Part shown: piece after piece, positions 1-61,652 of the stretch
Layout of the letters: each line of letters starts with the position of its first letter
Numbering within the stretch: position 1 is the first letter of the stretch
Assembly: GCA_050945315.1 (NCBI GenBank)
Contig: JBMNSS010000002.1
Span: forward strand, 1 to 61,652
Direction of reading: 5' to 3'
From: Limnochordia bacterium
GTDB lineage: Bacteria > Bacillota > Limnochordia > DTU080
Length of the DNA stretch: 61,652 nucleotides
Notes under the pieces: model-generated
Seen by the model: only the letters and a program-made list of their open reading frames with translations
The model's database searches: none
What the model was told of the DNA's origin: nothing
Made by a program: the position numbers and the translations under genes

Positions 1-407
1 GCATGGCATTCGCACAGTAGGCGCGTGCCAGGTGGTAGCTGTTGCTTCCATTTCAGAGCGTTCTCTATGTAGAGGTCCTTTTCACCGGCTTCTTTGCCCA
101 AGTTGAACTTAACGGCACGAGCGTTGACAAATGAGGTCAATCGCACAGCCTCTTCCCGCGCTGCCTCGCCTTCGGCATCGAAAGCGGCATAGGAGTTGAA
201 GACGGTGATCGGGAGGCCGCTTTCCTGCAGCAATTTCAGTTCGGTAGAGGAAGCGAGAGCTGCATGGTTTTCCCACAGTTCCATACCGTCGAAGCCAGCC
301 TCCGCGAAGCGCGGTATCCACTCGCTTACCAGGTAAGTCGGCTTCTTTTCACGAGTCCAGCGGTTACGCTCGAGCAGAATGGTGCCGATGTATATATCAG
401 TCTTCAC
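1..407 (-). CDS. sugar phosphate isomerase/epimerase (xylose isomerase-like TIM barrel), C-terminus cut by window edge
   Basis: My own minus-strand translation from GTG (complement at 405-407) gives VKTDIYIGTILLERNRWTREKKPTYLVSEWIPRFAEAGFDGMELWENHAALASSTELKLLQESGLPITVFNSYAAFD... and stays open to position 1. It is absent from the ORF track because there is no stop in the window. The listed 109..321 ORF is in another frame. Confidence 0.6.
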   Translation of the reverse strand, partial: MKTDIYIGTILLERNRWTREKKPTYLVSEWIPRFAEAGFDGMELWENHAALASSTELKLLQESGLPITVFNSYAAFDAEGEAAREEAVRLTSFVNARAVKFNLGKEAGEKDLYIENALKWKQQLPPGTRLLCECH

Positions 408-810
408 GTTTGGCACACTCCCAGGATCTAATTGTCTGCAGCATTATTTGTATTCTCCCTAAGGATCATCATGCCTGCCCTCCATTGGGTGAGCGGGCTG
501 TGCCACAAGTCTGAGCGTGGATTTTCGGTATAGAATCGCGGCCAACGGATCATGCTATGGGTGCCGGGTGAAGGCGGTGCGTGACGCCGACTGATGTCCC
601 CTTAATCAGGGCGTAGATGCAATAAGGCTGCCGACCGTTCATACGGCACCCGGCCAGTCTCGTTGCGTATTGCGACGAGTGTTGCCGACGGCGAAGGAAT
701 GTGTTTCGTCGTCGGCTCGTCCCGCGTTTGGCGCCCGAACCGGAGCAAGGAGTGTGGGCCGATAAGGCGAATGAGTCAAACGGTAAAGACTCACCAAGGG
801 GGCGCATGAC

Positions 811-1833
811 ATGGGCCGCTATAAGATAGGCGTTGTCGGTTTGGAACATGACCACGTGTGGGATGTAGTCCCCGGATTCCTTGCTGATGAACGATCGGAA
901 GTCGTTGCCGTGGCGGATGCAAACCCACCGCTTGTGGCTCAGGCGAAAGAGAAGTGGGATGTTGAGCAGGGATTTGGCTGCTGGCGAGAGATGCTGGATA
1001 GGATTCCCATGGACGCCGTCATCGTCTACGGGGACAATGCCATGGGTGTCGACGTGGTGGAAGCCGCGGCGAGCAAAGGGCTCCATGCGATGGTGGAAAA
1101 GCCGATGGCAGCCACCTTGAGACAGGCGGATCGCATGTTGATCGCCGCCGAAAAGGCCGGAATCACTTTGATGATCAATTGGCCAACGGCTTGGAATCCC
1201 AATTTCGCCACCGCCGTGGACATGGCGACTGCCAGCGAGATCGGAGAGGTCTTTAAGGTGCGCTATAGAGCGGCCCATGAGGGGCCGCAGGAATATGGCT
1301 GCACGCCCTATTTTTGTGAATGGCTTTTCGACAAAGACCGCAACGGCGGCGGGGCGCTGATCGACTACTGCTGCTACGGAGCTGCCTACGCGGCGCATTT
1401 GTTGGGGCGTCCAAACGCGGCTACGGCCATCGCCGGGAGGCTGATGAGGGAGTACATAACCGTTGAGGATAACGCCGTCATTCTGGCCAAATATGACAAG
1501 GGTTTGGCCATATGTGAAGCGTCGTGGACGACGTATGGTTTTGGGTACGAGCTGATGATCAACGGTTCGCGAGGGACATTGCGCTCTGACGGGCGCAGCG
1601 TTCAGATCGCTCGCAACAGCAGCGAGGCTCCTCAGACTGTTGAGACCAGACCGCTACCTGACGACAGACGCAACGCCGCATCCCATTTCTTAACGTGTAT
1701 TGACGAGAAGCGGGCTCCGGAAGGGATGTGCAATCCGGTAGTCTCCCGTAATGCCCAAGAGATTCTGGAAGCCGGGATCATCGCCTCCGAAACTGGCAGT
1801 ACGGTACCGTTTCCGGTTGTATCCCGTCGTTAG
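811..1833 (+). CDS. Gfo/Idh/MocA family NAD(P)-dependent oxidoreductase
   Basis: 340-aa ORF. N-terminal Rossmann motif KIGVVGLEHDHVW and the EKPMA motif are typical of the family. Confidence 0.85.
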   Translation: MGRYKIGVVGLEHDHVWDVVPGFLADERSEVVAVADANPPLVAQAKEKWDVEQGFGCWREMLDRIPMDAVIVYGDNAMGVDVVEAAASKGLHAMVEKPMAATLRQADRMLIAAEKAGITLMINWPTAWNPNFATAVDMATASEIGEVFKVRYRAAHEGPQEYGCTPYFCEWLFDKDRNGGGALIDYCCYGAAYAAHLLGRPNAATAIAGRLMREYITVEDNAVILAKYDKGLAICEASWTTYGFGYELMINGSRGTLRSDGRSVQIARNSSEAPQTVETRPLPDDRRNAASHFLTCIDEKRAPEGMCNPVVSRNAQEILEAGIIASETGSTVPFPVVSRR

Positions 1834-1868
1834 GAATCTGTTGCACCGTGCACCCATTCAGGCCAGAT

Positions 1869-1904
1869 GGCGAGGCAGCTTCTCGATATGGCAGCTGCCT
1901 CGCC
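1869..1904 (+). terminator. stem-loop downstream of the oxidoreductase gene (possible terminator, no clear U-tract)
   Basis: GGCGAGGCAGCT (1869-1880) pairs perfectly with AGCTGCCTCGCC (1893-1904), with a 12-nt loop. Confidence 0.4.
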
Positions 1905-1943
1905 GGTCGGCAATAGTCTTCGTGAAATTTAACGCGCCAGGGC

Positions 1944-1973
1944 TTGACGGCGGGGCCACCTATGTGTCATAAT
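1944..1973 (+). promoter_or_regulatory. sigmaA-like promoter for tRNA-Ala
   Basis: TTGACG (1944-1949), an 18-nt spacer containing TGTGT, then CATAAT (1968-1973), about 30 nt upstream of the tRNA. Confidence 0.4.
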
Positions 1974-2002
1974 AAGTGTCGTGGGTGCACAACAGGATTC
2001 CC

Positions 2003-2078
<76 letters not shown>

Positions 2079-2082
2079 AGAA

Positions 2083-2117
2083 GAGCCCTTCGCAGTCGTT
2101 TGCGAGGGGTTCTTTTG
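2083..2117 (+). terminator. intrinsic terminator after tRNA-Ala
   Basis: A 12-bp stem (2083-2094 with 2101-2112, including G:U pairs) is followed by TTTT (2113-2116). Confidence 0.75.
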
Positions 2118-2211
2118 TATGTATTGAATGTATTGACACACGCACCGAAGCGGAGTATCCTAAGTAATGAGCATACGCTCATTATCTTTCGAGAAGGCAA
2201 GGAGGATGATC

Positions 2212-2583
2212 ATGCCCCGCGGTGATGGAACGGGTCCGACAGGGCAGGGCCCCATGGGTGGTGGTCGGCAGGGCTCCGGCGGAGGTGGCCATGGTCAAAG
2301 AAGAGGTGGAGGTGGGCGGGGTTGGCGGGGACGGTCAGTTGACGCGCAAGAACCGCTGAGCACTGAGACCCCGACCATGGAAACGACACCTTCTGTTCCG
2401 ACTGGGTTTGAGAATGAGTTGGCGTTGTTCAGACAGCAGCTGCAGGAGTGCCGGGAAGCGATGGCGGAGCTCAACCAGCGCATCCTTGAACTCAGCAGGG
2501 CGGCCGTGGGGCAGAGTGTGCCACAGGAAGTCAAACTGGAAGAAAACGCCGAAGAAGCCAGGGACGAAAAGACTCAAGACTGA
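2212..2583 (+). CDS. DUF5320-like small protein (MPRGDGTGP N-terminus, Gly/Arg-rich tract, C-terminal coiled coil)
   Basis: ATG 2212 is preceded by AAGGAGG. The N-terminus MPRGDGTGPTGQGPMGGG matches my recollection of DUF5320. The track ORF 2167..2583 probably starts too early. Confidence 0.6.
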   Translation: MPRGDGTGPTGQGPMGGGRQGSGGGGHGQRRGGGGRGWRGRSVDAQEPLSTETPTMETTPSVPTGFENELALFRQQLQECREAMAELNQRILELSRAAVGQSVPQEVKLEENAEEARDEKTQD

Positions 2584-2707
2584 GCCCGAGAGCCAGTGAT
2601 ACGCTGAGCTAAGCCAAACAAAAGCGTCGTCGAGGCCGCCTAACCTCTTGCGGATCAGCGCGGCATGCGACGGCGCTGCGATTTTTTCTGCGAAAGAAGG
2701 GGGCGCA

Positions 2708-3565
2708 GTGAAAGAAACCAGTGAGAGCACCTGTGCTGTCACGGTGACGGTCATCGTAGATAACAAGGCGCACCGACCGGAGTTTCAGGGAGAGCACGGT
2801 CTTTCAATGTTGCTGGAAACGGCGGAATACAGGATACTGTTTGATGCAGGGCAGTCCGGCGAAGTGCTTTTACATAACGCCCGGGCCCTCGACATCGATC
2901 TGAGTCGGCTCGATGCCATCGTCCTGAGTCACGGGCACTATGATCACACGGGCGGACTTCGCAGTCTGCCGCTTTCATCCGGTGTCACTCGTCTATACGC
3001 ACATCCGGAGGCATTTATTGAACGGTTCAATGAAGATCAACCGGGCACGTTGCGTCCTATCGGCAGCGGGCTGAACCCTCAGGCACTGAGCGAGCTGGGT
3101 TTGGTGTGTGTCTCCTCTACAGGGCCTGAGACAACAGCTCCGGGTGTGGTGGCAACCGGTGAGATTGCCCGTCTCACCGAGTTTGAGGAAGCAACATCGA
3201 CCTTTATGCGAAAACAGGGAGACAGACTGGTGCCTGATCCGATTCCGGATGATCAGGCGCTGGTTGTTCAAACACCCACCGGTCTGATCCTGCTGTTGGG
3301 ATGCGCTCACGCGGGTGTCGTAAATACCCTTGATCATGTTAGGCGTTTAGGCTTTGGCGGACCTATTCGAGCTCTGATAGGAGGCTTCCATCTGCAGGGA
3401 GTGTCTCCGGAGCGACTGCGTCTGACTGTGGACAGCATTGAAGAGAACGACATCCGGGCTGTAATGCCCCTGCATTGCACAGGATCTGAGGCAGAAGCCT
3501 TCATGGCCAAACGACTGGGCAGACGCTTCGTACTCGGTTCGGTAGGCAGCAAGTTACGTTTCTAG
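2708..3565 (+). CDS. MBL-fold metallo-hydrolase (COG1237-type)
   Basis: HGHYDHTGG metal-binding motif. The start is set at GTG 2708 after GAAGGGGG. The track ORF begins at 2648. Confidence 0.75.
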   Translation: MKETSESTCAVTVTVIVDNKAHRPEFQGEHGLSMLLETAEYRILFDAGQSGEVLLHNARALDIDLSRLDAIVLSHGHYDHTGGLRSLPLSSGVTRLYAHPEAFIERFNEDQPGTLRPIGSGLNPQALSELGLVCVSSTGPETTAPGVVATGEIARLTEFEEATSTFMRKQGDRLVPDPIPDDQALVVQTPTGLILLLGCAHAGVVNTLDHVRRLGFGGPIRALIGGFHLQGVSPERLRLTVDSIEENDIRAVMPLHCTGSEAEAFMAKRLGRRFVLGSVGSKLRF

Positions 3566-3659
3566 CTCTCTCACTGGCCGTGGTGACACCTCTCATGAGT
3601 GCAACAGGGATTGTTGACCCTCTGATCGAAGTGGCCATTGATCCATATCTTCTAGGACG

Positions 3660-4697
3660 GTGACTTCAATGGCCAACAGATATTTCTCTTTGTCGGAGTA
3701 TTGGATGCGGAAAGCTCAGGACTGGAAACCCCTGCTGTCATTCGAAGGCAACTCCAAAGGAGATTGGGAGTCTTGGCGCGTCAAGGCTCTGGAGAAGTTC
3801 TTGGAGATCCTGGGGCCTTTTCCTGAACCGGTCGATCTTGCTCCTGATGTGGAGTACACGGTCGAGGAAGGAGATCTGATTCGCGAACGCGTCATCTTCG
3901 ACTCTGAAGCCTACGCATCAGTGCCCTGTATTGTGTTGCGCCCTAAGGACATGCCGCCGAACAAGAAGAATGCAGCGATCATCTGTTGTAACGGTCATCC
4001 GGTAGATATTGGCAAGGATCCGGTGGCCGGTGTGCGTTCGAGCCCGGATCACAATCGCCAAATCGCACTGATGAACTACAACTATGGCGAACAGATGGCC
4101 AAGGCGGGGTATTTGACCATCATGCCGGAGTTGCGCGGTTTTGGTGAACGCAATGATGCCCCGGGACGTCGGGATGTGTGCAATCTCAATTTCATCAAGG
4201 GCTGCATACTGGGCATTTACACCCAGACTCTGAATATCTGGGATGTCAAGTGCTGTGTTGACTATCTGGAGACTCGGCCTGAGGTGGACCCCAACCGCAT
4301 AGGCATGATGGGATTGAGCTACGGGGGTACGATGACCACCTTTACCACGGCTGTAGAGCCCAGGATAAAGGCCGCGAACATCATGGGGTATGTAAACCCC
4401 TTTGCCCGTTTTGGCATCGAGAGAGGCAATTTCTGTGGCTCTCAGATCGTACCCGAGATATACAAACACTTCGATACGGATGATCTGGCAGGTCTGATTG
4501 CTCCCCGACCGTTGTTGGTTGACATGGCCATCTATGATGATTGCTTTTACATTCAAGACTTGCTTAAAGGCTATGAGGGTGTGAAAAGGATCTACGAGGC
4601 GGCCGGGGCCGCTGATGTCTTGCATGCAGACATACATCCCGGTCCACACTCTTTCGCCGGAAACAAGGCCTTTTCGTTCTTTGAGAGATACCTATAG
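3660..4697 (+). CDS. alpha/beta hydrolase (acetyl-xylan-esterase / dienelactone-hydrolase-like)
   Basis: 345-aa ORF with nucleophile elbow GLSYGG and a late His (HPGPHSF). The alternative start is ATG 3669. Confidence 0.7.
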   Translation: MTSMANRYFSLSEYWMRKAQDWKPLLSFEGNSKGDWESWRVKALEKFLEILGPFPEPVDLAPDVEYTVEEGDLIRERVIFDSEAYASVPCIVLRPKDMPPNKKNAAIICCNGHPVDIGKDPVAGVRSSPDHNRQIALMNYNYGEQMAKAGYLTIMPELRGFGERNDAPGRRDVCNLNFIKGCILGIYTQTLNIWDVKCCVDYLETRPEVDPNRIGMMGLSYGGTMTTFTTAVEPRIKAANIMGYVNPFARFGIERGNFCGSQIVPEIYKHFDTDDLAGLIAPRPLLVDMAIYDDCFYIQDLLKGYEGVKRIYEAAGAADVLHADIHPGPHSFAGNKAFSFFERYL

Positions 4698-4837
4698 ACA
4701 CAAATGAGAGCACGCTAAAGAATGACAGCCTCTCGGAGGCAACTTGGCGCCACCGTTGGGCCTCAGTTCAGCCGCCTCTTCTCGATAAAGGAGCTTGCCT
4801 TCGGGCGACGAATGCCCGTGGCTAGGAGGTGTTGATT

Positions 4838-7800
4838 GTGAGACCGGCGGTGGTGCTATTCGTTATTCTCTCATGTGCGCTTGTTCCTGCTGCGGCGGAG
4901 AGCATCGACGGACCCGGTCTGGCCATCATACGTGAGGGTCAGGCGCAAGCAGTGATTGTGATCGTCCCGAATGCTGACGCGCAGACACGAAAGGCTGCCA
5001 ATGTACTGTCGGAGTATCTGTGGAAGTCAACGGGGGCGCGAGTGCCCGTCGTGACTGAAACGGCATCGAGTGAGGGTTATCTTATCTTGGTCGGCGAGAG
5101 CGCGCTCTTAGCGGATCCGCAGATCGCCCTGGCATTACAGGATCTTGATGAACAAGGTTTTCTTATCCGATGTCGTGACGATCGTTTATCCATTGTCGGC
5201 CCTTCGGTCTGGGGTACGTTGCACGGAGTGTATGAGTTTCTGGAGCGGTACGTAGGCGTTCGCTGGCTCTTACCCGGCCCCGACGGCGAGGATGTCCCGC
5301 CTCGTCGCAACGTCACAGTGCCTTGGGGAGAGATCACAGAGGAGCCGGCGTTCTCCTATCGTACGATCAGCCCCGTCAGGGGTTCACCGGACGGCTCCGG
5401 TGCCACGCAATGGCACAATGAATGGGCGCAGCGCAATAAACTTCAGGGAAGCTACAATGATCGGATTCGATTCCATCATAACTTGCACGCTGTCTTTCCT
5501 CCTGAAAAGTACGGGAAGACTCATTGTGAGTTGTACCCCGGCTGCAGGGCCCCGGCATCCGGGCAGGATACGGGGTGGCAGCCGTGTTTTACGGCAAAAG
5601 ACAGCGTTGATGTTGCCGTCGCCGAGATCACCGCCTATTTTGCGGCCCGTCCCCATGAAACCTTCTTTTCGCTGGGTGTAAACGACTCCAGAGGCCACTG
5701 CGAAGCCAATCCTTCCCATCCACATTACCCCGGTCGGTTGAACTCCATCGGCATGGTCGATATGTCAGATATCTACTACGCCTGGGTCAACGAGGTAGTG
5801 GCCAGAGTCCTCGAAGTCTACCCGGATAAATGGTTTGGGCTACTGGCCTACTATGATGTGATGGATCCACCGTCATTTCCGTTGCACCCGCGGGTCATTC
5901 CTTTCATCACCAAGGATCGTATGGCTTGGATCGACACCGACGTTCGCACTGCGGGCCATGAGCAGATGGATGCCTGGAACGAGGTAGCCGCTCAGGTGGC
6001 CTGGTATGACTACATGTACGGCGGAGCTCACTATATCGTGCCGCGTATCTTCAGCCACGCCATGGCAGAGAACTTCCGCTATGCCAGGCGTAATGGCGTG
6101 GTAGGCACGTACACCGAGATGTATCACACGGTCATAGACGGTCCAAAGCCCTGGCTTGCGGCTCGTCTGCAGTGGAACCCGGATCAAGACGTCGATGCTT
6201 TGCTTTGGGAGTGGTATGAGAGGGCCGTGGGACCCGCTGCAGCACATGATTTGAAGGACTTCTACGATCGGTGGGAGCATTTCTGGACGGAACGCATCAA
6301 GGAGTCCTCTTGGTTCAGCGGAGGCAAGGAGCGGACCTATCTGCCGTTTACTGACCAGTCATATTTGCACCTGGTGACTGATGAAGACATCGATGAAAGC
6401 AAGCGATTGCTGGCATCGGTTGTAGCCAAAGCAAAGACACCTGAACAAAAAGCCCGTGCCGAGCTTATCCGGAGGTCTTTCGATTATTGTGAGGCTTCTG
6501 TGATCAGCTATCCCCGGCAGACGTCACCGCCTAGAGACCGCTCCGCCGCCCTCGGCATGTTGGACAATGTGGCCGATACGCTGGAGAAACGATTACAGGC
6601 GGCACAGAGACGCTATGAGCTGGTGGATGAGTTCCGCGCTCTGCCGCTGTTGAGATTTCCGTCCGAGAAGCGAGTCTATCATTGGAGCGGTTGGCCTGTG
6701 GAGGAGTTTTTCCACCTGGTCAATTACGTTCAGGCACATGAAAGCGGCGGAGGCCCCGTGAGCGACGGGGTTAAATCGATGGCCGGGAGCAGTTCTCCCC
6801 AATTGCGAGCCTTTGCTGATCTTCTGTTGCAGGTCTTTGACGGAACATCATCTTTAACGTTGGCCAGTTCTTTTGAGGACCCCATCGAGACCGATCGCCG
6901 ATGGAGTAAATGGATCGTCAGCACCGGGAACATTCGGCGTGTTGAAGATGAGGCATACCGTGGTCGGGCCAGTATGCTCATCGAAGGTATGGCCCGGGGC
7001 GGTCCGCATCAGATTTTCGACGTGCAACCGGGCTTGGTTGCGGTGTCGGTCCGTTACTACGTACCGTCGGGCAGCAAGGAAGGAACGATTCAGCTGACTC
7101 TGCATTTGAAGAACGCGCAAGGAGCCAACCTGGTCAGCTATCGCTCAAGTCCGTCGCAACTGTCATCGCAGGCAGGCCAATGGGCGGGTCTGGGCCTCCT
7201 TGAGGAAGTACCGGGCTACGTGGACGGTCAAAGAGTAGCCAGGGCACAGGTAGTGGTCACGGTTGACGGAGCCTTGAATACGCCCGTCTACGTAGATGAG
7301 GTGCTGGTCTGCCATAGCAAGGCTGCGATCCCCGTTTCGGTCTATGAGCAGTTCATTGAGTTTGCGACCTTGGAGGGCAGTCATCACGGCATTATGGGGA
7401 TGCGTGGCATGTTGGATGCACGGGTGAGGCTGCCCCTTGTCGATCCAGAGGAGATCGAAAGCGTTGAAATACGACTGGACGACGCTCCCGTTTACAACGG
7501 AGCCAGACTGCCCGGGGCGGGCGAGGTCATGATCGATACCCGCAGTCTGTCAGACGGCAGACATGAACTCGCCGCTCGCATCGTCGTCGAAGGGATCGGG
7601 ATTGTGGAAAAATCAGTGGGCTTTGTGACGCGCAACTACTGGATTCTTCACGACCCCTTCGAACCGCCCAAGGAAACGGGTTGGTTTGGAACACTGGATC
7701 GTTCAAGAACGAGTGAGCAATCCGACGGCTGGCAGTATTCCCTTGAACGATCGGAGGAGTTTTGGGGAGACAGCGATCGGAAGGTCCGGATCGGCAATAC

Positions 7801-8110
7801 CACGGAGCACTTGATCTGGGAGACTCCGAGTCTGCGCGACTATAGCATTACGTTATACGCCAAGCGGCCGGACATCAGCGAGACCATCGATGTCGCGGTC
7901 TCTTTTGATGGCGGCACCTGGGAATCACTGCCCTACACGGTCACGGATATGGGACGTTCGTCACATGGTTGGCACCGACTGGTGATTGAGGGGACGATCT
8001 CGACTTGGACTGGCGAAAGCCCACGGCTCCTGCGGGTGCAGCTGCGGAAGTCTGAGGCGTATGAAGAGATTCATCTCGGCGAGGCTGAATTCAGGGGGTT
8101 AAACGAGTAA
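4838..8110 (+). CDS. large secreted DUF4838-like (GH20-related fold) protein with C-terminal beta-rich domains
   Basis: GTG 4838 lies 8 nt after AGGAGG. The signal peptide is MRPAVVLFVILSCALVPAAA. The N-terminal region (GFLIR..DRLSIVG..GTLHGVYEFLERYVGVRWLLPG) resembles DUF4838 proteins. Confidence 0.55.
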   Translation: MRPAVVLFVILSCALVPAAAESIDGPGLAIIREGQAQAVIVIVPNADAQTRKAANVLSEYLWKSTGARVPVVTETASSEGYLILVGESALLADPQIALALQDLDEQGFLIRCRDDRLSIVGPSVWGTLHGVYEFLERYVGVRWLLPGPDGEDVPPRRNVTVPWGEITEEPAFSYRTISPVRGSPDGSGATQWHNEWAQRNKLQGSYNDRIRFHHNLHAVFPPEKYGKTHCELYPGCRAPASGQDTGWQPCFTAKDSVDVAVAEITAYFAARPHETFFSLGVNDSRGHCEANPSHPHYPGRLNSIGMVDMSDIYYAWVNEVVARVLEVYPDKWFGLLAYYDVMDPPSFPLHPRVIPFITKDRMAWIDTDVRTAGHEQMDAWNEVAAQVAWYDYMYGGAHYIVPRIFSHAMAENFRYARRNGVVGTYTEMYHTVIDGPKPWLAARLQWNPDQDVDALLWEWYERAVGPAAAHDLKDFYDRWEHFWTERIKESSWFSGGKERTYLPFTDQSYLHLVTDEDIDESKRLLASVVAKAKTPEQKARAELIRRSFDYCEASVISYPRQTSPPRDRSAALGMLDNVADTLEKRLQAAQRRYELVDEFRALPLLRFPSEKRVYHWSGWPVEEFFHLVNYVQAHESGGGPVSDGVKSMAGSSSPQLRAFADLLLQVFDGTSSLTLASSFEDPIETDRRWSKWIVSTGNIRRVEDEAYRGRASMLIEGMARGGPHQIFDVQPGLVAVSVRYYVPSGSKEGTIQLTLHLKNAQGANLVSYRSSPSQLSSQAGQWAGLGLLEEVPGYVDGQRVARAQVVVTVDGALNTPVYVDEVLVCHSKAAIPVSVYEQFIEFATLEGSHHGIMGMRGMLDARVRLPLVDPEEIESVEIRLDDAPVYNGARLPGAGEVMIDTRSLSDGRHELAARIVVEGIGIVEKSVGFVTRNYWILHDPFEPPKETGWFGTLDRSRTSEQSDGWQYSLERSEEFWGDSDRKVRIGNTTEHLIWETPSLRDYSITLYAKRPDISETIDVAVSFDGGTWESLPYTVTDMGRSSHGWHRLVIEGTISTWTGESPRLLRVQLRKSEAYEEIHLGEAEFRGLNE

Positions 8111-8116
8111 GCACAT

Positions 8117-8147
8117 GAGGCACTACGTCATGACGACGTAGTGCCTC
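8117..8147. terminator. bidirectional stem-loop between convergent genes
   Basis: GAGGCACTACGTC (8117-8129) pairs perfectly with GACGTAGTGCCTC (8135-8147). Confidence 0.6.
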
Positions 8148-8181
8148 ACACAACTCGGTAACATCATTCGCGGTTCTTCGA

Positions 8182-9462
8182 CTACTGACTGAGCACGAGG
8201 TTGTACAGGCGTTCAGCTTCAGCCAATGCGGCGGCGATACCCTTGCGACCGGCGACCGCCTCTTCGACATGATCCTTCCATATCGGGGTGAGATCGGTGG
8301 ACCGCCGGAACGGATACACGCTACCGATATAGGCAATCTCGGGAATCATGCGCATCCACGCATGCTTCGTGTGACCGGTGCGCCACGCTGAAGACCGATA
8401 GAAATCCAGCCGCGGTGATCCGACATAGTCGAGGATCTTAAACTGCTCGATGTTGGCCTCCAGACCGCCCATCAACTTGATGTAATCCCAGGCCAAGGGA
8501 ACCTGCTTGCAGGACACGGGGATAGCGACCATGTTACCCCATACCGTGGATCCTCGCCCTTTACCCGAGGGACCCTGGGGGAAGCTGGTAGCCATGAATC
8601 GCATATCCGGTGCGCTTTGCAGGAAGACGCGCGGAGTGGCGTTGTTGTTGTAGCTCATAGATACCGTCTGACTGGCAAAGTTGCCGCCCGTTACTTCGTG
8701 TACGAGCAACAGGTCGCTCAGAAACTGTGCGGTTTGCCGTCCCGCCTCGGTGTTGAAACCGGCTACATTGAGATCGGGATCGGAGTAGAAGCTGCCACCG
8801 TTGGAGGCCAGCCAACTGTTAAACGACTCGATTTTGGCGTTATGGATGTAGCCGTAACGGCTTACCTGACCATCGGGTTCTTTACGCGTGAGTTTTTTCG
8901 CGGCCTGGGTGAAATCATCCCAGGTGGCAATGCCGTAGGGATCGGTGTTAAGACCGGCCTCTTCAAAGTGATCGAGATTGTAGTACAGCACGGCCGCGTC
9001 CATGCCGACGGTGACTCCGTAGATGTGTCCTCTGTATTGATTGTAAAGCTGAGTGACCGGAATGAACTTATCGGGCGTCAGTTCGGGCGTCTTCTTAACC
9101 AAGTCGGTCAAGTCCATAATGACTCCCTCTTCGAATAGATCGCGCGCCCAGAGCATTGACAGGTGTACGACATCGGGTGCTGTATCCGTGACAACCCCGG
9201 TCAGAAGCCTGTCCAGGAGATTGTTCATGGTCACCTGAATATATTCCACTTCCACATCCGGATTCTGACGCTCGTAGGTCTCCTTGAGCCAACCGTAGTA
9301 GGCCTGCATCGTCGTTGTCGAGTGAATACGCCAGTCCATGACTGTGATCGTTGATTTCGCACTTGTACTCAAAATCAAGCTTTGACTTAAGATAAGAAGC
9401 AGTGACAAGGACAGCAATAGCGACATGCGACGGACTGTTTTGGTAGATTGTCTGAACAACAT
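8182..9462 (-). CDS. ABC transporter extracellular solute-binding protein (family 1, sugar type), no adjacent permease or ATPase
   Basis: SBP_bac_1-like sequence (TITVMDW..YERQNPDVEVEY..APDVVH). The start is set at ATG 9462, 6 nt after GGAGG. The N-terminus is a hydrophobic anchor with no lipobox Cys. Confidence 0.8.
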   Translation of the reverse strand: MLFRQSTKTVRRMSLLLSLSLLLILSQSLILSTSAKSTITVMDWRIHSTTTMQAYYGWLKETYERQNPDVEVEYIQVTMNNLLDRLLTGVVTDTAPDVVHLSMLWARDLFEEGVIMDLTDLVKKTPELTPDKFIPVTQLYNQYRGHIYGVTVGMDAAVLYYNLDHFEEAGLNTDPYGIATWDDFTQAAKKLTRKEPDGQVSRYGYIHNAKIESFNSWLASNGGSFYSDPDLNVAGFNTEAGRQTAQFLSDLLLVHEVTGGNFASQTVSMSYNNNATPRVFLQSAPDMRFMATSFPQGPSGKGRGSTVWGNMVAIPVSCKQVPLAWDYIKLMGGLEANIEQFKILDYVGSPRLDFYRSSAWRTGHTKHAWMRMIPEIAYIGSVYPFRRSTDLTPIWKDHVEEAVAGRKGIAAALAEAERLYNLVLSQ

Positions 9463-9675
9463 TTCAACCTCCTGATTCCAGCATGAAACCATCAAACTAA
9501 GGTCTGTGTCTTTCTTCATCTTAGCCGCCTAGTGTATAGAAGTCAATATGTGGCAGGTATGGACATATTCCCGGGGGTATATGACTTGACCAGGGACAGA
9601 TGTCTCTGGACGTGATACAATATGACCTGGGAGGTGTGATCTCTGACTGAACGGCAGCCCACACCGGTAAAGATA

Positions 9676-10440
9676 ATGATAGTCGATGATCACGAAGTTG
9701 TGCGGGTAGGATTACGATGCATTCTGGGGCGTGTCGCCGATTTTCAGGTGGTAGCCGAGGCGGCGACTGCCGAGGCGGCGGTGCGGGAAGTAGAGCAGAT
9801 GGCCGCCCCGAGTAAGACGGATCGCGGTCGGCATCATACTACTTCCGGCGTGCCCGATGTCGTCATCATGGATGTACGGATGCCGGGAGGTTCGGGAATC
9901 GAAGCCTGTCGGGCTATCAGACAACGGTTTCCGCGAGTGAAGGTGATCATGCTGACTTCATACAGCGATGATGAGGCCATTCTTGCCTCCGTCATGGCAG
10001 GGGCGGCAGGCTATGTACTCAAGCATATCGCCAGTGAAGAGCTTATCCACGCCATTCGCACGGTGCACCAAGGCGGGTCTTTGCTGGATCCCGAGACGAC
10101 CAAGAAGTTGCTCGAGCACGTGAGAGCCGGACAAAACACATCCGCGGTCGGCAACGGTGAGGAATGGAGTGCGGTCGTGACTCGAGTCAGCGAAGCGGAA
10201 GGAACCGGGGAGGCCATCAATGCCGAACTGCCGGAACCTATCAGTGACCAAGAGCGGAAGATTCTCTCTCTGATTGCCGAGGGGAAAACGAATCGGGAGA
10301 TTGCTGAGCGGATCTATCTTAGCGAAAAAACCGTTCGCAACTATGTGAGCAACATTCTCGGTAAACTGAACCTAAGCAATCGAGCGCATGCTGCAGCCTT
10401 TGCGGTGCGCTATGGCATCGCCTCACCCCGTCGCCACTGA
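9676..10440 (+). CDS. NarL/FixJ (LuxR-type) response regulator
   Basis: REC domain (MIVDDHEVVR...DVVIMDVRMPG...LTSY) plus a C-terminal LuxR HTH (ISDQERKILSLIAEGKTNREIAERIYLSEKTVRNYVSNILGKL). Confidence 0.85.
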   Translation: MIVDDHEVVRVGLRCILGRVADFQVVAEAATAEAAVREVEQMAAPSKTDRGRHHTTSGVPDVVIMDVRMPGGSGIEACRAIRQRFPRVKVIMLTSYSDDEAILASVMAGAAGYVLKHIASEELIHAIRTVHQGGSLLDPETTKKLLEHVRAGQNTSAVGNGEEWSAVVTRVSEAEGTGEAINAELPEPISDQERKILSLIAEGKTNREIAERIYLSEKTVRNYVSNILGKLNLSNRAHAAAFAVRYGIASPRRH

Positions 10441-10517
10441 CCTCTTTCAGGCGTCGCCCGCACAATGCACCAATAAGTGCGAGGGGCCTCCGGATCGAAG
10501 CCCCTCTTAACACGTTG

Positions 10518-11372
10518 TCAGCCCAAAACTATGCCGTTTTCTTCGGCAATTCGCCGAATGGCCGCCACGGATTCCTTCATGCCGCGGACGGTATCTCCAT
10601 CCGGAGCATAGTGCGGCTCAAGGGTCAGTGCACCCTTATATCCGGAGGCAATGCGTTTCAGCTCTTCTTGCCAATTAACCGCACCTTCACCCACGAGAGT
10701 GGCGTGAGACTCGCCTTTTTCGGGATCCCACACGCCGTCTTTTACGTGGACGAGGGCTATGCGATCCACAAAGACATCGAAGTCTTCCTGGCGCGGAGGA
10801 TGACCGATGCGCGCCGCATTGCCCGGGTCATAGATGAATTTCACCTGCGGGTCAAGGCGTCCGGCCGCTTCAGCCAGATCACCTGTATGACGGATCATGC
10901 AGGCACCCTCATTCTCGACACCGATGGTGACTCCGGTGCCTTCCAGTCTCTTGAGCGCCTCGGTCAGAGCTTCATTGAGGGTGTCCCAGAAGTCCACGTC
11001 TTCTTTGTACCAGAATGAGAAGAAGCGAATCTTGTCGGTGCCAAAGACCTTGGCCAGCTCGGCACCCCGACTGATCAGCTCCAGGTGCTCTTCATAGCTC
11101 ATCTCCCTGGCTGCGTGCATCGGACCGCTGGCCTCGTGATCCAGTCCCGGCATGGTGCACTTGAGAAACGGTGTCGCCACGGCGGACACTTTCATGTTGT
11201 AGCGATCGAGCAGACGCTTGGCCTGTTCTACTTGGCTGTCAGAGAGATCGATGCCGTTAACACCGTCTACGGCCCGCATTTCCACCCATTTGAGTCCCAA
11301 TTCAGATCCTATTTTAAGAGCTTCCTCAAAACTCACGTTCATTTCATCGGGAAGATATGATAAGTACAGCAA
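10518..11372 (-). CDS. sugar phosphate isomerase/epimerase (xylose isomerase-like TIM barrel)
   Basis: 284-aa ORF with an AP-endonuclease-2/TIM-barrel-type sequence. The TTG start follows AGAGGGG. Confidence 0.8.
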   Translation of the reverse strand: MLYLSYLPDEMNVSFEEALKIGSELGLKWVEMRAVDGVNGIDLSDSQVEQAKRLLDRYNMKVSAVATPFLKCTMPGLDHEASGPMHAAREMSYEEHLELISRGAELAKVFGTDKIRFFSFWYKEDVDFWDTLNEALTEALKRLEGTGVTIGVENEGACMIRHTGDLAEAAGRLDPQVKFIYDPGNAARIGHPPRQEDFDVFVDRIALVHVKDGVWDPEKGESHATLVGEGAVNWQEELKRIASGYKGALTLEPHYAPDGDTVRGMKESVAAIRRIAEENGIVLG

Positions 11373-11479
11373 TGATACACACCCCTCTTATTTGTTGCCA
11401 TCCATCTGGTCTGAGGGCGGCAGCTACATTCTACCCAACTTGGGCGTTTGCCACAACCCAACTCGAGGACATGCGGTTG

Positions 11480-12553
11480 TCAGCTATCGGAGCTGAGCTC
11501 GTGGCATATGGCGTCGGCGACCATGCTGGTCGTGGCGTTTCCGCCGAGATCAGGAGTCTTGATGCCGGCGAGCAATACTCGCTCCATCGCAGTCATTATC
11601 GACTGGGCTGCGCTGTGTTGGCCCAGGTGCTCGAGCATCATCGCGCCCGACCAGATCTGTCCCAGGGGATTGGCTATTCCTTGTCCGGCGATGTCAGGCG
11701 CCGAGCCATGAACCGGCTCGAACATGGAGGGATACTCTTTTTCAGGATTGATGTTTCCTGAAGGCGCCAACCCTATGCTGCCCGCGATAGCCGCTCCGAG
11801 ATCCGTCAAAATATCGCCGAACAGATTGGAAGCCACTACGACATCAAAGCACTCGGGATGGGTGACGAACCTGGCGGCCAAGGCATCGATATGGTACTGA
11901 TCACCTGTGCAATCAGGGTATTTGGCCAGCATCTCGGCGAAGAGCTCATCCCAAAAAGGCATGGTATGGTTTATGGCATTTGATTTCGTCGCTGAGGTGA
12001 CGTGGTGCCGCTTTCCGCGGGTTCTGGCCAATTCGAAAGCGTAACGCATGACTCGCTCGACGCCGAACCGGGTAAAGACGGAGTTTTGCACGACCACCTC
12101 TTGACTACGGCCGGCATACAGTCTTCCACCGATGTCCGAGTATTCACCTTCATTGTTTTCACGTACGACAACAAAATCGATATCTTCGGTCGTTTTCCCC
12201 GCCAACGGTGAGGAGATGCCCGGTAACAGCTTCACGGGCCGCAGATTCACGTACTGCCGGAAATGACGACGGATGGGCAACAAAAGGCCCCACAATGAGA
12301 CATGATCAGCTACCCCCGGATAGCCCACCGCACCGAGAAAAATGGCGTCGAAGCCGCGCAGCCGGTCAAGGCCGTCTTCGGGCATCATGCGTCCGGTCCT
12401 GGTGTACCATTCGCAACTCCAGGGAAAAAGAGTGTAGTGCAATCGAAAGCGGCCATCCGCCTCGGCAGAACGATTCAGCACACGTTGAGCTGCCGGCACT
12501 ACCTCCTTGCCGACACCGTCTCCGGGTATCACAGCGATATTATAGGTCTGCAA
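11480..12553 (-). CDS. tartrate dehydrogenase / D-malate dehydrogenase (isocitrate-isopropylmalate dehydrogenase family)
   Basis: N-terminus YNIAVIPGDGVGKEV, with family motifs NLFGDILTDLGA and GSAPDIAGQGIANP. Confidence 0.85.
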   Translation of the reverse strand: MQTYNIAVIPGDGVGKEVVPAAQRVLNRSAEADGRFRLHYTLFPWSCEWYTRTGRMMPEDGLDRLRGFDAIFLGAVGYPGVADHVSLWGLLLPIRRHFRQYVNLRPVKLLPGISSPLAGKTTEDIDFVVVRENNEGEYSDIGGRLYAGRSQEVVVQNSVFTRFGVERVMRYAFELARTRGKRHHVTSATKSNAINHTMPFWDELFAEMLAKYPDCTGDQYHIDALAARFVTHPECFDVVVASNLFGDILTDLGAAIAGSIGLAPSGNINPEKEYPSMFEPVHGSAPDIAGQGIANPLGQIWSGAMMLEHLGQHSAAQSIMTAMERVLLAGIKTPDLGGNATTSMVADAICHELSSDS

Positions 12554-12656
12554 GTATGCCGCTCCTTCAACTATTCTTTGTTGTCCTTATCGACCTCAGC
12601 CCAAAACCGTCACCGCCGACGCGCACTCACCGTTCTAGATCGCTGGGCGGCGCCGA

Positions 12657-13472
12657 TCAGGGCAAGAAGGGAAACAGTCTGGCCTTGGTCTCTGGTGTCA
12701 GTCTGGCCCCGTATTCACAGCATTCAAAGGACTCAGCGTATTTAACCTTACGGCCGGCTTCTCCATAGGTGGCGATCAGTTGTTCCCGACAAAGCTCGGC
12801 ATCGCGATTGAAGCGCGCCCGCATACGGGCATCCAACCACTCTTTTCTCTCGGCTTCTCCCTGGGGCACTTGGTCGATAAGCCCCTCATCATATGGCAAC
12901 CATTCAAACACTTGCGACTCATGACAGCCGACCATCTCGATCTTCGTCTCGATGACCCCGCTTATGTCGACAGCCACATCAGGAACAAACGGCGCCGGCT
13001 TGCGGAAGCGATCTGAGAAATACATGATCGTCACCGGTTTTAACAAAGGAGGGGTGAGAGGCGTCATATTTGGGACGCGCAGGATGTAGGAAGCGTCTTG
13101 AACGAGTTGTGACGTATAGCGATGATCGGGGTGGTAATCGTTTGGACGATGGGTCAGTATGAGGTCCGGTTCGAACTCACGGATGATGCGTATGACCTGC
13201 TTCCTGGTTGGGATGTCAGGCATCAGTTCGCCGTTGTGGATGTCTAAGACCAGCGATTCGGCACCGACTACGGCCGCGGCGGCCGCAGCCTCGTCGCGGC
13301 GACGTTTGGCCAACACACCGCCACCCATGGCATAGTGTCCGGTGTTACCGTTGGTCAAAGAGACGATACGTACCACATGACCATGAGAGGTCCACAAGGC
13401 CGCACATCCGCCGGCTTTGAGTTCGCAATCGTCGGGATGGGCACCGAACATCAAGACACGAATCTGGCTCAT
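12657..13472 (-). CDS. PIG-L / LmbE family N-acetylglucosaminyl deacetylase
   Basis: The motif VLMFGAHPDDCE and a later HPDH are present. The start is set at ATG 13472 after AAGGGGG. Confidence 0.85.
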   Translation of the reverse strand: MSQIRVLMFGAHPDDCELKAGGCAALWTSHGHVVRIVSLTNGNTGHYAMGGGVLAKRRRDEAAAAAAVVGAESLVLDIHNGELMPDIPTRKQVIRIIREFEPDLILTHRPNDYHPDHRYTSQLVQDASYILRVPNMTPLTPPLLKPVTIMYFSDRFRKPAPFVPDVAVDISGVIETKIEMVGCHESQVFEWLPYDEGLIDQVPQGEAERKEWLDARMRARFNRDAELCREQLIATYGEAGRKVKYAESFECCEYGARLTPETKARLFPFLP

Positions 13473-13577
13473 TGGCACTGGCCCCCTTTTTTTATGTTGC
13501 CGTGGCAGTCAGATGACTCACAGCGTTGTCATAGGCATCTGCATGGGGTGATTCCATCTGAAGACAGCGCTTCCTCC

Positions 13578-13613
13578 AGAGATAACCCTGGGGCATCCGA
13601 CGGACGCCCCAGG
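13578..13613 (-). terminator. stem-loop after the DUF4340 gene
   Basis: CCTGGGGC (13587-13594) pairs with GCCCCAGG (13606-13613). On the minus strand it is followed by a T-containing tail. Confidence 0.4.
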
Positions 13614-13635
13614 CATGATCCCATCTTTCTGCTTT

Positions 13636-15012
13636 TTACTTACTCGCCTGTTCGTTGAAGGTCTCCTGTAACCTGCGCAAATGAGCACCGTCTAACTGAT
13701 AGCGATGCTGCCTTCCGTCAACCGTGGTCGGCCACAGTCCATCGTCTGTTGTCTCGCGAGAGGCAAGACCGCGGCGTTTGCCGTCCAGCCCGGTTACATG
13801 CAACGTCCAAAGCTTTCCGGCGGTGGGGAGTTGTGTTGAGCGTCTCTGTTCGATGCTGTCAAGCTGAACGGCTCGAACCGCGGCCAGAATCCGATCGACA
13901 CGACTCCGTTCAATGGTGATGGGAGCTCTGTCGGGCAGCTCCAGTCTCCAGACATCGCCCGCTTTTTCGAGTGTCCACGTACCGTCGGGAGTAACCAGCT
14001 GTACCTCCTGCGTGCGTGTGGCCCAGGCCTCATTAAAGATCAGTTTGTTGACGAACTCCTCTGCCTTCAGTGTCATTAGTTCGCTGAGATCCGCAGTGAT
14101 CTCATAGATCGTCTGATCATCAGCACTGGATTGCACGTAATAGGTGGTGGTGACCCCCCAGTAGGATCTTCCCGGGGGTGGCGGGACTTCCACTATGCCG
14201 ATGTTCAGAGTATGAGTCTTTTCTTCGTGACTGCTTCTGGTGACCATCTCTATTTGCAGAGCCGGCTTGTCCAGACCATAGGAACTCAGATCCTGAGGTG
14301 TATCGATAAATGACGTTGTCTGCATGAAACCGAGACCCCAGACGAACTCTTCGGTCAGCAGTCCGTCGGCTTCATCCTGGAACGGCGATATTAGTTGCCA
14401 TTCATTCCCGACACGCATCAAAACGATGGAACTGCCATCGGCGTAACGGAAGCCCAAGCGCTGAACATCCGTAACGACGATATCCATAATCCGTTTGTCC
14501 CGCAGTGCCGTGAGATCCTGGTTGAGAAGCTCGGCTACCTCCTGAGACAGCGTATATACTTCCTTCTTGCCGGCAATTCTCACGTATCGGCCGTAGCCCA
14601 CCGGTGTATTGTCGCCGAATTCCAATACGGTTGTCTCGTTGTCCTTTGTCTTGATGGTTACCACCAGTTGCGGGGAATCCAACCCGTAGCTCGCATCACC
14701 TTCCGGGTCATCAAAACGCTCATCCGCTACCAGCTGCTCAAGCAGGCTGAGCAACGGGATCACCGTGTTCAGGTCGGCTTTCCAGGTTAACGGTGAGGTG
14801 ATCTGCCAGTTGTCGAGTTTGAGTTCCAGCACCACCGGTGGACTCTCAGGGCGTTCGAAAGTCATACTCTCTATGGATTGCGGGTCAAGGGCCAAGAGCC
14901 GCCGGGCGGCGAGCTCTTGGGGTTCCTCCGCCCGGCGCAGCGTCCATACCGTCACGGTGCCTAAGACGATCGCCACCAGGATGAGAATCCACGTCGGCGT
15001 GAAACGCTTCAT
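13636..15012 (-). CDS. DUF4340 domain protein (membrane-anchored, last gene of the Gld-like ABC operon)
   Basis: ATG 15012 follows GGAGGAGG and overlaps the upstream stop. There is an N-terminal TM helix. The family call is from recollection of GldG-DUF4340 pairing. Confidence 0.6.
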   Translation of the reverse strand: MKRFTPTWILILVAIVLGTVTVWTLRRAEEPQELAARRLLALDPQSIESMTFERPESPPVVLELKLDNWQITSPLTWKADLNTVIPLLSLLEQLVADERFDDPEGDASYGLDSPQLVVTIKTKDNETTVLEFGDNTPVGYGRYVRIAGKKEVYTLSQEVAELLNQDLTALRDKRIMDIVVTDVQRLGFRYADGSSIVLMRVGNEWQLISPFQDEADGLLTEEFVWGLGFMQTTSFIDTPQDLSSYGLDKPALQIEMVTRSSHEEKTHTLNIGIVEVPPPPGRSYWGVTTTYYVQSSADDQTIYEITADLSELMTLKAEEFVNKLIFNEAWATRTQEVQLVTPDGTWTLEKAGDVWRLELPDRAPITIERSRVDRILAAVRAVQLDSIEQRRSTQLPTAGKLWTLHVTGLDGKRRGLASRETTDDGLWPTTVDGRQHRYQLDGAHLRRLQETFNEQASK

Positions 15013-16625
15013 AGTGAGCGCCTCCTCCACCAAACCACGCCGCCGATCAGAAGAACCGTCACAGGCATGAGGATCACGGTGACGAAGAAGATGACCGAGG
15101 CGGAGGCGCCTGTCAACTGAACTAAGCGATACTCAGGTGACCTGGGACGGATAGTGAGCTCTTCTTCCCGACCACTAAGCCAATTTATTGAGTTGAGGAA
15201 GAAGTCCAGATTGCCCTGGAAACGCAAGACGTCACTTGTCAACCAGGATGAGCTACCCATGACGATGATTCTGGCGGTCGGCTCTCGTTCTTCCTGCTCC
15301 ATCTCTTCCGTCTCTTCCCGGTACTCGGCCTCAATAGCGTAACCCAGCCACAACGGTCCTTCGGTGTCTTTGTTGTCCTTCACCGCGCGTGGTGCGTTGT
15401 AGTCCACCTCACCCCATGAGGCATCGGTGGTTTTCATAAGCCCCGTGATCTGGTAACCCTCCGGAACATCGCCTTTGATAAGACTGCGCGTACGCGGAAT
15501 GACTGTCTGGACACGCTCTTTCATCAAATCGCGCGTCGAGGCATGGTAATCCCACTGCGGAATGGGGCTGCGAGCATCGAGGAAGTAGTTGCGCTCGGGA
15601 TCGATGACGAGATCTCTGCGGGCTGTCACACCCCATGAACTCAGCCACTTCTCGAGTTCCGGCAGCGGTTCTCCGCGAGTTGGCGGATCAAGCAACACCA
15701 TAAGGCGTCCGGCGGAGTGAGCGTAACGGTTTAGAGCCTCGATTTCAGCCGGAGAGTAGTCTTTTTGAGGACCGGCCAGGACCACCACTGTCGCGTCTGC
15801 GGGAACTCCGGCTTTCTCGGCAATGTTTAGCTCTTCGACGTCATAGCCTTCGCCTTCAAGATAGGCGCGCACTTGACGGTAGTCCATATTGAGATTCCGT
15901 TCGCCATGGGCGGTCATGAAGTAGATCAGACCCGCCTTGCCCTGTGTGATGTCACGGATGGCCCGTGTAAAGGCTTGTTCTCCGGTGAACTGGGGCACCT
16001 GTGTCGTCGGCGATTGGCTGAAAATGTCCCAAGAGTAGACTTTACGGGTCTCTGTGCCGGCCTCAAAGACCACCATGTTAATCAGATCGATGTTGAAGCG
16101 TTGAGCCAGGGCCGGGTTCTTGTTGGTGTCGACCATCTCATACTTGAATCGGTCGGTGATGAGAGCATACTCCTTGAGGAGCTTCGCCACCTGCGCGGCC
16201 TCGGCGGTACCAGGCTGCATGAAGGCGTAGGCCTTCACCGGCCGGTCGAGTTCTCTGAGTATGGTTGTTGTCTGTTGAGACAATGTGAGGCGCTTGTTGG
16301 CGGTCAGATCCAAACGGGCACGGTATTGAGAACCCAGGATGTTGGCGAACAGCACGATGGCTACGACTGCCCCGGTCAGCAAGATGGCATTCGCCCCATA
16401 GCGGAATGAGCGCGCCGTGGCGAGCTGTCTCCAAGCATCGCGTTGGACGTAAAGGCCAAGTCCGATCAGCAAGACTGCTATGGTGCCCAAGACAAGACCT
16501 ACCACCTTGAGGCGCCCTCCTGCAGCGGAGAAGGCGAAAGCGACAAGGATCAAGACGATACTGGCCACCGTGGCCGGAAAAACCCAACCGGTGCGCGTCA
16601 ATAAGGCTTGCTTCAGTTTTGACAT
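15009..16625 (-). CDS. GldG-like ABC-type uncharacterized transport system auxiliary protein
   Basis: It has N- and C-terminal TM helices and a large extracytoplasmic region. ATG 16625 follows GGAGGTGG and overlaps the permease stop (TAATG). Confidence 0.7.
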   Translation of the reverse strand: MSKLKQALLTRTGWVFPATVASIVLILVAFAFSAAGGRLKVVGLVLGTIAVLLIGLGLYVQRDAWRQLATARSFRYGANAILLTGAVVAIVLFANILGSQYRARLDLTANKRLTLSQQTTTILRELDRPVKAYAFMQPGTAEAAQVAKLLKEYALITDRFKYEMVDTNKNPALAQRFNIDLINMVVFEAGTETRKVYSWDIFSQSPTTQVPQFTGEQAFTRAIRDITQGKAGLIYFMTAHGERNLNMDYRQVRAYLEGEGYDVEELNIAEKAGVPADATVVVLAGPQKDYSPAEIEALNRYAHSAGRLMVLLDPPTRGEPLPELEKWLSSWGVTARRDLVIDPERNYFLDARSPIPQWDYHASTRDLMKERVQTVIPRTRSLIKGDVPEGYQITGLMKTTDASWGEVDYNAPRAVKDNKDTEGPLWLGYAIEAEYREETEEMEQEEREPTARIIVMGSSSWLTSDVLRFQGNLDFFLNSINWLSGREEELTIRPRSPEYRLVQLTGASASVIFFVTVILMPVTVLLIGGVVWWRRRSL

Positions 16626-17338
16626 TAGCTCCACCTCCGTCGGTCCACGGTACGGACAGTGAAGAACAGGAATAGGAAGATGAAACTGAGATAGAAGATC
16701 AAGTCGCTCGTATCGAGAATCCCCATGATAAACGCGTCATACCTGGCGAGCAGGCTGAGCGACTGAACGAAAAGACCAAGCCCTCCTCCGATGGCTTCCC
16801 CGATCCATGTGATGAGCCACAGGCCAAGCAGGATGCCAAAGCCGATGACACCCGCTATGATCTGGTTCTCACTGAGTGATGAGGCGAAGAGCCCCACGGC
16901 AAGGAAGGCCGCTCCCAGCAAGAACAGACCCAGGTAGCCCGTGAATATGAGACCACCCTCCGGCTCACCGATGATGAACAGGATCAGCGGATAGATACAC
17001 GTCAGCAGGAGCATGGTTGCCCATACGCTGAGCACGCCGAGGTATTTACCCACCACAATCTCCGGCACGGTTAAAGGAGACGTGAGAAGGAACTCGTCAG
17101 TGCCCAAACGGCGTTCTTCCGACAGGGTGCGCATGGTCAGCAAAGGTGCCACAAAAAGGAATGTGACAGCCAGATTACCGAAGAGCAGACTCATGTCTGC
17201 CAGTTGAGTGGAAAAAAGAGCGATGGAGAAAACGTATCCGGCCAGCACAAGAAAGGCGGCGATCACTACATAAGCGATAGTGGATCGAAATAAGCTGGAA
17301 AACTCGCGCCGCCAAATCGTGTTGATACTATGCATCAT
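16625..17338 (-). CDS. ABC-2 type transporter permease (GldF-like)
   Basis: 237-aa polytopic membrane protein, translationally coupled to the ATPase gene. Confidence 0.8.
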   Translation of the reverse strand: MMHSINTIWRREFSSLFRSTIAYVVIAAFLVLAGYVFSIALFSTQLADMSLLFGNLAVTFLFVAPLLTMRTLSEERRLGTDEFLLTSPLTVPEIVVGKYLGVLSVWATMLLLTCIYPLILFIIGEPEGGLIFTGYLGLFLLGAAFLAVGLFASSLSENQIIAGVIGFGILLGLWLITWIGEAIGGGLGLFVQSLSLLARYDAFIMGILDTSDLIFYLSFIFLFLFFTVRTVDRRRWS

Positions 17339-18335
17339 CGCTCACCCCTCCTTCTTTGGCATCCGCCTGCGAGGACTTCCAGCCGGAGTCAAATCCGATG
17401 TCCTCCTCGGTGACGAGCTGGAGGAAGACGTCTTCAAGACTCATATCGTGGCTCTTCATTTCGAGGATGGGCCACTTGGCTTCCGCCATGGCCTGTGACA
17501 GATCTCGGCGGATATCAACATCCTTTTGCACCTGTATGTCGTACAGCCGACCCGGTTGGTCATCCTCGGGCACAACGGAGATCTCAGCCACGCCCGGCAG
17601 ATCGTGAAGTCGGGCAAAGACTTCCTTTTGGGGGCCGTCTATTCGGACAAGAACCCGTTCTCCTTGGCGCAGACGTCGCGACAGAGCCTCAGGAGTATCC
17701 ATGGCCACCAGACGTCCCTCATTAATGATCACTACGCGCTGGCACAGCTGGCTGATCTCCGGCAGGATGTGCGAACTGATGATCACGGTATGCTCACCTT
17801 TTAAGTCGCGCAACAGTTGTCTAATCTCGATGATTTGTCGCGGGTCCAGTCCGATGGTGGGCTCGTCCAAGATGAGCACCGGAGGATTGCCCACCAGGGC
17901 CTGGGCAAGGCCTACTCGCTGACGGTAGCCCTTGGACAAGTTGCGGATGAGTCGATGGAAGACCTCCGCTAATCCCACTCGTTGGGCGATACCGTCCAGA
18001 TGGTTCTTACGCTGCGAGACGGGTACCCGCTTCACCCGGGCCACGAATTCGAGTTGTTCTTTGACCGTGGCGTCGTGGTACAAAGGCGGGATCTCCGGCA
18101 AATAGCCGATCTGCCGTTTCGCTTCTTGTGCCTGTTCGAAAATATCATAGCCATTAATGGTGACCTTGCCGCTTGTGGCAGGATGGTAGCCGGTGATTAC
18201 CCGCATGGTTGTGGTCTTACCCGCTCCGTTGGGGCCCAGAAAGCCAAGGATCTCGCCTTCGGCGACTTCAAAGGAAATATCCTCCACTCCGCGCGCTGTA
18301 CCATAGCGCTTGGTGACATTTTCTAGCTTGATCAA
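17328..18335 (-). CDS. ABC transporter ATP-binding protein (GldA-like)
   Basis: Walker A GPNGAGKTT, signature LSKGYRQR, Walker B LILDEP. The start is set at TTG 18335, 9 nt after GGAAGGGAGG. The track ORF is extended to 18446. Confidence 0.9.
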   Translation of the reverse strand: MIKLENVTKRYGTARGVEDISFEVAEGEILGFLGPNGAGKTTTMRVITGYHPATSGKVTINGYDIFEQAQEAKRQIGYLPEIPPLYHDATVKEQLEFVARVKRVPVSQRKNHLDGIAQRVGLAEVFHRLIRNLSKGYRQRVGLAQALVGNPPVLILDEPTIGLDPRQIIEIRQLLRDLKGEHTVIISSHILPEISQLCQRVVIINEGRLVAMDTPEALSRRLRQGERVLVRIDGPQKEVFARLHDLPGVAEISVVPEDDQPGRLYDIQVQKDVDIRRDLSQAMAEAKWPILEMKSHDMSLEDVFLQLVTEEDIGFDSGWKSSQADAKEGGVSDDA

Positions 18336-18507
18336 GAAGAAGAACCTCCCTTCCAAATAAAACAAGTGAGCACACAATTCACCAACGAACGTCGCCTCTA
18401 TCACCGACGTCGCGTTGGGGGTAGGATGCTCGTTATTTCCATTCACTTCGAAAAGGCGTTTTCCTGCTGGAAAGGGGCACCGACACAGGTAAGAGCGGGG
18501 AGATATG

Positions 18508-19722
18508 CTACGCAGGTGAGCGTTTTTTCATTTTGGCCGCATCGATCCACAAGGAGGCGACGACGGCACCGACCGCGGCGATGGCGGCGGCAACCCAAAA
18601 CATCGTCGTCACATTCATCTTTTCAGCGAGTCCAAAAGCCGGGGGACCAGCCGCCACACCGAAGAAGCGAACGGTACCGTAGATACAGGTGATAAGGCCA
18701 CGTTCTTCAGGACCGGTGGTACTGGTTATCAGGGTGTTAAGCGGCGGAAGGATGATACCGACGCCAAATGCACTGATTGAAGCGAGTGCCACAAATAAGA
18801 ACACGGATGTATCACCAAGCGGCAACAGAGCAAGGCCAACGGCGATCGTGATCAGACCGGTAATCACCGCCGGTTTGAGCCATACCTGACGAGACTGCAA
18901 AAACAGGCCTCCCCCAAATGACGCCAGGCACATGGCTCCGACGGGGATCGCCAGAACTCCGCCTTTGGCGAACCCGAATACATGGAAGCGTCCTTCCAGC
19001 TGGTCCGAGAGAAAAGCCAACAGACCAAACAAGAGAAACAGGCCGATGGCTCCGGCGGCATAGGCCGCCAAAAGAGTCGAAGCCTTCTCGCCGAAAATCC
19101 GGCGCAGACTCTCGACGTATTGTGAAAGAGGCTGTTGTTGAGGTTTTTTGTCATCGGGCTCATCGACCAAGAACCATACCAGACAGGCGATGGGCAGAGC
19201 CAGCAAGCCGTAGGAGAAAAAGGGAGCGTACCAGCTTATGAGACCGATCGCCGAACCCAAGACGGGACTGAGCACCTTGCCGAGCCCGTTGGCCGCCTCG
19301 AGGTAACCGAGAGCCTTTGTGCGCTCATCGGAGGTGAAGATGTCGCTCGTCAGCGCCATAGCCAGTTGGTAGGTTCCGCCGGCGCCGATGCCTTGGACGA
19401 CTCTGGCCGCCAGAATCATCGCATAGGGCTTCGACAGCGTTACGGCTGCCAGACCTGCCAACAGACCCCCGAGCCCGTAAACGATGAGGGCCGGAGCCAT
19501 GACCGGCTTGCGCCCCACGTGGTCGGAGAGCACTCCGGCGAATGGAATGAGTAGGCCGGCGGGGACGGAGAAGAGTGTGACCATGAGGCCCACCTGAAAC
19601 TGTGTGAGCTGCATGGCTTCCTTCATCTGTGGAAAGACGGGGATAAGCATGGAGTTGCCCAACACCATGATGAAGGGCACTCCCGACAACACCAAGAAAG
19701 GAAGGATCATTTTCGGCTTCAT
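18508..19722 (-). CDS. MFS transporter
   Basis: About 12 predicted TM segments, with an MFS-like loop DHVGRKP. ATG 19722 follows GAGGAG. The track ORF is extended to 19818. Confidence 0.85.
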   Translation of the reverse strand: MKPKMILPFLVLSGVPFIMVLGNSMLIPVFPQMKEAMQLTQFQVGLMVTLFSVPAGLLIPFAGVLSDHVGRKPVMAPALIVYGLGGLLAGLAAVTLSKPYAMILAARVVQGIGAGGTYQLAMALTSDIFTSDERTKALGYLEAANGLGKVLSPVLGSAIGLISWYAPFFSYGLLALPIACLVWFLVDEPDDKKPQQQPLSQYVESLRRIFGEKASTLLAAYAAGAIGLFLLFGLLAFLSDQLEGRFHVFGFAKGGVLAIPVGAMCLASFGGGLFLQSRQVWLKPAVITGLITIAVGLALLPLGDTSVFLFVALASISAFGVGIILPPLNTLITSTTGPEERGLITCIYGTVRFFGVAAGPPAFGLAEKMNVTTMFWVAAAIAAVGAVVASLWIDAAKMKKRSPA

Positions 19723-19855
19723 GATCGGCGGACTCCTCTGTCGGCATGCGCATCCGCGGTGAATGCACATGTCCGGACGCGTAGTGGCTGGATCTGCACC
19801 CCGCATAGGATTCCCCAATCCGGGGTTCCTAGACGGACACAGAGGAGTCAGCTAC

Positions 19856-20554
19856 TTACTCTTCTTCGACCTTCATCTCCATGGTGTGCGGCCCGATGAA
19901 CAGATAGCTCTCCGAGGTCATGTTGGCCACCAGTTGTTGACCGCTAAAGGTGAAACTGGCATCCACGGCATTCACGTCCCCTTCGATCAACATGAGACGA
20001 TCTGAAGAGTCAGCTCCGTCCAACCACTCTTGAACGAGGAGTACAAGACGCTCCTCCATGGTCTGACAAATCCGTTCAATAAGAGGTCGCATGTGGGACA
20101 GTGGCCCTCCCACCAGTTGTTCTGCGGTGATCAGTGTTTCTTTGGCGTTGATGCGGATACCTCCGTCGGCACTGATCTGCTCGTCATCAAGATCGATCTC
20201 GATGCGATCACCCGCGGTCAGTTCAAAGCCATCATCTCCCGCCTGGGCCAGGCGCGGATCCAATGTAACAACGGCGCGCAGCCTGGTTGTGGCTTGGCTT
20301 TTGTCTTGCGGCGGCTGCGAGAAATGCCCTTCCTTTCCGGAGATGGTGTACTCTTTGTAGTCCACCCTGAAATCACCGATGATCTCAGCTGTAAGACCGC
20401 CATCGGAGGTCCGAGTCCATGAGGAGATGCACCTATCAGGTGTACACACAAGAAGCGCTCTGCTTTCTTGGGCAGATACTGATGCTGCCAAGCAACCTAT
20501 CGCGATGAGCGCGAGTAGGCAGACGGCGGACAGGATTCGTCTGGTTGACTGCAT
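19856..20554 (-). CDS. secreted hypothetical protein (beta-rich)
   Basis: ATG 20554 follows AGGAGGG. The signal peptide is MQSTRRILSAVCLLALIAIGCLAASVSAQE. The upstream 144 codons of track ORF 19856..20986 look non-coding and overlap the divergent gene. Confidence 0.5.
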   Translation of the reverse strand: MQSTRRILSAVCLLALIAIGCLAASVSAQESRALLVCTPDRCISSWTRTSDGGLTAEIIGDFRVDYKEYTISGKEGHFSQPPQDKSQATTRLRAVVTLDPRLAQAGDDGFELTAGDRIEIDLDDEQISADGGIRINAKETLITAEQLVGGPLSHMRPLIERICQTMEERLVLLVQEWLDGADSSDRLMLIEGDVNAVDASFTFSGQQLVANMTSESYLFIGPHTMEMKVEEE

Positions 20555-20707
20555 GGAGTGAACATCCCTCCTAAGGGAGAAAGACTGAGAGTAATATTCT
20601 TGCAGGAACAAGACCATTCCTTCCGGGACAGAGATCACGGAGTCGGTGCGGAGCAGTTTGACCTGCGGTTGACCATTTGATGGATAATATATTAACATCG
20701 CGATGGG

Positions 20708-21949
20708 GTGATGATTATGTGCAGATTTGCGCGCCGTCTTATCACATGGGCTGTTGTTGTGGCTCTCGTTCAGATAAGTATCGGAGCAATGGCGGCGGTG
20801 TCGTTTGATGACGTTGTCCCGTTGAGTGATCAAGCTTGGGAGCTTCTGTGTGCCCGTCTGTTCCGGATAGAAGAAGAGGTTGGTGATCGTTTCCCTCATG
20901 TGACGGAAAAACTGGTATGGCGGACCAGCAAGAGCGGAGAATGGACAGGCGGTTTTTACCCGGGAATGCTGTGGCTGGCTGAGCAAGAGGCTCGACGACG
21001 GGGCGACACGGAAAAGGCCGAGGTGCTACGGCAAAAGGCGCTGCAGTGGAGCGAACGGCTGGCTCCGCGACAGTTTGACACCGGGACTCACGATCTGGGG
21101 TTTCTTTTCGTCCCGACTTGGGTTGAGGCCTATAGTCGCACAGGGGACGAGCGATGGCGCAACGGAGCCCTCAATGCCGCCCGGTCACTGTCTAAGCGTT
21201 TTGCCCCGGGTGGCTTCATCCAATCATGGGGACCGATAGGACAAGGCCCCAATGCAGGAACGGTAATCATCGACAACATGATGAATCTGGAACTGTTGTA
21301 CTGGGCGGCGGAGGAGCTGAACGATGATCGGTTGGCCGAAATGGCCACCAGTCACGCTCTGCTTACTCAACGCCATCATGTCCGGCAGGACGGCGGCAGC
21401 TACCATCTCGTCGATTTTGTCCGTAATACCGGGGCTAGGCTTCGAGGCCGTACGCATCAGGGCTTTTCGGCTAATTCCACGTGGAGTCGAGGACAGGCGT
21501 GGGGCATTGCCGGATTCGCCATCACCTATCAATACACGGGGAATCCGGGTTTTCTCGAGACGGCTCAGGAGATGGGCGAGTTTTTCATGCACAGACTGCC
21601 CGAGGACGGGGCGGCACCCTGGGATTTTGACGCACCGGCTCCGGCGGCCAAAGACACTTCCGCCAATGCCATCGCTGCCTACGGATTCTTGTGCATTGCC
21701 AGGCATTTACGGCAGGAACGCCCGCAAGATGCCGCCAAGTGGGTCGATCGGGCCCGATATCTGTTGCAGGCCATACACTCCTATTCGCTCTTTGCCCACC
21801 CCGAGCTGGGCGATAAGGGCGGTCTGCTGACCGGAGGAACATACAATTTCAAACAGGGCTCGGCGGTGGAGCAATCGGTGGCCTGGGGCGATTATTACTA
21901 CCTACGGTCCTTGTTGGGCCTTGCCCAATGGGAAAGGGAGCAAGACTGA
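20708..21949 (+). CDS. glycoside hydrolase family 88-like (unsaturated glucuronyl hydrolase type), secreted
   Basis: Signal-like N-terminus, with GH88-like motifs HDLGF, IIDNMMNLELLYWAAE and WSRGQAWGIAGFA. Confidence 0.75.
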   Translation: MMIMCRFARRLITWAVVVALVQISIGAMAAVSFDDVVPLSDQAWELLCARLFRIEEEVGDRFPHVTEKLVWRTSKSGEWTGGFYPGMLWLAEQEARRRGDTEKAEVLRQKALQWSERLAPRQFDTGTHDLGFLFVPTWVEAYSRTGDERWRNGALNAARSLSKRFAPGGFIQSWGPIGQGPNAGTVIIDNMMNLELLYWAAEELNDDRLAEMATSHALLTQRHHVRQDGGSYHLVDFVRNTGARLRGRTHQGFSANSTWSRGQAWGIAGFAITYQYTGNPGFLETAQEMGEFFMHRLPEDGAAPWDFDAPAPAAKDTSANAIAAYGFLCIARHLRQERPQDAAKWVDRARYLLQAIHSYSLFAHPELGDKGGLLTGGTYNFKQGSAVEQSVAWGDYYYLRSLLGLAQWEREQD

Positions 21950-22104
21950 TCCTCGTTTGGAGGCAGGCCCCAACCGGGGCATTATTTGCATCAAGGAGCT
22001 AAGCTGCAGCTCAGCGAAGTGCAAGGCGAAGAGAATCTCTCTTCGCCTGTTCTTTTGATGTTCCCCGTATCAATGTGGATTTCATCTTTGGGAGGGAATG
22101 CATT

Positions 22105-23889
22105 TTGCAGGCTGCTTCGCTCTTGCATGCTCCGTGGCCGCCGTATGTTCAATACGAAGGCTCTGATGGATTGCGTGTGCTGTTGAAAGCCAAACAGGGC
22201 GACATCGCATCGGCTTATGTCATCTACGGTGATCGCTACAAGGATGACATGTCAGGGCGCGCTACACTTAGCAAATTCGGATCAGACGGTATCCATGACT
22301 ATTTCATGGGTCGGTTGAATCTGGTCAGCGGACGTTTCAAGTACGTCTTCTACTTGGAGGCTCGTGACGGACAGGAAGGGTGGTTCTCAGAGGCGGGATG
22401 GAGTCACGATCCGTGGTCAACACGAGTCTTTCAGATGCCGCACGTCGCGGCTTTGCCTGTCTGGGACGGACCCGATTGGGCTCAAGATGCGGTCTGTTAC
22501 CAGGTGTTCCTTGATCGCTTTCGTAACGGTAACCCGCAAAACGATCCACCGAATGTCAGTGATTGGTGCTGTAACCCCTGTTTGAAGACGCGGCTTGGCG
22601 GCGATCTACAGGGGGTTATCGATGCACTGCCCTACCTGGAGGATCTGGGGGTCAGCATGATCTATTTGACTCCGATTTTTCTTGCTCCCTCGGCCCACAA
22701 ATATGATCCCGTCGATTACTATGAGATAGACCCTGAGTTTGGTGATCTGGATACTCTGCGGACCTTGACCGCACAAGCCCATGCACGGAACATGTACGTG
22801 GTGCTGGACGGTGTCTTCAACCATTGCGGGGCAGGCTTTTTCGCGTTTCAGGACGTGCTGAAAAACGGCGAAGCCTCATCCTATAAAGACTGGTTCTGCA
22901 TTCATGAGTATCCCGTGCGCATGTATCCGCCCAACTACGAAACGTTTGGCTCAGCCATAGCGGAGATGCCCAAACTGCGCCTTTCCAATCCGCAGACGGC
23001 TGAGTACTTTCTTGATGTGGCCACCTATTGGGTACGAGAGGCCCGAATCGACGGCTGGCGTCTTGACGTAGCCAATGAGATGGACCTTGAGTTCATGCGT
23101 GAGATGCGACGGAGCCTTCGTGCCATCCATCCGCAAGCCTATATCGTGGGAGAAATCTGGCACCCTGCCGAGCCATGGTTGCGCGGAGACACTCTTGACG
23201 GTGTGACGGCCTACCCTTGGAGAGACGCGGCTTTGGCCTTCTTTTCCGGCTGGCGTTCCGATGCTGCCTGGTTGGACGGTCAATTGACCAAGCATTATAC
23301 CGGGGCGCGATCAGAGGCTTTGCGCTCTTCGCTGAATCTGCTTGGGAGTCATGACACCCCACGTATCCTGGAACTGATGGGCGGCGATCACGAGAAGGCC
23401 AAATTGTTGGCGGCATTTCAATTCGTCTCGCCGGGAATACCTCAGATCTATTACGGCGATGAAGTGGGGATGCGTGGATGGAGCGATCCGGAGTGTCGCC
23501 GAGGTATGACGTGGGATCCGGCCAAGCAGAATCATGATTTGCTAAGCCTCTATAGGCATCTGAGCAAGCTGCGTAAGCAGTATCCGGCGCTGCGTCGGGG
23601 AGGCTTTCGCTCGCTGTGGCATGCTCAAGGGGATCCGTTATATGCCATGCTGCGCACACATGAAAGCGGCAACGTGGTCGGTGTTTTCAACACGGCCTGG
23701 CATGAGCGGGAATTGGAGTTGCCCGGCGGGTGGCTCAGGTCGGACGAATCAATTGAGATGATCAATCTCACGGGTTGGGGCCATCTCATACAGAATGAAC
23801 CAAAAAAAACAGGAGGCGGCGGAATACGTCGAGCAACGATCCCTCTGCGCATGGGCCCTCAGTCTGCGTGTCTTTTGGTCACGAAGTGA
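22105..23889 (+). CDS. GH13 alpha-amylase family enzyme (neopullulanase / cyclomaltodextrinase-like)
   Basis: Conserved GH13 regions DGVFNHCG, GWRLDVANE, VGEIWH and LLGSHDTPR. The TTG 22105 start follows GGAGGGA. Confidence 0.9.
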   Translation: MQAASLLHAPWPPYVQYEGSDGLRVLLKAKQGDIASAYVIYGDRYKDDMSGRATLSKFGSDGIHDYFMGRLNLVSGRFKYVFYLEARDGQEGWFSEAGWSHDPWSTRVFQMPHVAALPVWDGPDWAQDAVCYQVFLDRFRNGNPQNDPPNVSDWCCNPCLKTRLGGDLQGVIDALPYLEDLGVSMIYLTPIFLAPSAHKYDPVDYYEIDPEFGDLDTLRTLTAQAHARNMYVVLDGVFNHCGAGFFAFQDVLKNGEASSYKDWFCIHEYPVRMYPPNYETFGSAIAEMPKLRLSNPQTAEYFLDVATYWVREARIDGWRLDVANEMDLEFMREMRRSLRAIHPQAYIVGEIWHPAEPWLRGDTLDGVTAYPWRDAALAFFSGWRSDAAWLDGQLTKHYTGARSEALRSSLNLLGSHDTPRILELMGGDHEKAKLLAAFQFVSPGIPQIYYGDEVGMRGWSDPECRRGMTWDPAKQNHDLLSLYRHLSKLRKQYPALRRGGFRSLWHAQGDPLYAMLRTHESGNVVGVFNTAWHERELELPGGWLRSDESIEMINLTGWGHLIQNEPKKTGGGGIRRATIPLRMGPQSACLLVTK

Positions 23890-23979
23890 AAGTCTCGTCA
23901 AACAGACGCAGGGACCGAGAGACAAATCCAGAAAGAATCCGAGACAAAGGGTATTCGTCGTAGTGGTCCCGGGTGTGCC

Positions 23980-24176
23980 TTGAGCGCTCGAGATGACTGA
24001 CCTCCCAGGCTCTTTTGGCCTGTGAGCGCAGGTGGTTGAGCGACATGGATCAAGGCAACGGACGGTGATCGCTCGTTAACGTTGCGTTCGTAGCGCTTCA
24101 AGAGTCCTAGAAGGCACATTATTGATGCAGTCCCGGGGAACATCGCGTCTATCGGCCCACCGGTACGGGCGTAGGG
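23980..24176 (+). repeat. ORF-less copy (D) of the iscB-upstream (omega-RNA-like) sequence
   Basis: TTGAGCGCT (23980-23988) equals 61019-61027. The 15-nt run GGATCAAGGCAACGG (24047-24061) is identical to 61211-61225. The collinear tail GGGGAAC..CGGCCCAC..GTAGGG matches GGGGACC..CGCCCAC..GTAGGG at 61267-61312. Confidence 0.5.
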
Positions 24177-24272
24177 ATCCCGGTCGGTGGGCATGGAATC
24201 GTTCCGCGGCGAACAACCGGGTCAGACGGGAACATAGGCAGTGCCAAGTAACAACAGGCAGGGAGGCAAGCT

Positions 24273-25199
24273 ATGAGGGGTCCGTGGCGGGCGGGGAACC
24301 GCACAGAAAGGCTGGTGTGTGGCGGTTGGTGCGTCTTATTCCTGGTTGGTTTCTTCTTTTCGGTACCGACCGGGGCGACACCGCGTATGGAGTTGTTGGC
24401 GGCTCTTGGCTATCAAGACAAGCTGCAGTCGCCGTGTGCTCTGATCGGTGCCAATCTGAAACATCTGGGGCACAACTACGAGATAGGGCTTCATCTGTCC
24501 AGCGTGCTGACTCGCCAGGCTGATGACGGATTGGTCAGTATCGGTCTGGAGGGCGAGCTTTGGCGCATGCAACCATTATCATACTATGCTTCACTTCAGG
24601 GCTCGGCCTTGTTGCAGCAACAAGGCGACAAGTTGGGTCGGCGCTATGTGCTGAAGGGACACGGTGTGTTGGGAGGCATGAGAGGAGACGTTTCGGTAGG
24701 ATATGTGGAAAGAAGCATAGCCACCTTTCCCTGGGAGCATGAGGATGTAGGCAACGGAATCATAGAGGGGAAGCCTTATGTTTTTTTGCAGGCTACAATG
24801 TCGGCCAATGTAGTCCATGAATGGGGTCTGAAGTGGAGCCAAGACGTGATCTTTCGACGCCACGTCGGGGAATCGGCGTACAGACTGGGGCTTACCACCG
24901 GCCCCGAGATAAGGTTAGGGCCGGGCTCTTTAACCGCCCAGGGGGGCGTCGTCTTGGGGGCTGATCGTATGAGGCCCATGGCTCAGGTTCGATTTGCCGT
25001 TCGGGATCCGTTTGAGGGCAAGACAGAGCTGGTGCTGTCAGCTGCGACCACGTCTGTGGAGCGCGACGTTCCTTTGTATCAGGCGTGGTATTCGCTTGAG
25101 CACGATAGGTGGCGCTTTCAGACTCTGTTGCGTCTGGAGCACCCCAATGACGGTAAGGCCGCCCCCACCGTTTATGTCTCCATACAACCGAAGATCTGA
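24273..25199 (+). CDS. hypothetical secreted/membrane beta-rich protein
   Basis: ATG lies 6 nt after GGGAGG. There is an N-terminal hydrophobic segment followed by alternating-polarity strands. I recognised no family. Confidence 0.5.
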   Translation: MRGPWRAGNRTERLVCGGWCVLFLVGFFFSVPTGATPRMELLAALGYQDKLQSPCALIGANLKHLGHNYEIGLHLSSVLTRQADDGLVSIGLEGELWRMQPLSYYASLQGSALLQQQGDKLGRRYVLKGHGVLGGMRGDVSVGYVERSIATFPWEHEDVGNGIIEGKPYVFLQATMSANVVHEWGLKWSQDVIFRRHVGESAYRLGLTTGPEIRLGPGSLTAQGGVVLGADRMRPMAQVRFAVRDPFEGKTELVLSAATTSVERDVPLYQAWYSLEHDRWRFQTLLRLEHPNDGKAAPTVYVSIQPKI

Positions 25200-25211
25200 T
25201 GCATTGAAAGA

Positions 25212-25231
25212 GGCCTCCGGCGGGGGAGGCC
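25212..25231. terminator. short GC stem-loop between convergent genes
   Basis: GGCCTCC (25212-25218) pairs with GGAGGCC (25225-25231). Confidence 0.35.
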
Positions 25232-25238
25232 CTTGAAC

Positions 25239-26672
25239 TTACCGTCCGAAGCGCGGACCGAAGAACGTGACGTAGGTGCCGCCCTCAATCTGCCTTTTGA
25301 CATAGACGGCCAGCTCTCTGAGATGGTAGTCACCCCACATAGAGGACTCTGAGTGGGGAATACGGCTGCCGGAGGGTATGTGATCCCACCCGTTCGGACG
25401 GTGGTATACGGAGTGGAGAAGCAAGCCCTGGTGCTCGGGGTCAGTGGACAGATACGGCTCCCGGAACAAGGTGTCAGCCACTGTCAATCCGGCGGCCGTA
25501 TAGCGTTCCGCCTCCGCATCGTTTTCAGCGGACAGGAAGGCTCCTAAACGTAGCAGACCCTGGGCGGCAATGGCTGCCGCGGAGCTGTCTACGGGTTCCC
25601 AGTCGTTGTAAGGATCAGCGGGCTTTTCGTAGTAATTCCCCAGATGCACCAGGCCGGGAGCTCCGGTATCCCAGTAGGGAATGCCGTCGGCGGCGGTATG
25701 CTCGATATAGAAGTCGGCGGTGGCCTTGGCCGCCTTCAAAAACAGGGCCAGAACGTCAGCTTTTGGGAAGGTGGCCGGAAAGTCTGCTTCGGGCACTCTG
25801 ATGAGGAATTCGAGTTGCTCGGCATAGCCGGTGATGGCCCAGGCCAGTCCCCTTGTCCACGTGCTAAAGGGCGAATAGCCTTGTTGCGAATTGGGACAGC
25901 GGTACTGTCCGTTGTTGGTGTTGAAAACCGCCTCGTGAGCCACGCGGCCTCGAATATCGTAGGCATCTCGATCTTCTCCGAAGTAAACGTTGTACTTAGC
26001 CGTGTTGACGGCGTGTTCGATCAAACGCGAAAGCAGCGAGATCTTCTGATCTCCTTCACCCATGAGGTGGTGCCCGAGAATATGACCGAGAGCCAGAATC
26101 CGCAATGTGCGAATGGTGTCAACGAAAAGTGATTGGGGGCCATTGAAGGAATAAATGTAACCCGTGCCGTCGTGTGTCGTTGCCCAGCGGGAGGCTTGAA
26201 CGGCGCTGGATGCTTTAAGGGCCAGCTCATACAGATCCATTTCCCAGGCAGAGGCGTTGTACTTGCCTTCCAAGGCCAGACGCCAGAGATTGCCGTAGGT
26301 GGAAACATTGTTGAATCCGTGGTCATGAACCCCGATGTGTGTGACGTGCGGGGCCATGCGGTCAATTGTCAAACGCCTGCCCAACTCCAACAGGGATTCG
26401 TCACCGGTGGCGTCGAATTGTAGAATAATAGATCCATACTGAAATCCCTGGGTCCATTCGGTCCACCCACGGGTGGTATAGCGCCCCTCCACCGTGAAAA
26501 CGGGTGTACCCTCGCTTGGATCCCAGGCGGCTTGCAGATTCCTTATTTTTTGCTCAGACAGGGCAAAGAGGCGATCGACGGCAGGTGCTAAGTCTTGGAC
26601 ACGCAGTTTATGGTCTATTATCATGAGCGAAAAACCCCTTTCCGTAAGCGACGACAAGGTCTTCTTTCGCAC
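25239..26672 (-). CDS. GH88-like (alpha/alpha)6-barrel glycoside hydrolase, cytoplasmic
   Basis: HDHGFNN and WTRGLAWAITGYAEQ parallel the HDLGF and WSRGQAWGIAGFA motifs of the gene at 20708. The alternative start is ATG 26624. Confidence 0.6.
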   Translation of the reverse strand: MRKKTLSSLTERGFSLMIIDHKLRVQDLAPAVDRLFALSEQKIRNLQAAWDPSEGTPVFTVEGRYTTRGWTEWTQGFQYGSIILQFDATGDESLLELGRRLTIDRMAPHVTHIGVHDHGFNNVSTYGNLWRLALEGKYNASAWEMDLYELALKASSAVQASRWATTHDGTGYIYSFNGPQSLFVDTIRTLRILALGHILGHHLMGEGDQKISLLSRLIEHAVNTAKYNVYFGEDRDAYDIRGRVAHEAVFNTNNGQYRCPNSQQGYSPFSTWTRGLAWAITGYAEQLEFLIRVPEADFPATFPKADVLALFLKAAKATADFYIEHTAADGIPYWDTGAPGLVHLGNYYEKPADPYNDWEPVDSSAAAIAAQGLLRLGAFLSAENDAEAERYTAAGLTVADTLFREPYLSTDPEHQGLLLHSVYHRPNGWDHIPSGSRIPHSESSMWGDYHLRELAVYVKRQIEGGTYVTFFGPRFGR

Positions 26673-26772
26673 GGAAAGGGTGTATTCCTCTTTTGATCAT
26701 TGCAGCGGATGCGATCAGTAAAGAATAAAGCTACAGTGCAACGGCTCTTTGATGTGCAAGGGGGATGCGAGG

Positions 26773-27615
26773 ATGGCATTGTTTGAACTGCTGTGGATCT
26801 TTTTTATCTTCAGTTCCTTGGCTCCGATGGTCAGACAACGACGCGTGGAAGCGGCGAGACTTACCCATCTGCGGAAATTGCAGGAAGAGCACGGTTCGCG
26901 TGTGATTACGCTTATTCACCGACAGGAGTCGATGAGCTTCTTGGGTTTGCTCACCCGGCGCTTCATTAACGTTGAAGACTCCGAGGAGGTCTTGAGAGCG
27001 ATTCGCATGACCCCTGATGACGTGCCTATCGACTTGATACTGCACACGCCGGGCGGCCTGGTCTTGGCCAGCGAACAGATCGCCCGGGCCGTGATGAAGC
27101 ACCCGGCGAGGGTGACGGTCTATATTCCGCACTACGCCATGTCCGGCGGTACGATGATCGCTTTGGCGGCAGATGAGATTCGCATGGACGAAAACGCCGT
27201 ATTGGGTCCCATGGATCCTCAGCTGGGACAGTACCCTGCGGCTTCGATCGTTGCCGCAGTGTCCAAAAAGGACCCTAACAAGACCGATGACGAGACATTG
27301 ATTCTTGCCGATATGGCCGAAAAGGCCCTCCGGCAGGTTCGGGACGTTGTCGCCGAGATTTTGCGAGACAAGCTTCAGGATCGGGCTGAAGAGGTTGCAG
27401 AGATACTGACCGGCGGGCGCTGGACGCATGATTATCCCCTTACGTGTGAGGCCTTGGCTGAGTTGGGCATTCCCGTCACCTGTGGGTTACCTCGCCGCAT
27501 TTACCAGTTGATGGAGCTGTATCCGCAGCCGGGACAACGGCGTCCTTCAGTTCAGTATGTTCCCATTCCCTACCATCGCCACAATGGCCGCGATCAGGGC
27601 GGCGGGGAGGCTTAG
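26773..27615 (+). CDS. SDH-family Clp-fold serine protease (membrane-anchored)
   Basis: N-terminal TM segment MALFELLWIFFIFSSLAP, then DLILHTPGGLVLASEQIARA and HYAMSGGTMIALAADEI, which are typical of the serine dehydrogenase proteinase family. Confidence 0.7.
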   Translation: MALFELLWIFFIFSSLAPMVRQRRVEAARLTHLRKLQEEHGSRVITLIHRQESMSFLGLLTRRFINVEDSEEVLRAIRMTPDDVPIDLILHTPGGLVLASEQIARAVMKHPARVTVYIPHYAMSGGTMIALAADEIRMDENAVLGPMDPQLGQYPAASIVAAVSKKDPNKTDDETLILADMAEKALRQVRDVVAEILRDKLQDRAEEVAEILTGGRWTHDYPLTCEALAELGIPVTCGLPRRIYQLMELYPQPGQRRPSVQYVPIPYHRHNGRDQGGGEA

Positions 27616-27710
27616 ACGGTAAGCAGGAATCGAAGGGTCAACGAAGAAAAGACAGAGCACATCATCCACTTGGTGTCCAAGCCGTGCCGTGAGGCTGGGG
27701 AGGCGGAATC

Positions 27711-28202
27711 ATGTCCCAGCAGCAACAGGTGCGGCTTCTCGTTGTTCTCATTGCCGGTCTGCTCGTAGGCGTTGGCTGTCGATGGTGGATCACGATGGGA
27801 CCCGCGCGGGGCAACCTGGTGTGGATCGGCGCCCCGCTGATGAGCAGGGCACAAGCTGCGAAGCTGCCGGAAAACAGAGCAGATGGATTGACGGTGCCCT
27901 TGGAGGCGGAAGCAGACGAGGCGCCATCGTTCGAAGTGACAGATGTTGAGGAAGTTGACGAAGAAGAGGGCGCTCAAGAGGCGGCTTCTTCGTCCGGCTT
28001 ACTCGACTTAAACGTCGCCACGCAGCGGGACCTCGAAGCTCTTCCGGGTATCGGGCCCGTGCTGGCCCGCAATATCCTTGATGAACGCGCCAGGCGCGGT
28101 GGCTTTCTCTCGGTGGCTGATCTTCTCAGTGTGAAGGGGATCGGTCCGGCACGCTATGCGCGTATCGCCCCCTGGGTTTGCGTCACAACACCGGAGCCAT
28201 GA
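27711..28202 (+). CDS. comEA: competence protein ComEA (helix-hairpin-helix DNA receptor)
   Basis: N-terminal TM helix and C-terminal tandem HhH (LDLNVATQRDLEALPGIGPVLARNIL...LLSVKGIGPARYARI). Confidence 0.85.
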   Translation: MSQQQQVRLLVVLIAGLLVGVGCRWWITMGPARGNLVWIGAPLMSRAQAAKLPENRADGLTVPLEAEADEAPSFEVTDVEEVDEEEGAQEAASSSGLLDLNVATQRDLEALPGIGPVLARNILDERARRGGFLSVADLLSVKGIGPARYARIAPWVCVTTPEP

Positions 28203-30610
28203 TCGGCAGTTCGCAAGTGCTGTTCGTAGCCGCTTTGGCTTTTGCCACCGGCATCGGCGCCGCATGGCACTGGGATGTCTTGTTGCCGCGACCGTGGTTT
28301 CTGGGACTCGTGACCGGTCTGATCTTGGCCTGGATACTCCCTCCTCGGGGTCGCTGTCGCACCGGAGTGCTGTTTGTCAGCCTTGTGTGCCTCGGCGGTT
28401 TGGCGGCCGCGAGTCAATGGATATGGTGGAGCGAGTGGGTCGATCAGGTGACGGATGTCGGCAGCTTGTCTGAGATGAAGGCCACACCGTTGCAGCTGCG
28501 AAGCGACAGGTGGGTGATCATCCCTGCCGCCGATCAGTGGCCGGGCGGCGCCAAAGGTCGGCCTCCGCTTCTTCAACTCAGGAGCGGAGCGTTGGACCCG
28601 ATGCACAGTCTGCAGTCCGCGGATATTGGGCGCTGCATATGCGTTTCAGGACGACTGGTGGCCCCCAAACGGCCCGGCAATCCCGGTGAGTTCGATGCCG
28701 TGACCTACGCACTGAGCAGAAGTCTTATGGGTGATCTCCGTCTGGATGCCATCATCCCGTGTGCCGCCGATTCTTCAGTGCGTTTTTCGCTCCAGGCGGT
28801 CTTCAGCCGGATGCGGGCTTCATGGCGAGAAAACATCAGCCGGAGCATCCCGGGCGAAGCCGGTTCTCTCGTGGGGGCCATTGTCTTGGGTGATTACTCG
28901 TTACTGTCCGCTGAGGCACGCGAGATGCTGCAACGGGCCGGTTTGGCGCACATCACGTCGGTCTCTGGGCTTCACGTCAGCCTGGTAATCAGCACCGTGA
29001 GTCTGCTGGTCGGTGGGGCAACGGGCGGCTGGGGATGGATGTCTTTGGTGGTCGCAGCCTTGTTCGTCATGCTCAGCGGAGGCAGAGCATCCTCGATTCG
29101 GGCCTTGCTGACCGCCACCGTGGCCTTGCTCGGCCGTCGCCGGGGAGGTCGTGTGGATCCGTGGGCCTCTCTGTCGCTGGCCTGGCTCTGTCTGCTTACG
29201 GTCAATCCGGCTCTTTTGGGCGACTCGGGATTTGTGCTTTCGTTTTCCAGCGTGGCTGGTATCTTGCTCTTGGCCCGTCCGCTCATGATGACCGTGCACA
29301 GTTCAGGCAGCGTGAGTCAGAGATTGGGACGAAGGCTATGGAACGGCTTTGTGCTGAGCGTCAGTGCGCAGTTGGCGACGGCCCCGGCGTCTGCCGCTTT
29401 CTTCAACTCCCTTTCAGTGTTGGCCCCGGTAGTCAACATTGTGGGAGTGCCCCTGGCCACAGTGGTCTTGGTCACCGGACTGGCGGGTTGTCTATTGGAG
29501 GCATGCCGTGGATTCCTGCAGATCCCCGGCTTACCGCTTCTGTGGGTGGCAGGTCGCGCTGCCAACGCGCTCTTGTGGTTGGGGAGCCGTACAGGAGGGA
29601 TAGGCTGGGCCGGCGCAGAGCTTGCCACCCCGGGTTGGGCGGCGACAGCGGCCTGGGTATGTGCCATGATCTGTGTTTCGTGTCTTGTTCGGATGCGGCA
29701 TCTCCCACGTGTCTGTCGCCTACTGGGCTCGCGACAGATCGTCAGATGGGGGTTGCTTGCCGTCTGCCTGCAGCTCCTTGTCGTGATAGGGCACTTATGG
29801 CCTCCGCCGGGGACTATGAGTATAACCTTTTTCGACGTCGGGCAAGGCGATGCGATACTGATTCAGGCACCCCGAGGCCGGGCCGTACTGGTCGACGCCG
29901 GAGGGCGAACCCGCAACTGGGATGCTTCACGGCTGCTTGTGCCTCAGCTGAAAAGACTGGGAGTCAAAGAGATAGACGTGGCGATCAATACGCATCCTCA
30001 TGCCGATCATCTGGGGGGTATGGCCGGAATCTTGGCCGAGCGCCGAGTGCGCTGGATGTGGGAGACCGGGCGGGAGACGGAGACTGTGACCTATGCCATG
30101 TATCGTCAGCGGTTGTCGGAGCGCAAAACACCGGTACGTCAGGCCCGGGCCGGCGACATCTTAAAGGTGGGGAATGTTGAGTTTCAGATACTGTGGCCAC
30201 CCGCGGATATGGGGGTCCACCGCGATGTGAATTTTCATTCGATCGTATTGCGGGTGACGTTTGGACGGGTGGCGGTCATGTTGATGGCCGACGCTCCGGT
30301 GGAAGTGCAACAGGCGTTGCTTGAGAGCATGGCTTCCGTGGAAGCGGTTCTGTGGAAGGTATCGCATCAAGGGGCACACTCCAGCTTCGACGAGACTTTT
30401 GCGGAGGCCGTCAAACCTCAGGTCTCCGTGATATCCGTAGGGTCCAATGCCTATGGACATCCGACACCGGAGGTTGTTGACCGGTTGCAGGGGATGGGGG
30501 TTGTCTGTCGTACAGACTTGGATGGAGCCGTACGGTTCGTGACCGACGGGCGGAGATGGCGAGTCGCCGGGAGACATGGCTCAAGCTGTCAGGCCCGTGG
30601 CAGATTGTAG
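28199..30610 (+). CDS. comEC: DNA internalization competence protein ComEC/Rec2 with C-terminal MBL domain
   Basis: Polytopic competence domain plus FFDVGQGDAILI...HPHADHLGG. The ATG overlaps the comEA stop (ATGA). Confidence 0.9.
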   Translation: MIGSSQVLFVAALAFATGIGAAWHWDVLLPRPWFLGLVTGLILAWILPPRGRCRTGVLFVSLVCLGGLAAASQWIWWSEWVDQVTDVGSLSEMKATPLQLRSDRWVIIPAADQWPGGAKGRPPLLQLRSGALDPMHSLQSADIGRCICVSGRLVAPKRPGNPGEFDAVTYALSRSLMGDLRLDAIIPCAADSSVRFSLQAVFSRMRASWRENISRSIPGEAGSLVGAIVLGDYSLLSAEAREMLQRAGLAHITSVSGLHVSLVISTVSLLVGGATGGWGWMSLVVAALFVMLSGGRASSIRALLTATVALLGRRRGGRVDPWASLSLAWLCLLTVNPALLGDSGFVLSFSSVAGILLLARPLMMTVHSSGSVSQRLGRRLWNGFVLSVSAQLATAPASAAFFNSLSVLAPVVNIVGVPLATVVLVTGLAGCLLEACRGFLQIPGLPLLWVAGRAANALLWLGSRTGGIGWAGAELATPGWAATAAWVCAMICVSCLVRMRHLPRVCRLLGSRQIVRWGLLAVCLQLLVVIGHLWPPPGTMSITFFDVGQGDAILIQAPRGRAVLVDAGGRTRNWDASRLLVPQLKRLGVKEIDVAINTHPHADHLGGMAGILAERRVRWMWETGRETETVTYAMYRQRLSERKTPVRQARAGDILKVGNVEFQILWPPADMGVHRDVNFHSIVLRVTFGRVAVMLMADAPVEVQQALLESMASVEAVLWKVSHQGAHSSFDETFAEAVKPQVSVISVGSNAYGHPTPEVVDRLQGMGVVCRTDLDGAVRFVTDGRRWRVAGRHGSSCQARGRL

Positions 30611-30641
30611 TCTGGCATACTTGGGGGTCAGGTTCTTGCAT

Positions 30642-31655
30642 GTGGGCGAGTTGAAAAGGCAGTTGAGGGACAACAAGGTTTCCTCTGTGTATCTGATAGA
30701 AGGTACCGATGTGGTGGCGCGACAGCAAGCACTTGCGCTTCTTGCGGATCACTTCTGCCCCGGCGAGTTAAGAGATTGGAACATGCAGGAGCTCATCGGG
30801 GCTCAGGCAACGGCCCAGGAAGTAGTGGCCGCAGTGAAGACAGCGCCTTTTTTGGGTGAGGCGCGTTTAGTGGTGCTCCGCGAGTTCCATGAAATGCCAT
30901 CGTCGGAGCAGCAAGACTTAGTGCAGGAACTCAATCCGGAATTGGAAAACGTGCTGGTGATCGTGGCTGACGCACTGGATAAGAGGACAAAAGCGGCACG
31001 GGCCCTCATGAGCCTGGCCGCTCATGTTGAGGTCAAAGAACCCGGTTCTGACAGTATTGTGTCGTGGGTCCAGCAATGCGCCCGTGATCAAGGTGTGACC
31101 ATGAGCTCGGCGGCGGCAAAAAGTCTGGTGGATATCGCCGGCAGTGACACCGGCTTTTTGTACCAAGAGATCGTCAAGTTGGCGACGTTTTTGGGGCCGG
31201 CAGGCAAAGCCGACGAGGAGCAGGTCAAAAGCATTGCCGCCCGTGGCGAGGCAAAGACGGCGCAATTCACGATTTTTCGGCTCACAGAAGCCATTGCTGA
31301 AGGTCAGACAGCATTGGCACTGACTCTTCTCGCCGAACTCCTGGAGGCCGGCGAGCATCCATTGAGGGTGTTGGCCTTGATCGCTCGCCAGTATCGGTTG
31401 CTGTTGCTGGCCAAAGCCCGCGCCGCGGACGGTGTGGCGGCGGCGGCCCGGGAGGCGGGTATGCAGCAGTATCCGATGCAGAGGCTCTTTGGACAAGCGC
31501 GTCGTCTGAGTACCGAACAGATCGAAGCGGGTATGGAGGCCGTATTAGCCACCGACCTGGCGATCAAGTCAGGTGTTGAAGCCGTAGGCGCCCTGCAGAT
31601 GCTCGTAGTTGGTCTGAGTGAAAGAAAAACGCCCGACGTTGGCGACGGGCGATAA
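30642..31655 (+). CDS. holA: DNA polymerase III subunit delta
   Basis: Position after comEC matches Bacillus, and the sequence is delta-like (VYLIEGTD..., LVVLRE). The start is set at GTG 30642. Confidence 0.8.
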   Translation: MGELKRQLRDNKVSSVYLIEGTDVVARQQALALLADHFCPGELRDWNMQELIGAQATAQEVVAAVKTAPFLGEARLVVLREFHEMPSSEQQDLVQELNPELENVLVIVADALDKRTKAARALMSLAAHVEVKEPGSDSIVSWVQQCARDQGVTMSSAAAKSLVDIAGSDTGFLYQEIVKLATFLGPAGKADEEQVKSIAARGEAKTAQFTIFRLTEAIAEGQTALALTLLAELLEAGEHPLRVLALIARQYRLLLLAKARAADGVAAAAREAGMQQYPMQRLFGQARRLSTEQIEAGMEAVLATDLAIKSGVEAVGALQMLVVGLSERKTPDVGDGR

Positions 31656-31674
31656 GGCATAATGGTTTGTGAGA

Positions 31675-31917
31675 CTAAGCACTCCGGTGCAGACGTTTGG
31701 CCATGCGTGACTTCGTGCGAGCGGCCTTGTTGGGATGTATGATACCGCTTTTTGCGGCTCGATCCAACGCCCTGGCTGCCTGGCGATAAGCTGCTTCTTT
31801 TCGCGGACCGTCTTCCGCCATATCGAAGTTCTTTACGTATGTGCGGATCGCTGACTTGACCGCCTTGTTGCGAGCCGTGCGTCTGACAGCCTGGCGGGCA
31901 CGCTTTTTGGAAGACAT
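31675..31917 (-). CDS. rpsT: 30S ribosomal protein S20
   Basis: MSSKKRARQAVRRTARNKAVKSAIRTYVKNF... The track ORF is extended upstream to 32004. Confidence 0.9.
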   Translation of the reverse strand: MSSKKRARQAVRRTARNKAVKSAIRTYVKNFDMAEDGPRKEAAYRQAARALDRAAKSGIIHPNKAARTKSRMAKRLHRSA

Positions 31918-31975
31918 GATGATAGGAATGTGTGGCACTCTTTCACCTCCGCTCACAGCAGAAAAACTGCTCTTA

Positions 31976-32004
31976 AGTATAGCATGAGTATTTGGTAAAT
32001 GCAA
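31976..32004 (-). promoter_or_regulatory. sigmaA-like promoter of rpsT
   Basis: On the minus strand, TTGCAT (complement of 31999-32004), a 17-nt spacer, then TATACT (complement of 31976-31981). Confidence 0.5.
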
Positions 32005-32146
32005 TTAGTCGGTTCCGGCGCGATTGACACGCGATGAGGGTGTCGGGCCGTTGTAGGCGGGTTTTCCGCCGATGACATTGTAAGAAGCTTATTCCATGGA
32101 CCGGTCGCCGGTTGGGGCGAATCCCCGGATGGCCCCTTTGTACGGG

Positions 32147-32180
32147 CAACAAAGAGCCTCGCCCGCGAAAGGAGCGAGGC
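32147..32180 (-). terminator. intrinsic terminator downstream of the gene at 32299
   Basis: GCCTCGC (32156-32162) pairs with GCGAGGC (32174-32180). On the minus strand it is followed by TCTTTGTTG. Confidence 0.5.
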
Positions 32181-32298
32181 CGGCTCATCGCGTGCCTTCA
32201 GCTAAGAAAAAGCGTGACCGCATTTAAGTCCATATGAATAGTGGCGCTTACCGTCGACCCCTTGCGGATCATGGATATATGCATGCGGGGCCACAATC

Positions 32299-33870
32299 TC
32301 AGGCTGGTCTGATCATGATCGGCTGCGAGAAGATCATATCAAGTGCCGGAACGGGAGTCCCCTCATCCGGTCCGAATCTTTTGTCGCAAAGGGCCTCGGT
32401 CTCAAAGGTCCTGTGATTATGCAGCAACATGATCTCGTCGGGATTCAGCTTAGCCACAAGCTCGGGGGTCAGTTCCTGCCCGTCATCTAAGCGGTCGGGG
32501 TAGGCAATCGCTTCGATTCTGACAAACTTGCAGCCTATGTTCCCGTCCCGATCTTTGGGGAATGGAAAAAATGCCTCATTCCCGTCGGTGATTTGCGCCA
32601 GGCCTTCGTCAGTGGTAAAGCGAATCTGGGTATTGTGATTCTTGCCGTTTTCGTCGCCTGCCACACCGGCATCCACACCGAGCGGATTGCCTTGATCATC
32701 TTTTCGCACTGAAATATTTGTGAAGCGGAATTCGCTGTAGTCGTAGGGTTGAGCGATATTCCCCTCACCATCCACCGCTATGCTCCCCAGCAGCCCGAAA
32801 AACTGTCCCTTGCGATAGGCTCTCAAAGCCTCGTGTTCCTTGTTTGCCGTCTCATCACTGGGCAATAGGAGCACGTTTCTGCCACTGCCGTAGCGCCTGT
32901 GATCCTTAACGAAGAAGCCGAGACACCTTCTGCCCGAGCTCAGGATCTCATCCCATAGTATGTACGCGTGTAGATTGGAGCGGGAGTAACCGAATCGGCG
33001 CCGATAGTTCCAGACTTCGATCCCCAACACTCGCTCATCGTGATCCAGAATGGGGAAATAGTAATCGGCGGCGCCTTCGGGATGGTTGATCGTAATCCCG
33101 CCTCCGTCGGGAAAGACAAGCCCCTCGATTCTGTTTCCCTCTGCATCTGTTCCGACACCGTCCAACGCCTCGGCAAAGACTTGAGCGTACGGTCTGTTTG
33201 TGCCCTGCATCAGTCTGATACGCGTGATCTCCGTTGTGTTCTCATCAAATTCCATCCTGACGGTTAAGCTGTCCGAATCGGTCCGAATATAAAGGCTCCC
33301 GGACGATGTGATCTCGCGTTCGTGAATCCTCCCGGAACCGATAACCGCCAAGGAGCGCCGATCGCACTCGCTTCCGTCTTCTATCGTCAAGAAGGCGGAA
33401 ACCTGATCAGCACCGAGATCGCCCTTTGGCCCCAGGTTTACGTCCAGCCTGTACACACCCAGCCACGGTCTTTCCGGGTCAAAACGACGCAGACCCTGAA
33501 AGGTGGCTTGTATAGGCGAACGGGCCAACTTCGATGTTTCAACGGCTTTGCCGTATCCCGAAGTGTAGTAGCTTCCGAGGGCGCATATGTGCATACCGGC
33601 ATCCGTAAAGCTGTGGTGCTCCGCATTCGGACATCCGATGGCCTCGGGATGGGACTTCGCAAACTCCTTCGGTAAGGGATATACCGGTTTTGAGGGGTAG
33701 TAGTTTGAGACAGCCAGATGTCTGAAGCCCATCTTGAAAAAGTCTATCAGTGATTCATGGTCAGTAAACGGGGTCCAAGAGCCACTGTGCTGGTGTGACA
33801 TCGAATGAACGTAGCTGCAGTTTTTCCAGTCAACATCCTGATAAGGATTCTCGATTGTCTGTCTGCTCAT
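32299..33870 (-). CDS. hypothetical PHP/CehA-like metallohydrolase with inserted beta-sandwich region
   Basis: ATG 33870 follows GGAGA. His clusters (HSMSHQHS, NAEHH, INHP, KDHRRYG) suggest a PHP-type metal site. The family assignment is tentative. Confidence 0.45.
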   Translation of the reverse strand: MSRQTIENPYQDVDWKNCSYVHSMSHQHSGSWTPFTDHESLIDFFKMGFRHLAVSNYYPSKPVYPLPKEFAKSHPEAIGCPNAEHHSFTDAGMHICALGSYYTSGYGKAVETSKLARSPIQATFQGLRRFDPERPWLGVYRLDVNLGPKGDLGADQVSAFLTIEDGSECDRRSLAVIGSGRIHEREITSSGSLYIRTDSDSLTVRMEFDENTTEITRIRLMQGTNRPYAQVFAEALDGVGTDAEGNRIEGLVFPDGGGITINHPEGAADYYFPILDHDERVLGIEVWNYRRRFGYSRSNLHAYILWDEILSSGRRCLGFFVKDHRRYGSGRNVLLLPSDETANKEHEALRAYRKGQFFGLLGSIAVDGEGNIAQPYDYSEFRFTNISVRKDDQGNPLGVDAGVAGDENGKNHNTQIRFTTDEGLAQITDGNEAFFPFPKDRDGNIGCKFVRIEAIAYPDRLDDGQELTPELVAKLNPDEIMLLHNHRTFETEALCDKRFGPDEGTPVPALDMIFSQPIMIRPA

Positions 33871-34061
33871 CGGCCCATCTCCTATGAGAGGAAATACACA
33901 GCTCATCAATACATTGCTCACAAATGGAGTTTCTCCTGTCTATGATCAGCCTCTTTAGTGAAGGAGACGTTCTTGCCGTTTCGAAAACCTGATTTGCGGT
34001 GTCATATCCGTTGATATGAATGGGGTAGCTATCTGAAAGCGGAAAGAAGGCGGTCTGTTCC

Positions 34062-34874
34062 ATGAGAATCGTCAACCACGATATCCACGTCCATACCTTT
34101 CTTTCTTCCTGTTCCAGCGATCCGGAGGCCACACCTGAAAACTACATCCGCCGGGCGGCTGAATTGGGCCTAAAAACGATTGGCTTTGCGGATCATCTTT
34201 GGGACAGCAGCGTCCCGGGAGCCTCGAAGTGGTATGCTCCGCAGGATTTGGATCACATCTTACAGAGCAAAAAGATGCTTCCGGAGGACACACATGGTGT
34301 TCGGGTGCTGATCGGTTGCGAATCGGAGTATTGCGGCAACGGCAAGGTTGGTGTATCGCGCGAGGGGGCCGGGCAACTGGACTTCGTGTTGCTGCCCATG
34401 TCCCATTTTCATATGGTCGGTTTTGTCCGGCCGGAGACCGTCACTGAGCCCCGGGATGTCGCCGGGTTGCTGGTACAGCGATTCATGGAAGTCATCGATT
34501 CGGGTGTCGCCACAGGCATTGCACACCCGTTCCTGCCCCTGGGGTTTTTCGATCAGGCGGATGAGATCATCTCTCAGGTCTCGGATGTGCAGTTCGAAGA
34601 CTGTTTTGGCCGGGCTGCCGAAGCAGGTGTGAGCATCGAGATCCAACCGGGTTTTTTCCCGCAGGCCTTAGGGGTGGAAAAACCTGGTCTGCATGATGAG
34701 ACCTATATGCGGATGTTCTCCGTGGCCAAAAAGGTCGGCTGTTACTTCCATTTTGGCAGCGATGCTCACTCCTTGAGCAGATTGGAGACCGTGCTGGCCC
34801 TTGAACAACGGGTGCGGGAGCTGGGGATCGGCGAGGACGACATTCTGCCTTGGCTGCGCACAACTTCATCCTGA
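34062..34874 (+). CDS. PHP domain (histidinol-phosphatase-like) metallohydrolase
   Basis: N-terminal DIHVHTFLSSCS motif, then GFADHLW, and later His/Asp motifs (SHFH, GIAHPF, GSDAH). Confidence 0.8.
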   Translation: MRIVNHDIHVHTFLSSCSSDPEATPENYIRRAAELGLKTIGFADHLWDSSVPGASKWYAPQDLDHILQSKKMLPEDTHGVRVLIGCESEYCGNGKVGVSREGAGQLDFVLLPMSHFHMVGFVRPETVTEPRDVAGLLVQRFMEVIDSGVATGIAHPFLPLGFFDQADEIISQVSDVQFEDCFGRAAEAGVSIEIQPGFFPQALGVEKPGLHDETYMRMFSVAKKVGCYFHFGSDAHSLSRLETVLALEQRVRELGIGEDDILPWLRTTSS

Positions 34875-34941
34875 GCCTTTGGCACGGAATATTTCCCCTC
34901 CCTCAGGCAAAGATTAACTGTAACGCTGGGAGGGGAAAAGC

Positions 34942-35163
34942 GTGTTCGTGCATCGTGATTACGTTGTGGCCGGTAGCAAAGAAGTCAATGGGTTGCACTT
35001 TCTGCCGATCGTCGAGATCTGCTCCGGCATGACGTCACGATCGTGCGTGGGCACCGTTCGGCCGGTCGGGTTTGCGGTTTTGAGTGATAAAGCCGGTTAC
35101 TGGCTTGTCGACCCTCTGTTGCTACAAGATTTGGCACAGGCCGTCCAATCCCGGATGTTTTAG
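34942..35163 (+). CDS. small hypothetical protein upstream of gpr
   Basis: GTG lies 5 nt after GGGAGGGGA. The product is 73 aa, and I recognised no family. Confidence 0.4.
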   Translation: MFVHRDYVVAGSKEVNGLHFLPIVEICSGMTSRSCVGTVRPVGFAVLSDKAGYWLVDPLLLQDLAQAVQSRMF

Positions 35164-35178
35164 AAGACGGTCGCGGAG

Positions 35179-36321
35179 GTGCAACGCTTGAGGAATCAGA
35201 TGAGAGAAACCATCGGTGCGCAGTTTTTTGAACGTTACGGAGTTCGTACGGACTTGGCTCTTGAAGCCCATCAAGTGATCGTTGATCATGAGGGTCCGCC
35301 GGAAATACCCGGGGTGCGTGTGGAAAACGAAGAGACCGAGCATGCCCAGATCAGTCGGGTGAGCATTACCTCAGATGAAGGCGCCCGGCTGATGGGGAAA
35401 ATAAAGGGCCATTACATCACTGTGGAGTCTGAGGCGTTTCGGCAGCACAATAAGGAGGCGCAAGAAGAGGTAGCCCAGACAGTGGCTAAAGAGATCTCCC
35501 GCTTTCTTGAGCACATCGGTCTGGCCGAAGATGCCTGTGTTCTCGTTATAGGGCTGGGTAACTGGAATGCCACTCCTGATTCGGTGGGACCGAAAGTGGT
35601 AGGGCAGCTCATGATCACTCGGCATCTGTACGAGATGTCCCCGCCGGAGCTCAGAGGCGGGCTGCGTCCGCTGGCTGCCATGGCCCCGGGTGTATTAGGC
35701 TTGACCGGGATTGAGACCGCCGAGATCGTATTGGGCGTGGCTGACAGAATCAAGCCCGGGTTGGTCATCTGCGTCGATGCGCTGGCGTCGCGTTCGTCCC
35801 AGCGCGTGTGTAGCACGATTCAATTGGCTGATTCGGGTATTCACCCCGGCTCAGGCGTCGGCAATAAGCGCATGGCCATTTCCCACGAGACCTTGGGCGT
35901 TCCGGTCTTGACGATCGGTGTTCCAACGGTGGTTCACGCCGTGACAATTGTCGGAGACGCCATGGAGCTATTGGCTCAGGAGATGGGCTTTCGGCCTCCG
36001 GTCGGTTTGGATGAGCGGCCGGCTCCGCTTTCCGGCCGACTTGACCCCAGCCTCATCAGAGTGAGGGAGACAGATCCTCAGGCGGCCGAACGGAACGCTC
36101 CGCGCCATGATGCCTTTGGTCTGCCCGTGGATCCGCGGCAAAAACGCTACATGATGGCGCAGCTGCTTCAGCCGTACATGGGGAGCATGATTGTGACCCC
36201 GAAAGACATCGATGCCTATATCGACGGCATTTCATCGACGGTGGCAGGGGCACTGAATGCGGCACTCCATCCGGCTATCGATTTGACAGAGATTGCCAAC
36301 TACCTGAGTCGCACGACGTAG
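35179..36321 (+). CDS. gpr: GPR spore germination protease
   Basis: VRTDLALEAH near the N-terminus and VIGLGNWNATPDSVGP. Its position after rpsT matches Bacillus. The start could be ATG 35200. Confidence 0.85.
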   Translation: MQRLRNQMRETIGAQFFERYGVRTDLALEAHQVIVDHEGPPEIPGVRVENEETEHAQISRVSITSDEGARLMGKIKGHYITVESEAFRQHNKEAQEEVAQTVAKEISRFLEHIGLAEDACVLVIGLGNWNATPDSVGPKVVGQLMITRHLYEMSPPELRGGLRPLAAMAPGVLGLTGIETAEIVLGVADRIKPGLVICVDALASRSSQRVCSTIQLADSGIHPGSGVGNKRMAISHETLGVPVLTIGVPTVVHAVTIVGDAMELLAQEMGFRPPVGLDERPAPLSGRLDPSLIRVRETDPQAAERNAPRHDAFGLPVDPRQKRYMMAQLLQPYMGSMIVTPKDIDAYIDGISSTVAGALNAALHPAIDLTEIANYLSRTT

Positions 36322-36331
36322 TATCGACAGG

Positions 36332-37723
36332 TCACTGCCTTAGCCAAGCGGCTACCGGGATGCTGCGAATCTCCCGGGCAAAATGAGAGACTGACATTTC
36401 GCCTTTCAGGACGGCAACCAGTTTGGGGACCACAGTCTCGGCCATGATACGGGCTTCGAGACTGGCCAGGCGGTCATCAATCGGCGGGGGGACAGCATTT
36501 TTACACCATTGCAGCAGTAGGCGCATATCTGCTTCGGGAAGGAGTGATTCCGCAAACCAACGCTCCAGCGATGATTGATGCGCGGGTACGGAGAAGGTAC
36601 GGATGGCGACCCATGTGCCCATCTCGCGGCTCAAGTATGCGGCGACAAGAGCGGCGGCCCGAGTGTGATCGTCTCCTTTGTATTTGGCTTGGCGAAAGAC
36701 GGCGTAACCGTAGATGTCGGCTGCAACCCAGGGGGTTTCACCGATCTGGGGAGGCGCTGTCCAATAGAGACTGCGCTCAACGGATTTCAGAGGCTTTGCG
36801 GTGCTGTCCGCAGCATGGCCGTCCGGAGAATCCATCATGCCTACGCGCCGCAGGATGTGGTGGAGGAGCCAAGGGTTCGTAGGAGCGATGGCTAAGGCTT
36901 TGCCGTCCCAAAAGCGCGCCAAGCGTGAGCGTGCCGCTTTCTCCACATCCGCCGGTATGAGACCTTTTTCCACCCACGTGAGTACTTGATCGGCCACCTT
37001 TTCAATGTCCGCTTCCGTCCATTGAACGGTCCCGTCGTTACCGAGAAGAGAATGACCGGTTGCTGAAATCATGAGATGGCGAAAAAAATCCGGATCAAGC
37101 ACGTTGGCCGCCAGACCGCTTCCGCCGCTTTTTGTACGATTCTCGGCCAAGGCCTCACTCCACTGGTCCCATGTTCGAAAGGCAGGGGGGTCAGCGAGAG
37201 GATCCTCGGCGCGGATGATCCATCGTGCGGGGTGTATGCGGCTTGGAAAGGCCCACAGGTGCTGAAGTGTGGCCGCCTGAGCAGCGGCGGGCAAAAGATC
37301 GGCCCTCTCATCAGCACGCAAGTAATGCTGTAGAGGGACCTGGAACCGGCGCGACAGCAGTCGTACGCCGTTGGGCATGTTGACGACATCAGGAGCCTCA
37401 CCTTGCTCCAGCGCATCACGGAGAGGGCCGTCGTCTTCATGCCAAGGACGCTGTATTACGTGGACAACAATATTGGGATACTCCTGATGAAAAGCCTCGA
37501 CTCGCTCTTTCAGAGCTTCCTCGTAGGAGACCTTACTCCATGGCAGTAACAAATCATAGTCCCAAACCGTTATGTGGTAGTCTTTGTTGTCGCTGATGGC
37601 GGCCTTCGGGTTAATGCGCACGTTTCCCACCTTCAGCCTGGGGATCCAGGGTTTCCACAGCAGTGACAGCAGCATCAGGCCGGCTACGGCAACAAGCGGA
37701 GCTGATATGCGTTTGCGCCCCAT
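36332..37723 (-). CDS. membrane-anchored solute-binding-protein-like protein (SBP family 1 fold)
   Basis: N-terminal TM helix, then ITVWDY...YPNIVVHV...APDVVNM, typical of sugar SBPs. There are no transporter genes nearby. Confidence 0.55.
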   Translation of the reverse strand: MGRKRISAPLVAVAGLMLLSLLWKPWIPRLKVGNVRINPKAAISDNKDYHITVWDYDLLLPWSKVSYEEALKERVEAFHQEYPNIVVHVIQRPWHEDDGPLRDALEQGEAPDVVNMPNGVRLLSRRFQVPLQHYLRADERADLLPAAAQAATLQHLWAFPSRIHPARWIIRAEDPLADPPAFRTWDQWSEALAENRTKSGGSGLAANVLDPDFFRHLMISATGHSLLGNDGTVQWTEADIEKVADQVLTWVEKGLIPADVEKAARSRLARFWDGKALAIAPTNPWLLHHILRRVGMMDSPDGHAADSTAKPLKSVERSLYWTAPPQIGETPWVAADIYGYAVFRQAKYKGDDHTRAAALVAAYLSREMGTWVAIRTFSVPAHQSSLERWFAESLLPEADMRLLLQWCKNAVPPPIDDRLASLEARIMAETVVPKLVAVLKGEMSVSHFAREIRSIPVAAWLRQ

Positions 37724-37745
37724 GCGTATTCTCCCCCGCGCGGAT

Positions 37746-38666
37746 TCACTTCAGACCGAGGATGTAGTATATGTCGGTGTATACGGTCCCGTCGGCAGGT
37801 AACCCGTACAGCTTCTGCAGATTGCGTGCGGCCGCTTCGGAGTTGGGCCCCCAACGGCCGTCTGCGCCGCCGGCGGAAAAGCCCAGCTCCTCCAAGCGGC
37901 TTTGCACCGCCACCACGTCTTTGCCGGTGCTGCCTAGGGCGATGGTGCGTCCGAAGTTGATGGCCGGTGTGTCACCGGTAACGATCACCTTGGTTCCAAG
38001 CGGAAGCCAGTTGTACAGCTCCTCGACGTCGCGATTGAACATGCGAATGCAGCCGGCACTGGCGCGCGTGCCGATGCTGTAAGGCTTGTTCGTGCCGTGG
38101 ATGCCGTAGGTGCCCCAGGGCACGTTTAAGCCCATCCAACGAGTCCCAAAGCCGCTGCCCCAGTTGACGCCCTTATTGATGATCTTCCATTCTCCCACCG
38201 GAGTCCAGTACCAGTCCTTCTGCTTGCCCACAGCGATGGGATAACTCTTGAAAGGTTGGCCGTCTACGAACAGCGTGAGTTTCAGACGGCGGGTATCGAT
38301 CTCCAGATGCATGGTTCCTTCCGGTTTTGGTGTCGAACTCTGGCTGGCGGGTATGGAGTCGCCGGCCAAGGCCAGCCAGGTGGCATCGCTCACCACACCG
38401 TCTGCCACAAGTCCTTGGTCACGCTGGAAAGCCCGAACGGCCAGTTCCAAGGTCGGATCGAAGACTCCGTCCGTGTCTCCGCTGAAATAGCCCAATGCCT
38501 GCAGCCGTTCCTGAAGCTCCAAGACCTCCGCGGCATTGGCGTGTGGACCGGGCAGTAACGGACCAGGCTCAAGACCACACGCGGGACTCCAGGCGTACAC
38601 TGATCGGCAACAGAGTGTGAGCAGGATGATGAAGGCGAACATGCAGAGACGGCAATGCCCTACCAA
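37746..38666 (-). CDS. L,D-transpeptidase (YkuD domain) flanked by two peptidoglycan-binding domains
   Basis: PG_binding_1-like repeats (VLELQERLQALGYFSGDTDGVF; VVAVQSRLEELGFSAGGADGRWG) and catalytic HGT...ASAGCIRM. Confidence 0.85.
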   Translation of the reverse strand: MVGHCRLCMFAFIILLTLCCRSVYAWSPACGLEPGPLLPGPHANAAEVLELQERLQALGYFSGDTDGVFDPTLELAVRAFQRDQGLVADGVVSDATWLALAGDSIPASQSSTPKPEGTMHLEIDTRRLKLTLFVDGQPFKSYPIAVGKQKDWYWTPVGEWKIINKGVNWGSGFGTRWMGLNVPWGTYGIHGTNKPYSIGTRASAGCIRMFNRDVEELYNWLPLGTKVIVTGDTPAINFGRTIALGSTGKDVVAVQSRLEELGFSAGGADGRWGPNSEAAARNLQKLYGLPADGTVYTDIYYILGLK

Positions 38667-38815
38667 TGCTGAGTCACCTCCACACGATGTAATCCTATGG
38701 TCGGTCTTTGTGCTTTAGAATCGCTCAGTTCCACCCGATTCGCTCACCTACTCATACACACCAAGGATCCGTCATATGCTTTAAGTGCTTGTGTGTGCCG
38801 GGAGCGGGTGAGTCG

Positions 38816-40108
38816 ATGCTGACCGCAGTTTATCGGGCGTATCTTAGGAGAATCTCGGGTAGGCGGGCCAACGGGCAGCGTGGTGATTGGACCATCCGAA
38901 TACTCTTGATGATCATGCTTCCGCTGATGCTGTTCACGGTGATCAACCATCCGTGGTTCCAGCCTCTGTTGGGGCACATGGCGCGTGAGACCGCTCGTTT
39001 GACCCCGTCGGTAGGCGGGTGGCTGAGCATGGATGCAGTGCGGGGAAAGGCGATTCTGCAGGCCGCTTTGCCGACCGTGGCGGAGGTGGGGCGGGATCCG
39101 ATCCCCAATTTCGGTTGGCGGCACACGTTGCGCTCATGGTTGTATGTAGTCCTCGGTTACGATATGTCACAACCCCGGACGCTGTTTTTGGCGGCCGTGC
39201 CCGGTCTGCATCTGCCACCTCCGGAGGAGACGGTGGAGTTGGCAGTGGTTCAGCCCAAAACGGAACCGATCGCAGAACCGGAGCCGGCAGCACATGATGT
39301 GGCCGCCTCGCCTCGATCGCCAGGCCGGGATTGGGGCCGGGAACCTTTGGTATTGATCTTCCATACACATACTTCGGAGATGTATGCCACCGGGGACGAT
39401 GCGCCGAAGTCGCCTCAGCATTATCATATGTTCAATACGACCGATACGGGAATAGTACGGGTCGGTGAGGCTTTGGCTCGGACCTTGAGCGAACGTCACG
39501 GCATTCCTGTTCTTCACTCCAAGGCCATCCACGATTTTCCCAACTACGCGCAGTCGTATCAGCGATCCGCCACTACCGTGCAACGGATTCTGAGTAAGCA
39601 TCCTTCCATTCGTCTGGTGCTTGATGTGCATCGCGACGGTGCGCAAAACGTGTCGTTTGTACGGCAAGTGGGCTCTCAGAGCGTGGCTCAGGTCATGGTA
39701 GTCGTCACCAAACCCATTAGCTATTCCGAGGCATTGCATCCGCGCTGGGCGGAGAATGTGCAGGTCGCCAACCTCATGAAAAAGACCATGGAAGCGATGT
39801 ATCCCGGTTTGCTCAGGCCCTATGCTGTCGTGGGAAGGAACCGCTATAATCAGCATCTGCATCCACATATGCTGTTACTGGAGGTCGGCAATTACATAGA
39901 CGACGAGAAGTATGCCCTGCGCAGCGCGGTATTGATGGCCGATGTGGTGGCCCGAGTCCTCAGTGAACTGCCGGCTGTCTCATTGAGGCCGTCGACGAGC
40001 GCGAGTCAGGTCACCTCTTCCGCAGTATCAGGAACGACGCAGGAAGCGCGCAGCGGCGTACAACCGCCCTTGCCACAGACACCCGCGCCGACGGTGCTCA
40101 AACGCTGA
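38816..40108 (+). CDS. spoIIP: stage II sporulation protein P
   Basis: IFHTHTSEMY and LDVHRDG motifs, with an N-terminal TM helix. The start is set at ATG 38816. Confidence 0.8.
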   Translation: MLTAVYRAYLRRISGRRANGQRGDWTIRILLMIMLPLMLFTVINHPWFQPLLGHMARETARLTPSVGGWLSMDAVRGKAILQAALPTVAEVGRDPIPNFGWRHTLRSWLYVVLGYDMSQPRTLFLAAVPGLHLPPPEETVELAVVQPKTEPIAEPEPAAHDVAASPRSPGRDWGREPLVLIFHTHTSEMYATGDDAPKSPQHYHMFNTTDTGIVRVGEALARTLSERHGIPVLHSKAIHDFPNYAQSYQRSATTVQRILSKHPSIRLVLDVHRDGAQNVSFVRQVGSQSVAQVMVVVTKPISYSEALHPRWAENVQVANLMKKTMEAMYPGLLRPYAVVGRNRYNQHLHPHMLLLEVGNYIDDEKYALRSAVLMADVVARVLSELPAVSLRPSTSASQVTSSAVSGTTQEARSGVQPPLPQTPAPTVLKR

Positions 40109-41659
40109 TCATTTGCGGGAGCGGACACCGCGGCCGGTCTTCAGCGCATGTGTGAACAATGGTATCTCCTCCATGCGCAATGCAAGAGCGGCCAGCATAT
40201 AGACCAGCGCTCCCGTTGAGACTCCGACGGCTACCTCCATGAGGCGTCCGCCGGATGACGCGGCGGCTGCGGCGGTCTTGGCTGCCACAGCCATGGCCGC
40301 TGACGCCAAGAGACTGAGGGAAGAGGAACGCAAAAGCCGCCGTCCGTCGATGCGGCCCATGGCCCGACGCAGCCCCCGAAGATAGCTCATCATGTTCCAT
40401 ATACTCGTCAATGAATAAGACAGGGCCAGACCGCCGTGCCCCAGGGACGTGAAACGGATGAAAAACAACCCGAGTAGAGTGTTGATGATAATGGCTTTTG
40501 CAGAGACTCGGACGAGCGTCTTGGTGTCTTGCAGGGAGTAGTAGACCTGAACCAAGATCTGAATGGCGGATTGCGATATTAGCCCCGGGGCATAAAACAA
40601 GACGGCATGCGCAGCCATGGCGGTATCCTTTGCGCCGAACTCACCTACTTGAAAAAGCAGTCTGATCAAAGGTTCACGCAAGACGGCCAGCCCGACGGCG
40701 GCGGGAATGGTGAAAAAAAGAGTCAGGCGCAACCCCTGGGAGAAGGTAGTCCGGAAGGCGTCTGTCTCGTTGCGGGCTATCAATGCTGAGAGAGTGGGGA
40801 GAATAACCATGGATACTCCCATGGCGAAGACGCCTAACGGCAGCTGGATAAGAGTATTTGCCGTACGCAGAGCGCTGATACTGCCTTCCTGAAGACTGGA
40901 GGCCAAAGAAGAAATGACAGTGAAGTTGAGCTGAGTGATCGAGGAGCTGATGACGGCGGGGCCCATCAGCGTGAACGCTTTTCTGATGCCCGGATGACGG
41001 ATATCGAAAGCGAAAGGATGCGGCGACGCTTTTCGGACGAAAAAGGGCAGTTGTATCACGAAGTTGCTCACTGCTCCGATCACCGTACCTATGGCCATAC
41101 CCATTATGCCCAGACGCCGACCGAGTGCGTAAGTGGCCAGGATGATCACGAGGTTGTAGGCGATGGGTCCCGCCAGCGGAGCTTTGAAGCTCTTGTAGGA
41201 CTTATGAATACCCATGCCCAGACCCGCCAGGGCGGTGAAAGCCACGGCGGGAAACATGACGCGCATGAGAAGGATGAGCAGCTCTCTTTGTTCTCCGCTG
41301 AAGCCGACGGCGACCAAGGGAGCCAAAGCCGGTGTGAAAACCAAACCTAAGGATGTCATGAGGACAAGCAGCCCGATTGACATGGCGAAGAAAGTCCAAG
41401 CCATGCGCCAGCCCTCTTGTTCTTCATCCCGCGCCAAATACGAAGTGAAGACAGGTATGAAGGCAGCATTGAGGCCTCCGCCGACCAGAAGAAAAAACAT
41501 CAAGTCCGGGATGTTAAAGGCGGCTCGGAAGACATCGGTGCGCCAGTCCATGCCAAATACCTGAGCGATGGCCCGCTCGCGTATAAATCCGAGAAGGCGA
41601 CTGAGCATGATGAGCAGCATGATGCCGCCGGCCGTTTTGACTACGGGGCGTTCGGACAA
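40109..41659 (-). CDS. murJ: lipid II flippase MurJ (MviN)
   Basis: 516-aa polytopic protein. The N-terminus SRLLGFIRERAIAQVFG...TDVFRAAFNIPD is typical of MurJ. Confidence 0.9.
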   Translation of the reverse strand: MSERPVVKTAGGIMLLIMLSRLLGFIRERAIAQVFGMDWRTDVFRAAFNIPDLMFFLLVGGGLNAAFIPVFTSYLARDEEQEGWRMAWTFFAMSIGLLVLMTSLGLVFTPALAPLVAVGFSGEQRELLILLMRVMFPAVAFTALAGLGMGIHKSYKSFKAPLAGPIAYNLVIILATYALGRRLGIMGMAIGTVIGAVSNFVIQLPFFVRKASPHPFAFDIRHPGIRKAFTLMGPAVISSSITQLNFTVISSLASSLQEGSISALRTANTLIQLPLGVFAMGVSMVILPTLSALIARNETDAFRTTFSQGLRLTLFFTIPAAVGLAVLREPLIRLLFQVGEFGAKDTAMAAHAVLFYAPGLISQSAIQILVQVYYSLQDTKTLVRVSAKAIIINTLLGLFFIRFTSLGHGGLALSYSLTSIWNMMSYLRGLRRAMGRIDGRRLLRSSSLSLLASAAMAVAAKTAAAAASSGGRLMEVAVGVSTGALVYMLAALALRMEEIPLFTHALKTGRGVRSRK

Positions 41660-41840
41660 TTTTTGCCTCCCTTTGTGCGTTGCTTATCTTGTTTTCTCCT
41701 TCGTGCCCACAGAACCATGCCTGTCGTTCATCAACTCACAGAACCGATCAATGTGCTCAGAGCTTGTCCGTCCCTTTGCGGTGGGGAAGATCAATCGGTT
41801 CGGCTCTCCACGGATCGATGACGACGGACTCAGTGCATCC

Positions 41841-41869
41841 TTGTTAGGGGCAAATGTCAATGCTATACT
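41841..41869 (+). promoter_or_regulatory. sigmaA-like promoter of lepA
   Basis: TTGTTA (41841-41846), a 17-nt spacer, then TATACT (41864-41869). Confidence 0.45.
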
Positions 41870-41918
41870 TAAGTGTGCTATGCCTGGATGGCAACAATAG
41901 GGCGAGAGGTGGCCATGT

Positions 41919-43718
41919 TTGCAGAACCGCGTAAGGAACTTCTGTATTATTGCTCATATTGACCATGGAAAATCCACGTTGGCTGATCGGCTCCTGGAAC
42001 GCACTAACGCCGTATCTGAGCGCGAGATGACGGAACAAGTCCTTGATTCCATGGATATTGAGCGTGAGCGTGGCATCACTATCAAGTTGCGGGCAGTACG
42101 ACTGGAGTACCATGCTCGTGATGGTGAGATGTATACGCTGAATCTGATCGATACTCCCGGTCACGTCGATTTCTCCTATGAGGTGAGTCGGTCGTTGGCT
42201 GCCTGTGAAGGAGCGTTGCTCGTCATTGACGCCTCTCAGGGCATAGAAGCACAGACACTTGCCAATCTTTATCTTGCACTGGAACATGATTTGGAGATCA
42301 TTCCGGTGATTAACAAGATAGATCTTCCGGGTGCCGACCCTGAAGCCGTGTGCAAAGAACTGGAAGAGGGTATTGGCTTAGATGCATCTGATGCCCTGCT
42401 GATCAGCGCGAAGACAGGCGTCGGAATTGACGAGGTTCTCGAGGCCGTCGTAGAGCGTATTCCCCCGCCCGGGGGAGATGTCGACCGGCCTTTGCGAGCC
42501 CTGATTTTTGATTCGCATTTCGACCCCTATCGCGGAGCCATAGCCTATGTACGGGTCGTAGATGGCCAGGTGAGCGTAGGATCTCAGATTCGTATGATGT
42601 CGAGCGGTCGTACGTTTACCGTGACCGAACTGGGCGTTTTCAGGCCCCACATGATTCCCGTCGATGAACTCAGGACCGGTGAGGTGGGTTGTCTCATTGC
42701 TCAGATGAAGGATCTGAGCGACACCCGCGTGGGAGATACCATCACTGATGCCCAACGGCCGGCGACGGAGGCGCTTCCGGGCTATCGCAAGGCCGTACCT
42801 ATGGTGTTTTGTGGTCTGTATCCGGTGATCAACGAAGAGTACGGAGACTTGCGTGAAGCGTTAGAAAAGCTTCGCCTCAACGATGCGTCCTTGGTTTTTG
42901 AGCCGGAGACATCGATGGCCTTGGGATTCGGTTATCGCTGTGGCTTTTTGGGTCTGCTGCATATGGAGATCGTGCAGGAAAGATTGGAGCGCGAGTTCGA
43001 CCTTGATCTTATTGCTACGGCACCCAGCGTGGTGTACAAGATCTATCGCACTGACGGGCAGGTCATCAGTGTTGACAATCCCGCTTCATATCCCGACCCG
43101 GCCACGATTGAGAAGGTTGAGGAACCCTTCGTACGGGCGGCTATTGTGGTCCCGAAAGACTTTGTGGGTCCGATTATGGAGTTGTGTCAAAACCGGCGCG
43201 GGCAGTACGTAACCATGGGCTATATAAACCCGGAGAGGGTGCGCCTGGAATATGATCTTCCCCTGGCAGAGATCCTGATGGACTTCTATGACAAGCTGAA
43301 GTCTCGCTCCAAGGGGTATGCGTCCCTGGACTATGAACTGATCGGCTATCGGGAGAGCGATTTGGTGAGGCTGGACGTTTTGTTAAACGCCGAGCCGGTC
43401 GATGCGTTGTCATGCATTGTTCACCGCGACAAGGCCTATGAACGAGGTCGACAGCTGACGGAAAAGCTTAAGGAAGTCATCCCTCGTCAGATGTTTGAGG
43501 TCCCCATTCAAGCCAGTGTCGGAAACCGGGTGATCGCCCGGGAGACCGTGCGTGCCCTGCGCAAAGACGTGTTGGCCAAGTGTTACGGAGGCGATGTCAG
43601 TCGTAAGCGCAAGCTGTTGGAGAAGCAAAAAGAAGGCAAAAAGCGTATGAAGCAACTCGGAACCGTGGAGGTGCCGCAGGAGGCTTTTCTGGCTGTGTTG
43701 CGGATCGGAGATGCTTGA
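41919..43718 (+). CDS. lepA: translation elongation factor 4 (LepA)
   Basis: [30 protein letters not shown] and NKID G-motifs. The TTG start follows GAGAGGTGG. Confidence 0.95.
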
Positions 43719-44874
43719 GGAACCCACCTTTGAGTTCGGAAGCGCCGGTATTTATGTGCATGTCCCTTTCTGCCTGCGCAAGTGCCTTTATTGTGATTTC
43801 GTCTCCTATCCGGCTGTGCCGGATGAGATGAACGCCTATTTTAAGGCCCTCGTCCGTGAGATTCAGATTGTCGCCGACCAGCTGTCTCAAGTGTCGGTGA
43901 CGAGTGCTTATCTGGGCGGGGGCACCCCCTCTGCTTTGCCTACCGCCATGCTATGCGGCATTCTTTCTCATATCCGAGCTGCCTTCAACCTCGACTCGCA
44001 TGCGGAGATAAGTGCCGAGATCAACCCCGGGACCCTGGAAGCGGTCGATTTGGCGGCAGTCGCCGCCGCGGGAGTCAATCGCTTAAGCATCGGCGTGCAG
44101 AGCCTGGATGACGGCTTGTTGCAGCGCCTGGGGCGTGTACATACTGCCGGAGAGGCCGTGGACAGCATTCGAGCGGCCCGGGCAGCCGGTTTTCAGAATA
44201 TCAACATTGATCTCATGTTTGGTCTGCCGGGCCAGAGCTTGAGTGATCTCAGGCAGACCGTTGACCGAGTCATCGAGCTTGCTCCGGAGCACATCTCGTG
44301 TTACAGCCTCATCGTCGAGCCGACGACCCCATTGGCCAAGCAACTGGAGAAACGAGAGCTTGAGCTTCCCGATGAGGATCTGGAACTGGCCATGTACGAG
44401 TGGGTCATGGCCAGGCTGCACGCAGCGGGATATGAACACTATGAGATCTCCAGTTGGGCGCGGCCGGGATATCGAAGTCGACATAACGAGCTATACTGGC
44501 GTAACGAATGGTACCGAGGCTTGGGGCCGGCCGCTCATTCGCACTGGGATCGTCAACGTTGGGCCAATGCTCCTACCGTCAAAGCCTACAGTCAGGCGCT
44601 TGACCAAGGAGTGCTCCCCGTGGTGGAGCGATGTCAGCTCTCTGCGGACGATGAGATGGATGAGACAATGATCATGGGGTTGCGTTTGTTGGAGGGCGTG
44701 AGCGAAGAGAGGTTTCGGACTCGTTACGGACGAGGGCTTGAGGCGACGTATGGGCCGGAGATCGTGCGTTTGGTCCGGCTCGGTCTTGTCGAGTACGGTT
44801 CTTCTCTCAGGCTGACGCGTAAAGGGTTGCTCATAGCCAACCAGGTATTTGCCGCTTTCTTGCGTTCACCTTGA
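43711..44874 (+). CDS. hemW: radical SAM heme chaperone HemW (HemN-like)
   Basis: The CxxxCxxC motif is present as [10 protein letters not shown], and the position after lepA is conserved. Confidence 0.9.
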
Positions 44875-44900
44875 CAAAGCAGGGCAGCCGATGCTATGTT
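44871..44900 (+). promoter_or_regulatory. sigmaA-like promoter of the hrcA heat-shock operon
   Basis: TTGACA (44871-44876, overlapping the hemW stop), an 18-nt spacer, then TATGTT (44895-44900), directly upstream of CIRCE. Confidence 0.55.
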
Positions 44901-44911
44901 GGGATTGGTGA

Positions 44912-44938
44912 TTAGCACTCTTCTTGCTTGAGTGCTAA
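44912..44938 (+). promoter_or_regulatory. CIRCE operator (HrcA binding site)
   Basis: TTAGCACTC-ttcttgctt-GAGTGCTAA is a perfect match to the consensus TTAGCACTC-N9-GAGTGCTAA. Confidence 0.9.
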
Positions 44939-45280
44939 CGGACTGAAGGGTGAGCACTGGCCCTAACCCAAGCTTAATCAGTCTGAGGGCCTCCGGCACG
45001 TCGTTACGAGCGAATGACAGCGGCCCGCAGTGTCACCTGTGACAACCGCTCGATAGCGCCGGTGAGGAGAGCGTCACCACTGTCAGGTGTGTAGTATCAT
45101 AATCAGCTGCGCGAGGATGACCCGGGGTGTTTCAGCACACTTCCGTTATCCCGCCGACCAACGTCATGTGTTTGAAGGAAGATGTTGCCGCTGATTATCC
45201 GGTGCCGGAGCGCCGTGATGATCGCGAGAGCGATTCGGCAGGATCGCACCTTTCAGGGTCCTTCAGGGAGCACGACATAT
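44939..45280 (+). mobile_element. IscB-less derivative (copy A) of the iscB/omega-RNA element: omega-RNA-like scaffold plus decayed first iscB codons, inside the hrcA leader
   Basis: Collinear blocks shared with 61092-61406. These include CAGTGTCAC (45028-45036 = 61227-61235), GGGTGTTT at the iscB start context (45125-45132 vs 61310-61317), and LKEDVAADY vs LKKGKAAVY. The frame from GTG 45127 stops at 45282. Confidence 0.6.
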
Positions 45281-45300
45281 GATTCCGGTGGTGAAGCAGG

Positions 45301-46314
45301 GTGGATAGGAGGAAAGAGACTATCCTGCGGGCTATCACCGACGACTACATCGAAACGGCCGAACCGGTAGGATCGCGGACCATCGCCCGCAAGTATGGTC
45401 TGGGCTTAAGTCCCGCTACAATTCGCAATGAAATGGCTGATTTGGAGGAGTTGGGCTACCTGCACCAGCCGCACACTTCAGCCGGGCGCATCCCTTCTGA
45501 CAAAGGATACCGCTTCTATGTGGATGTGCTCATACCTGATCCCAAAATCTCTGAAGAAGAAGAACACTTTGTCCGAGAGAAAATGGTTGTCTCGCAGGTG
45601 GCCGCGGACGAGGTTGTTCGACGGGCCTTGCGCGTGTTGGGGCTCATGACGCACTATGCCGCGGTTGCCATTACGCCCAGTCTCATGGACAGTGTCGTAC
45701 GTGCGGTGCGCTTTGTGCCCATCGATGATCGTCACGTCTTGGTCGTCGTGGTCACGGATCCGGGACTTGTGCAAAACCGCATCGTGGAAGTAGATCGTGT
45801 GGCACCGGAGGTGTTGGCTGAAGCCGGTCAACGTATCAGTGCCAGGCTGATGGGCAGCGCTCTGCGTGATGTGACTGTCGACATCTGCAGAGAGCTCGCT
45901 GACGAGGTGCCCGACCCGAGTCTTTATCCGGTTCTGATGGAGATGCTGATGGAGGGACTTACCGACACCTCCGAAAAGGTGCTGGTCGACGGAAGCATCA
46001 ACCTCATGGATCATCCTGAATTCCGGCAGATCGCTCGCGCCAAGGCTTTGCTTGCGGCCTTGGAAGAACGGGAGCGTCTTCATGAGGTCGTCAGCATGAG
46101 TGTGGATACCGGTGTCGTTATAGGCGAGGAGAACGTCTACGAAGGGGTCCGGGATTGCAGCGTTGTAACTGCGACCTACGGCGGCGGAGGCCGGATCGTA
46201 GGGGCAGTGGGTGTGATCGGACCCACTCGCATGGAGTACGCCCGGGCGATTGCCGTGGTTCAGCTTGTGGCTGACATGCTTTCGGAAATGCTCAGGGGCA
46301 CCTTGTCGGCTTAG
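45301..46314 (+). CDS. hrcA: heat-inducible transcription repressor HrcA
   Basis: N-terminus ILRAITDDYIETAEPVGSRTIARKYGLGLSPATIRNEMADLEELGYL, located at the head of the dnaK operon. Confidence 0.9.
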   Translation: MDRRKETILRAITDDYIETAEPVGSRTIARKYGLGLSPATIRNEMADLEELGYLHQPHTSAGRIPSDKGYRFYVDVLIPDPKISEEEEHFVREKMVVSQVAADEVVRRALRVLGLMTHYAAVAITPSLMDSVVRAVRFVPIDDRHVLVVVVTDPGLVQNRIVEVDRVAPEVLAEAGQRISARLMGSALRDVTVDICRELADEVPDPSLYPVLMEMLMEGLTDTSEKVLVDGSINLMDHPEFRQIARAKALLAALEERERLHEVVSMSVDTGVVIGEENVYEGVRDCSVVTATYGGGGRIVGAVGVIGPTRMEYARAIAVVQLVADMLSEMLRGTLSA

Positions 46315-46358
46315 ACGTCATATTGGCTCAGTGGATTCCTCTAAGATGAAGAGCGTGA

Positions 46359-46388
46359 GAGCGTGCATGAGCATATTCATGCACGCTC
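46359..46388 (+). other. perfect 12-bp stem-loop in the hrcA-grpE spacer
   Basis: GAGCGTGCATGA (46359-46370), loop gcatat, then TCATGCACGCTC (46377-46388). No U-tract follows. Confidence 0.5.
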
Positions 46389-46432
46389 ATGGCAATGAAG
46401 ACTTGTGCGTTCGTTAGGGAGGTCGTTACGAC

Positions 46433-47098
46433 TTGGTGGGTTCAGACGTGCCCGAGCCGGAAGCGGGCAGGGAGGCGGTTTGTGACCAGGCTGAGGCTGT
46501 CGAACCAGTAGAGGCAGCTGAAGACAAGGCAATAGAAGAAGCCGCCGAAGACAAGACAGTCGAAGAAGAGGCTGCTGAAGACAAGACAGTCGAAGAAGAG
46601 GCCGCGGAAGCTGAGGAAACCGACAGTGACCGAGAGGCCGAACTGGCTGAGAAGCAGCGGCAGATAGAAGCCTTGGTCGTTCAGAACATGCGGTTGCGTG
46701 CGGATTTTGAGAACTTCCGCCGTCGTAATCAACAGAAGCTTGAGGAATACTCCCAAAGGGGAGCCGAGCGTCTGATCAATAAGCTGTTGCCTGTCTTGGA
46801 CGATTTTGACCGAGCTTTGGAGGCGTCCTCCGGTACCCGAGCGACGGAGGGTCTTGCCCAGGGTGTCAGCATGGTCAGACAGGCACTGTTGGACGCACTC
46901 TATTCCGAAGGACTGTCGCCGATAGAGAGTGTAGGCTTGGCCTTTGATCCCAACTACCACGAGGCGGTGGCGCTCGAGGAGTGTGCTGAGGGCAGACTAT
47001 ACGTCGTTGAAGAGTATCAAAAAGGCTACATTTTTGGTGGTCGCGTGCTGCGTCCCGCCAAGGTCAAGGTGGGACCTTCAGCTGAGCCCTTGGCTTGA
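46433..47098 (+). CDS. grpE: nucleotide exchange factor GrpE
   Basis: RLRADFENFRRR motif and a conserved C-terminal beta domain. The TTG start lies 10 nt after AGGGAGG. The acidic N-terminal region is repetitive. Confidence 0.9.
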   Translation: MVGSDVPEPEAGREAVCDQAEAVEPVEAAEDKAIEEAAEDKTVEEEAAEDKTVEEEAAEAEETDSDREAELAEKQRQIEALVVQNMRLRADFENFRRRNQQKLEEYSQRGAERLINKLLPVLDDFDRALEASSGTRATEGLAQGVSMVRQALLDALYSEGLSPIESVGLAFDPNYHEAVALEECAEGRLYVVEEYQKGYIFGGRVLRPAKVKVGPSAEPLA

Positions 47099-47135
47099 TC
47101 GACCTTCTCAGACTACGGTAGTCTTTGAAGGTCGA
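47099..47135 (+). terminator. two-tier hairpin immediately after the grpE stop (possible attenuator or partial terminator)
   Basis: TCGACCTTC (47099-47107) pairs with GAAGGTCGA (47127-47135), enclosing AGACT (47110-47114) paired with AGTCT (47120-47124). The U-tract is weak. Confidence 0.45.
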
Positions 47136-47169
47136 TCGTGCTCGGTGACGGCCGCACGTTCACTTGTTC

Positions 47170-47527
47170 TTGAGTGCTTCGAGCACCACGTTACGGGCGA
47201 GCGACATAGGCATTCCGGGGCACTTCGTCGGCTCCGGATCTTGCGGCGCCGGTTAGACTCGACCGATGGGGGCAACGGCAGCGTCACCTGCAGACCGCTC
47301 AGAAAAACCTGCGAGAAGACCGCTATCGCCGGAAGGCCCGTGGCGCCTTCACAGGCTAGCGGGCGTGGGTCCGTGGTGTTTCAGCGCGCCCTGTCATCCC
47401 GTCACGCAAGTCAAGCGTTGGAACGGAGAAGTTGCCGCCGATCATCGGGTGCCGGAACGTCGGCTTCACGCAGGCGCGATCTTTAGGGGGCGCACCATCC
47501 GTGGTGCTTCCCGGACAACCAGACAAA
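47170..47527 (+). mobile_element. second IscB-less derivative (copy B) of the iscB/omega-RNA element, in the grpE-dnaK spacer
   Basis: ACGTTACGGGCGAGCGACATAGGCA (47188-47212) matches 61134-61157. GGCAACGG..CAGCGTCAC (47271-47287) matches 61218-61235. It is alignable to copy A over about 330 nt (GGTGTTTCAGC, GTTGCCGC and GGTGCCGGA are identical). Confidence 0.6.
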
Positions 47528-47598
47528 CTAGCAGTCATGCATGGTGTCGGTTGACGATCTTGATGTCGACGGATACCACGAGAGTGGAGGAAGGATAT

Positions 47599-49458
47599 AT
47601 GAGCAAGGTGGTCGGTATTGATTTAGGCACCACCAATTCGGTTATCGCGGTCATGGAAGGCGGGGAACCGACGGTTATCCCCAACGCTGAGGGTAGCCGG
47701 ACGACACCGTCGGTGGTAGCCTTCAGTCAAAAAGACGGCGGTCAACCGGCGGAACGCCTTGTTGGTGCGGTGGCCAAGCGACAGGCGGTCAGCAACCCTG
47801 ATCGCACGATTCTGTCGATCAAAAGGCAAATGGGTACCGAGTACAAGGTTCGCATAGACGGTCGCAATTATACTCCGCCGGAAATCGCGGCCATGATCCT
47901 GCAGAAGCTTCGGGCGGATGCGGAAGAGTACTTGGGAGAAAAGATCACGAAAGCCGTGATCACAGTTCCCGCCTACTTCACGGATGCTCAACGGCAGGCC
48001 ACCAAGGATGCGGGCACCATTGCCGGTCTTGAGGTCTTGCGTATTATCAACGAGCCTACCGCTGCGGCTCTCGCCTACGGTGCAGAGCGGGACGAAGATC
48101 ATACCGTCTTGGTATTTGACCTTGGCGGGGGAACGTTTGACGTTTCCATTCTGGAACTCGGCGACGGAGTTTACGAAGTCAAGGCGACCAGCGGGAACAA
48201 CCGCTTGGGCGGCGATGACTTCGATCAGCGAATCATAGACTATCTGGTTAGCGAGTTCGAGAAGACCACCGGTGTTGATCTTAGAAAAGATCGTATGGCT
48301 ATGCAGCGGGTGAAGGAAGCAGCTGAGAAGGCCAAGATAGAGTTGTCCGGAATCACACAGACCACGATCAACCTGCCTTTCATCGCCATGAAACCGGATG
48401 GTCCGCTGAATATGGATATCACTTTGACGCGGGCCAAGTTCGAGGCCTTGACGAAAGACTTGGTTGAGGCCACCATGGGACCAACCAAGCGGGCCTTGGC
48501 TGACGCGGGGCTGAAACCCCATGACATTGACCGTGTGATTCTGGTCGGCGGCTCTACTCGTATTCCGGCCGTTCAAGAAGCCATTCGTCAGCTCATAGGC
48601 AAGGACCCTCACAAGGGTGTGAATCCTGACGAAGTGGTGGCTGTGGGAGCGGCCATTCAGGCAGGAATACTGGCCGGTGAAGTCAAAGACATCGTACTTC
48701 TGGATGTCACTCCGTTGTCGTTGGGTATCGAGACGTTGGGCGGAGTCTTCACGAAATTGATTGAGCGCAACACGACGATACCGACCCAGACCACAGAAAT
48801 CTTTTCCACGGCCGCAGACAACCAGACCGCAGTCGATATTCACGTGCTGCAAGGCGAGCGGTCGATGGCTGCGGATAACGTCACCTTGGGACGTTTCCAG
48901 CTGAGCGGTATCTTACCCGCTCCCAGGGGAGTGCCGAAAATAGAGGTTTCTTTTGATATAGACGTCAATGGTATCGTTAAGGTCTCCGCCAAGGATCTCG
49001 GTACGGGAAAGGCGCAGGAGATCACGCTTACCGCACGCACAGGCCTCAGCGAACAGGACATTGACCGCCTGGTTAAAGAGGCGGAGGCTCACGCCGAAGA
49101 TGACCAACGGCGCAAGGAGCTGATTGAGGCCCGTAACGAGGCAGATGCGCTCATCTACTCCGCGGATCGTACTCTCAATGAAATGGGAGACAAGGTGACT
49201 GATCAAGAACGCGAAGAGATAACCGAGGCACAAGAGGCTCTGAAGGCGGTCATGGGTGGCGAAGACATTCAGGCCATTAAAGACAAACAAGGTGACTTGA
49301 GTTCAGCGCTGTATAAGGTTACTTCTCGCGCCTATGAAGCGGGGCATGCATCTGAGTCGAGCGACGGCGACGATGATCGAGCCAGTGAGCCGACCGTGGA
49401 TGCCGATTTCACGGTGGATGACGATTTTACGGTAGATGACGACAAAAGCTGGTCGTAA
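47599..49458 (+). CDS. dnaK: molecular chaperone DnaK (Hsp70)
   Basis: [14 protein letters not shown] after GGAGGAAGG, followed by full Hsp70 motifs. The track ORF start at 47266 is an in-frame artefact running through the spacer. Confidence 0.95.
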
Positions 49459-49478
49459 GAGTATGGTGACGGTGGGAT

Positions 49479-49509
49479 GCGACACATGGGCGCCGCGCCC
49501 ATGTGTCGC
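49479..49509 (+). other. perfect 14-bp stem-loop in the dnaK-dnaJ spacer
   Basis: GCGACACATGGGCG (49479-49492), loop ccg, then CGCCCATGTGTCGC (49496-49509). No U-tract follows. Confidence 0.5.
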
Positions 49510-49550
49510 CGCGTACTGTGTGGAATAGCTGCCGGGGGGCGAAAAAAGGC

Positions 49551-50708
49551 GTGGCAAAAAGGGACTATTATGAGGTCTTGGGGGTTGGTAGAGACGCCTC
49601 AGAGGCTGACATAAAAAAAGCATACCGCCAGTTGGCTCGCAAATACCATCCCGACGTGGCCAAAGATGATCCACAAGCCGAAGAGAAGTTCAAAGAAGCC
49701 ACGGAGGCTTACAAGGTCTTGTCTAATCCGGAGGCGCGGGCGAAATACGACCAATTCGGTCATGCCGCCTTTGATCAGCAGGGCGCGGGATCCGGCGGCT
49801 TTGACCCCTTTGGAGGCTTCGGTTTCGATGATCTCGGCGATATCTTCGATGCGCTTTTCGGTGGGGCGACCAGGGGTGAAAGACGTCGCGGCCCGCAAAA
49901 AGGCGCTGACTTGCGCTATGATGTGACCTTGGAGTTCAAGGAAGCCGCTTTCGGAACGAACGTGGAAATCACCGTGCCTCGCAATGAAACATGCCCGCAC
50001 TGCCACGGCAACAAGGCCGAACCGGGCACGCCCATCGTTACTTGTGAGGTCTGTGGAGGCAGTGGAACGGTGCGTCAAGAACGGCATACGCCTCTTGGTC
50101 GCATGATGAACGTAATCACGTGTGGCAGATGTCAGGGAGAAGGCAAGACTGCCAAGCAGGCGTGTTCCGAATGCCAAGGGCGCGGGGTCGTCCATCGTCG
50201 GCGTCAGATAAGGGTCGATATTCCGGCCGGCGTCGACAATGACACGGTAGTGCCCGTTCCCGGTGAAGGTGAGGCGGGAACCAGAGGCGGTCCGCCGGGA
50301 GATCTGTATGTGTTTGTCAGGGTCAAGCCGCATAGATTCTTCCGCCGGGAAGGCAACGATGTCGTGTGTGAGATCCCGATCAGCTTTGCTCAGGCGGCGC
50401 TCGGGGATGAGATTGACGTTCCCACCTTGGACGGAAAGGCGAAGCTAAAGATTCCCGAGGGCACGCAGACGGGCACGGTCCTTCGCCTGCGGGGATTGGG
50501 GATCCCGGGGATCCGCGGGCATGGGCGCGGTGATCAACGGGTGGTCGTCAAGGTGGTGACTCCCACGCGTTTGACTCCTCGTCAGCGTGAATTGCTTCGG
50601 GAGTTCGCCGGTCTTTCGGGAGACGATAGCGGTATGAACGAGCAGCAAGACAAGAACCTGTTTCGCCGGATGCGTGAAGCCTTTGGCAGTCAAGGGCGCT
50701 CCGAATAG
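49551..50708 (+). CDS. dnaJ: co-chaperone DnaJ (Hsp40)
   Basis: J domain ([10 protein letters not shown]...YHPD), a G/F region and four CxxCxGxG zinc motifs. The start is set at GTG 49551. Confidence 0.9.
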
Positions 50709-50725
50709 GCAGGGGGACTGACGCT

Positions 50726-51691
50726 TTGGATGCTCAAGATTGGCTTGAAGTCAGTGTGGTCACAAGTCCGGAAGCTGTGGAAGCGGTCAGCGAGATGCTA
50801 ATGGATCAGGGAGCCAATGGCGTGGTCATCGATGACCCTCGAGTTGTGGAGCGGCGCCTTGCTGAGTTAGGCACGGAGCTGATTGATGAGCCCGGTGTGC
50901 GCCCGATGTCAGGCGATGCGGTTTCGCCCGGATCGGACAGTGTCACGGTGAAGGCCTACTTGTCGGTCGAGGCTCCTGATGGACTCTTGGCCGATCTGGC
51001 GGAAAGGGTAAGGCGCCTGGCACAGATGGGCCTTGATCCGGGTGTGGTTGAGGTATCGGCCCGAAGAGTGCGTGATGAGGATTGGGCTCACTCATGGAAG
51101 GAGTTTTACACGGTGCAGCACATCGGGCACCGGTTTGTGATCGTGCCATCGTGGATCACATACGCGGCTCAGCCCGGGGAAGTGATCGTGCATTTGGATC
51201 CGGGCATGGCATTCGGGACCGGCATACATCCCAGCACTCGGTTGTGTCTGGAGGTGTTGGAGCAGACAGTCGCTCCGGGGACTCACGTGTTAGATGTGGG
51301 GACCGGCTCCGGTATCCTGGCCATCGCCGCGGCCAAACTCGGGGCCCGAGTCCACGCGCTCGACATCGACCCGCGGGCGGTGTCGGTGGCCCGCGACAAC
51401 ATAGGGGCCAACGGCGTGATGGCCAATGTCACGGTGGCGACCGGAAGCATTGAGGATGTACAAGGAATGAGCTTTGATATCATCGTGGCCAACATAATCG
51501 CTGACACCATCATCGACATCTTGCCAAAAGCGGCCCAACTGTTGCATCCGCGGGGGTGCTTTGTCGCTTCCGGGATCGTGGTCGGACGCCTGGAAGATGT
51601 ACGCACCGCTTGGGCGGCCGGCGATTTGGTGATTACCGAAGAGAGGCAGGACGATGAATGGTGTTGCGTGATCGGCGGGTTTAGATCATGA
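50726..51691 (+). CDS. prmA: ribosomal protein L11 methyltransferase
   Basis: AFGTGIHPST and LDVGTGSGILAIAAAKLGA SAM motifs, located after dnaJ. Confidence 0.9.
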   Translation: MDAQDWLEVSVVTSPEAVEAVSEMLMDQGANGVVIDDPRVVERRLAELGTELIDEPGVRPMSGDAVSPGSDSVTVKAYLSVEAPDGLLADLAERVRRLAQMGLDPGVVEVSARRVRDEDWAHSWKEFYTVQHIGHRFVIVPSWITYAAQPGEVIVHLDPGMAFGTGIHPSTRLCLEVLEQTVAPGTHVLDVGTGSGILAIAAAKLGARVHALDIDPRAVSVARDNIGANGVMANVTVATGSIEDVQGMSFDIIVANIIADTIIDILPKAAQLLHPRGCFVASGIVVGRLEDVRTAWAAGDLVITEERQDDEWCCVIGGFRS

Positions 51692-52491
51692 ACCTTCCTC
51701 GTTTTTTCGTGACATCGGATCAGCTGGAGCCAGACGTCGACAAGCGAGTGAAGCGGGTTCTCATCACTGAAGATGAAGCCCTGCATGCCGCCCGTGTGCT
51801 GCGTTTGGTTGTCGGGGATCAGGTAGTGGTCTGCGACGGATCCGGTATGGAGTACTTGGGCGTTCTCAGGCGCGTGTCAGTTGCTGAATGTCTGGCTGAG
51901 ATCATCGCCGAACGATATGGCCCTGCCGAACCGCATATCCGATTGCATCTTTTTGCGGGTCTGTCAAAGGCTGACAAGATGGACTACCTGATACAAAAAT
52001 GCACGGAGCTCGGAGTGACGGCCATTCACCCTGTGGTTACGGAGCGTAGCGTAGTGCGTCTGAAGGGTGAAAAGGCCGTGGCCCGCACTCAGCGTTGGCA
52101 GAGAATCGCCCGTGAGGCCGCTAAGCAGTGCGGACGGGCGCGCTATCCTTCGGTCTCATCGGTGGAACCTCTGCAGGCGGCAGTGAGTCGTCATTGTTGC
52201 CGGCCTTTGGTCGTGGCCTGGGAGGAAGCCTCAGAACCCTTGCGCCCATACCTCGAGCAATGTCACTCGGTTTCCGAGATAGGATGCGGTGCGGTGATCG
52301 GGCCAGAGGGTGGTCTGTCATCTGACGAAGTAAAGGGTCTGCAAGAGCTAGGGGCCTTTGTCGGCGGTCTGGGGCCCCGCATCCTGCGCACGGAGACTGC
52401 CGGAGTGGTGCTGGTGGCACTGATGGCAAATGCCCTTGGCGAATTGGATAGGGTGGCCAAAGACGGTGACGGAGGTTGGTCATGCGTATAG
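51688..52491 (+). CDS. rsmE: 16S rRNA (uracil1498-N3)-methyltransferase
   Basis: MNLPRFFV N-terminus and C-terminal IGPEGGLS...LGPRILRTETA. The ATGA overlaps the prmA stop. Confidence 0.85.
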   Translation: MNLPRFFVTSDQLEPDVDKRVKRVLITEDEALHAARVLRLVVGDQVVVCDGSGMEYLGVLRRVSVAECLAEIIAERYGPAEPHIRLHLFAGLSKADKMDYLIQKCTELGVTAIHPVVTERSVVRLKGEKAVARTQRWQRIAREAAKQCGRARYPSVSSVEPLQAAVSRHCCRPLVVAWEEASEPLRPYLEQCHSVSEIGCGAVIGPEGGLSSDEVKGLQELGAFVGGLGPRILRTETAGVVLVALMANALGELDRVAKDGDGGWSCV

Positions 52492-52967
52492 GGGTCTTAT
52501 CTGATACCCACATCCCGGGTCGGGCTCGTAAGATTCCGGATGAGGTTATCGCCGGTATGGCGGGTGTAAGTCTGATCATTCACGCCGGTGACATCGTGCA
52601 TCAGGATGTATTGTCGACCCTGGCTGCGATCGCACCGGTCCACGCGGTGTATGGCAACATGGACCCTCCGTCGCTGCGAAGGGCTCTGCCACGCCGACGA
52701 GTCGTCGAAGCAGAAGGATATCGCATCGGTATCATACACGGTGATGGGCGGTATGGCAGTACACTCGCTCGTGCTCTAAACGCTTTTGACGACGTGCACT
52801 GCATCGTCTTTGGGCACTCGCACCGACCCGTCTGCACCCGCCATGGTGATCTTTTGTTGCTCAATCCCGGGTCGCCGACTGACAGACGTCTGAGTCCCAA
52901 GCATTCTTACGCCATCTTAACCGTATCGACGTCTGGGTTGGAGGGCGAGATTGTCTACTTCGACTGA
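52482..52967 (+). CDS. YfcE/MJ0936-family metallophosphoesterase
   Basis: MRIGVLSDTHIPG, HAGD, GNMD and FGHSH motifs. ATG 52482 lies 6 nt after GGAGG. Confidence 0.8.
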   Translation: MRIGVLSDTHIPGRARKIPDEVIAGMAGVSLIIHAGDIVHQDVLSTLAAIAPVHAVYGNMDPPSLRRALPRRRVVEAEGYRIGIIHGDGRYGSTLARALNAFDDVHCIVFGHSHRPVCTRHGDLLLLNPGSPTDRRLSPKHSYAILTVSTSGLEGEIVYFD

Positions 52968-53673
52968 TGAGCTCAAGTTGTACGCCATCGCTGATTTGCA
53001 TTTGCCGGGCGGCCAGGACAAGCCTATGGACGTGTTCGGCGTACAATGGCGTGACCATGTGACCCGTCTGCGACAGGCATGGGTTGATCTTGTCAGTGAT
53101 GAAGACTGGGTGTTGGTGCCGGGCGACATCTCCTGGGCAATGCGCCTGGAAGAAGCCTTGCCTGATCTGCATTTTCTCGGCAGCCTTCCCGGTCGGATCA
53201 TTTTGCTGCGCGGCAATCATGACTATTGGTGGCAAGGCATCGGCAAGGTACGCGGAGTGTTGCCGGCCAACATGTACGCCATACAAAACGACTGTATACT
53301 GCTGCCCGACAATACGGCAATCTGCGGGGCCCGTGGATGGGATCTTCCCACCAAAGAAGGGATCAGTGCTCACGACATCCGCATCTATGAACGTGAACTC
53401 CAGCGCTTACGGATGTCGCTGGAGCAAGGTCGCCAATCGGGGGCCCGTCGCTTGGTGGCCATGATGCATTTCCCCCCGGCTGAGACGGGAGGCATGCCGA
53501 CAGGGTTTACGGCGCTCCTGGAGGAGTATGACGTAGCGATCTGCGTGTATGGCCATCTTCACGGCGACTATGGCAGACGAGCCCTCCGAGGATGCCATCG
53601 CGGTGTCTGCTACCGGTTGGTATCCGCCGATGCCCTGGATTTCCGCCCTTGGTTGGTGAGCGAGCTTGACTAG
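52951..53673 (+). CDS. metallophosphoesterase (calcineurin-like)
   Basis: IADLHL, PGDISW, GNHDYWW and YGHLH motifs. The TTG start follows GGAGGG. Confidence 0.7.
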   Translation: MSTSTDELKLYAIADLHLPGGQDKPMDVFGVQWRDHVTRLRQAWVDLVSDEDWVLVPGDISWAMRLEEALPDLHFLGSLPGRIILLRGNHDYWWQGIGKVRGVLPANMYAIQNDCILLPDNTAICGARGWDLPTKEGISAHDIRIYERELQRLRMSLEQGRQSGARRLVAMMHFPPAETGGMPTGFTALLEEYDVAICVYGHLHGDYGRRALRGCHRGVCYRLVSADALDFRPWLVSELD

Positions 53674-54326
53674 GAGCAGACACGCTCTCCGGTGACCAGG
53701 TAGATCACACGTTCAGCGATGTTGGTGGCGTGATCCGCGATTCTCTCCAAGTGCTGGGCGACAAAGAGCAAGTTGAGGGCTTGCTGTGCATTCGCCGCAT
53801 CGGTTCCCTGGATGATCAGGCCAAGCAGCTCGTCGTGCAGTTCCGAATAGAGCTTGTCGATCAGGTCGTCTTCGCCGCGGACTTTTTCCGCCAAGGCCGT
53901 GTCGCGACTGACAAAGGCATCGAGGCTTTCGTGAACCATTTGGCGGGCGAGGGTTGACATGCGTGGGATATCCACCAGAGGCTTGATCAGAGGGTTGGCA
54001 CCGATCCTCAAGGCTATGAGAGCGATGGCGGTGGCATGATCGGCCATGCGTTCCAGATCGGTGATGGCTTTGAGAGCGGTGGTCACCGTTCGCAGGTCGC
54101 TGGCTAAAGGATGATGCAGGGCCAGGATGCGTATACAATCGCCTTCTATGCGTCTTTCCAGGTCATCGATGACTTTGTCACCTTCAACGACCGACTTGGC
54201 GAGTTCCAGATCTTGCTCCGACAAGGCGCGATCTGCATCGCGTATGGCTTCTTCCACAAGAGTGCCCATGCGCAGAATGGCGTCGTTGATGCTTTCCAAC
54301 TGGTGGCAGCAACGTCCCTCGTTCAT
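53670..54326 (-). CDS. phoU: phosphate signaling complex protein PhoU
   Basis: Two PhoU repeats (ERMADHATAIA and ERIADHATNIAE). The start overlaps the upstream stop (ATGA). Confidence 0.9.
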   Translation of the reverse strand: MNEGRCCHQLESINDAILRMGTLVEEAIRDADRALSEQDLELAKSVVEGDKVIDDLERRIEGDCIRILALHHPLASDLRTVTTALKAITDLERMADHATAIALIALRIGANPLIKPLVDIPRMSTLARQMVHESLDAFVSRDTALAEKVRGEDDLIDKLYSELHDELLGLIIQGTDAANAQQALNLLFVAQHLERIADHATNIAERVIYLVTGERVCS

Positions 54327-55144
54327 GAATCGGTACCTCCAGACGGGTCGCGTGATGATGAACGACTGATCAATGAGAGCAGTTTTTTGTAGTTTCCGGT
54401 CAGGAAGCTTTCAGTACGCGGATCTTCAGGACGCTCAAAAAGGCTCTCCGTGGATCCGATTTCTACTATCTGACCACAGCAGAGGAAAGCCATCTTCTTG
54501 CTTATCCGTCCGGCCTGATCAGGCTCTCTGGTTGCCCATATCAGCGTCATGGTTCCAGCCGCCATGGCTGCCATCACAGTATCCTCGAAACGGGCTCGTC
54601 CGATGCTGTCGAGTCCGCGGGTAGGATCGTCAAGCAACAAGAGACCAGGGGATGTGGCCAGGGTACGGGCCAGAGCCATAAGACGAAGCGTGACCGGGTC
54701 ACTGGCATTATACGGGCGGCGGAGGCGGCCGCGCATCTCCTGCCACAGCCCCACCAGACGCAGGACCCGCTCAGTCTGTTCACCGACTTCCTCACTTGAG
54801 TGGCCTCGCAGCGACAAGCCAATTTCCTCAAGAGGCGTGCGAGCCAAAGGCGCGGGTATAAGCAGTCCGACACGTCGCCGCAGCGAGCGCGTAGCGATGC
54901 GCGTTACATCCATTCCCTCCACAAGAATCCGACCTTCAACCTGAGCACCCGGCACTTCATCCAGGAGCCGATTGATCGCCCACATCAGGGCTGATTTCCC
55001 GGAGTTCACCGGACCCACGATCGACAGAGTCCCACCCGCGACCACCTCAAAGGAGACTCCATCCAGAAGCTGCACTTCGTCGACTCGCGCGGTGAGGCTT
55101 TTGACCGTTAAAGAAAGCGGATTCGGCGGTTCAGGTAGCATCAT
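54323..55144 (-). CDS. degenerate PstB-like ABC ATPase-fold protein (probably non-catalytic)
   Basis: The layout is collinear with PstB and Walker A (GPVNSGKS) is retained. The Q-loop Gln is absent (GLLIPAP), LSGGQ is replaced by NASDPVT, Walker B is LLLLDDP (no catalytic Glu), and the H-loop is WATR. The start is set at ATG 55144. Confidence 0.65.
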   Translation of the reverse strand: MMLPEPPNPLSLTVKSLTARVDEVQLLDGVSFEVVAGGTLSIVGPVNSGKSALMWAINRLLDEVPGAQVEGRILVEGMDVTRIATRSLRRRVGLLIPAPLARTPLEEIGLSLRGHSSEEVGEQTERVLRLVGLWQEMRGRLRRPYNASDPVTLRLMALARTLATSPGLLLLDDPTRGLDSIGRARFEDTVMAAMAAGTMTLIWATREPDQAGRISKKMAFLCCGQIVEIGSTESLFERPEDPRTESFLTGNYKKLLSLISRSSSRDPSGGTDS

Positions 55145-56495
55145 GGCGAAGATCCTCCAGCGTAGTGGATAGGTCGCCTTCACGAATACGTGGGCGAAGC
55201 TCGAAAGAGCGTAAGATCAGAGCACCCAGTTGAGCCACTCCGGCCATCAACGCCCAAACCAATGCCGGGGCCGCGGACAGACTCTGACGTGAAGAGTACA
55301 AGGCGTTCAAGAATGCCGCGCTCGCCAACCAGGCAGCCGTGGAAGACAGAAGCTGTGCAGGCAGAAAGACGCGACGATGAGGCTCTTGAGTTGGCAGTCC
55401 CAAAGCCCCCGCCGCGGCGGCAGTTGTAGCCTGACCCAATCTTAACATACGCCTGACGGCACCGGCATGGGCCCATCTGGCAGCGGCAAGTTGGATAAAC
55501 ACATACACCGTGAGTCCCGCCACGGCTACTGACAGCCAGATGGGGCGCTTGGCCTGTGAGCCTATGACTACCGGATAGGTCCAGATGATAGGCGACAAAG
55601 CGGCCAGATGCACGGCAATCCGTGACCCGGAGTGGGAGTGTGTCAGAATTCGGATACGACTCGTTAGCAAGGTCACAAGACTCGCACTGCCGACTATGAC
55701 CAGTGCGTCCGTCAAAGCTCTCGCCATGACTTCCGGCGGCGGGGACACAGTAGCCAACTGGGCCTGCGCTCCGCCGGTAATCCAAGTGCGCAACACGGCC
55801 AGACCGACCAGTTCCAGCACGGCACCGATAACCAAGAGAGTTACGGTAAAGTGCAGCACCAAAGATACTGTAAACTCCGATCGGGGAATGACGCGCAGAC
55901 GGGCAGGCAATTCAGGCAGTGGGCCGAACAGAGGCGGATAGATGGGTCGACCAGTGTGGCCCACAAAAGCGGCGAGTGATTTCCGAAAACACAACATAGA
56001 AATACCTGAGAAAACGATCGCCCAGAAAATGCCTTGCCGCTCGTTGGCAATCCCAAACAAAGCACCGAAGTCGGCGAAAAGCCGTGATGCGTAAAGACCG
56101 ATTGCCGCTTGAAGCTCAACGGGGGCCTTGGAGATCGTAGCCACTCCGATTTGCCAAATGGATAATCCCAAGGCGCGGCCGGCAGCCAGCTCTTCTCCGC
56201 GGGGTTCGAGAGCCTGCAACAAGAGAAGAACGCCCAGTGGCAGGTGCGACAATATGATGATTCCGCTGCACAGAGGAAATGAGATATGCTCCCTGGAGGT
56301 CAGGATGAGAGCCAAATAGCCGGCCCCCGACAGGGCGGTGGCCCACTCTACACCCAAGCGCACCCATCCGGCGACGCGATGCGGCAGAAAAAAGGCTATG
56401 GTCGCGCTCGTAAGACCCGCAAGCAGCAGACTTCCTACTGCTATACCGGTTACTGCCGGCAAAGAGGCCATTGAGTTCAGCCCGATCCCCCCCAA
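55131..56495 (-). CDS. polytopic membrane protein resembling a fused, reduced PstC/PstA-type ABC permease
   Basis: Two EAA-loop-like segments are present: EELAAGRALGLSIWQIGVATISKAP and RMLRLGQATTAAAAGALGLPTQEPHRRVFLP. The protein is 454 aa and hydrophobic throughout. Confidence 0.5.
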   Translation of the reverse strand: MGGIGLNSMASLPAVTGIAVGSLLLAGLTSATIAFFLPHRVAGWVRLGVEWATALSGAGYLALILTSREHISFPLCSGIIILSHLPLGVLLLLQALEPRGEELAAGRALGLSIWQIGVATISKAPVELQAAIGLYASRLFADFGALFGIANERQGIFWAIVFSGISMLCFRKSLAAFVGHTGRPIYPPLFGPLPELPARLRVIPRSEFTVSLVLHFTVTLLVIGAVLELVGLAVLRTWITGGAQAQLATVSPPPEVMARALTDALVIVGSASLVTLLTSRIRILTHSHSGSRIAVHLAALSPIIWTYPVVIGSQAKRPIWLSVAVAGLTVYVFIQLAAARWAHAGAVRRMLRLGQATTAAAAGALGLPTQEPHRRVFLPAQLLSSTAAWLASAAFLNALYSSRQSLSAAPALVWALMAGVAQLGALILRSFELRPRIREGDLSTTLEDLRHDAT

Positions 56496-56593
56496 AAGGC
56501 TTCACTACCTCCAAGTATAACACCTTTAGCGCGATACACCCTGTTTACGGGGTAGTAAACAATATGTAAAGACTCCCCGAACTCAGTGATCGC

Positions 56594-57931
56594 TTACTGC
56601 GGAAAGGCCATGGTGAAGCGACTGCCATGCCCCAGCCTGCTCTCAACATGAACCTGACCGCCGTGTTGTTCAACGACATGGCGAACGATGGAAAGGCCGA
56701 GACCGGTTCCGCCCATGGCTCTCGAGCGTGCTTTGTCGACTCTGTAGAACCTCTCAAAGATGCGGGGCAAGTGTTTGGAAGGAATGCCCTGACCTGTGTC
56801 ACAGACGCTGATGGCGATCCGTCCGTCCTCGGTGTTTTTCCCCTCGATCCAGACCTGTCCGTCTTTTGAGGTGTACTTGATCGCATTATCGAGGAGGTTT
56901 AACAACGCTTGACGCAATAGGGAGGCATCAGCTTTGATTTGCAGTCCCGACGGCACTTGATTATCCAGTGTGACGCCCTTCTCTTGCGCCATAGGGGCCA
57001 CAAGCTCAAGAGCTTGCGTCACTTCCGCACGGACGTCCAAGACTTCCAGGGTTATGGCCGTATCGTCTGACTCCAGACGTGATAATTCCAGGAGGTCATC
57101 AACGAGATGCGCCAGCCGATCGGCTTCGCCCGAGAGGATGTTCAGAAAGCGGGCGCACACTTCAGGATCGTGCATCGCTCCGTCAAGCAGGGTTTCAAGG
57201 AAGCCCTTGATGGATGTGATGGGAGTGCGCAACTCATGGGAGACATTGGCCACAAATTCAGAACGGATTCTTTCCAATTGCCTTAGTTGCGTGACGTCAT
57301 GCAGCACGGCGACCGCTCCCGACAGCTTGCCCGAAGCGGTGCGAACGGGGGCCACTTCCGCCTGTAGGTGACGAGGCGGCACGTCGATGGTTTCAAATTC
57401 GTAAGTAGTAGGCTGTGCTCCGCCCAGGGCCTCCTGCATGGTACGCGCCAGTTGCCGGTGGCGGATCACTTCCAATACATTGCGACCTACTACCTCCTCG
57501 GCCTCAACATGAAAAAGGCGCTCGGCTCCGGGATTGATAAGCGCTATGCGCCCGGATGCACCCAGAGCTATAACCGCATCACGCATACTCGTGAAGACGG
57601 CGCGCAGGCGATCGCGATCGTGCTCCAGTTGTGTCAGACGCTGCTGGACGCGCTCTTGCATCTCTTGGATCGCGGCGGCCAAGCGCAACAGTTGGGGTCC
57701 CGGCAGTACGGACAGACTTGGCAGCTTGCCCTCGGGCCACTGCACTACAGCTTCTTCGAGTCTTTTTAGACCTTCTTTCGCTCCGGCGATGCGAAGATTC
57801 AGATGCCAGACGAGATATGCCGCTGCTCCGGCGGGGAGCAAAGCCCAGGCCCACCATCCAAGACCCAGTAACAGACCGGCAAGCGTCGCGGCTACGGCGA
57901 GGGCGCTGATCAGGCCAAGGTGTTCAGGCAT
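56594..57931 (-). CDS. phoR: PhoR-like sensor histidine kinase
   Basis: Two N-terminal TM helices, HAMP and PAS regions, the HisKA H-box FVANVSHELRTPITSI, and HATPase N/G boxes. Confidence 0.8.
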   Translation of the reverse strand: MPEHLGLISALAVAATLAGLLLGLGWWAWALLPAGAAAYLVWHLNLRIAGAKEGLKRLEEAVVQWPEGKLPSLSVLPGPQLLRLAAAIQEMQERVQQRLTQLEHDRDRLRAVFTSMRDAVIALGASGRIALINPGAERLFHVEAEEVVGRNVLEVIRHRQLARTMQEALGGAQPTTYEFETIDVPPRHLQAEVAPVRTASGKLSGAVAVLHDVTQLRQLERIRSEFVANVSHELRTPITSIKGFLETLLDGAMHDPEVCARFLNILSGEADRLAHLVDDLLELSRLESDDTAITLEVLDVRAEVTQALELVAPMAQEKGVTLDNQVPSGLQIKADASLLRQALLNLLDNAIKYTSKDGQVWIEGKNTEDGRIAISVCDTGQGIPSKHLPRIFERFYRVDKARSRAMGGTGLGLSIVRHVVEQHGGQVHVESRLGHGSRFTMAFPQ

Positions 57932-58619
57932 CTTGTCGGACCTGCTCTCTGAATCGGTATCCTATGCCATGCACGGTTTCGATGTAGCGCGGGTTCTGCG
58001 GGTCATCGTTGATTTTCTGTCTGAGACGCCGTATATGGACATCCAACGTGCGGGTTGCCCCGGCGAATGCATAGCCCCATACCTCTTCTAACAGAAGATC
58101 TCTTTCAAGGGCTTTGCCGGCGTTTTCAGCGAGCATCTTCAACAAATCAAATTCTTTGGGAGTCAGTTCGACAGGTTCTCCGGCGATGGTCACTTGGTGT
58201 CGCTCGCTGTCGATGACCAAATCCCCGGCAACCAGACGATCGTCTTCTTGCATCACGGGGGACCGGCGTAGCACGGCGCGCACCCGGGCCAGCAACTCCC
58301 TGGGACTAAAAGGTTTGACGACATAATCATCAGCGCCCAGATCAAGTCCGCGGATGCGGTCCTGCTCTTCGCCTCTGGCCGTCAACATTATGACCGGTAC
58401 GGCGCTTTGGGCCCGAATTCGTTTGCATACCTCATATCCGTCCGGCTCGGGAATCATCAGATCGAGAACTACCAGATCGGGCTTTTCTTTCATGAACATC
58501 TCCAGGGCACTCTTGCCGTCAGCCGCCGTAACAACCTCATAGCCGTCCTTTTTCAGATTAAAAGAGACCAGCTCCAAGATGGCCGGTTCGTCATCGACAA
58601 CCAGTATGCGCTGTTTCAC
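57924..58619 (-). CDS. phoP: OmpR/PhoB-family response regulator (PhoP-like)
   Basis: REC domain (ILVVDDEP...DLVVLDLMIPE) plus a winged helix (YIETVHGIGYRF). The GTG start follows GGAGGT, and the gene overlaps phoR by 8 nt. Confidence 0.85.
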   Translation of the reverse strand: MKQRILVVDDEPAILELVSFNLKKDGYEVVTAADGKSALEMFMKEKPDLVVLDLMIPEPDGYEVCKRIRAQSAVPVIMLTARGEEQDRIRGLDLGADDYVVKPFSPRELLARVRAVLRRSPVMQEDDRLVAGDLVIDSERHQVTIAGEPVELTPKEFDLLKMLAENAGKALERDLLLEEVWGYAFAGATRTLDVHIRRLRQKINDDPQNPRYIETVHGIGYRFREQVRQDA

Positions 58620-58826
58620 GACGATGCACCTCCGTTCTTAACAAGTTTTCTTCGTCGGGTTATCGAACGGACCCTTCTTCGGAGCAAGCTGACAATCATG
58701 CGACGGAATCTCTGTCTGTTTCTATGAGATGATATTACAAAAGGCCGACGGTACCGAGAGCAATGGACTCTTGTCACCGGACAGCTCAGTCGTTACACTG
58801 TGGACGGAGGGATCACACTGAGCGCT

Positions 58827-60170
58827 ATGGCAGAATCCAAACGAGCAGCCTTTATGACACTGGGGTGTAAGGTTAACGCCTATGAGACCCAAGCCGTGGC
58901 GGGCATGTTCCGCGAGCGCGGCTATCGGATAGTCGGCTTTGATGAAGAGGCCGATGTCTATGTGATCAACACCTGCAGTGTCACCGGTACCGGGGCGAAA
59001 AAATCGCGTCAGATGATCCGACGCGCTATCAGACGCAATCCGCAGGCCACTGTGGTCGCCATGGGGTGCCACACTCAGGAGGCAGCCGCCGAAGTGGCAA
59101 GCATTCCGGGGGTGGATGTGGTAGTCGGCACCGCCGGCAGACGACGGATTGTCGACTTGGTGGAAGATGTCATCGCTACCGGGCAACCGATTGACGCCGT
59201 GGTTAGAGTAGGCCGGAGCCGGGAGTATGAAGAGATACCGGCAACTCATGCGGAAGGTAAGACCCGCGCCGTGATCAAGGTCCAAGATGGCTGCGATGAG
59301 TTCTGCTCTTACTGTGTGATTCCGCGCCTTCGCGGGCGCAGTCGCAGTCGTCTTCTGAACCATGTGGTTGAGGAAGCGCAGGATCTGATAGTCGCCGGGT
59401 ACGGGGAGATCGTGCTGACCGGGGTCCATCTGGGAGCATACGGCGCGGATCTGGATCCTCCGCTGACTGTCGTCGATCTCGTGAAGGCTGTTGGGAACAT
59501 GCCCGGGTTGTTGCGTCTGCGGCTCAGTTCGCTTGATCCACATGAGATCAGCGACGCGCTGATCGAAGTGATAGCCGGCAATGCCCGCATATGCAGGCAT
59601 TTGCATATCCCTGCCCAAGCCGGTGATGATGGCATACTGCGAGCCATGAGGCGGCGAAATTCAGCTGCCGACTACTTCGAGTTGGTCGATCGTCTGCGCA
59701 GGGCACTGCCGGATTTGGCGATTACGACGGATATCATCGTCGGGTTTCCCGGAGAGACTGACACCCATTTCCAAGCGACCTACGATTTCTGCACCGCCAT
59801 CGGCTTCAGCAAGATCCATGTCTTTCCTTATTCGCGACGGCGGGGGACGCGGGCGGCGACGATGCCGGGGCATGTGGAAGTAGCTGTCAGGAAAGAGCGA
59901 GCTCAACGCTTGTTGGAGTTGAGCGACGCCTTGGCCTTGTCTTACCACAAATCGCTTGTCGGAAGACCGCTTGAGGTGCTTATCGAAGCTCCGTCAGACA
60001 AATATGCGGATTACATGCAAGGACTTACGGATACCTATGTACGGGTGCATATGCCGGCCGGTCAGATCGCCGAGCCCGGTGCCCTGGTGGAAGTGGTGGC
60101 GACGGAGGCTTTTTCTGACGGACTAAGGGCCGATGAGACGCCGATACTGAAGAAGCATGATATAAGTTGA
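58827..60170 (+). CDS. mtaB: tRNA (t6A37) methylthiotransferase MtaB
   Basis: The UPF0004 N-domain (TLGCKVNAYE) and the radical SAM motif CDEFCSYC are followed by a TRAM-like C-terminus. The track ORF begins at 58800. Confidence 0.9.
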   Translation: MAESKRAAFMTLGCKVNAYETQAVAGMFRERGYRIVGFDEEADVYVINTCSVTGTGAKKSRQMIRRAIRRNPQATVVAMGCHTQEAAAEVASIPGVDVVVGTAGRRRIVDLVEDVIATGQPIDAVVRVGRSREYEEIPATHAEGKTRAVIKVQDGCDEFCSYCVIPRLRGRSRSRLLNHVVEEAQDLIVAGYGEIVLTGVHLGAYGADLDPPLTVVDLVKAVGNMPGLLRLRLSSLDPHEISDALIEVIAGNARICRHLHIPAQAGDDGILRAMRRRNSAADYFELVDRLRRALPDLAITTDIIVGFPGETDTHFQATYDFCTAIGFSKIHVFPYSRRRGTRAATMPGHVEVAVRKERAQRLLELSDALALSYHKSLVGRPLEVLIEAPSDKYADYMQGLTDTYVRVHMPAGQIAEPGALVEVVATEAFSDGLRADETPILKKHDIS

Positions 60171-60287
60171 GGGAAAAACTTGCACCAGGCAGGAGGCTGC
60201 GCTTTTCCGGCGAAAGGAGAGTACGCGTATCACGAGGCCTGTGGCATGCCGCGGCATTCTCGCGACATGAGGAAGTGAGATCGAACG

Positions 60288-60638
60288 ATGGCAGAGCATG
60301 ATTGCATTTTTTGCCGTATAGCAAAGGGAGAAGTACCTGCTGACATTGTCCACGAAAACGAGCGGATTGTGGCTTTTCGAGACATCAATCCTCAAGCACC
60401 CGTGCACGTGGTAGTCATCCCTCGCAAGCATATAGCTTCGCTCGCGGCGAGTACTGCAGAAGATGTCGCCCTCTTGGGGGAAGTATTGAAGGCCGCCAAG
60501 GAAGTTGCGGAAAAGCTGGATATCCGGGCCACCGGCTATCGGGTGGTCAACAACTGCGGTCGTGATGCTCAGCAGAGTGTTCAACACATTCACTTTCATG
60601 TGTTGGGCGGTCGTCACTTAGGTTGGCCGCCGGGATGA
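60288..60638 (+). CDS. HIT family (histidine triad) nucleotide-binding protein
   Basis: CIFCRI N-terminus and the HIHFHVLGG triad motif. Confidence 0.9.
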   Translation: MAEHDCIFCRIAKGEVPADIVHENERIVAFRDINPQAPVHVVVIPRKHIASLAASTAEDVALLGEVLKAAKEVAEKLDIRATGYRVVNNCGRDAQQSVQHIHFHVLGGRHLGWPPG

Positions 60639-60743
60639 TTCGCAGTTGATCTATGGATGCCGGACGTATACGATGTTCATTGTAAGTCGTGAGATCCCAA
60701 AGGGCCGTGAACGCAAGAGTCGGGCGCGAAAGGAGGGATCGTA

Positions 60744-60938
60744 GTGGCAGAGATTCGTGTCGGTAAGAATGAATCCCTCGATCGCGCTTTGCGACGCTTC
60801 AAGCAGACTTGTCGCAGATCAGGAGTGCTGGCCGATGCTCGTAAGCACGAGGTTTATGACAAACCGAGCGTAAAAAGAAAGAAAAAGGCAGAAGCCGCGC
60901 GCAAACGTGCTAGGAGAAAAACTCGCAGAGATTCCTGA
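60744..60938 (+). CDS. rpsU: 30S ribosomal protein S21
   Basis: The 64-aa product begins [19 protein letters not shown] (after the GTG initiator) and has a basic C-terminus. Confidence 0.9.
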
Positions 60939-60969
60939 CTGGCGAGTGCCGGGTAAGCGATGTGATGGC

Positions 60970-61005
60970 AGGCCACCCTTTTTCTGTACGGGTGGCCTTT
61001 CTGTC
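60970..61005 (+). terminator. intrinsic terminator after rpsU
   Basis: AGGCCACCC (60970-60978) pairs with GGGTGGCCT (60990-60998), followed by TTCTGTCT. Confidence 0.7.
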
Positions 61006-61018
61006 TAGGGACGGACAG

Positions 61019-61311
61019 TTGAGCGCTTGACTTGATCAATGTTTTCGACCATCCGTGGTCTGCGAGCATTGATCATGTACGACGACAGTCGTAAGCTCAA
61101 CCAGCCTCAGCCAGGACCTTACGTCATCGGGCTACGTTACGGACGAATGTATAGGCACTTCGGGATGCTTCCCCCAGTTCCGAACTCTGTGGTGAGTGAT
61201 CAAACAGCACGGATCAAGGCAACGGGCAGTGTCACTCACATTTGAAACCGTCCGATAACATTGGCGAGGGGACCCATTACCGCCCACATAGGTGAGTACG
61301 CCTTGAGTAGG
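61019..61311 (+). ncRNA. candidate IscB omega-RNA (HEARO-type) scaffold; boundaries approximate
   Basis: The region lies directly upstream of the iscB-type ORF and has no credible ORF. Nested helices: 61033-61041/61067-61075, 61047-61051/61056-61060, 61078-61083/61088-61093 and 61192-61199/61232-61239, with an alternative 61234-61239/61292-61297 pairing. The sequence is repeated elsewhere in the window. Confidence 0.5.
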
Positions 61312-61652
61312 GTGTTTGTCCTGGACACCAACAAGAAACCTTTACATCCAACACATCCGGCAAGGGCACGCATACTTTTGAAGAAGGGTAAGGCGGCTGT
61401 ATACCGCATGTACCCCTTTACAATCATCCTTAAGTATGCGGTAGACACTCAGGTTAAATCCCAACTGCGTCTAAAGATCGACCCCGGCAGCAGAACCACC
61501 GGAATGGCTGTAGTTGACGACAAGACGAAGAAAGTGATTCTCGCAGCTGAGCTTAATCACCGAGGTCACATCATAAAACAAAACCTGGACAAGAGACGTG
61601 CTATTCGTCGATCCAGACGTAACAGAAAGACACGTTACAGACAGGCCAGGTT
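61312..61652 (+). CDS. iscB: IscB/IsrB-type OMEGA RNA-guided nuclease, N-terminal 113 codons only (runs off the window)
   Basis: My own translation from GTG 61312 is MFVLDTNKKPLHPTHPARARILLKKGKAAVYRMYPFTIILKYAVDTQVKSQLRLKIDPGSRTTGMAVVDDKTKKVILAAELNHRGHIIKQNLDKRRAIRRSRRNRKTRYRQAR. This shows a PLMP-type N-domain, RuvC-I (IDPGS) and an Arg-rich bridge helix (RRxRR). It is not in the ORF track because there is no stop in the window. Confidence 0.8.
   Translation, partial: MFVLDTNKKPLHPTHPARARILLKKGKAAVYRMYPFTIILKYAVDTQVKSQLRLKIDPGSRTTGMAVVDDKTKKVILAAELNHRGHIIKQNLDKRRAIRRSRRNRKTRYRQAR

Follow-up and report, generated by a model that had tools for sequence, protein, structure and literature searches.

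The leader of the hrcA operon

The hrcA operon of the Limnochordia bacterium studied here raises a simple question: what occupies the 362 nt that separate the CIRCE operator from the hrcA start? In the window, that is, the whole analysed stretch of 61,652 nt, the initial annotation had described this spacer as an omega-RNA-like element without iscB, open to three readings: a decayed insertion, a guide RNA acting in trans with the intact IscB, or a leader exapted for the control of hrcA.

The native parts of the leader were found exactly where that annotation had placed them. A predicted sigma-A-type promoter (TTGACA, 18 nt, TG-n-TATGTT; 44871-44900, forward strand) is the sole promoter-like site within 44700-47700 and is followed by a perfect CIRCE, TTAGCACTC-N9-GAGTGCTAA (44912-44938), the single match in the window, with 0 mismatches and a chance expectation of 0. 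The hrcA gene starts with the GTG at 45301, and a 51-codon frame (45127-45282) lies between the operator and the gene. The succession of a sigma-A promoter, an inverted repeat and hrcA-grpE-dnaK is that of a CIRCE/HrcA-controlled operon leader. Judging from the one predicted promoter and from the terminator prediction, which returned none, the spacer is presumably transcribed as the leader of hrcA. The 51-codon frame was considered as a real gene for a 51-aa protein and rejected: it has no Pfam match and is absent from the related copy upstream of dnaK described below.

Three relatives, with HrcA proteins 91%, 81% and 59% identical (L085 [LFTP01000324.1, GCA_001513395.1], L086 and L088, respectively), were recovered by protein search and their contigs were fetched; a scan of a genome collection with HrcA yielded no relative above 50% identity. 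The promoter is conserved in all three relatives, and both CIRCE arms are invariant across 4/4 aligned genomes. The distance from CIRCE to the hrcA start is 51 nt in L086 and ~60 nt in L088, which bears out the initial impression that 362 nt is unusually long, and ~440 nt in L085. The relatives free of the element carry a short leader, not the same leader. The native proximal hrcA leader with the ribosome-binding region (45265-45300, forward strand), which opens with AGGGAG, a candidate flanking motif discussed below, aligns with the entire CIRCE-to-start spacer of L086 and L088. The preceding ~326 nt (44939-45264, forward strand) are absent from both genomes, which present clean empty sites. 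The 5' boundary of this insertion is uncertain by ~12 nt: its conserved start, TGAGCAC, is found at 44951, and the 9-12 nt separating CIRCE from the conserved TGAGC start are missing at the empty sites. CIRCE itself is native and lies outside the insertion. L085, which belongs to the same species as another genome in our set (L170), carries a longer and more complete element (9562-9949) at exactly the same site, and the two hrcA copies are probably orthologous, i.e., the product of one insertion. The 362-nt spacer consists of a ~326-nt non-autonomous, internally deleted IscB-type element of the IS200/IS605 (ISC) kind and 36 nt of native leader.

The insertion derives from an IscB-type element

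The window reaches into a resident IscB element. Its intact omega-RNA scaffold (61019-61311, forward strand) opens with TTGAGC, which forms the closing helix P1 with GCTCAA, and includes the only match of the Rfam HEARO model (RF02033) in the window (61055-61280; 84.8 bits, gathering score 83). The iscB gene (61312-61652, forward strand) is cut by the window end and is completed by L090, a 2.3-kb contig from a metagenome scan that overlaps the window end at 100% identity and encodes a 429-aa product with Pfam RRXRR and HNH domains. This protein matches solved IscB structures, such as OgeuIscB (7UTN/7XHT), with an E value of 5e-27; a search with the N-terminal IscB fragment had listed only short matches (<200 residues), none of them complete. 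Downstream of iscB, L090 carries a transposon end of ~85 nt with the hairpin GTACCAtccTGGTAC.

Direct Smith-Waterman alignment of the hrcA leader (44939-45300) with the region of the intact omega-RNA (61019-61420) was no better than that of dinucleotide shuffles (z 1.5), so homology was sought through a paralogue, profiles and a covariance model. The hrcA leader is clearly related to the grpE-dnaK spacer of the window (local alignment, z 24; nhmmer, E 5e-16 over the full length) and to the L085 copy (nhmmer, E 1.6e-7). Combined in one profile, the hrcA and dnaK leaders match the intact omega-RNA at 61131-61297 (nhmmer, E 8.8e-7), which is also matched by the grpE-dnaK spacer (nhmmer, E 1.5e-8 to 1.6e-10, and E 1e-8 for the copy at 47081-47510) and by the L085 copy (nhmmer, E 8e-18). 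Furthermore, R1, a covariance model of the 143-position omega-RNA core built from 24 IscB-linked sequences, recovers three places in the window, namely the intact copy with 116.9 bits, the dnaK copy (at 47186-47327) with 33.8 bits and E 1.6e-6, and the hrcA copy with 26.4 bits and E 1.2e-4; nothing else falls below E 0.9. The hrcA match (44999-45078, forward strand) retains the long-range closing helix, with every pair, as well as the flanking conserved strands, and 23 nt stand in for both internal hairpins (81 model positions); P1 is possibly retained as well. The Rfam HEARO model found no match with E<=10 in the hrcA leader (44850-45350), where its gathering threshold (83 bits) is not reached, nor any at permissive thresholds in the dnaK and L085 leaders.

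Descent from a bona fide omega-RNA is supported by the profile, by R1 and by the L085 copy, in agreement with the annotation of an IscB-less, omega-RNA-derived spacer on the transcribed strand between CIRCE and hrcA. Neither of the two outcomes that had been named as refuting for this locus occurred: the profile and model scores, unlike the direct alignment, beat chance, and the relatives without the element have a short leader of their own. Three of the five blocks through which the leader had been aligned with the region upstream of iscB (45002-45018, 45028-45036 and 45044-45057) hold: all three fall inside the R1 match, and MAFFT aligns them in the same way. The gap of ~75 nt postulated from these blocks is real and corresponds in the R1 alignment to the two missing internal core hairpins. 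A resemblance between the CIRCE segment CTTCTTGCTTGAGTGCT and CTTGTTCTTGAGTGCT of the dnaK copy was judged coincidental: CIRCE is native, and the segment in the dnaK copy goes back to the P1 and hairpin region of the omega-RNA.

The remaining two blocks concern the 3' part of the element. A profile of this part, built from the three ORF-less copies (hrcA, dnaK and L085), matches, among 170 loci, only L090 at 1524-1641 (E 5.5e-5), a segment that runs from the final ~10 codons of iscB through its stop codon into the far transposon end; no match was found to the 5' codons of iscB, and no further relatives of the element 3' end were present in the 170 loci. The block TTGAAGGAAGATGTTGCCGCTGATTATCCG, which had been read as LKEDVAADY against LKKGKAAVY of the IscB N-terminus, aligns instead with ...GACTAAAATGAAAAGCCGCCGACCATCCCGG at the iscB 3' end, and a coding remnant of the IscB N-terminus in this part was ruled out. 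The block around the GTG fares better: GGGGTGTTT (45124-45132, forward strand), common to the dnaK copy, is collinear with GGGTGTTT at 61309-61316 and is likely what remains, as a stub, of the ribosome-binding site and GTG start of iscB, a plausible assignment that spans only 8 nt. The 8-nt GGGTGTTT may be the sole leftover of the iscB start in the element, and the stub opens the non-conserved 51-codon frame. Within 45150-45264 (forward strand), a stub of the last iscB codons and the stop region precedes the far transposon end, whose subterminal hairpin (45246-45261, GCACCTTTCAGGGTCC) is degenerate in the hrcA copy; perfect end hairpins occur in the intact element (GTACCAtccTGGTAC) as well as in the dnaK and L085 copies (GCACCAtc[c/t]gTGGTGC).

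The order of parts is, then, an omega-RNA end, an iscB start stub, a stub of the last codons and a far end with a subterminal hairpin. Both ends of the hrcA element are homologous to the ends of the gene-bearing element, and what follows the omega-RNA remnant is the 51-codon frame and then hrcA, rather than an iscB ORF. Since its 3' third consists of the last iscB codons and the far end, the element is internally deleted and ORF-less (PATE/MITE-like). The hrcA, dnaK and L085 copies share this architecture, including the same internal deletion, and align end to end, which indicates descent from one internally deleted, non-autonomous derivative.

Sister copies and insertion sites

The second, younger ORF-less copy (47081-47510, forward strand) lies upstream of dnaK, inserted in the last codons of grpE, so that the present grpE stop (47096-47098) is element sequence. 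This position emerges from a comparison with the GrpE C-termini of L085 and L086, and joining position 47080 to 47511 restores, without any duplication, an in-frame GrpE end, VGPSPDNQTN-stop, where L085 has VGPAPENPTN-stop. In this copy the 5' three-way junction (47083-47165) is well formed and the core (47186-47327) degraded; the end hairpin is GCACCATCCGTGGTGC (47492-47507). The grpE-dnaK spacer measures ~500 nt in the window, 67 nt in L085, 69 nt in L086 and 12 nt in L088, and is 49-69 nt across L085, L086 and L171, all three of which have empty sites at this position; the dnaK copy is thus specific to the lineage of the window. A third, heavily eroded remnant (23979-24075, forward strand), recognizable only in its 5' domain and central hairpin, gave collinear local alignments with the L085 5' domain (z 8.5) and with the intact omega-RNA at 61207-61237 (z 6.5), and is not detected by R1. 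The sequence ACCATCCGTGGT at 38946, which falls within a 466-codon ORF, is probably a chance match.

The IscB omega-RNA scaffold is positioned at the transposon end with the guide just outside, so that omega-RNA biogenesis needs read-through transcription from outside, and IscB elements tend to point the same way as the gene upstream of them (Meers et al. 2023, bioRxiv 10.1101/2023.03.14.532601). According to the same study, PATEs often carry omega-RNAs, for which action in trans has been proposed. ISC elements are described as non-autonomous, with subterminal hairpins; they do not duplicate their targets and insert at short, specific sites, namely GT|GG, GT|RA and N|ATGA (Kapitonov et al. 2016, PMC4810608). 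Nothing of use emerged from a literature search for orphan or MITE-like IscB elements. In the window, 4/4 copies are sense-oriented behind co-directional sequences, these being the hrcA promoter with CIRCE, grpE, a GH13-like gene and rpsU. This placement, downstream of promoters or in operons, fits the published dependence of IscB omega-RNAs on outside transcription; such sites, downstream of a strong promoter or within an operon, would be those where these elements arise or persist. The right flanks (AAGGAG, AGGGAG, CCGGAC and AAGGAT) have GGA at positions 3-5 in 4/4 cases, representing three independent sites, and GGA is, on these three flanks, a candidate target or transposon-adjacent motif.

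The distribution of the copies shows the course of events. The element inserted directly 3' of CIRCE, in the same orientation as hrcA, after the split from the 81% relative and, the two hrcA copies being probably orthologous, in the common ancestor with the 91% relative. Deletions in the lineage of the window have since removed the two hairpins of the core along with most of the 5' domain. The sister copy inserted later into the grpE end, upstream of dnaK. Having landed in an actively transcribed, permissive spot and lost any omega-RNA capacity, the hrcA element would now be carried passively in a ~390-nt hrcA 5' UTR under HrcA/CIRCE control, tolerated and drifting neutrally.

Preservation and possible roles of the element

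Preservation was scored against a 51-pair consensus structure derived from 31 IscB-linked omega-RNAs, in which 86-100% of the pairs are canonical. The intact copy of the window retains 88% canonical pairs (R1, 116.9 bits). The corresponding values are 67% for the dnaK copy (33.8 bits), 65% for the L085 hrcA copy (16.8 bits), 37% for the hrcA copy of the window (19/51 pairs, with 31 deleted; 26.4 bits) and 31% for the 23979 remnant. The initial statement that most of the scaffold is kept was therefore not upheld, as 19/51 pairs remain, and the hrcA element lacks the conserved HEARO secondary structure, i.e., the core helices and the 5' junction. When applied to 57 other IscB-linked loci, one of which (L146) was in the training set, R1 matched just upstream of the gene in 55, with a median score near 130 bits, and only one full-length match scored below the ORF-less copies. 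IscB-linked relatives score 74-130 bits with the Rfam HEARO model.

All three ORF-less copies carry mutations in near-invariant motifs such as AUAACAUUGnCGAGG. In the dnaK, L085 and intact copies the 5' three-way junction, which holds the transposon-end hairpin, pairs well, and at 7 of its pairs both sides have changed; most of the junction has been deleted from the hrcA copy. The ORF-less copies are mutually 60-65% identical, and the scaffold sub-lineage of the hrcA element is only ~60% identical to the resident omega-RNA. The hrcA copies of the window and L085 share 62-65% identity, close to the level of four-fold-degenerate sites between the two genomes (59-78%), compared with 81-87% for the native flanks; this neutrality comparison involves one pair, the species of L085 and L170 being the sole independent carrier of the hrcA copy. 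The two copies bear different, lineage-specific deletions. Single-sequence folding energies are unremarkable (z -1.8 and -0.95). Such a pattern of preservation is what neutral decay predicts, and nothing in it points to a maintained function. The hrcA copy might conceivably adopt a minimal fold in which all pairs of the core closing helix, and possibly P1, are kept.

Of the three initial readings, the decayed insertion is the one supported by these data. It is very likely that the CIRCE-hrcA stretch is an eroded, gene-less IscB-type insertion, transcribed passively and devoid of omega-RNA or regulatory function; what the element is and how it came to this site follow from the homologies and the empty sites, and it is the absence of a present function that we infer. 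Were the stretch instead a native long leader resembling an omega-RNA by chance, the failure of the direct alignment to exceed shuffles (z 1.5) would be expected, but not the empty sites in the relatives, the significant profile and covariance-model matches, the correspondence of both ends to those of a complete IscB element or the paralogous copy interrupting grpE, and this explanation is refuted. A guide role in trans would have the leader processed into a heat-shock-induced omega-RNA for the IscB at 61312, with the right arm of CIRCE as the guide. The genome does encode an apparently intact IscB, the copy is in sense orientation downstream of a strong promoter, as omega-RNA biogenesis requires, its core closing helix is intact, and trans action of PATE omega-RNAs has a published precedent as a proposal (bioRxiv 10.1101/2023.03.14.532601). 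However, deletions have taken 31/51 pairs, among them those of the two core hairpins and of most of the 5' domain, the copy scores 26.4 bits against ~130 for gene-linked omega-RNAs and draws no HEARO match at E<=10, near-invariant motifs are mutated, its sub-lineage has diverged to ~60% identity with the resident omega-RNA, and such a guide, identical to part of the CIRCE of the cell itself, would be self-targeting. We accordingly rate a trans-guide role as very unlikely for the hrcA copy, and as only slightly less unlikely for the dnaK copy.

Exaptation of the leader, with the inserted RNA modulating the stability or translation of the hrcA mRNA, for instance as a structured 5' UTR or a thermosensor, finds some encouragement in the persistence of the insertion in two lineages, in a UTR made about four-fold longer (from ~80 to ~390 nt), which could plausibly affect expression, and in the hrcA start codon, which is GTG in both carriers and ATG in both non-carriers. 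It is nevertheless unlikely, given that the orthologous copies have diverged at the neutral level and by lineage-specific deletions, that the fold is not unusually stable (z -1.8), that the conserved native ribosome-binding segment is intact downstream, and that no omega-RNA-like match turned up when the hrcA-dnaK region was searched in 83 further loci (0.9 Mb in total). The hrcA copy could also be a still-mobile PATE, one on which a Y1 transposase provided in trans would continue to act: the ORF-less family has moved since the split from L085, which lacks the dnaK copy, and in the dnaK and L085 copies the end hairpins are still perfect and the 5' junction pairs well. The hrcA copy itself, however, has a degenerate end hairpin (GCACCTTTCAGGGTCC versus GCACCATCCGTGGTGC) and has lost its 5'-domain hairpins, so that continuing mobility is distinctly improbable. 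A broader proposal, by which the ORF-less family is an active, or recently active, omega-RNA-bearing PATE steered into 5' UTRs and operon junctions by NNGGA (often AAGGAG-like) and read-through, with the truncated hrcA copy perhaps still acting on hrcA expression, as a structured heat-shock-inducible UTR or a minimal IscB-contacting RNA, we hold to be decidedly unlikely.

Taken as an eroded insertion, the element is a further case of the known ORF-less IS200/IS605/ISC derivatives with a guide-RNA relic, and no new mechanism is involved. Like PATEs (Meers et al. 2023, bioRxiv 10.1101/2023.03.14.532601), it has both transposon ends, no protein gene and an omega-RNA scaffold at one end, occurs in several copies per genome and inserted cleanly, without evident target duplication. 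Unlike the published PATEs, which are mainly of the TnpB type and from Geobacillus, the family in the window is IscB-derived, keeps stubs of the iscB start and stop, and has a degraded omega-RNA core in every copy seen. As in ISC transposons (PMC4810608), the parent element comprises an omega-RNA (HEARO), iscB and an end hairpin, the hairpins are subterminal, though degenerate in the hrcA copy, the boundaries can be defined from empty sites, and the GGA of the right flank recalls GT|GG and GT|RA; in contrast to them, nearly the whole of iscB is deleted and the target motif is a candidate drawn from three independent flanks. The element shares with HEARO (RF02033) homologous sequence and collinear conserved strands (CGUUAC..GAAU, CAGUGUCAC, AACCGCUCGAUAGC), but fails the Rfam model, is without most helices and has no adjoining IscB gene. 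With domesticated OMEGA systems, such as TldR with its guide RNA or the Cas9 tracrRNA, it has in common that a regulatory region of the host contains RNA descended from a transposon guide; unlike them, it is without a partner protein gene, conservation and an intact scaffold, and nothing indicates domestication.

Judged by its sequence, the element appears to have met an ordinary fate for an IscB-type mobile element, with no sign of having been put to use. The odd 362-nt leader is transposon debris, and to annotate it as a functional omega-RNA, a small protein gene or a regulatory RNA would be a mistake. The locus offers a clean natural example of the decay of IscB elements, in which two relatives allow the filled and empty sites to be dated: loss of the gene comes first and erosion of the omega-RNA core second, the transposon ends being the most durable part. 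The candidate GGA flank motif and the replacement of the GrpE C-terminus are small, testable by-products of these comparisons.

Right flanks of the insertions

The right flanks of four copies were compared: AGGGAG for the hrcA-leader copy (window 45265), CCGGAC for the dnaK-upstream copy (window 47511), AAGGAG for the hrcA-leader copy of L085, a relative with 91% HrcA identity (L085 9950), and AAGGAT for the intact IscB element, read from L090, the 2.3-kb metagenome contig that completes it (L090 1638). All four share GGA at positions 3-5. Judging from these flanks right after the element, the GGA could be a target or transposon-adjacent motif. It also resembles a Shine-Dalgarno sequence.

Insertion at the end of grpE and the eroded remnant

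The dnaK-upstream copy (window 47081-47510) is inserted in the last codons of grpE, so that the ending ...PxPENPT(N/S) of GrpE in relatives is replaced in the window by ...VGPSAEPLA, with the stop codon itself provided by element sequence. A long ORF of 730 codons from 47266 is an artefact that reads through into dnaK, the true start of which is ATG 47599. The N-terminal region of GrpE has an acidic AAEDK(A/T)(I/V)EE repeat; it is encoded by three tandem units, imperfect and 27-30 nt long, at window 46507-46604 in the 5' part of the gene.

The third remnant of the same family is strongly eroded and lies at window 23979-24075, flanked by a GH13-like gene (22075-23889) on one side and an unknown gene of 308 aa (24273-25199) on the other. 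It can be recognised only by its 5' domain and central hairpin; a far transposon end was not found.

Surroundings of the hrcA leader and of the intact element

The hrcA start codon is GTG in both carriers of the leader insertion (window 45301; L085 10001) and ATG in both genomes without it (10001 in both L086 and L088, with 81% and 59% HrcA identity). Three independent short-read contigs of the same organism (L082, L083 and L084) all terminate within CIRCE, the HrcA operator (window 44916-44937), probably because the assembly broke at the palindrome and not because strains differ there.

The intact IscB element is directly preceded, in the same orientation, by rpsU (ribosomal protein S21, window 60744-60938) and then a terminator-like hairpin (about 60962-60995; region 60744-61018). 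The 12-nt sequence ACCATCCGTGGT, present both in the 5' loop of the omega-RNA (61048) and in the end hairpin of the dnaK-upstream copy (47494), also occurs exactly at window 38946-38957 within a 466-codon ORF (38708-40108), there probably by chance. In the metagenome locus L139, the IscB-linked omega-RNA core match is followed, about 2.4 kb downstream, by a second one (4886-5025, 63.5 bits), which may represent another element or a standalone omega-RNA.

Follow-up and report, generated by a model that had tools for sequence, protein, structure and literature searches.

A probable IscB-derived, omega-RNA-bearing mobile element inserted into the 3' end of grpE in a bacterial heat-shock operon

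Stand-alone omega RNA loci are reportedly usable in trans by IscB. In IscB elements the 5' guide of the omega RNA comes from DNA just outside the transposon end, the elements are preferentially oriented as the upstream gene, and omega RNA biogenesis needs transcription entering from outside, i.e. read-through; protein-less PATEs exist as well (Meers et al., bioRxiv 10.1101/2023.03.14.532601). ISC elements have been described as non-autonomous, with subterminal hairpins and no target-site duplication (Kapitonov et al. 2016, PMC4810608). Three copies of one such element family are visible in the window analysed here (the whole stretch of DNA, 61,652 nt): copy A in the hrcA leader, copy B between grpE and dnaK, and copy C, a HEARO RNA before iscB. 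A further copy, A4, occupies the hrcA leader of relatives. We regard B, with considerable confidence, as a ~430 nt non-autonomous, PATE-like derivative of an IscB element (ISC, IS200/IS605 superfamily) inserted in grpE.

The host locus has the gene order lepA-hemW-hrcA-grpE-dnaK-dnaJ (Table 1). The operon promoter (TTGACA-18-TATGTT, 44871-44900) is the only sigma-70-like promoter in 44800-47700 and is followed directly by a perfect CIRCE (44912-44938), the inverted repeat of which, TTAGCACTC-N9-GAGTGCTAA, has this single match in the window when up to 3 mismatches are allowed. All three copies lie in sense orientation behind an upstream gene, as the first-pass annotation of this DNA had already noted for A and B; B is on the plus strand directly behind grpE, and C sits behind rpsU, the S21 gene. 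Given the preference of IscB elements for the direction of their upstream gene, finding two insertions in a single strongly transcribed operon is no surprise.

Table 1. Coordinates of the element copies, their parts and the surrounding heat-shock genes in the window.
Feature	Position	Strand	Evidence or remark
lepA	41919-43718		Pfam
hemW	43711-44874		Pfam
Copy A	44951-45264	+	older, doubly deleted; downstream of promoter (44871-44900) and CIRCE (44912-44938)
hrcA	45301-46314		Pfam
grpE	46433-47098		Pfam; stop TGA 47096-47098
Left flank of B, grpE codons	47066-47082	+	would-be guide if the omega RNA were still used (tentative)
New grpE C-terminus, A-E-P-L-A-stop	47081-47098	+	element-encoded; read directly, compared with L004 and L169
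Copy B, whole inserted element	47083-47510	+	IscB-less, omega-RNA-bearing, PATE-like (probable); boundaries good to ~5 nt
P1 helix of B, 5' strand TGAGC	47083-47087	+	pairs with GTTCA, 47158-47162
Hairpin 1 of B ('two-tier', 11+6 bp)	47097-47137	+	RNAfold; omega-proximal subterminal palindrome, overlaps grpE stop
Omega RNA/HEARO-like core of B	47118-47327	+	C-derived covariance model; 43/60 pairs canonical
Hairpin 2 of B (CGGU-GACG-GCCG core)	47138-47157	+	4/4 pairs kept, one compensatory vs C
3' module of B	47328-47491	+	blastn A vs B and A4 vs B; common to A, partly to A4
Distal subterminal hairpin of B, GCACCATCCGTGGTGC + TTC	47492-47510	+	RNAfold (hairpin 47492-47507)
Former grpE 3' end, CCGGACAACCAGACAAAC + old stop TAG (47529-47531)	47511-47531	+	aligns to CCGGAGAATCCGACAAACTAG, which ends grpE in L004 and L169
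Native grpE-dnaK spacer	47532-47598	+	67 nt, including GGAGGAAGG; collinear with the 67-69 nt spacers of L004 and L169
Ribosome-binding site of dnaK, GGAGGAAGG	47586-47594		followed by ATG 47599
dnaK	47599-49458		Pfam
dnaJ	49503-50708		Pfam
Copy C, bona fide omega RNA upstream of iscB	61019-61280	+	Rfam HEARO and P1 fold

Copy C carries the only Rfam HEARO match at the gathering threshold (61055-61280, 84.8 bits against a cut-off of 83), and its P1 helix begins 36 nt upstream of that match, at 61019. The iscB ORF behind it starts at 61303 or 61312, is cut by the window end, and contains an RRXRR domain (Pfam, E=2e-42). No IscB in the protein collection is closer than 68-70% identity to that of C, and the IscB loci of P0124 and P0127 share the omega RNA core only. 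No TnpA was found in the window with a TnpA sequence as query; the only match (E=0.05) is spurious, falling in an ORF that synteny identifies as a sensor kinase gene.

Homology of B to A and to the omega RNA that precedes iscB, proposed earlier on the basis of short shared motifs, is upheld by alignment and by a structural model. Using blastn, A and B align over 245 nt at 64% identity (E=7e-20), with a second segment of 41 nt (E=2e-4), and B and C over 103 nt at 65% identity (E=7e-6); A4 matches C with E=7e-18 and B with E=2e-9. As an independent homology test, a covariance model built from C alone, with the structure that Rfam assigns to C, detects B at 47118-47327 (30.7 bits, E=1.3e-8), A4 (49.8 bits, E=8e-15) and A (14.3 bits, E=3e-3). 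The C-derived model thus finds both A and B, whereas Rfam HEARO finds neither at E<=10 (searched over 44700-47800). HEARO likewise gave no match on B alone (47060-47380, 321 nt) or on A4, and its curated cut-off of 83 bits is reached by C and not by B, so that the link to the HEARO family rests on a bridge through copy C. The other Rfam matches to A, B and A4 at E<=10 (miRNA, snoRNA, COG3943; 11-16 bits) are noise. In optimised global alignments every pair drawn from A, A4, B and C has about the same identity (69-76%), and the distance of B from A is no smaller than that from A4 or C. Elsewhere in the window there is no match to the C-derived covariance model or to a DNA profile made from the four copies.

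The individual motifs quoted in the first-pass annotation are all exact (e.g., 47188-47212 against 61134-61157, and 47271-47287 against 61218-61235). In the window GGTGTTTCAGC has just two occurrences (45126 and 47375), as has GGTGCCGGA (45201 and 47448); with five occurrences, GTTGCCGC is weak evidence by itself. Such recurrence of short motifs, together with the silence of Rfam HEARO on B, is what might be expected if the resemblance to omega RNA were an effect of chance or composition, a reading to which we assign practically no probability. It is already refuted by the statistics, with E-values of 1e-8 to 1e-20 from two methods, and it does not account for compensatory pair changes or for an architecture that is collinear across four copies.

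All four copies start with TGAGCNCNTGRCNTGAYC, upstream of which their sequences are unrelated. In the minimum-free-energy folds of C and A4 this start forms P1 (UUGAGC/GCUCAA in C, UUGAGC/GCUCGA in A4), with a partner ~75 nt downstream, and inside P1 lie hairpin 1, which is long, and hairpin 2, which is short; in B and A, P1 was read from the sequence only, where pairing is possible with G-C to G.U changes relative to C. The two-tier hairpin that the earlier reading placed after the grpE stop is real, and a stem of different sequence stands at the same position in C and A4. At the other end of B, the distal hairpin is nearly identical to that of A4 (GCACCATCTGTGGTGC), and its 12-nt core, ACCATCCGTGGT, recurs in the proximal inner hairpin of C (61048-61059). 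Another ACCATCCGTGGT match, at 38946, was judged to be chance, as it lies within a gene (SpoIIP by synteny with L004 and L169) and has no other similarity. Among viral contigs, a distal-hairpin pattern had no match, and the pattern GGCAACGG(N)CAGYGTCAC had 120+ matches, all of them chance (0 of 80 retrieved loci pass the covariance model).

Canonical pairs number 52/62 in C, 38/54 in A4 and 21/24 in A, in which 38 pairs are deleted. In B, mispairing affects ~28% of helix positions. Its hairpin 2, 8-bp hairpin and long-range helix remain whole, and the long distal stem-loop is eroded (9/16 pairs). Standard pairs occupy 76% of cells, as opposed to 32-39% when partners are slid by 1-3 columns, and two-sided pair changes number 14 as opposed to 1-4 in the slid controls, both counts coming from an alignment fitted to the model, which favours structure. 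The fold energy of the whole of B is not exceptional (z=-1.3) and is uninformative. The omega RNA fold seems to have been kept during divergence of the copies. Its scaffold starts exactly at the insertion boundary, an arrangement that fits the published rule placing the IscB guide in the DNA that flanks the transposon end.

The insertion itself is delimited by relatives. When the window is aligned with three of them (L004, L169, L008) using MAFFT, a single gap of ~430 nt spans window positions 47081-47510, and the similarity of B to A, A4 and C begins at TGAGC (47083) and stops after the distal hairpin. The flanking sequences, …GGGACCTTCAGC and CCGGACAAC…, rejoin to the empty-site sequence. 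The first-pass annotation had treated the 500 nt between the grpE stop and the dnaK start as one spacer; the distance is right, but it is made up of the ~430 nt element, 21 nt of former grpE end including the old stop, and the 67 nt native spacer. The ancestral GrpE tail, …GPAPENPTN, has become …GPSAEPLA, ending at the new stop. No direct repeat that would constitute a target-site duplication flanks B (boundaries uncertain by ~5 nt), and no common target motif or TAM is derivable from the two empty sites.

GrpE and HrcA homologues led to contigs of near relatives. In the window species (the window and L001-L003; HrcA 100% identical) hemW and hrcA are 426 nt apart, with A between them, and grpE and dnaK 500 nt apart, with B. 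The four contigs give identical scores for the element profile and the covariance model, with no variation in B. The corresponding distances are 503 nt (with A4) and 67 nt in L004-L006 and L171 (HrcA 91%), and 114 nt (L169) and 49-69 nt in L169, L170, L007 and L008 (HrcA 80-81%); L172 (HrcA 59%) has 258 and 12 nt, and L174 (HrcA 61%) has 153 nt between hemW and hrcA, with dnaK not on the contig. B is therefore absent from the three nearest lineages (HrcA 80-91% identical; spacers 49-69 nt). Seen against these empty sites, B is evidently a discrete insertion into the 3' end of grpE and not an old spacer. The organism has no close cultured relative, its best GTDB matches, including a Limnochordia MAG, having 50% HrcA identity. 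HrcA scans of genomes and metagenomes recovered distant relatives only (<=50% identity), which served as a negative control set. In ~160 other Bacillota hrcA operons (~1.1 Mb) there is no match to the covariance model or to the four-copy DNA profile, and the grpE-dnaK distance is mostly 0-260 nt, that of the window being the largest. Association of the element with the heat-shock operon is, on this sampling, confined to a small clade.

Copy A has a longer history. It lacks a middle segment of ~80 nt that B and C keep, as the first-pass annotation had correctly seen for A and B, and also the 5' hairpins (hairpins 1 and 2); more of the element survives in its ortholog A4 (L004 and L171). The L169 hrcA leader is empty, with CIRCE followed by 44 nt and then the conserved ribosome-binding-site region. 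Since the L169 clade lacks A, its acquisition dates to the common ancestor of the window and L004 lineages. Between these two lineages A and A4 are ~62% identical with 16% gaps, and four-fold degenerate sites are 65.5% identical (1063 sites), whereas promoter plus CIRCE are 82% identical and the ribosome-binding-site stretch is identical. Because the A/A4 identity is close to the synonymous-site rate, and because deletions have accumulated in A beside a conserved promoter, CIRCE and ribosome-binding site, A is judged an older insertion of the same family that is decaying at about the neutral rate, without constraint.

The presence of two copies in one operon had been attributed in the first-pass annotation, tentatively, either to segmental duplication of the hrcA leader or to a functional requirement. 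A segmental, non-transpositional duplication of the leader (copy A) to a position before dnaK would explain why A and B have ~245 nt in common, including the 3' module, and the same orientation, and the A/B identity, which is about that of the other pairs, leaves room for an origin from an earlier, intact A. Nevertheless, nothing outside the element was copied (neither CIRCE nor promoter), B carries P1 along with parts that A lacks (hairpins 1 and 2 and the middle segment), and the similarity stops exactly at termini common to A4 and C; B being no nearer to A than to these, duplication is an unlikely account. We favour transposition, in which the source of B would be a diverged member of the family or, at an early date, A itself.

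A functional requirement would mean that A and B are exapted RNAs needed by the operon, whether as cis-regulatory, processing or thermosensing elements or as a stress-induced source of guides. Two sense copies in a highly expressed operon controlled by HrcA and CIRCE, a partly kept omega RNA fold in B, and a strong hairpin right at the grpE stop could all be taken in that sense. The comparative record speaks against it, in that none of the three nearest lineages has B, the 81% clade is without A, the other Bacillota hrcA operons are without a match, no Rfam family matches, and A shows two deletions and neutral-rate divergence next to a strongly conserved promoter, CIRCE and ribosome-binding site. 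We therefore think it improbable that the operon needs these RNAs. The best reading is that B is ordinary mobile-element debris and not a conserved heat-shock regulator.

Within B there is no promoter-like or terminator-like site and no CIRCE (<=3 mismatches allowed), and its ORFs contain no Pfam domain, including RRXRR, RuvC and HNH. Open frames do run through the copies (47266-49458 and 46944-47486 in B, 45127-45282 in A), and the frame in A is called as a gene on contig L003. They might be taken to mean that the region codes for protein, either as an extended DnaK (730 aa from 47266) or as a small ORF conserved between A and B. This is highly improbable, since reading frames are not conserved between the two copies (their similarity crosses frames), no Pfam family matches, and relatives without copy B also conserve the ribosome-binding site and ATG of dnaK (47586-47601). 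The 730-aa frame carries an N-terminal extension of 111 residues upstream of ATG 47599; because that ATG and its ribosome-binding site are conserved where the upstream sequence is absent, the extension is false and the 730-aa ORF an artefact, as the earlier reading also held.

The same reading saw a frame-shifted, iscB-derived part in B, for which we found no significant similarity to IscB at the protein or DNA level. A profile of 120 IscB N-terminal sequences, run against all frames of A, B and A4, gave a best E-value of 0.03 in the wrong region, and a DNA profile of the 3' module had no match in the coding start of C or in two other IscB loci; nor did the module trace to the far end of an IscB element. 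The sole hint of an iscB-derived part is the position of GTGTTT, the likely start codon in C, which B and C have at the same distance (291-292 nt) from the beginning of the element. Judged by its architecture only, B may be an internal-deletion derivative.

On this account B keeps a HEARO-like omega RNA gene and, near either end, a subterminal hairpin, with iscB gone. It would have been mobilised in trans by a Y1 TnpA, and it inserted without target-site duplication into the last 6-7 codons of grpE after the window lineage had split from its nearest sampled relatives. The insertion gave GrpE a new tail of 5-6 residues and a new stop, stranding the old end, the old stop and the native 67 nt spacer downstream. 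Because B has no promoter or terminator of its own, it is presumably co-transcribed with the hrcA-grpE-dnaK mRNA, and dnaK probably still uses its original ribosome-binding site and ATG 47599. The sense orientation is the usual one for IscB elements, a guide taken from the flank needing read-through from the upstream host gene.

Most likely, B is now a passenger or relic, and it is probably decaying. It is doubtful whether B can still serve the IscB of copy C as a guide RNA, though we give this appreciably more credence than the further proposals that A and B are retained as heat-induced guide RNAs for that IscB in trans, or that B tunes the grpE:dnaK ratio, both of which seem unlikely. If the guide reading were true, the RNAs would arise by read-through from the heat-inducible promoter, the guides would be the CIRCE-proximal leader and the 3' end of grpE, and their use would be the homing or retention of mini-elements.

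The value of these observations lies mainly in annotation. The insertion explains an anomalous 500 nt gap in a core chaperone operon, removes a false 111-residue extension of DnaK along with several spurious ORFs, and shows a GrpE C-terminus apparently rewritten by a transposon. It also offers a clean natural case, with filled and empty sites, of what looks like an IscB-family element that lost the nuclease and kept the guide-RNA gene. As such copies escape the Rfam HEARO model, surveys that rely on it will undercount degraded or divergent stand-alone omega RNAs. Should processing of the embedded omega RNAs continue today, this locus would be handy for asking whether IscB takes guides in trans.

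HEARO (RF02033), the IscB omega RNA, is among the known systems closest to B. B is collinear with C, which passes the Rfam cut-off, and has P1, two nested hairpins, a long-range helix and two large stem-loops. A transcribed host gene precedes B in the same direction, and the left flank of B would supply the guide. Unlike HEARO, it has no adjacent iscB (dnaK follows), fails the Rfam model, has ~28% of paired positions broken, and carries an extra 3' module of ~165-180 nt. Like stand-alone omega RNA loci, B has no nuclease gene beside it although an IscB is encoded in the same genome; its expression, processing and use in trans would be matters of conjecture. B resembles PATEs and other protein-less IS200/IS605 elements in being short and non-coding, with imperfect subterminal hairpins at both ends, no target-site duplication and empty sites in relatives, and at least its proximal end is like that of a protein-coding relative, C (the far end of which lies outside the window). 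Compared with a minimal PATE, B is larger (~430 nt) and retains a whole guide-RNA gene. Lastly, promoter, perfect CIRCE and gene order are those of the textbook CIRCE/HrcA-controlled hrcA-grpE-dnaK-dnaJ operon of Bacillota, from which this operon differs in having two apparent transposon relics inside its transcript and a rewritten grpE 3' end.

Rfam places the HEARO match of copy C, the omega RNA upstream of iscB, at 61055-61280, with a 5' boundary that is 36 nt too late and leaves out 61019-61054. The true first helix encloses an enlarged hairpin, and this is why the 5' pairs drawn by Rfam are flagged as non-canonical and why the HEARO score is barely above the cut-off. Transcription entering copy C by read-through would need to cross the terminator-like hairpin that separates it from rpsU.

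Features of the window in and upstream of copy C, and an unconnected tRNA gene
Feature	Position	Remarks
rpsU (ribosomal protein S21)	GTG 60744 to TGA 60938	gene preceding copy C; from sequence
Terminator-like hairpin	~60970-61005	AGGCCACCC…GGGTGGCCT + TTTCTGT; 3' of rpsU
True first helix of copy C	61019-61024 / 61095-61100	UUGAGC pairs with GCUCAA
tRNA gene	2003-2075	Rfam, 67 bits; unconnected with the omega-RNA finding

In the sister clade, the hrcA 5' leader holds a nearly full-length omega-RNA-like element, A4, between the HrcA operator CIRCE and the start codon (L004 8431-8835; also present in contigs L005, L006 and L171 [GenBank:GCA_001513395.1, LFTP01000324.1]). Its hairpin 1 (13-bp-plus) is the strongest in the element family; Rfam finds no HEARO match in A4 at E<=10. 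Within copy A, the hrcA-leader copy of the window, a 51-aa ORF (45127-45282, equivalent to 210-365 of L003) is annotated as a gene on this public same-species contig. It has no Pfam match, and its reading frame is preserved neither in A4 nor in copy B, the insertion at the grpE 3' end, so that the gene call is probably an annotation artefact.

The N-terminal region of grpE itself contains three imperfect tandem repeats of 27-30 nt (46507-46604, 76-83% identical) that code for an acidic, E/A/K-rich segment, one candidate source of the length variation of grpE among relatives (200-221 aa). A 27-nt stretch at 38931-38957, 78% identical to the proximal end of copy C and including an exact ACCATCCGTGGT, was judged a chance resemblance. 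The similarity goes no further, and the stretch lies inside a putative SpoIIP gene, an assignment suggested by synteny with L004 and with L169, a contig of a more distant clade.

Contig L296 carries an unrelated IscB locus (2796-4239), in which the N-terminus of IscB shares 68% identity with its copy C counterpart and the protein is split over two ORFs (RRXRR in the first, HNH in the second). This locus sits directly behind an AsnC/MarR-type regulator gene in matching orientation, and is thus a further example of the rule that such elements preferentially share the orientation of their upstream gene.

Follow-up and report, generated by a model that had tools for sequence, protein, structure and literature searches.

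An iscB gene at the contig end and the RNA gene before it

The window, by which we mean the whole stretch of 61,652 nucleotides analysed here, is an entire contig, so the iscB gene at its right-hand end, which follows rpsU and an RNA gene on the same strand (Table 1), is broken off by the contig end. A sequence-only reading of this DNA had proposed an open reading frame absent from the supplied track, running from GTG 61312 to the last base with the N-terminal architecture of IscB or IsrB (a PLMP domain, a RuvC-I aspartate and a bridge helix). We confirmed that this frame stays open without a stop through 61652 (113 codons) and contains KKPLHPTHPARARILLKKGKAAV..PFTI, LKIDPGS and DKRRAIRRSRRNRKTRYRQAR, and profile searches agreed with the proposed architecture: the window codons matched Pfam RRXRR (PF14239) at E 7.2e-42 and NCBIfam guided_IscB (NF040563) at 156.5 bits over profile positions 1-113 of 314, a score that falls below the cutoff of 175 because the fragment is truncated. 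Two details of the earlier description needed adjusting. While the frame is real, its start codon is likely TTG 61303 (MSRVFVLD) rather than GTG 61312, since AGGTGA stands upstream of the TTG and the homologues begin with MNK or MSK followed by VFVLD; and while the gene is indeed cut, the edge that cuts it is the actual end of the contig and not merely that of a window. We attribute the absence of iscB from the track to the contig ending inside a repeated element.

Table 1. Features at the right-hand end of the window and in the element that begins there
Feature	Positions	Strand	Description
rpsU (ribosomal protein S21)	60744..60938	+	Pfam Ribosomal_S21, E 8.4e-19; host gene upstream, same strand as element
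Terminator-like hairpin after rpsU	60970..60998	+	AGGCCACCC, 11-nt loop, GGGTGGCCT, then TTCTGTCT; host sequence outside element
Candidate omega-RNA guide (16 nt)	61001..61016	+	CTGTCTAGGGACGGAC; host DNA directly 5' of element boundary
IscB element, first 636 bp	61017..61652	+	Remainder (1,028 bases) past contig end, to position equivalent to 62680
Omega-RNA scaffold	61018..61280	+	P1 encloses two hairpins, conserved core after them; RF02033 and covariation
First long hairpin inside P1	61030..61078	+	TGATCAATG (61033-61041)/CATTGATCA (61067-61075); tip GACCA-tccg-TGGTC = GACCAtccgTGGTC (61047-61060)
Second hairpin inside P1	61078..61093	+	TACGAC-gaca-GTCGTA
Omega-RNA stem	61192..61239	+	GTGAGTGA (61192-61199)/TCACTCAC (61232-61239); region covered by helices 7-9 of the pair counts
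Putative Shine-Dalgarno of iscB	61290..61295	+	AGGTGA, 7 nt before TTG 61303
iscB, codons 1-116 of 432	61303..61652	+	PLMP domain, RuvC-I (D60 at 61480-61482), arginine-rich bridge helix; cut by contig end

Scanning metagenome contigs, we found one (JGI24499J29688_1013209, 2,337 nt; L020 below) that is 100% identical to window positions 61046-61652 (607 nt) and then continues, and we read the RuvC-II, RuvC-III and HNH residues, which fall outside the window, from this continuation. The frame closes at L020 1556 to give a protein of 432 aa from the TTG start, scoring 435.7 bits on guided_IscB over the full profile (1-314 of 314; cutoff 175) and 234.5 bits on RRXRR. The contig almost certainly represents the same locus as the window, because NfeD1b lies downstream in L020, as expected at this site; with L020 coming from another assembly, continuity between the two is very likely rather than proven, on the grounds of the 607-nt identity and the nfeD1b flank. 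An exact search of genome contigs with 68 nt of the window end, exact-protein look-ups of the window's S21, and a look-up of P0391 (a 281-aa member of the same protein cluster on a 4,658-nt NCBI contig that is possibly the continuation contig of the same MAG) each returned no match.

Aligning the L020 protein with 14 homologues of 58-64% identity, we found D60 (RuvC-I), E157 (RuvC-II), and H304 and D307 (RuvC-III) to be invariant, and across the same 15 sequences the HNH residues H212, N226 and N235 and the zinc cysteines C198, C201, C231 and C234 were invariant as well. The HNH domain itself spans residues 195-242 (PF01844, 46.6 bits over 195-238; PF14279, 45.7 bits; PF13395, 35.5 bits). The RuvC-II and RuvC-III motifs on which the sequence-only reading had staked its assignment are thus present in the full-length frame, and the domain search that it had proposed recovers HNH from the continuation. 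The best PDB matches are solved IscB structures (e.g., OgeuIscB 7xht, E 1e-27), RefSeq plasmid homologues at 52-54% identity carry the name 'RNA-guided endonuclease IscB', and the nearest proteins beyond the protein's own 90% cluster are 62-64% identical. A first protein search with the 113-aa fragment gave only fragments of <200 aa and the full-length relatives came from a second; phmmer found 2,489 relatives among 1.84 billion cluster representatives.

The spacer between rpsU and iscB, for which an omega-RNA had been proposed, matches the Rfam family HEARO (RF02033) on the plus strand at 61055-61280 (84.8 bits, gathering score 83, E 1.9e-17, model positions 1-211), the one significant match in a scan of 60600-61652. 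Across the whole 61.6-kb window HEARO is, apart from one tRNA, the sole family to reach its gathering score, and it does so once. Together with the protein matches, this lies far outside what chance would produce. The score only just clears the threshold, and Infernal set the 5' end 37 nt downstream of the true one, in both cases because the first hairpin is enlarged to about twice the consensus length. The scaffold begins at 61018 and not at the Rfam-aligned 61055, with GTTGAGC (61018-61024) pairing with GCTCAAC (61095-61101) to form stem P1, and in a related copy (L019, JGI 3300002898) the HEARO model aligns from the base equivalent to window 61018. HEARO also lies upstream of iscB in nine of the nine other related loci scanned; in one locus (L003), a group II intron lies between the two.

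The evidence for this predicted omega-RNA is comparative rather than thermodynamic, the covariance model and compensatory changes being what singles it out. A fold of -37.6 kcal/mol (z = -6.4) was obtained for the 5' domain, 61017-61102, with the same shape in L019, while the whole of 61001-61311 (311 nt) reaches a z of only -1.5. Comparing the window with L019, to which it is about 90% identical, we found that TGATCAATG/CATTGATCA becomes TGATCGACG/CGTCGATCA (two compensatory pairs), that GTGAGTGA/TCACTCAC is fully swapped to GCTCACGG/CTGTGAGC, and that TTCGG/CCGAA becomes CGTAGG/CCTACG. On an alignment of ten relatives RNAalifold gave 47 pairs, 31 of them with compensatory changes, and covariation extends to P1 and 8 other helices. 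Pairing holds in 92.2% of cells, as against 29-37% with slid partners, and none of 500 shuffles reached the observed values. These compensatory stem changes point to selection on the spacer at the RNA level.

The structured elements that the sequence-only reading had listed in the spacer were all found where it had placed them, and its description of a spacer with no credible ORF stands insofar as this is an RNA gene with stems under compensatory change, although mechanical ORFs do exist there (e.g., 68 aa at 61039-61245). Its pseudoknot-like option did not survive: we rejected the alternative pairing of TCACTCAC with GTGAGT (61292-61297), as the L019 stem has changed on both sides while GTGAGT is unchanged, such that the pairing cannot form there, and GTGAGT makes better sense as a piece of the ribosome-binding site of iscB. 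The second hairpin inside P1 also supplies one of the two arms of a 21-nt inverted repeat, which pairs 61076-61096 with L020 1512-1532.

Element boundaries and the empty site

Comparisons with three further sequences fix the boundaries of the element. At the left end, similarity to L019 starts abruptly at AGTTGAGC (61017/61018), the sequences upstream being unrelated. At the right end, a copy 99.2% identical (L025, ENA ERZ773357) matches L020 to ...CCTGGTACTC (L020 1635), past which L020 reads TAAGGATG and L025 reads AGAGGTGA. The element is therefore delimited as AGTTGAGCGCTTGAC... to ...GTACCATCCTGGTACTC, at a length of 1,664 bp give or take one base, and its ends (AGTTGAGC... and ...GGTACTC) are not terminal inverted repeats. 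L019 and L025, with a different upstream and a different downstream flank, respectively, are independent copies elsewhere. Sister copies are decaying: L019 carries frameshifts, and in L025, L026 and L027 a different element has broken into the sequence at the point equivalent to L020 443.

The third sequence, a Firmicutes MAG (L036, GCA_012522115.1) whose MtaB is 86% identical, carries rpsU (4143-4337) directly before nfeD1b with a 93-nt spacer and represents an empty site. The window's left flank, ending at 61016, and the right flank in L020, starting at L020 1636, fall on the adjacent L036 bases 4415 and 4416 with no base duplicated or missing, i.e., there is no target-site duplication. The flanks are 86% and 83% identical to L036, whereas the element itself has no match in L036. 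The earlier placement of the insertion right after the rpsU terminator thus holds, the L036 spacer being colinear base for base with both element flanks, whereas the span proposed for the element from 60939 onward does not: 60939-61016 is host DNA from the region of the rpsU 3' hairpin, present in the empty site too, and the element begins at 61017. That hairpin folds at -21.6 kcal/mol (z = -3.2) and is conserved in the L036 empty site; a promoter/terminator scanner run over 60200-61652 called nothing, the 11-nt loop of the hairpin exceeding the scanner's limit of 3-8 nt.

Within these boundaries lie the omega-RNA gene, iscB and a structured tail of 79 nt after the iscB stop, leaving no room for tnpA. 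The element is oriented like rpsU and nfeD1b, and has a G+C content of 50% against 56.5% for the window; the gene that follows it in L020, 97 nt after the iscB stop, encodes NfeD1b (Pfam E 2.3e-38). Two nucleotides from the distal end stands a hairpin, GTACCA-tcc-TGGTAC (GTACCAtccTGGTAC, L020 1619-1633), which resembles the tip of the first omega-RNA hairpin, and another relative (L030) has the same layout with a hairpin at each end. The first omega-RNA hairpin probably doubles as a subterminal hairpin read by a TnpA transposase, and the distal hairpin probably serves likewise.

Taking these lines together, we are highly confident that window positions 61017-61652 are the left 636 bp of a 1,664-bp non-autonomous IS200/IS605-type element, comprising an omega-RNA (HEARO) gene and iscB, that lies between rpsU and nfeD1b in an uncultured Firmicutes genome. 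It shows the sequence features by which IscB/omega-RNA systems are defined and, as is usual for IS200/IS605-type insertion sequences, occurs at more than one site, is missing from the matching site of L036 and lacks both target-site duplication and terminal inverted repeats; mobilisation would be by a Y1 (HUH) TnpA. It is another member of a well-described group that standard Rfam and NCBIfam models detect, and in that sense its identification is routine annotation.

Candidate guide, target-adjacent motif and proposed activity

In described IscB elements, the guide is the flank just outside the transposon end and the HEARO scaffold is bounded by that end, and transcription of the omega-RNA must therefore start outside the insertion sequence (Meers et al. 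2023, 10.1101/2023.03.14.532601). If the present locus follows this layout, the host bases directly upstream of the boundary are the candidate guide, CTGTCTAGGGACGGAC, a sequence that has no second occurrence in the window even when up to 3 mismatches are allowed. Its length of 16 nt is assumed from described IscB systems. In the published scheme, excision by TnpA leaves a donor joint, IscB and its omega-RNA cleave that joint, and recombination then reinstates the element (Meers et al. 2023).

Building on the identity, the boundaries, the insertion without duplication and the independent copies established above, we propose a series of steps that are taken over from published IscB work. Transcripts from rpsU would read through its 3' hairpin into the element, and the resulting RNA would carry the 16 host bases 61001-61016 at its 5' end, followed by the scaffold from 61018 to about 61280. 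IscB would bind this omega-RNA; a TnpA encoded elsewhere, if present, would excise the element, and the complex would then cut the rejoined donor site, that is CTGTCTAGGGACGGAC followed by the candidate TAM TAAGGA, with GGGACGGAC and TAAGGATG meeting at the excision junction. Read-through at the rpsU hairpin is plausible because nfeD1b in the empty site sits behind the same hairpin without room for a promoter. The same hairpin is stable, lies 2 nt before the guide and could reduce the transcription on which the omega-RNA depends.

The candidate TAM is drawn from two insertion sites that have no more than xRAGG in common, the flanks at the distal end being TAAGGA at nfeD1b and AGAGGT in L025; at the intact site in L036 the sequence is AAAGGA, the Shine-Dalgarno of nfeD1b. 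In each of the two known insertions, a start codon in the same orientation follows the iscB-distal end at a distance of 13-17 nt. These placements raise the idea, to which we assign little likelihood, that the TAM coincides with a ribosome-binding site by mimicking a Shine-Dalgarno sequence. Seeking such a motif in more distant relatives, whose distal ends were to be recognised by a second copy of the first hairpin, we found that copy in L030 and L001 but no consistent motif in the bases after it, and the idea did not carry over to them. Were the idea correct, insertions would land in transcribed, co-oriented spacers that provide the outside transcription for the omega-RNA guide. It would also supply a mechanistic cause for the bias of IscB elements toward the orientation of the upstream gene, for which preferential generation versus retention was left undecided (Meers et al. 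2023, 10.1101/2023.03.14.532601).

Other readings of the locus and comparison with known systems

We weighed three other readings of the locus. Judged by the part inside the window (PLMP, RuvC-I and bridge helix), the gene fits IscB and IsrB, the HNH-less relative of IscB, equally, and residues 2-164 also match a solved structure of IsrB (8dmb, E 5e-14). IsrB nicks rather than cuts. This reading is nonetheless highly improbable, as the L020 continuation has the HNH domain described above (residues 195-242, PF01844 at 46.6 bits) with the catalytic H212, N226 and N235 and all four zinc cysteines kept, and as the RNA matches HEARO; because the HNH domain is present, and provided that L020 is the continuation, we reject IsrB, and the predicted protein is an IscB. 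A domesticated or CRISPR-associated IscB/Cas9-like effector, in place of a transposon gene, would find some echo in weak, sub-threshold matches over the HNH region, yet these stay far from Cas9 or type II CRISPR membership (Cas9d, 49 bits against a cutoff of 375; Cas9, 28 bits against a cutoff of 100). The element moreover ends 79 nt past the iscB stop and is followed by nfeD1b, 97 nt after that stop, so no array or cas gene is present; the protein has only 432 aa, copies occupy different sites, and one relative has the site without the element, all of which leaves this reading with hardly any credibility.

The remaining alternative accepts that the gene is an iscB in a transposon-type element and holds that this copy is a stranded relic, no longer able to move or home and heading for decay, whether through loss of its cognate TnpA or through insufficient omega-RNA production downstream of the rpsU hairpin. 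The sequence-only reading had seen no tnpA, and a tblastn search of the 61-kb window with approximate IS200 and IS608 TnpA queries likewise gave nothing significant (best E 0.053), a weak negative. The frameshifts in L019 and the interruptions in L025, L026 and L027 at L020 443 speak in the same direction, as does the strong hairpin directly upstream of the guide, and only about 1.5% of iscB genes lie near tnpA (Meers et al. 2023, 10.1101/2023.03.14.532601). Against decay, the L020 frame is intact and keeps all invariant residues, the stem differences between the window and L019 are compensatory, and a genome only about 15% diverged in the flanks lacks the element at the orthologous site, implying a fairly recent insertion; further, the lack of room for a promoter of nfeD1b's own in the empty site suggests that read-through would occur naturally. 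On balance we consider the relic reading unlikely, though it deserves considerably more weight than the other two, and we favor a non-autonomous IscB element that may still be active.

The element adds little to biology, as IscB elements with HEARO omega-RNAs are already well described. Its value lies in annotation, in that the spacer is an RNA gene and not empty DNA and that iscB had been missing from the track, and in the locus being an unusually clean worked example, in which the boundaries are exact, the empty site is known and both a guide and a TAM can be proposed. The compact 432-aa IscB, a predicted nuclease, would together with its omega-RNA also offer a directly testable orthologue for genome editing.

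Compared with IsrB, the protein shares the N-terminal PLMP domain, RuvC-I and bridge helix as well as the IS200/IS605 context, and differs in having the HNH domain that IsrB lacks. The closest parallel in make-up is provided by the GstIscB elements of Geobacillus stearothermophilus (10.1101/2023.03.14.532601), which are likewise non-autonomous and IS605-like with only an omega-RNA gene and iscB, in which the HEARO end is the transposon end, the guide lies just outside and the element is co-oriented with the upstream gene, and whose host is also a Firmicute. The differences are that the GstIscB TAM is TTCAT, 5' of the left end (ATGAA in iscB orientation), as against a flank of TAAGGA or AGAGGT here, and that for the present element both a partner TnpA and activity are predictions from sequence. 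Set beside Rfam HEARO RF02033, the RNA matches over the full model and above the gathering score, with helices backed by covariation, a first hairpin about twice the consensus length and a true 5' end 37 nt upstream of the reported match. Relative to the solved IscB/OMEGA systems (OgeuIscB, PDB 7xht, 7utn, 8csz), similarity is only distant (E ~1e-27 to 1e-49) and the protein is shorter, at 432 aa versus 496 aa in OgeuIscB, while the domains follow one another in the same order (PLMP, RuvC-I, bridge helix, RuvC-II, HNH, RuvC-III, C-terminal domain) and here too the omega-RNA gene precedes iscB on the same strand. TAAGGA, the candidate TAM, also fits the OgeuIscB target motif, reported as NWRRNA (PMC12660989).

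Repeated hairpins and an inverted repeat in IscB elements

In two more distant IscB loci (L030 and L001), the first omega-RNA hairpin occurs twice, and the second occurrence, at the far element end, lies directly past, or overlaps, the iscB stop codon. This two-end layout is consistent with a single hairpin having two uses, one in the guide RNA and one for the transposase. Within the element at rpsU, we found an inverted repeat pairing the second omega-RNA hairpin (5' arm) with the last iscB codons (3' arm), the latter read from L020, the metagenome contig that continues past the window end, with loop and flanks agreeing in reverse complement only. This 3' arm lies beyond the reach of two other element copies (L019 and L027), both of which stop earlier.

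Coordinates of features in the element, its copies and related loci
Feature	Position	Remarks
Foreign sequence in iscB copies	L025 1-52; L026 1-97; L027 1-26	junction at L020 443 (window 61488 equivalent)
First omega-RNA hairpin	L030 1209-1232 and 2821-2844	direct orientation
First omega-RNA hairpin	L001 5771-5795 and 7300-7324	direct orientation
21-nt inverted repeat	window 61076-61096 and L020 1512-1532	20/21 complementary
rpsU 3' spacer	L036 4338-4430	counterpart window 60939-61016
HEARO RNA	L003 3319-3516	
Group II intron part RF02012	L003 3516-3659	
Reverse-transcriptase ORF of intron	L003 3943-5805	
Group II intron part RF00029	L003 5802-5878	
iscB ORF	L003, starts 5932	
TnpB-like gene (Cas12f1-like_TNB)	L029 1-1029	- strand
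iscB	L029 1501-2820	

Assembly breaks and disrupted iscB copies

In two assemblies made independently of each other, contigs break off within the element, at window 61652 (the contig end) in one and at L020 position 1 (window 61046 equivalent) in the other, and the protein database holds very many RRXRR fragments of <200 aa, many from short contigs. Such breaks are the usual effect of a repeated or polymorphic element on short-read assemblies, which is why iscB is missing from the annotation track. A contig from a separate sequencing run (L035, Logan SRR31066337) shares 100% identity with window 52854-60797 across its positions 1-7944 and therefore represents the same population sampled elsewhere; it terminates within rpsU, its assembly too breaking shortly 5' of the element.

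L025, L026 and L027, iscB copies that each come from a separate metagenome (94-99% identity to L020), carry one common foreign sequence upstream of iscB codon ~62. It terminates in ...TGTTGACAAAACGGGGGTCACTAC, preceded by the end of an ORF, HSRLGYRSPRKYQEIRALRKNVA*, and resembles the end of an insertion sequence, putatively of DDE/rve type, that would have disrupted iscB in these populations.

The rpsU spacer and neighbouring elements

Uninterrupted, as seen in a related Firmicutes MAG (L036), the stretch from rpsU to nfeD1b is only 93 nt and includes a strong hairpin. This arrangement suggests co-transcription of nfeD1b with rpsU, the hairpin acting as a leaky terminator or as a stabiliser; in the window's genome, 1,664 bp of element now separate the two genes.

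A group II intron separates the HEARO RNA from its iscB ORF in Ktedonobacteria bacterium brp13 (L003, AP024096.1, 3319-5932), the intron start coinciding exactly with the end of the HEARO match, and on a 16.9-kb metagenome contig (L029) a TnpB-like gene in divergent orientation adjoins an IscB element.
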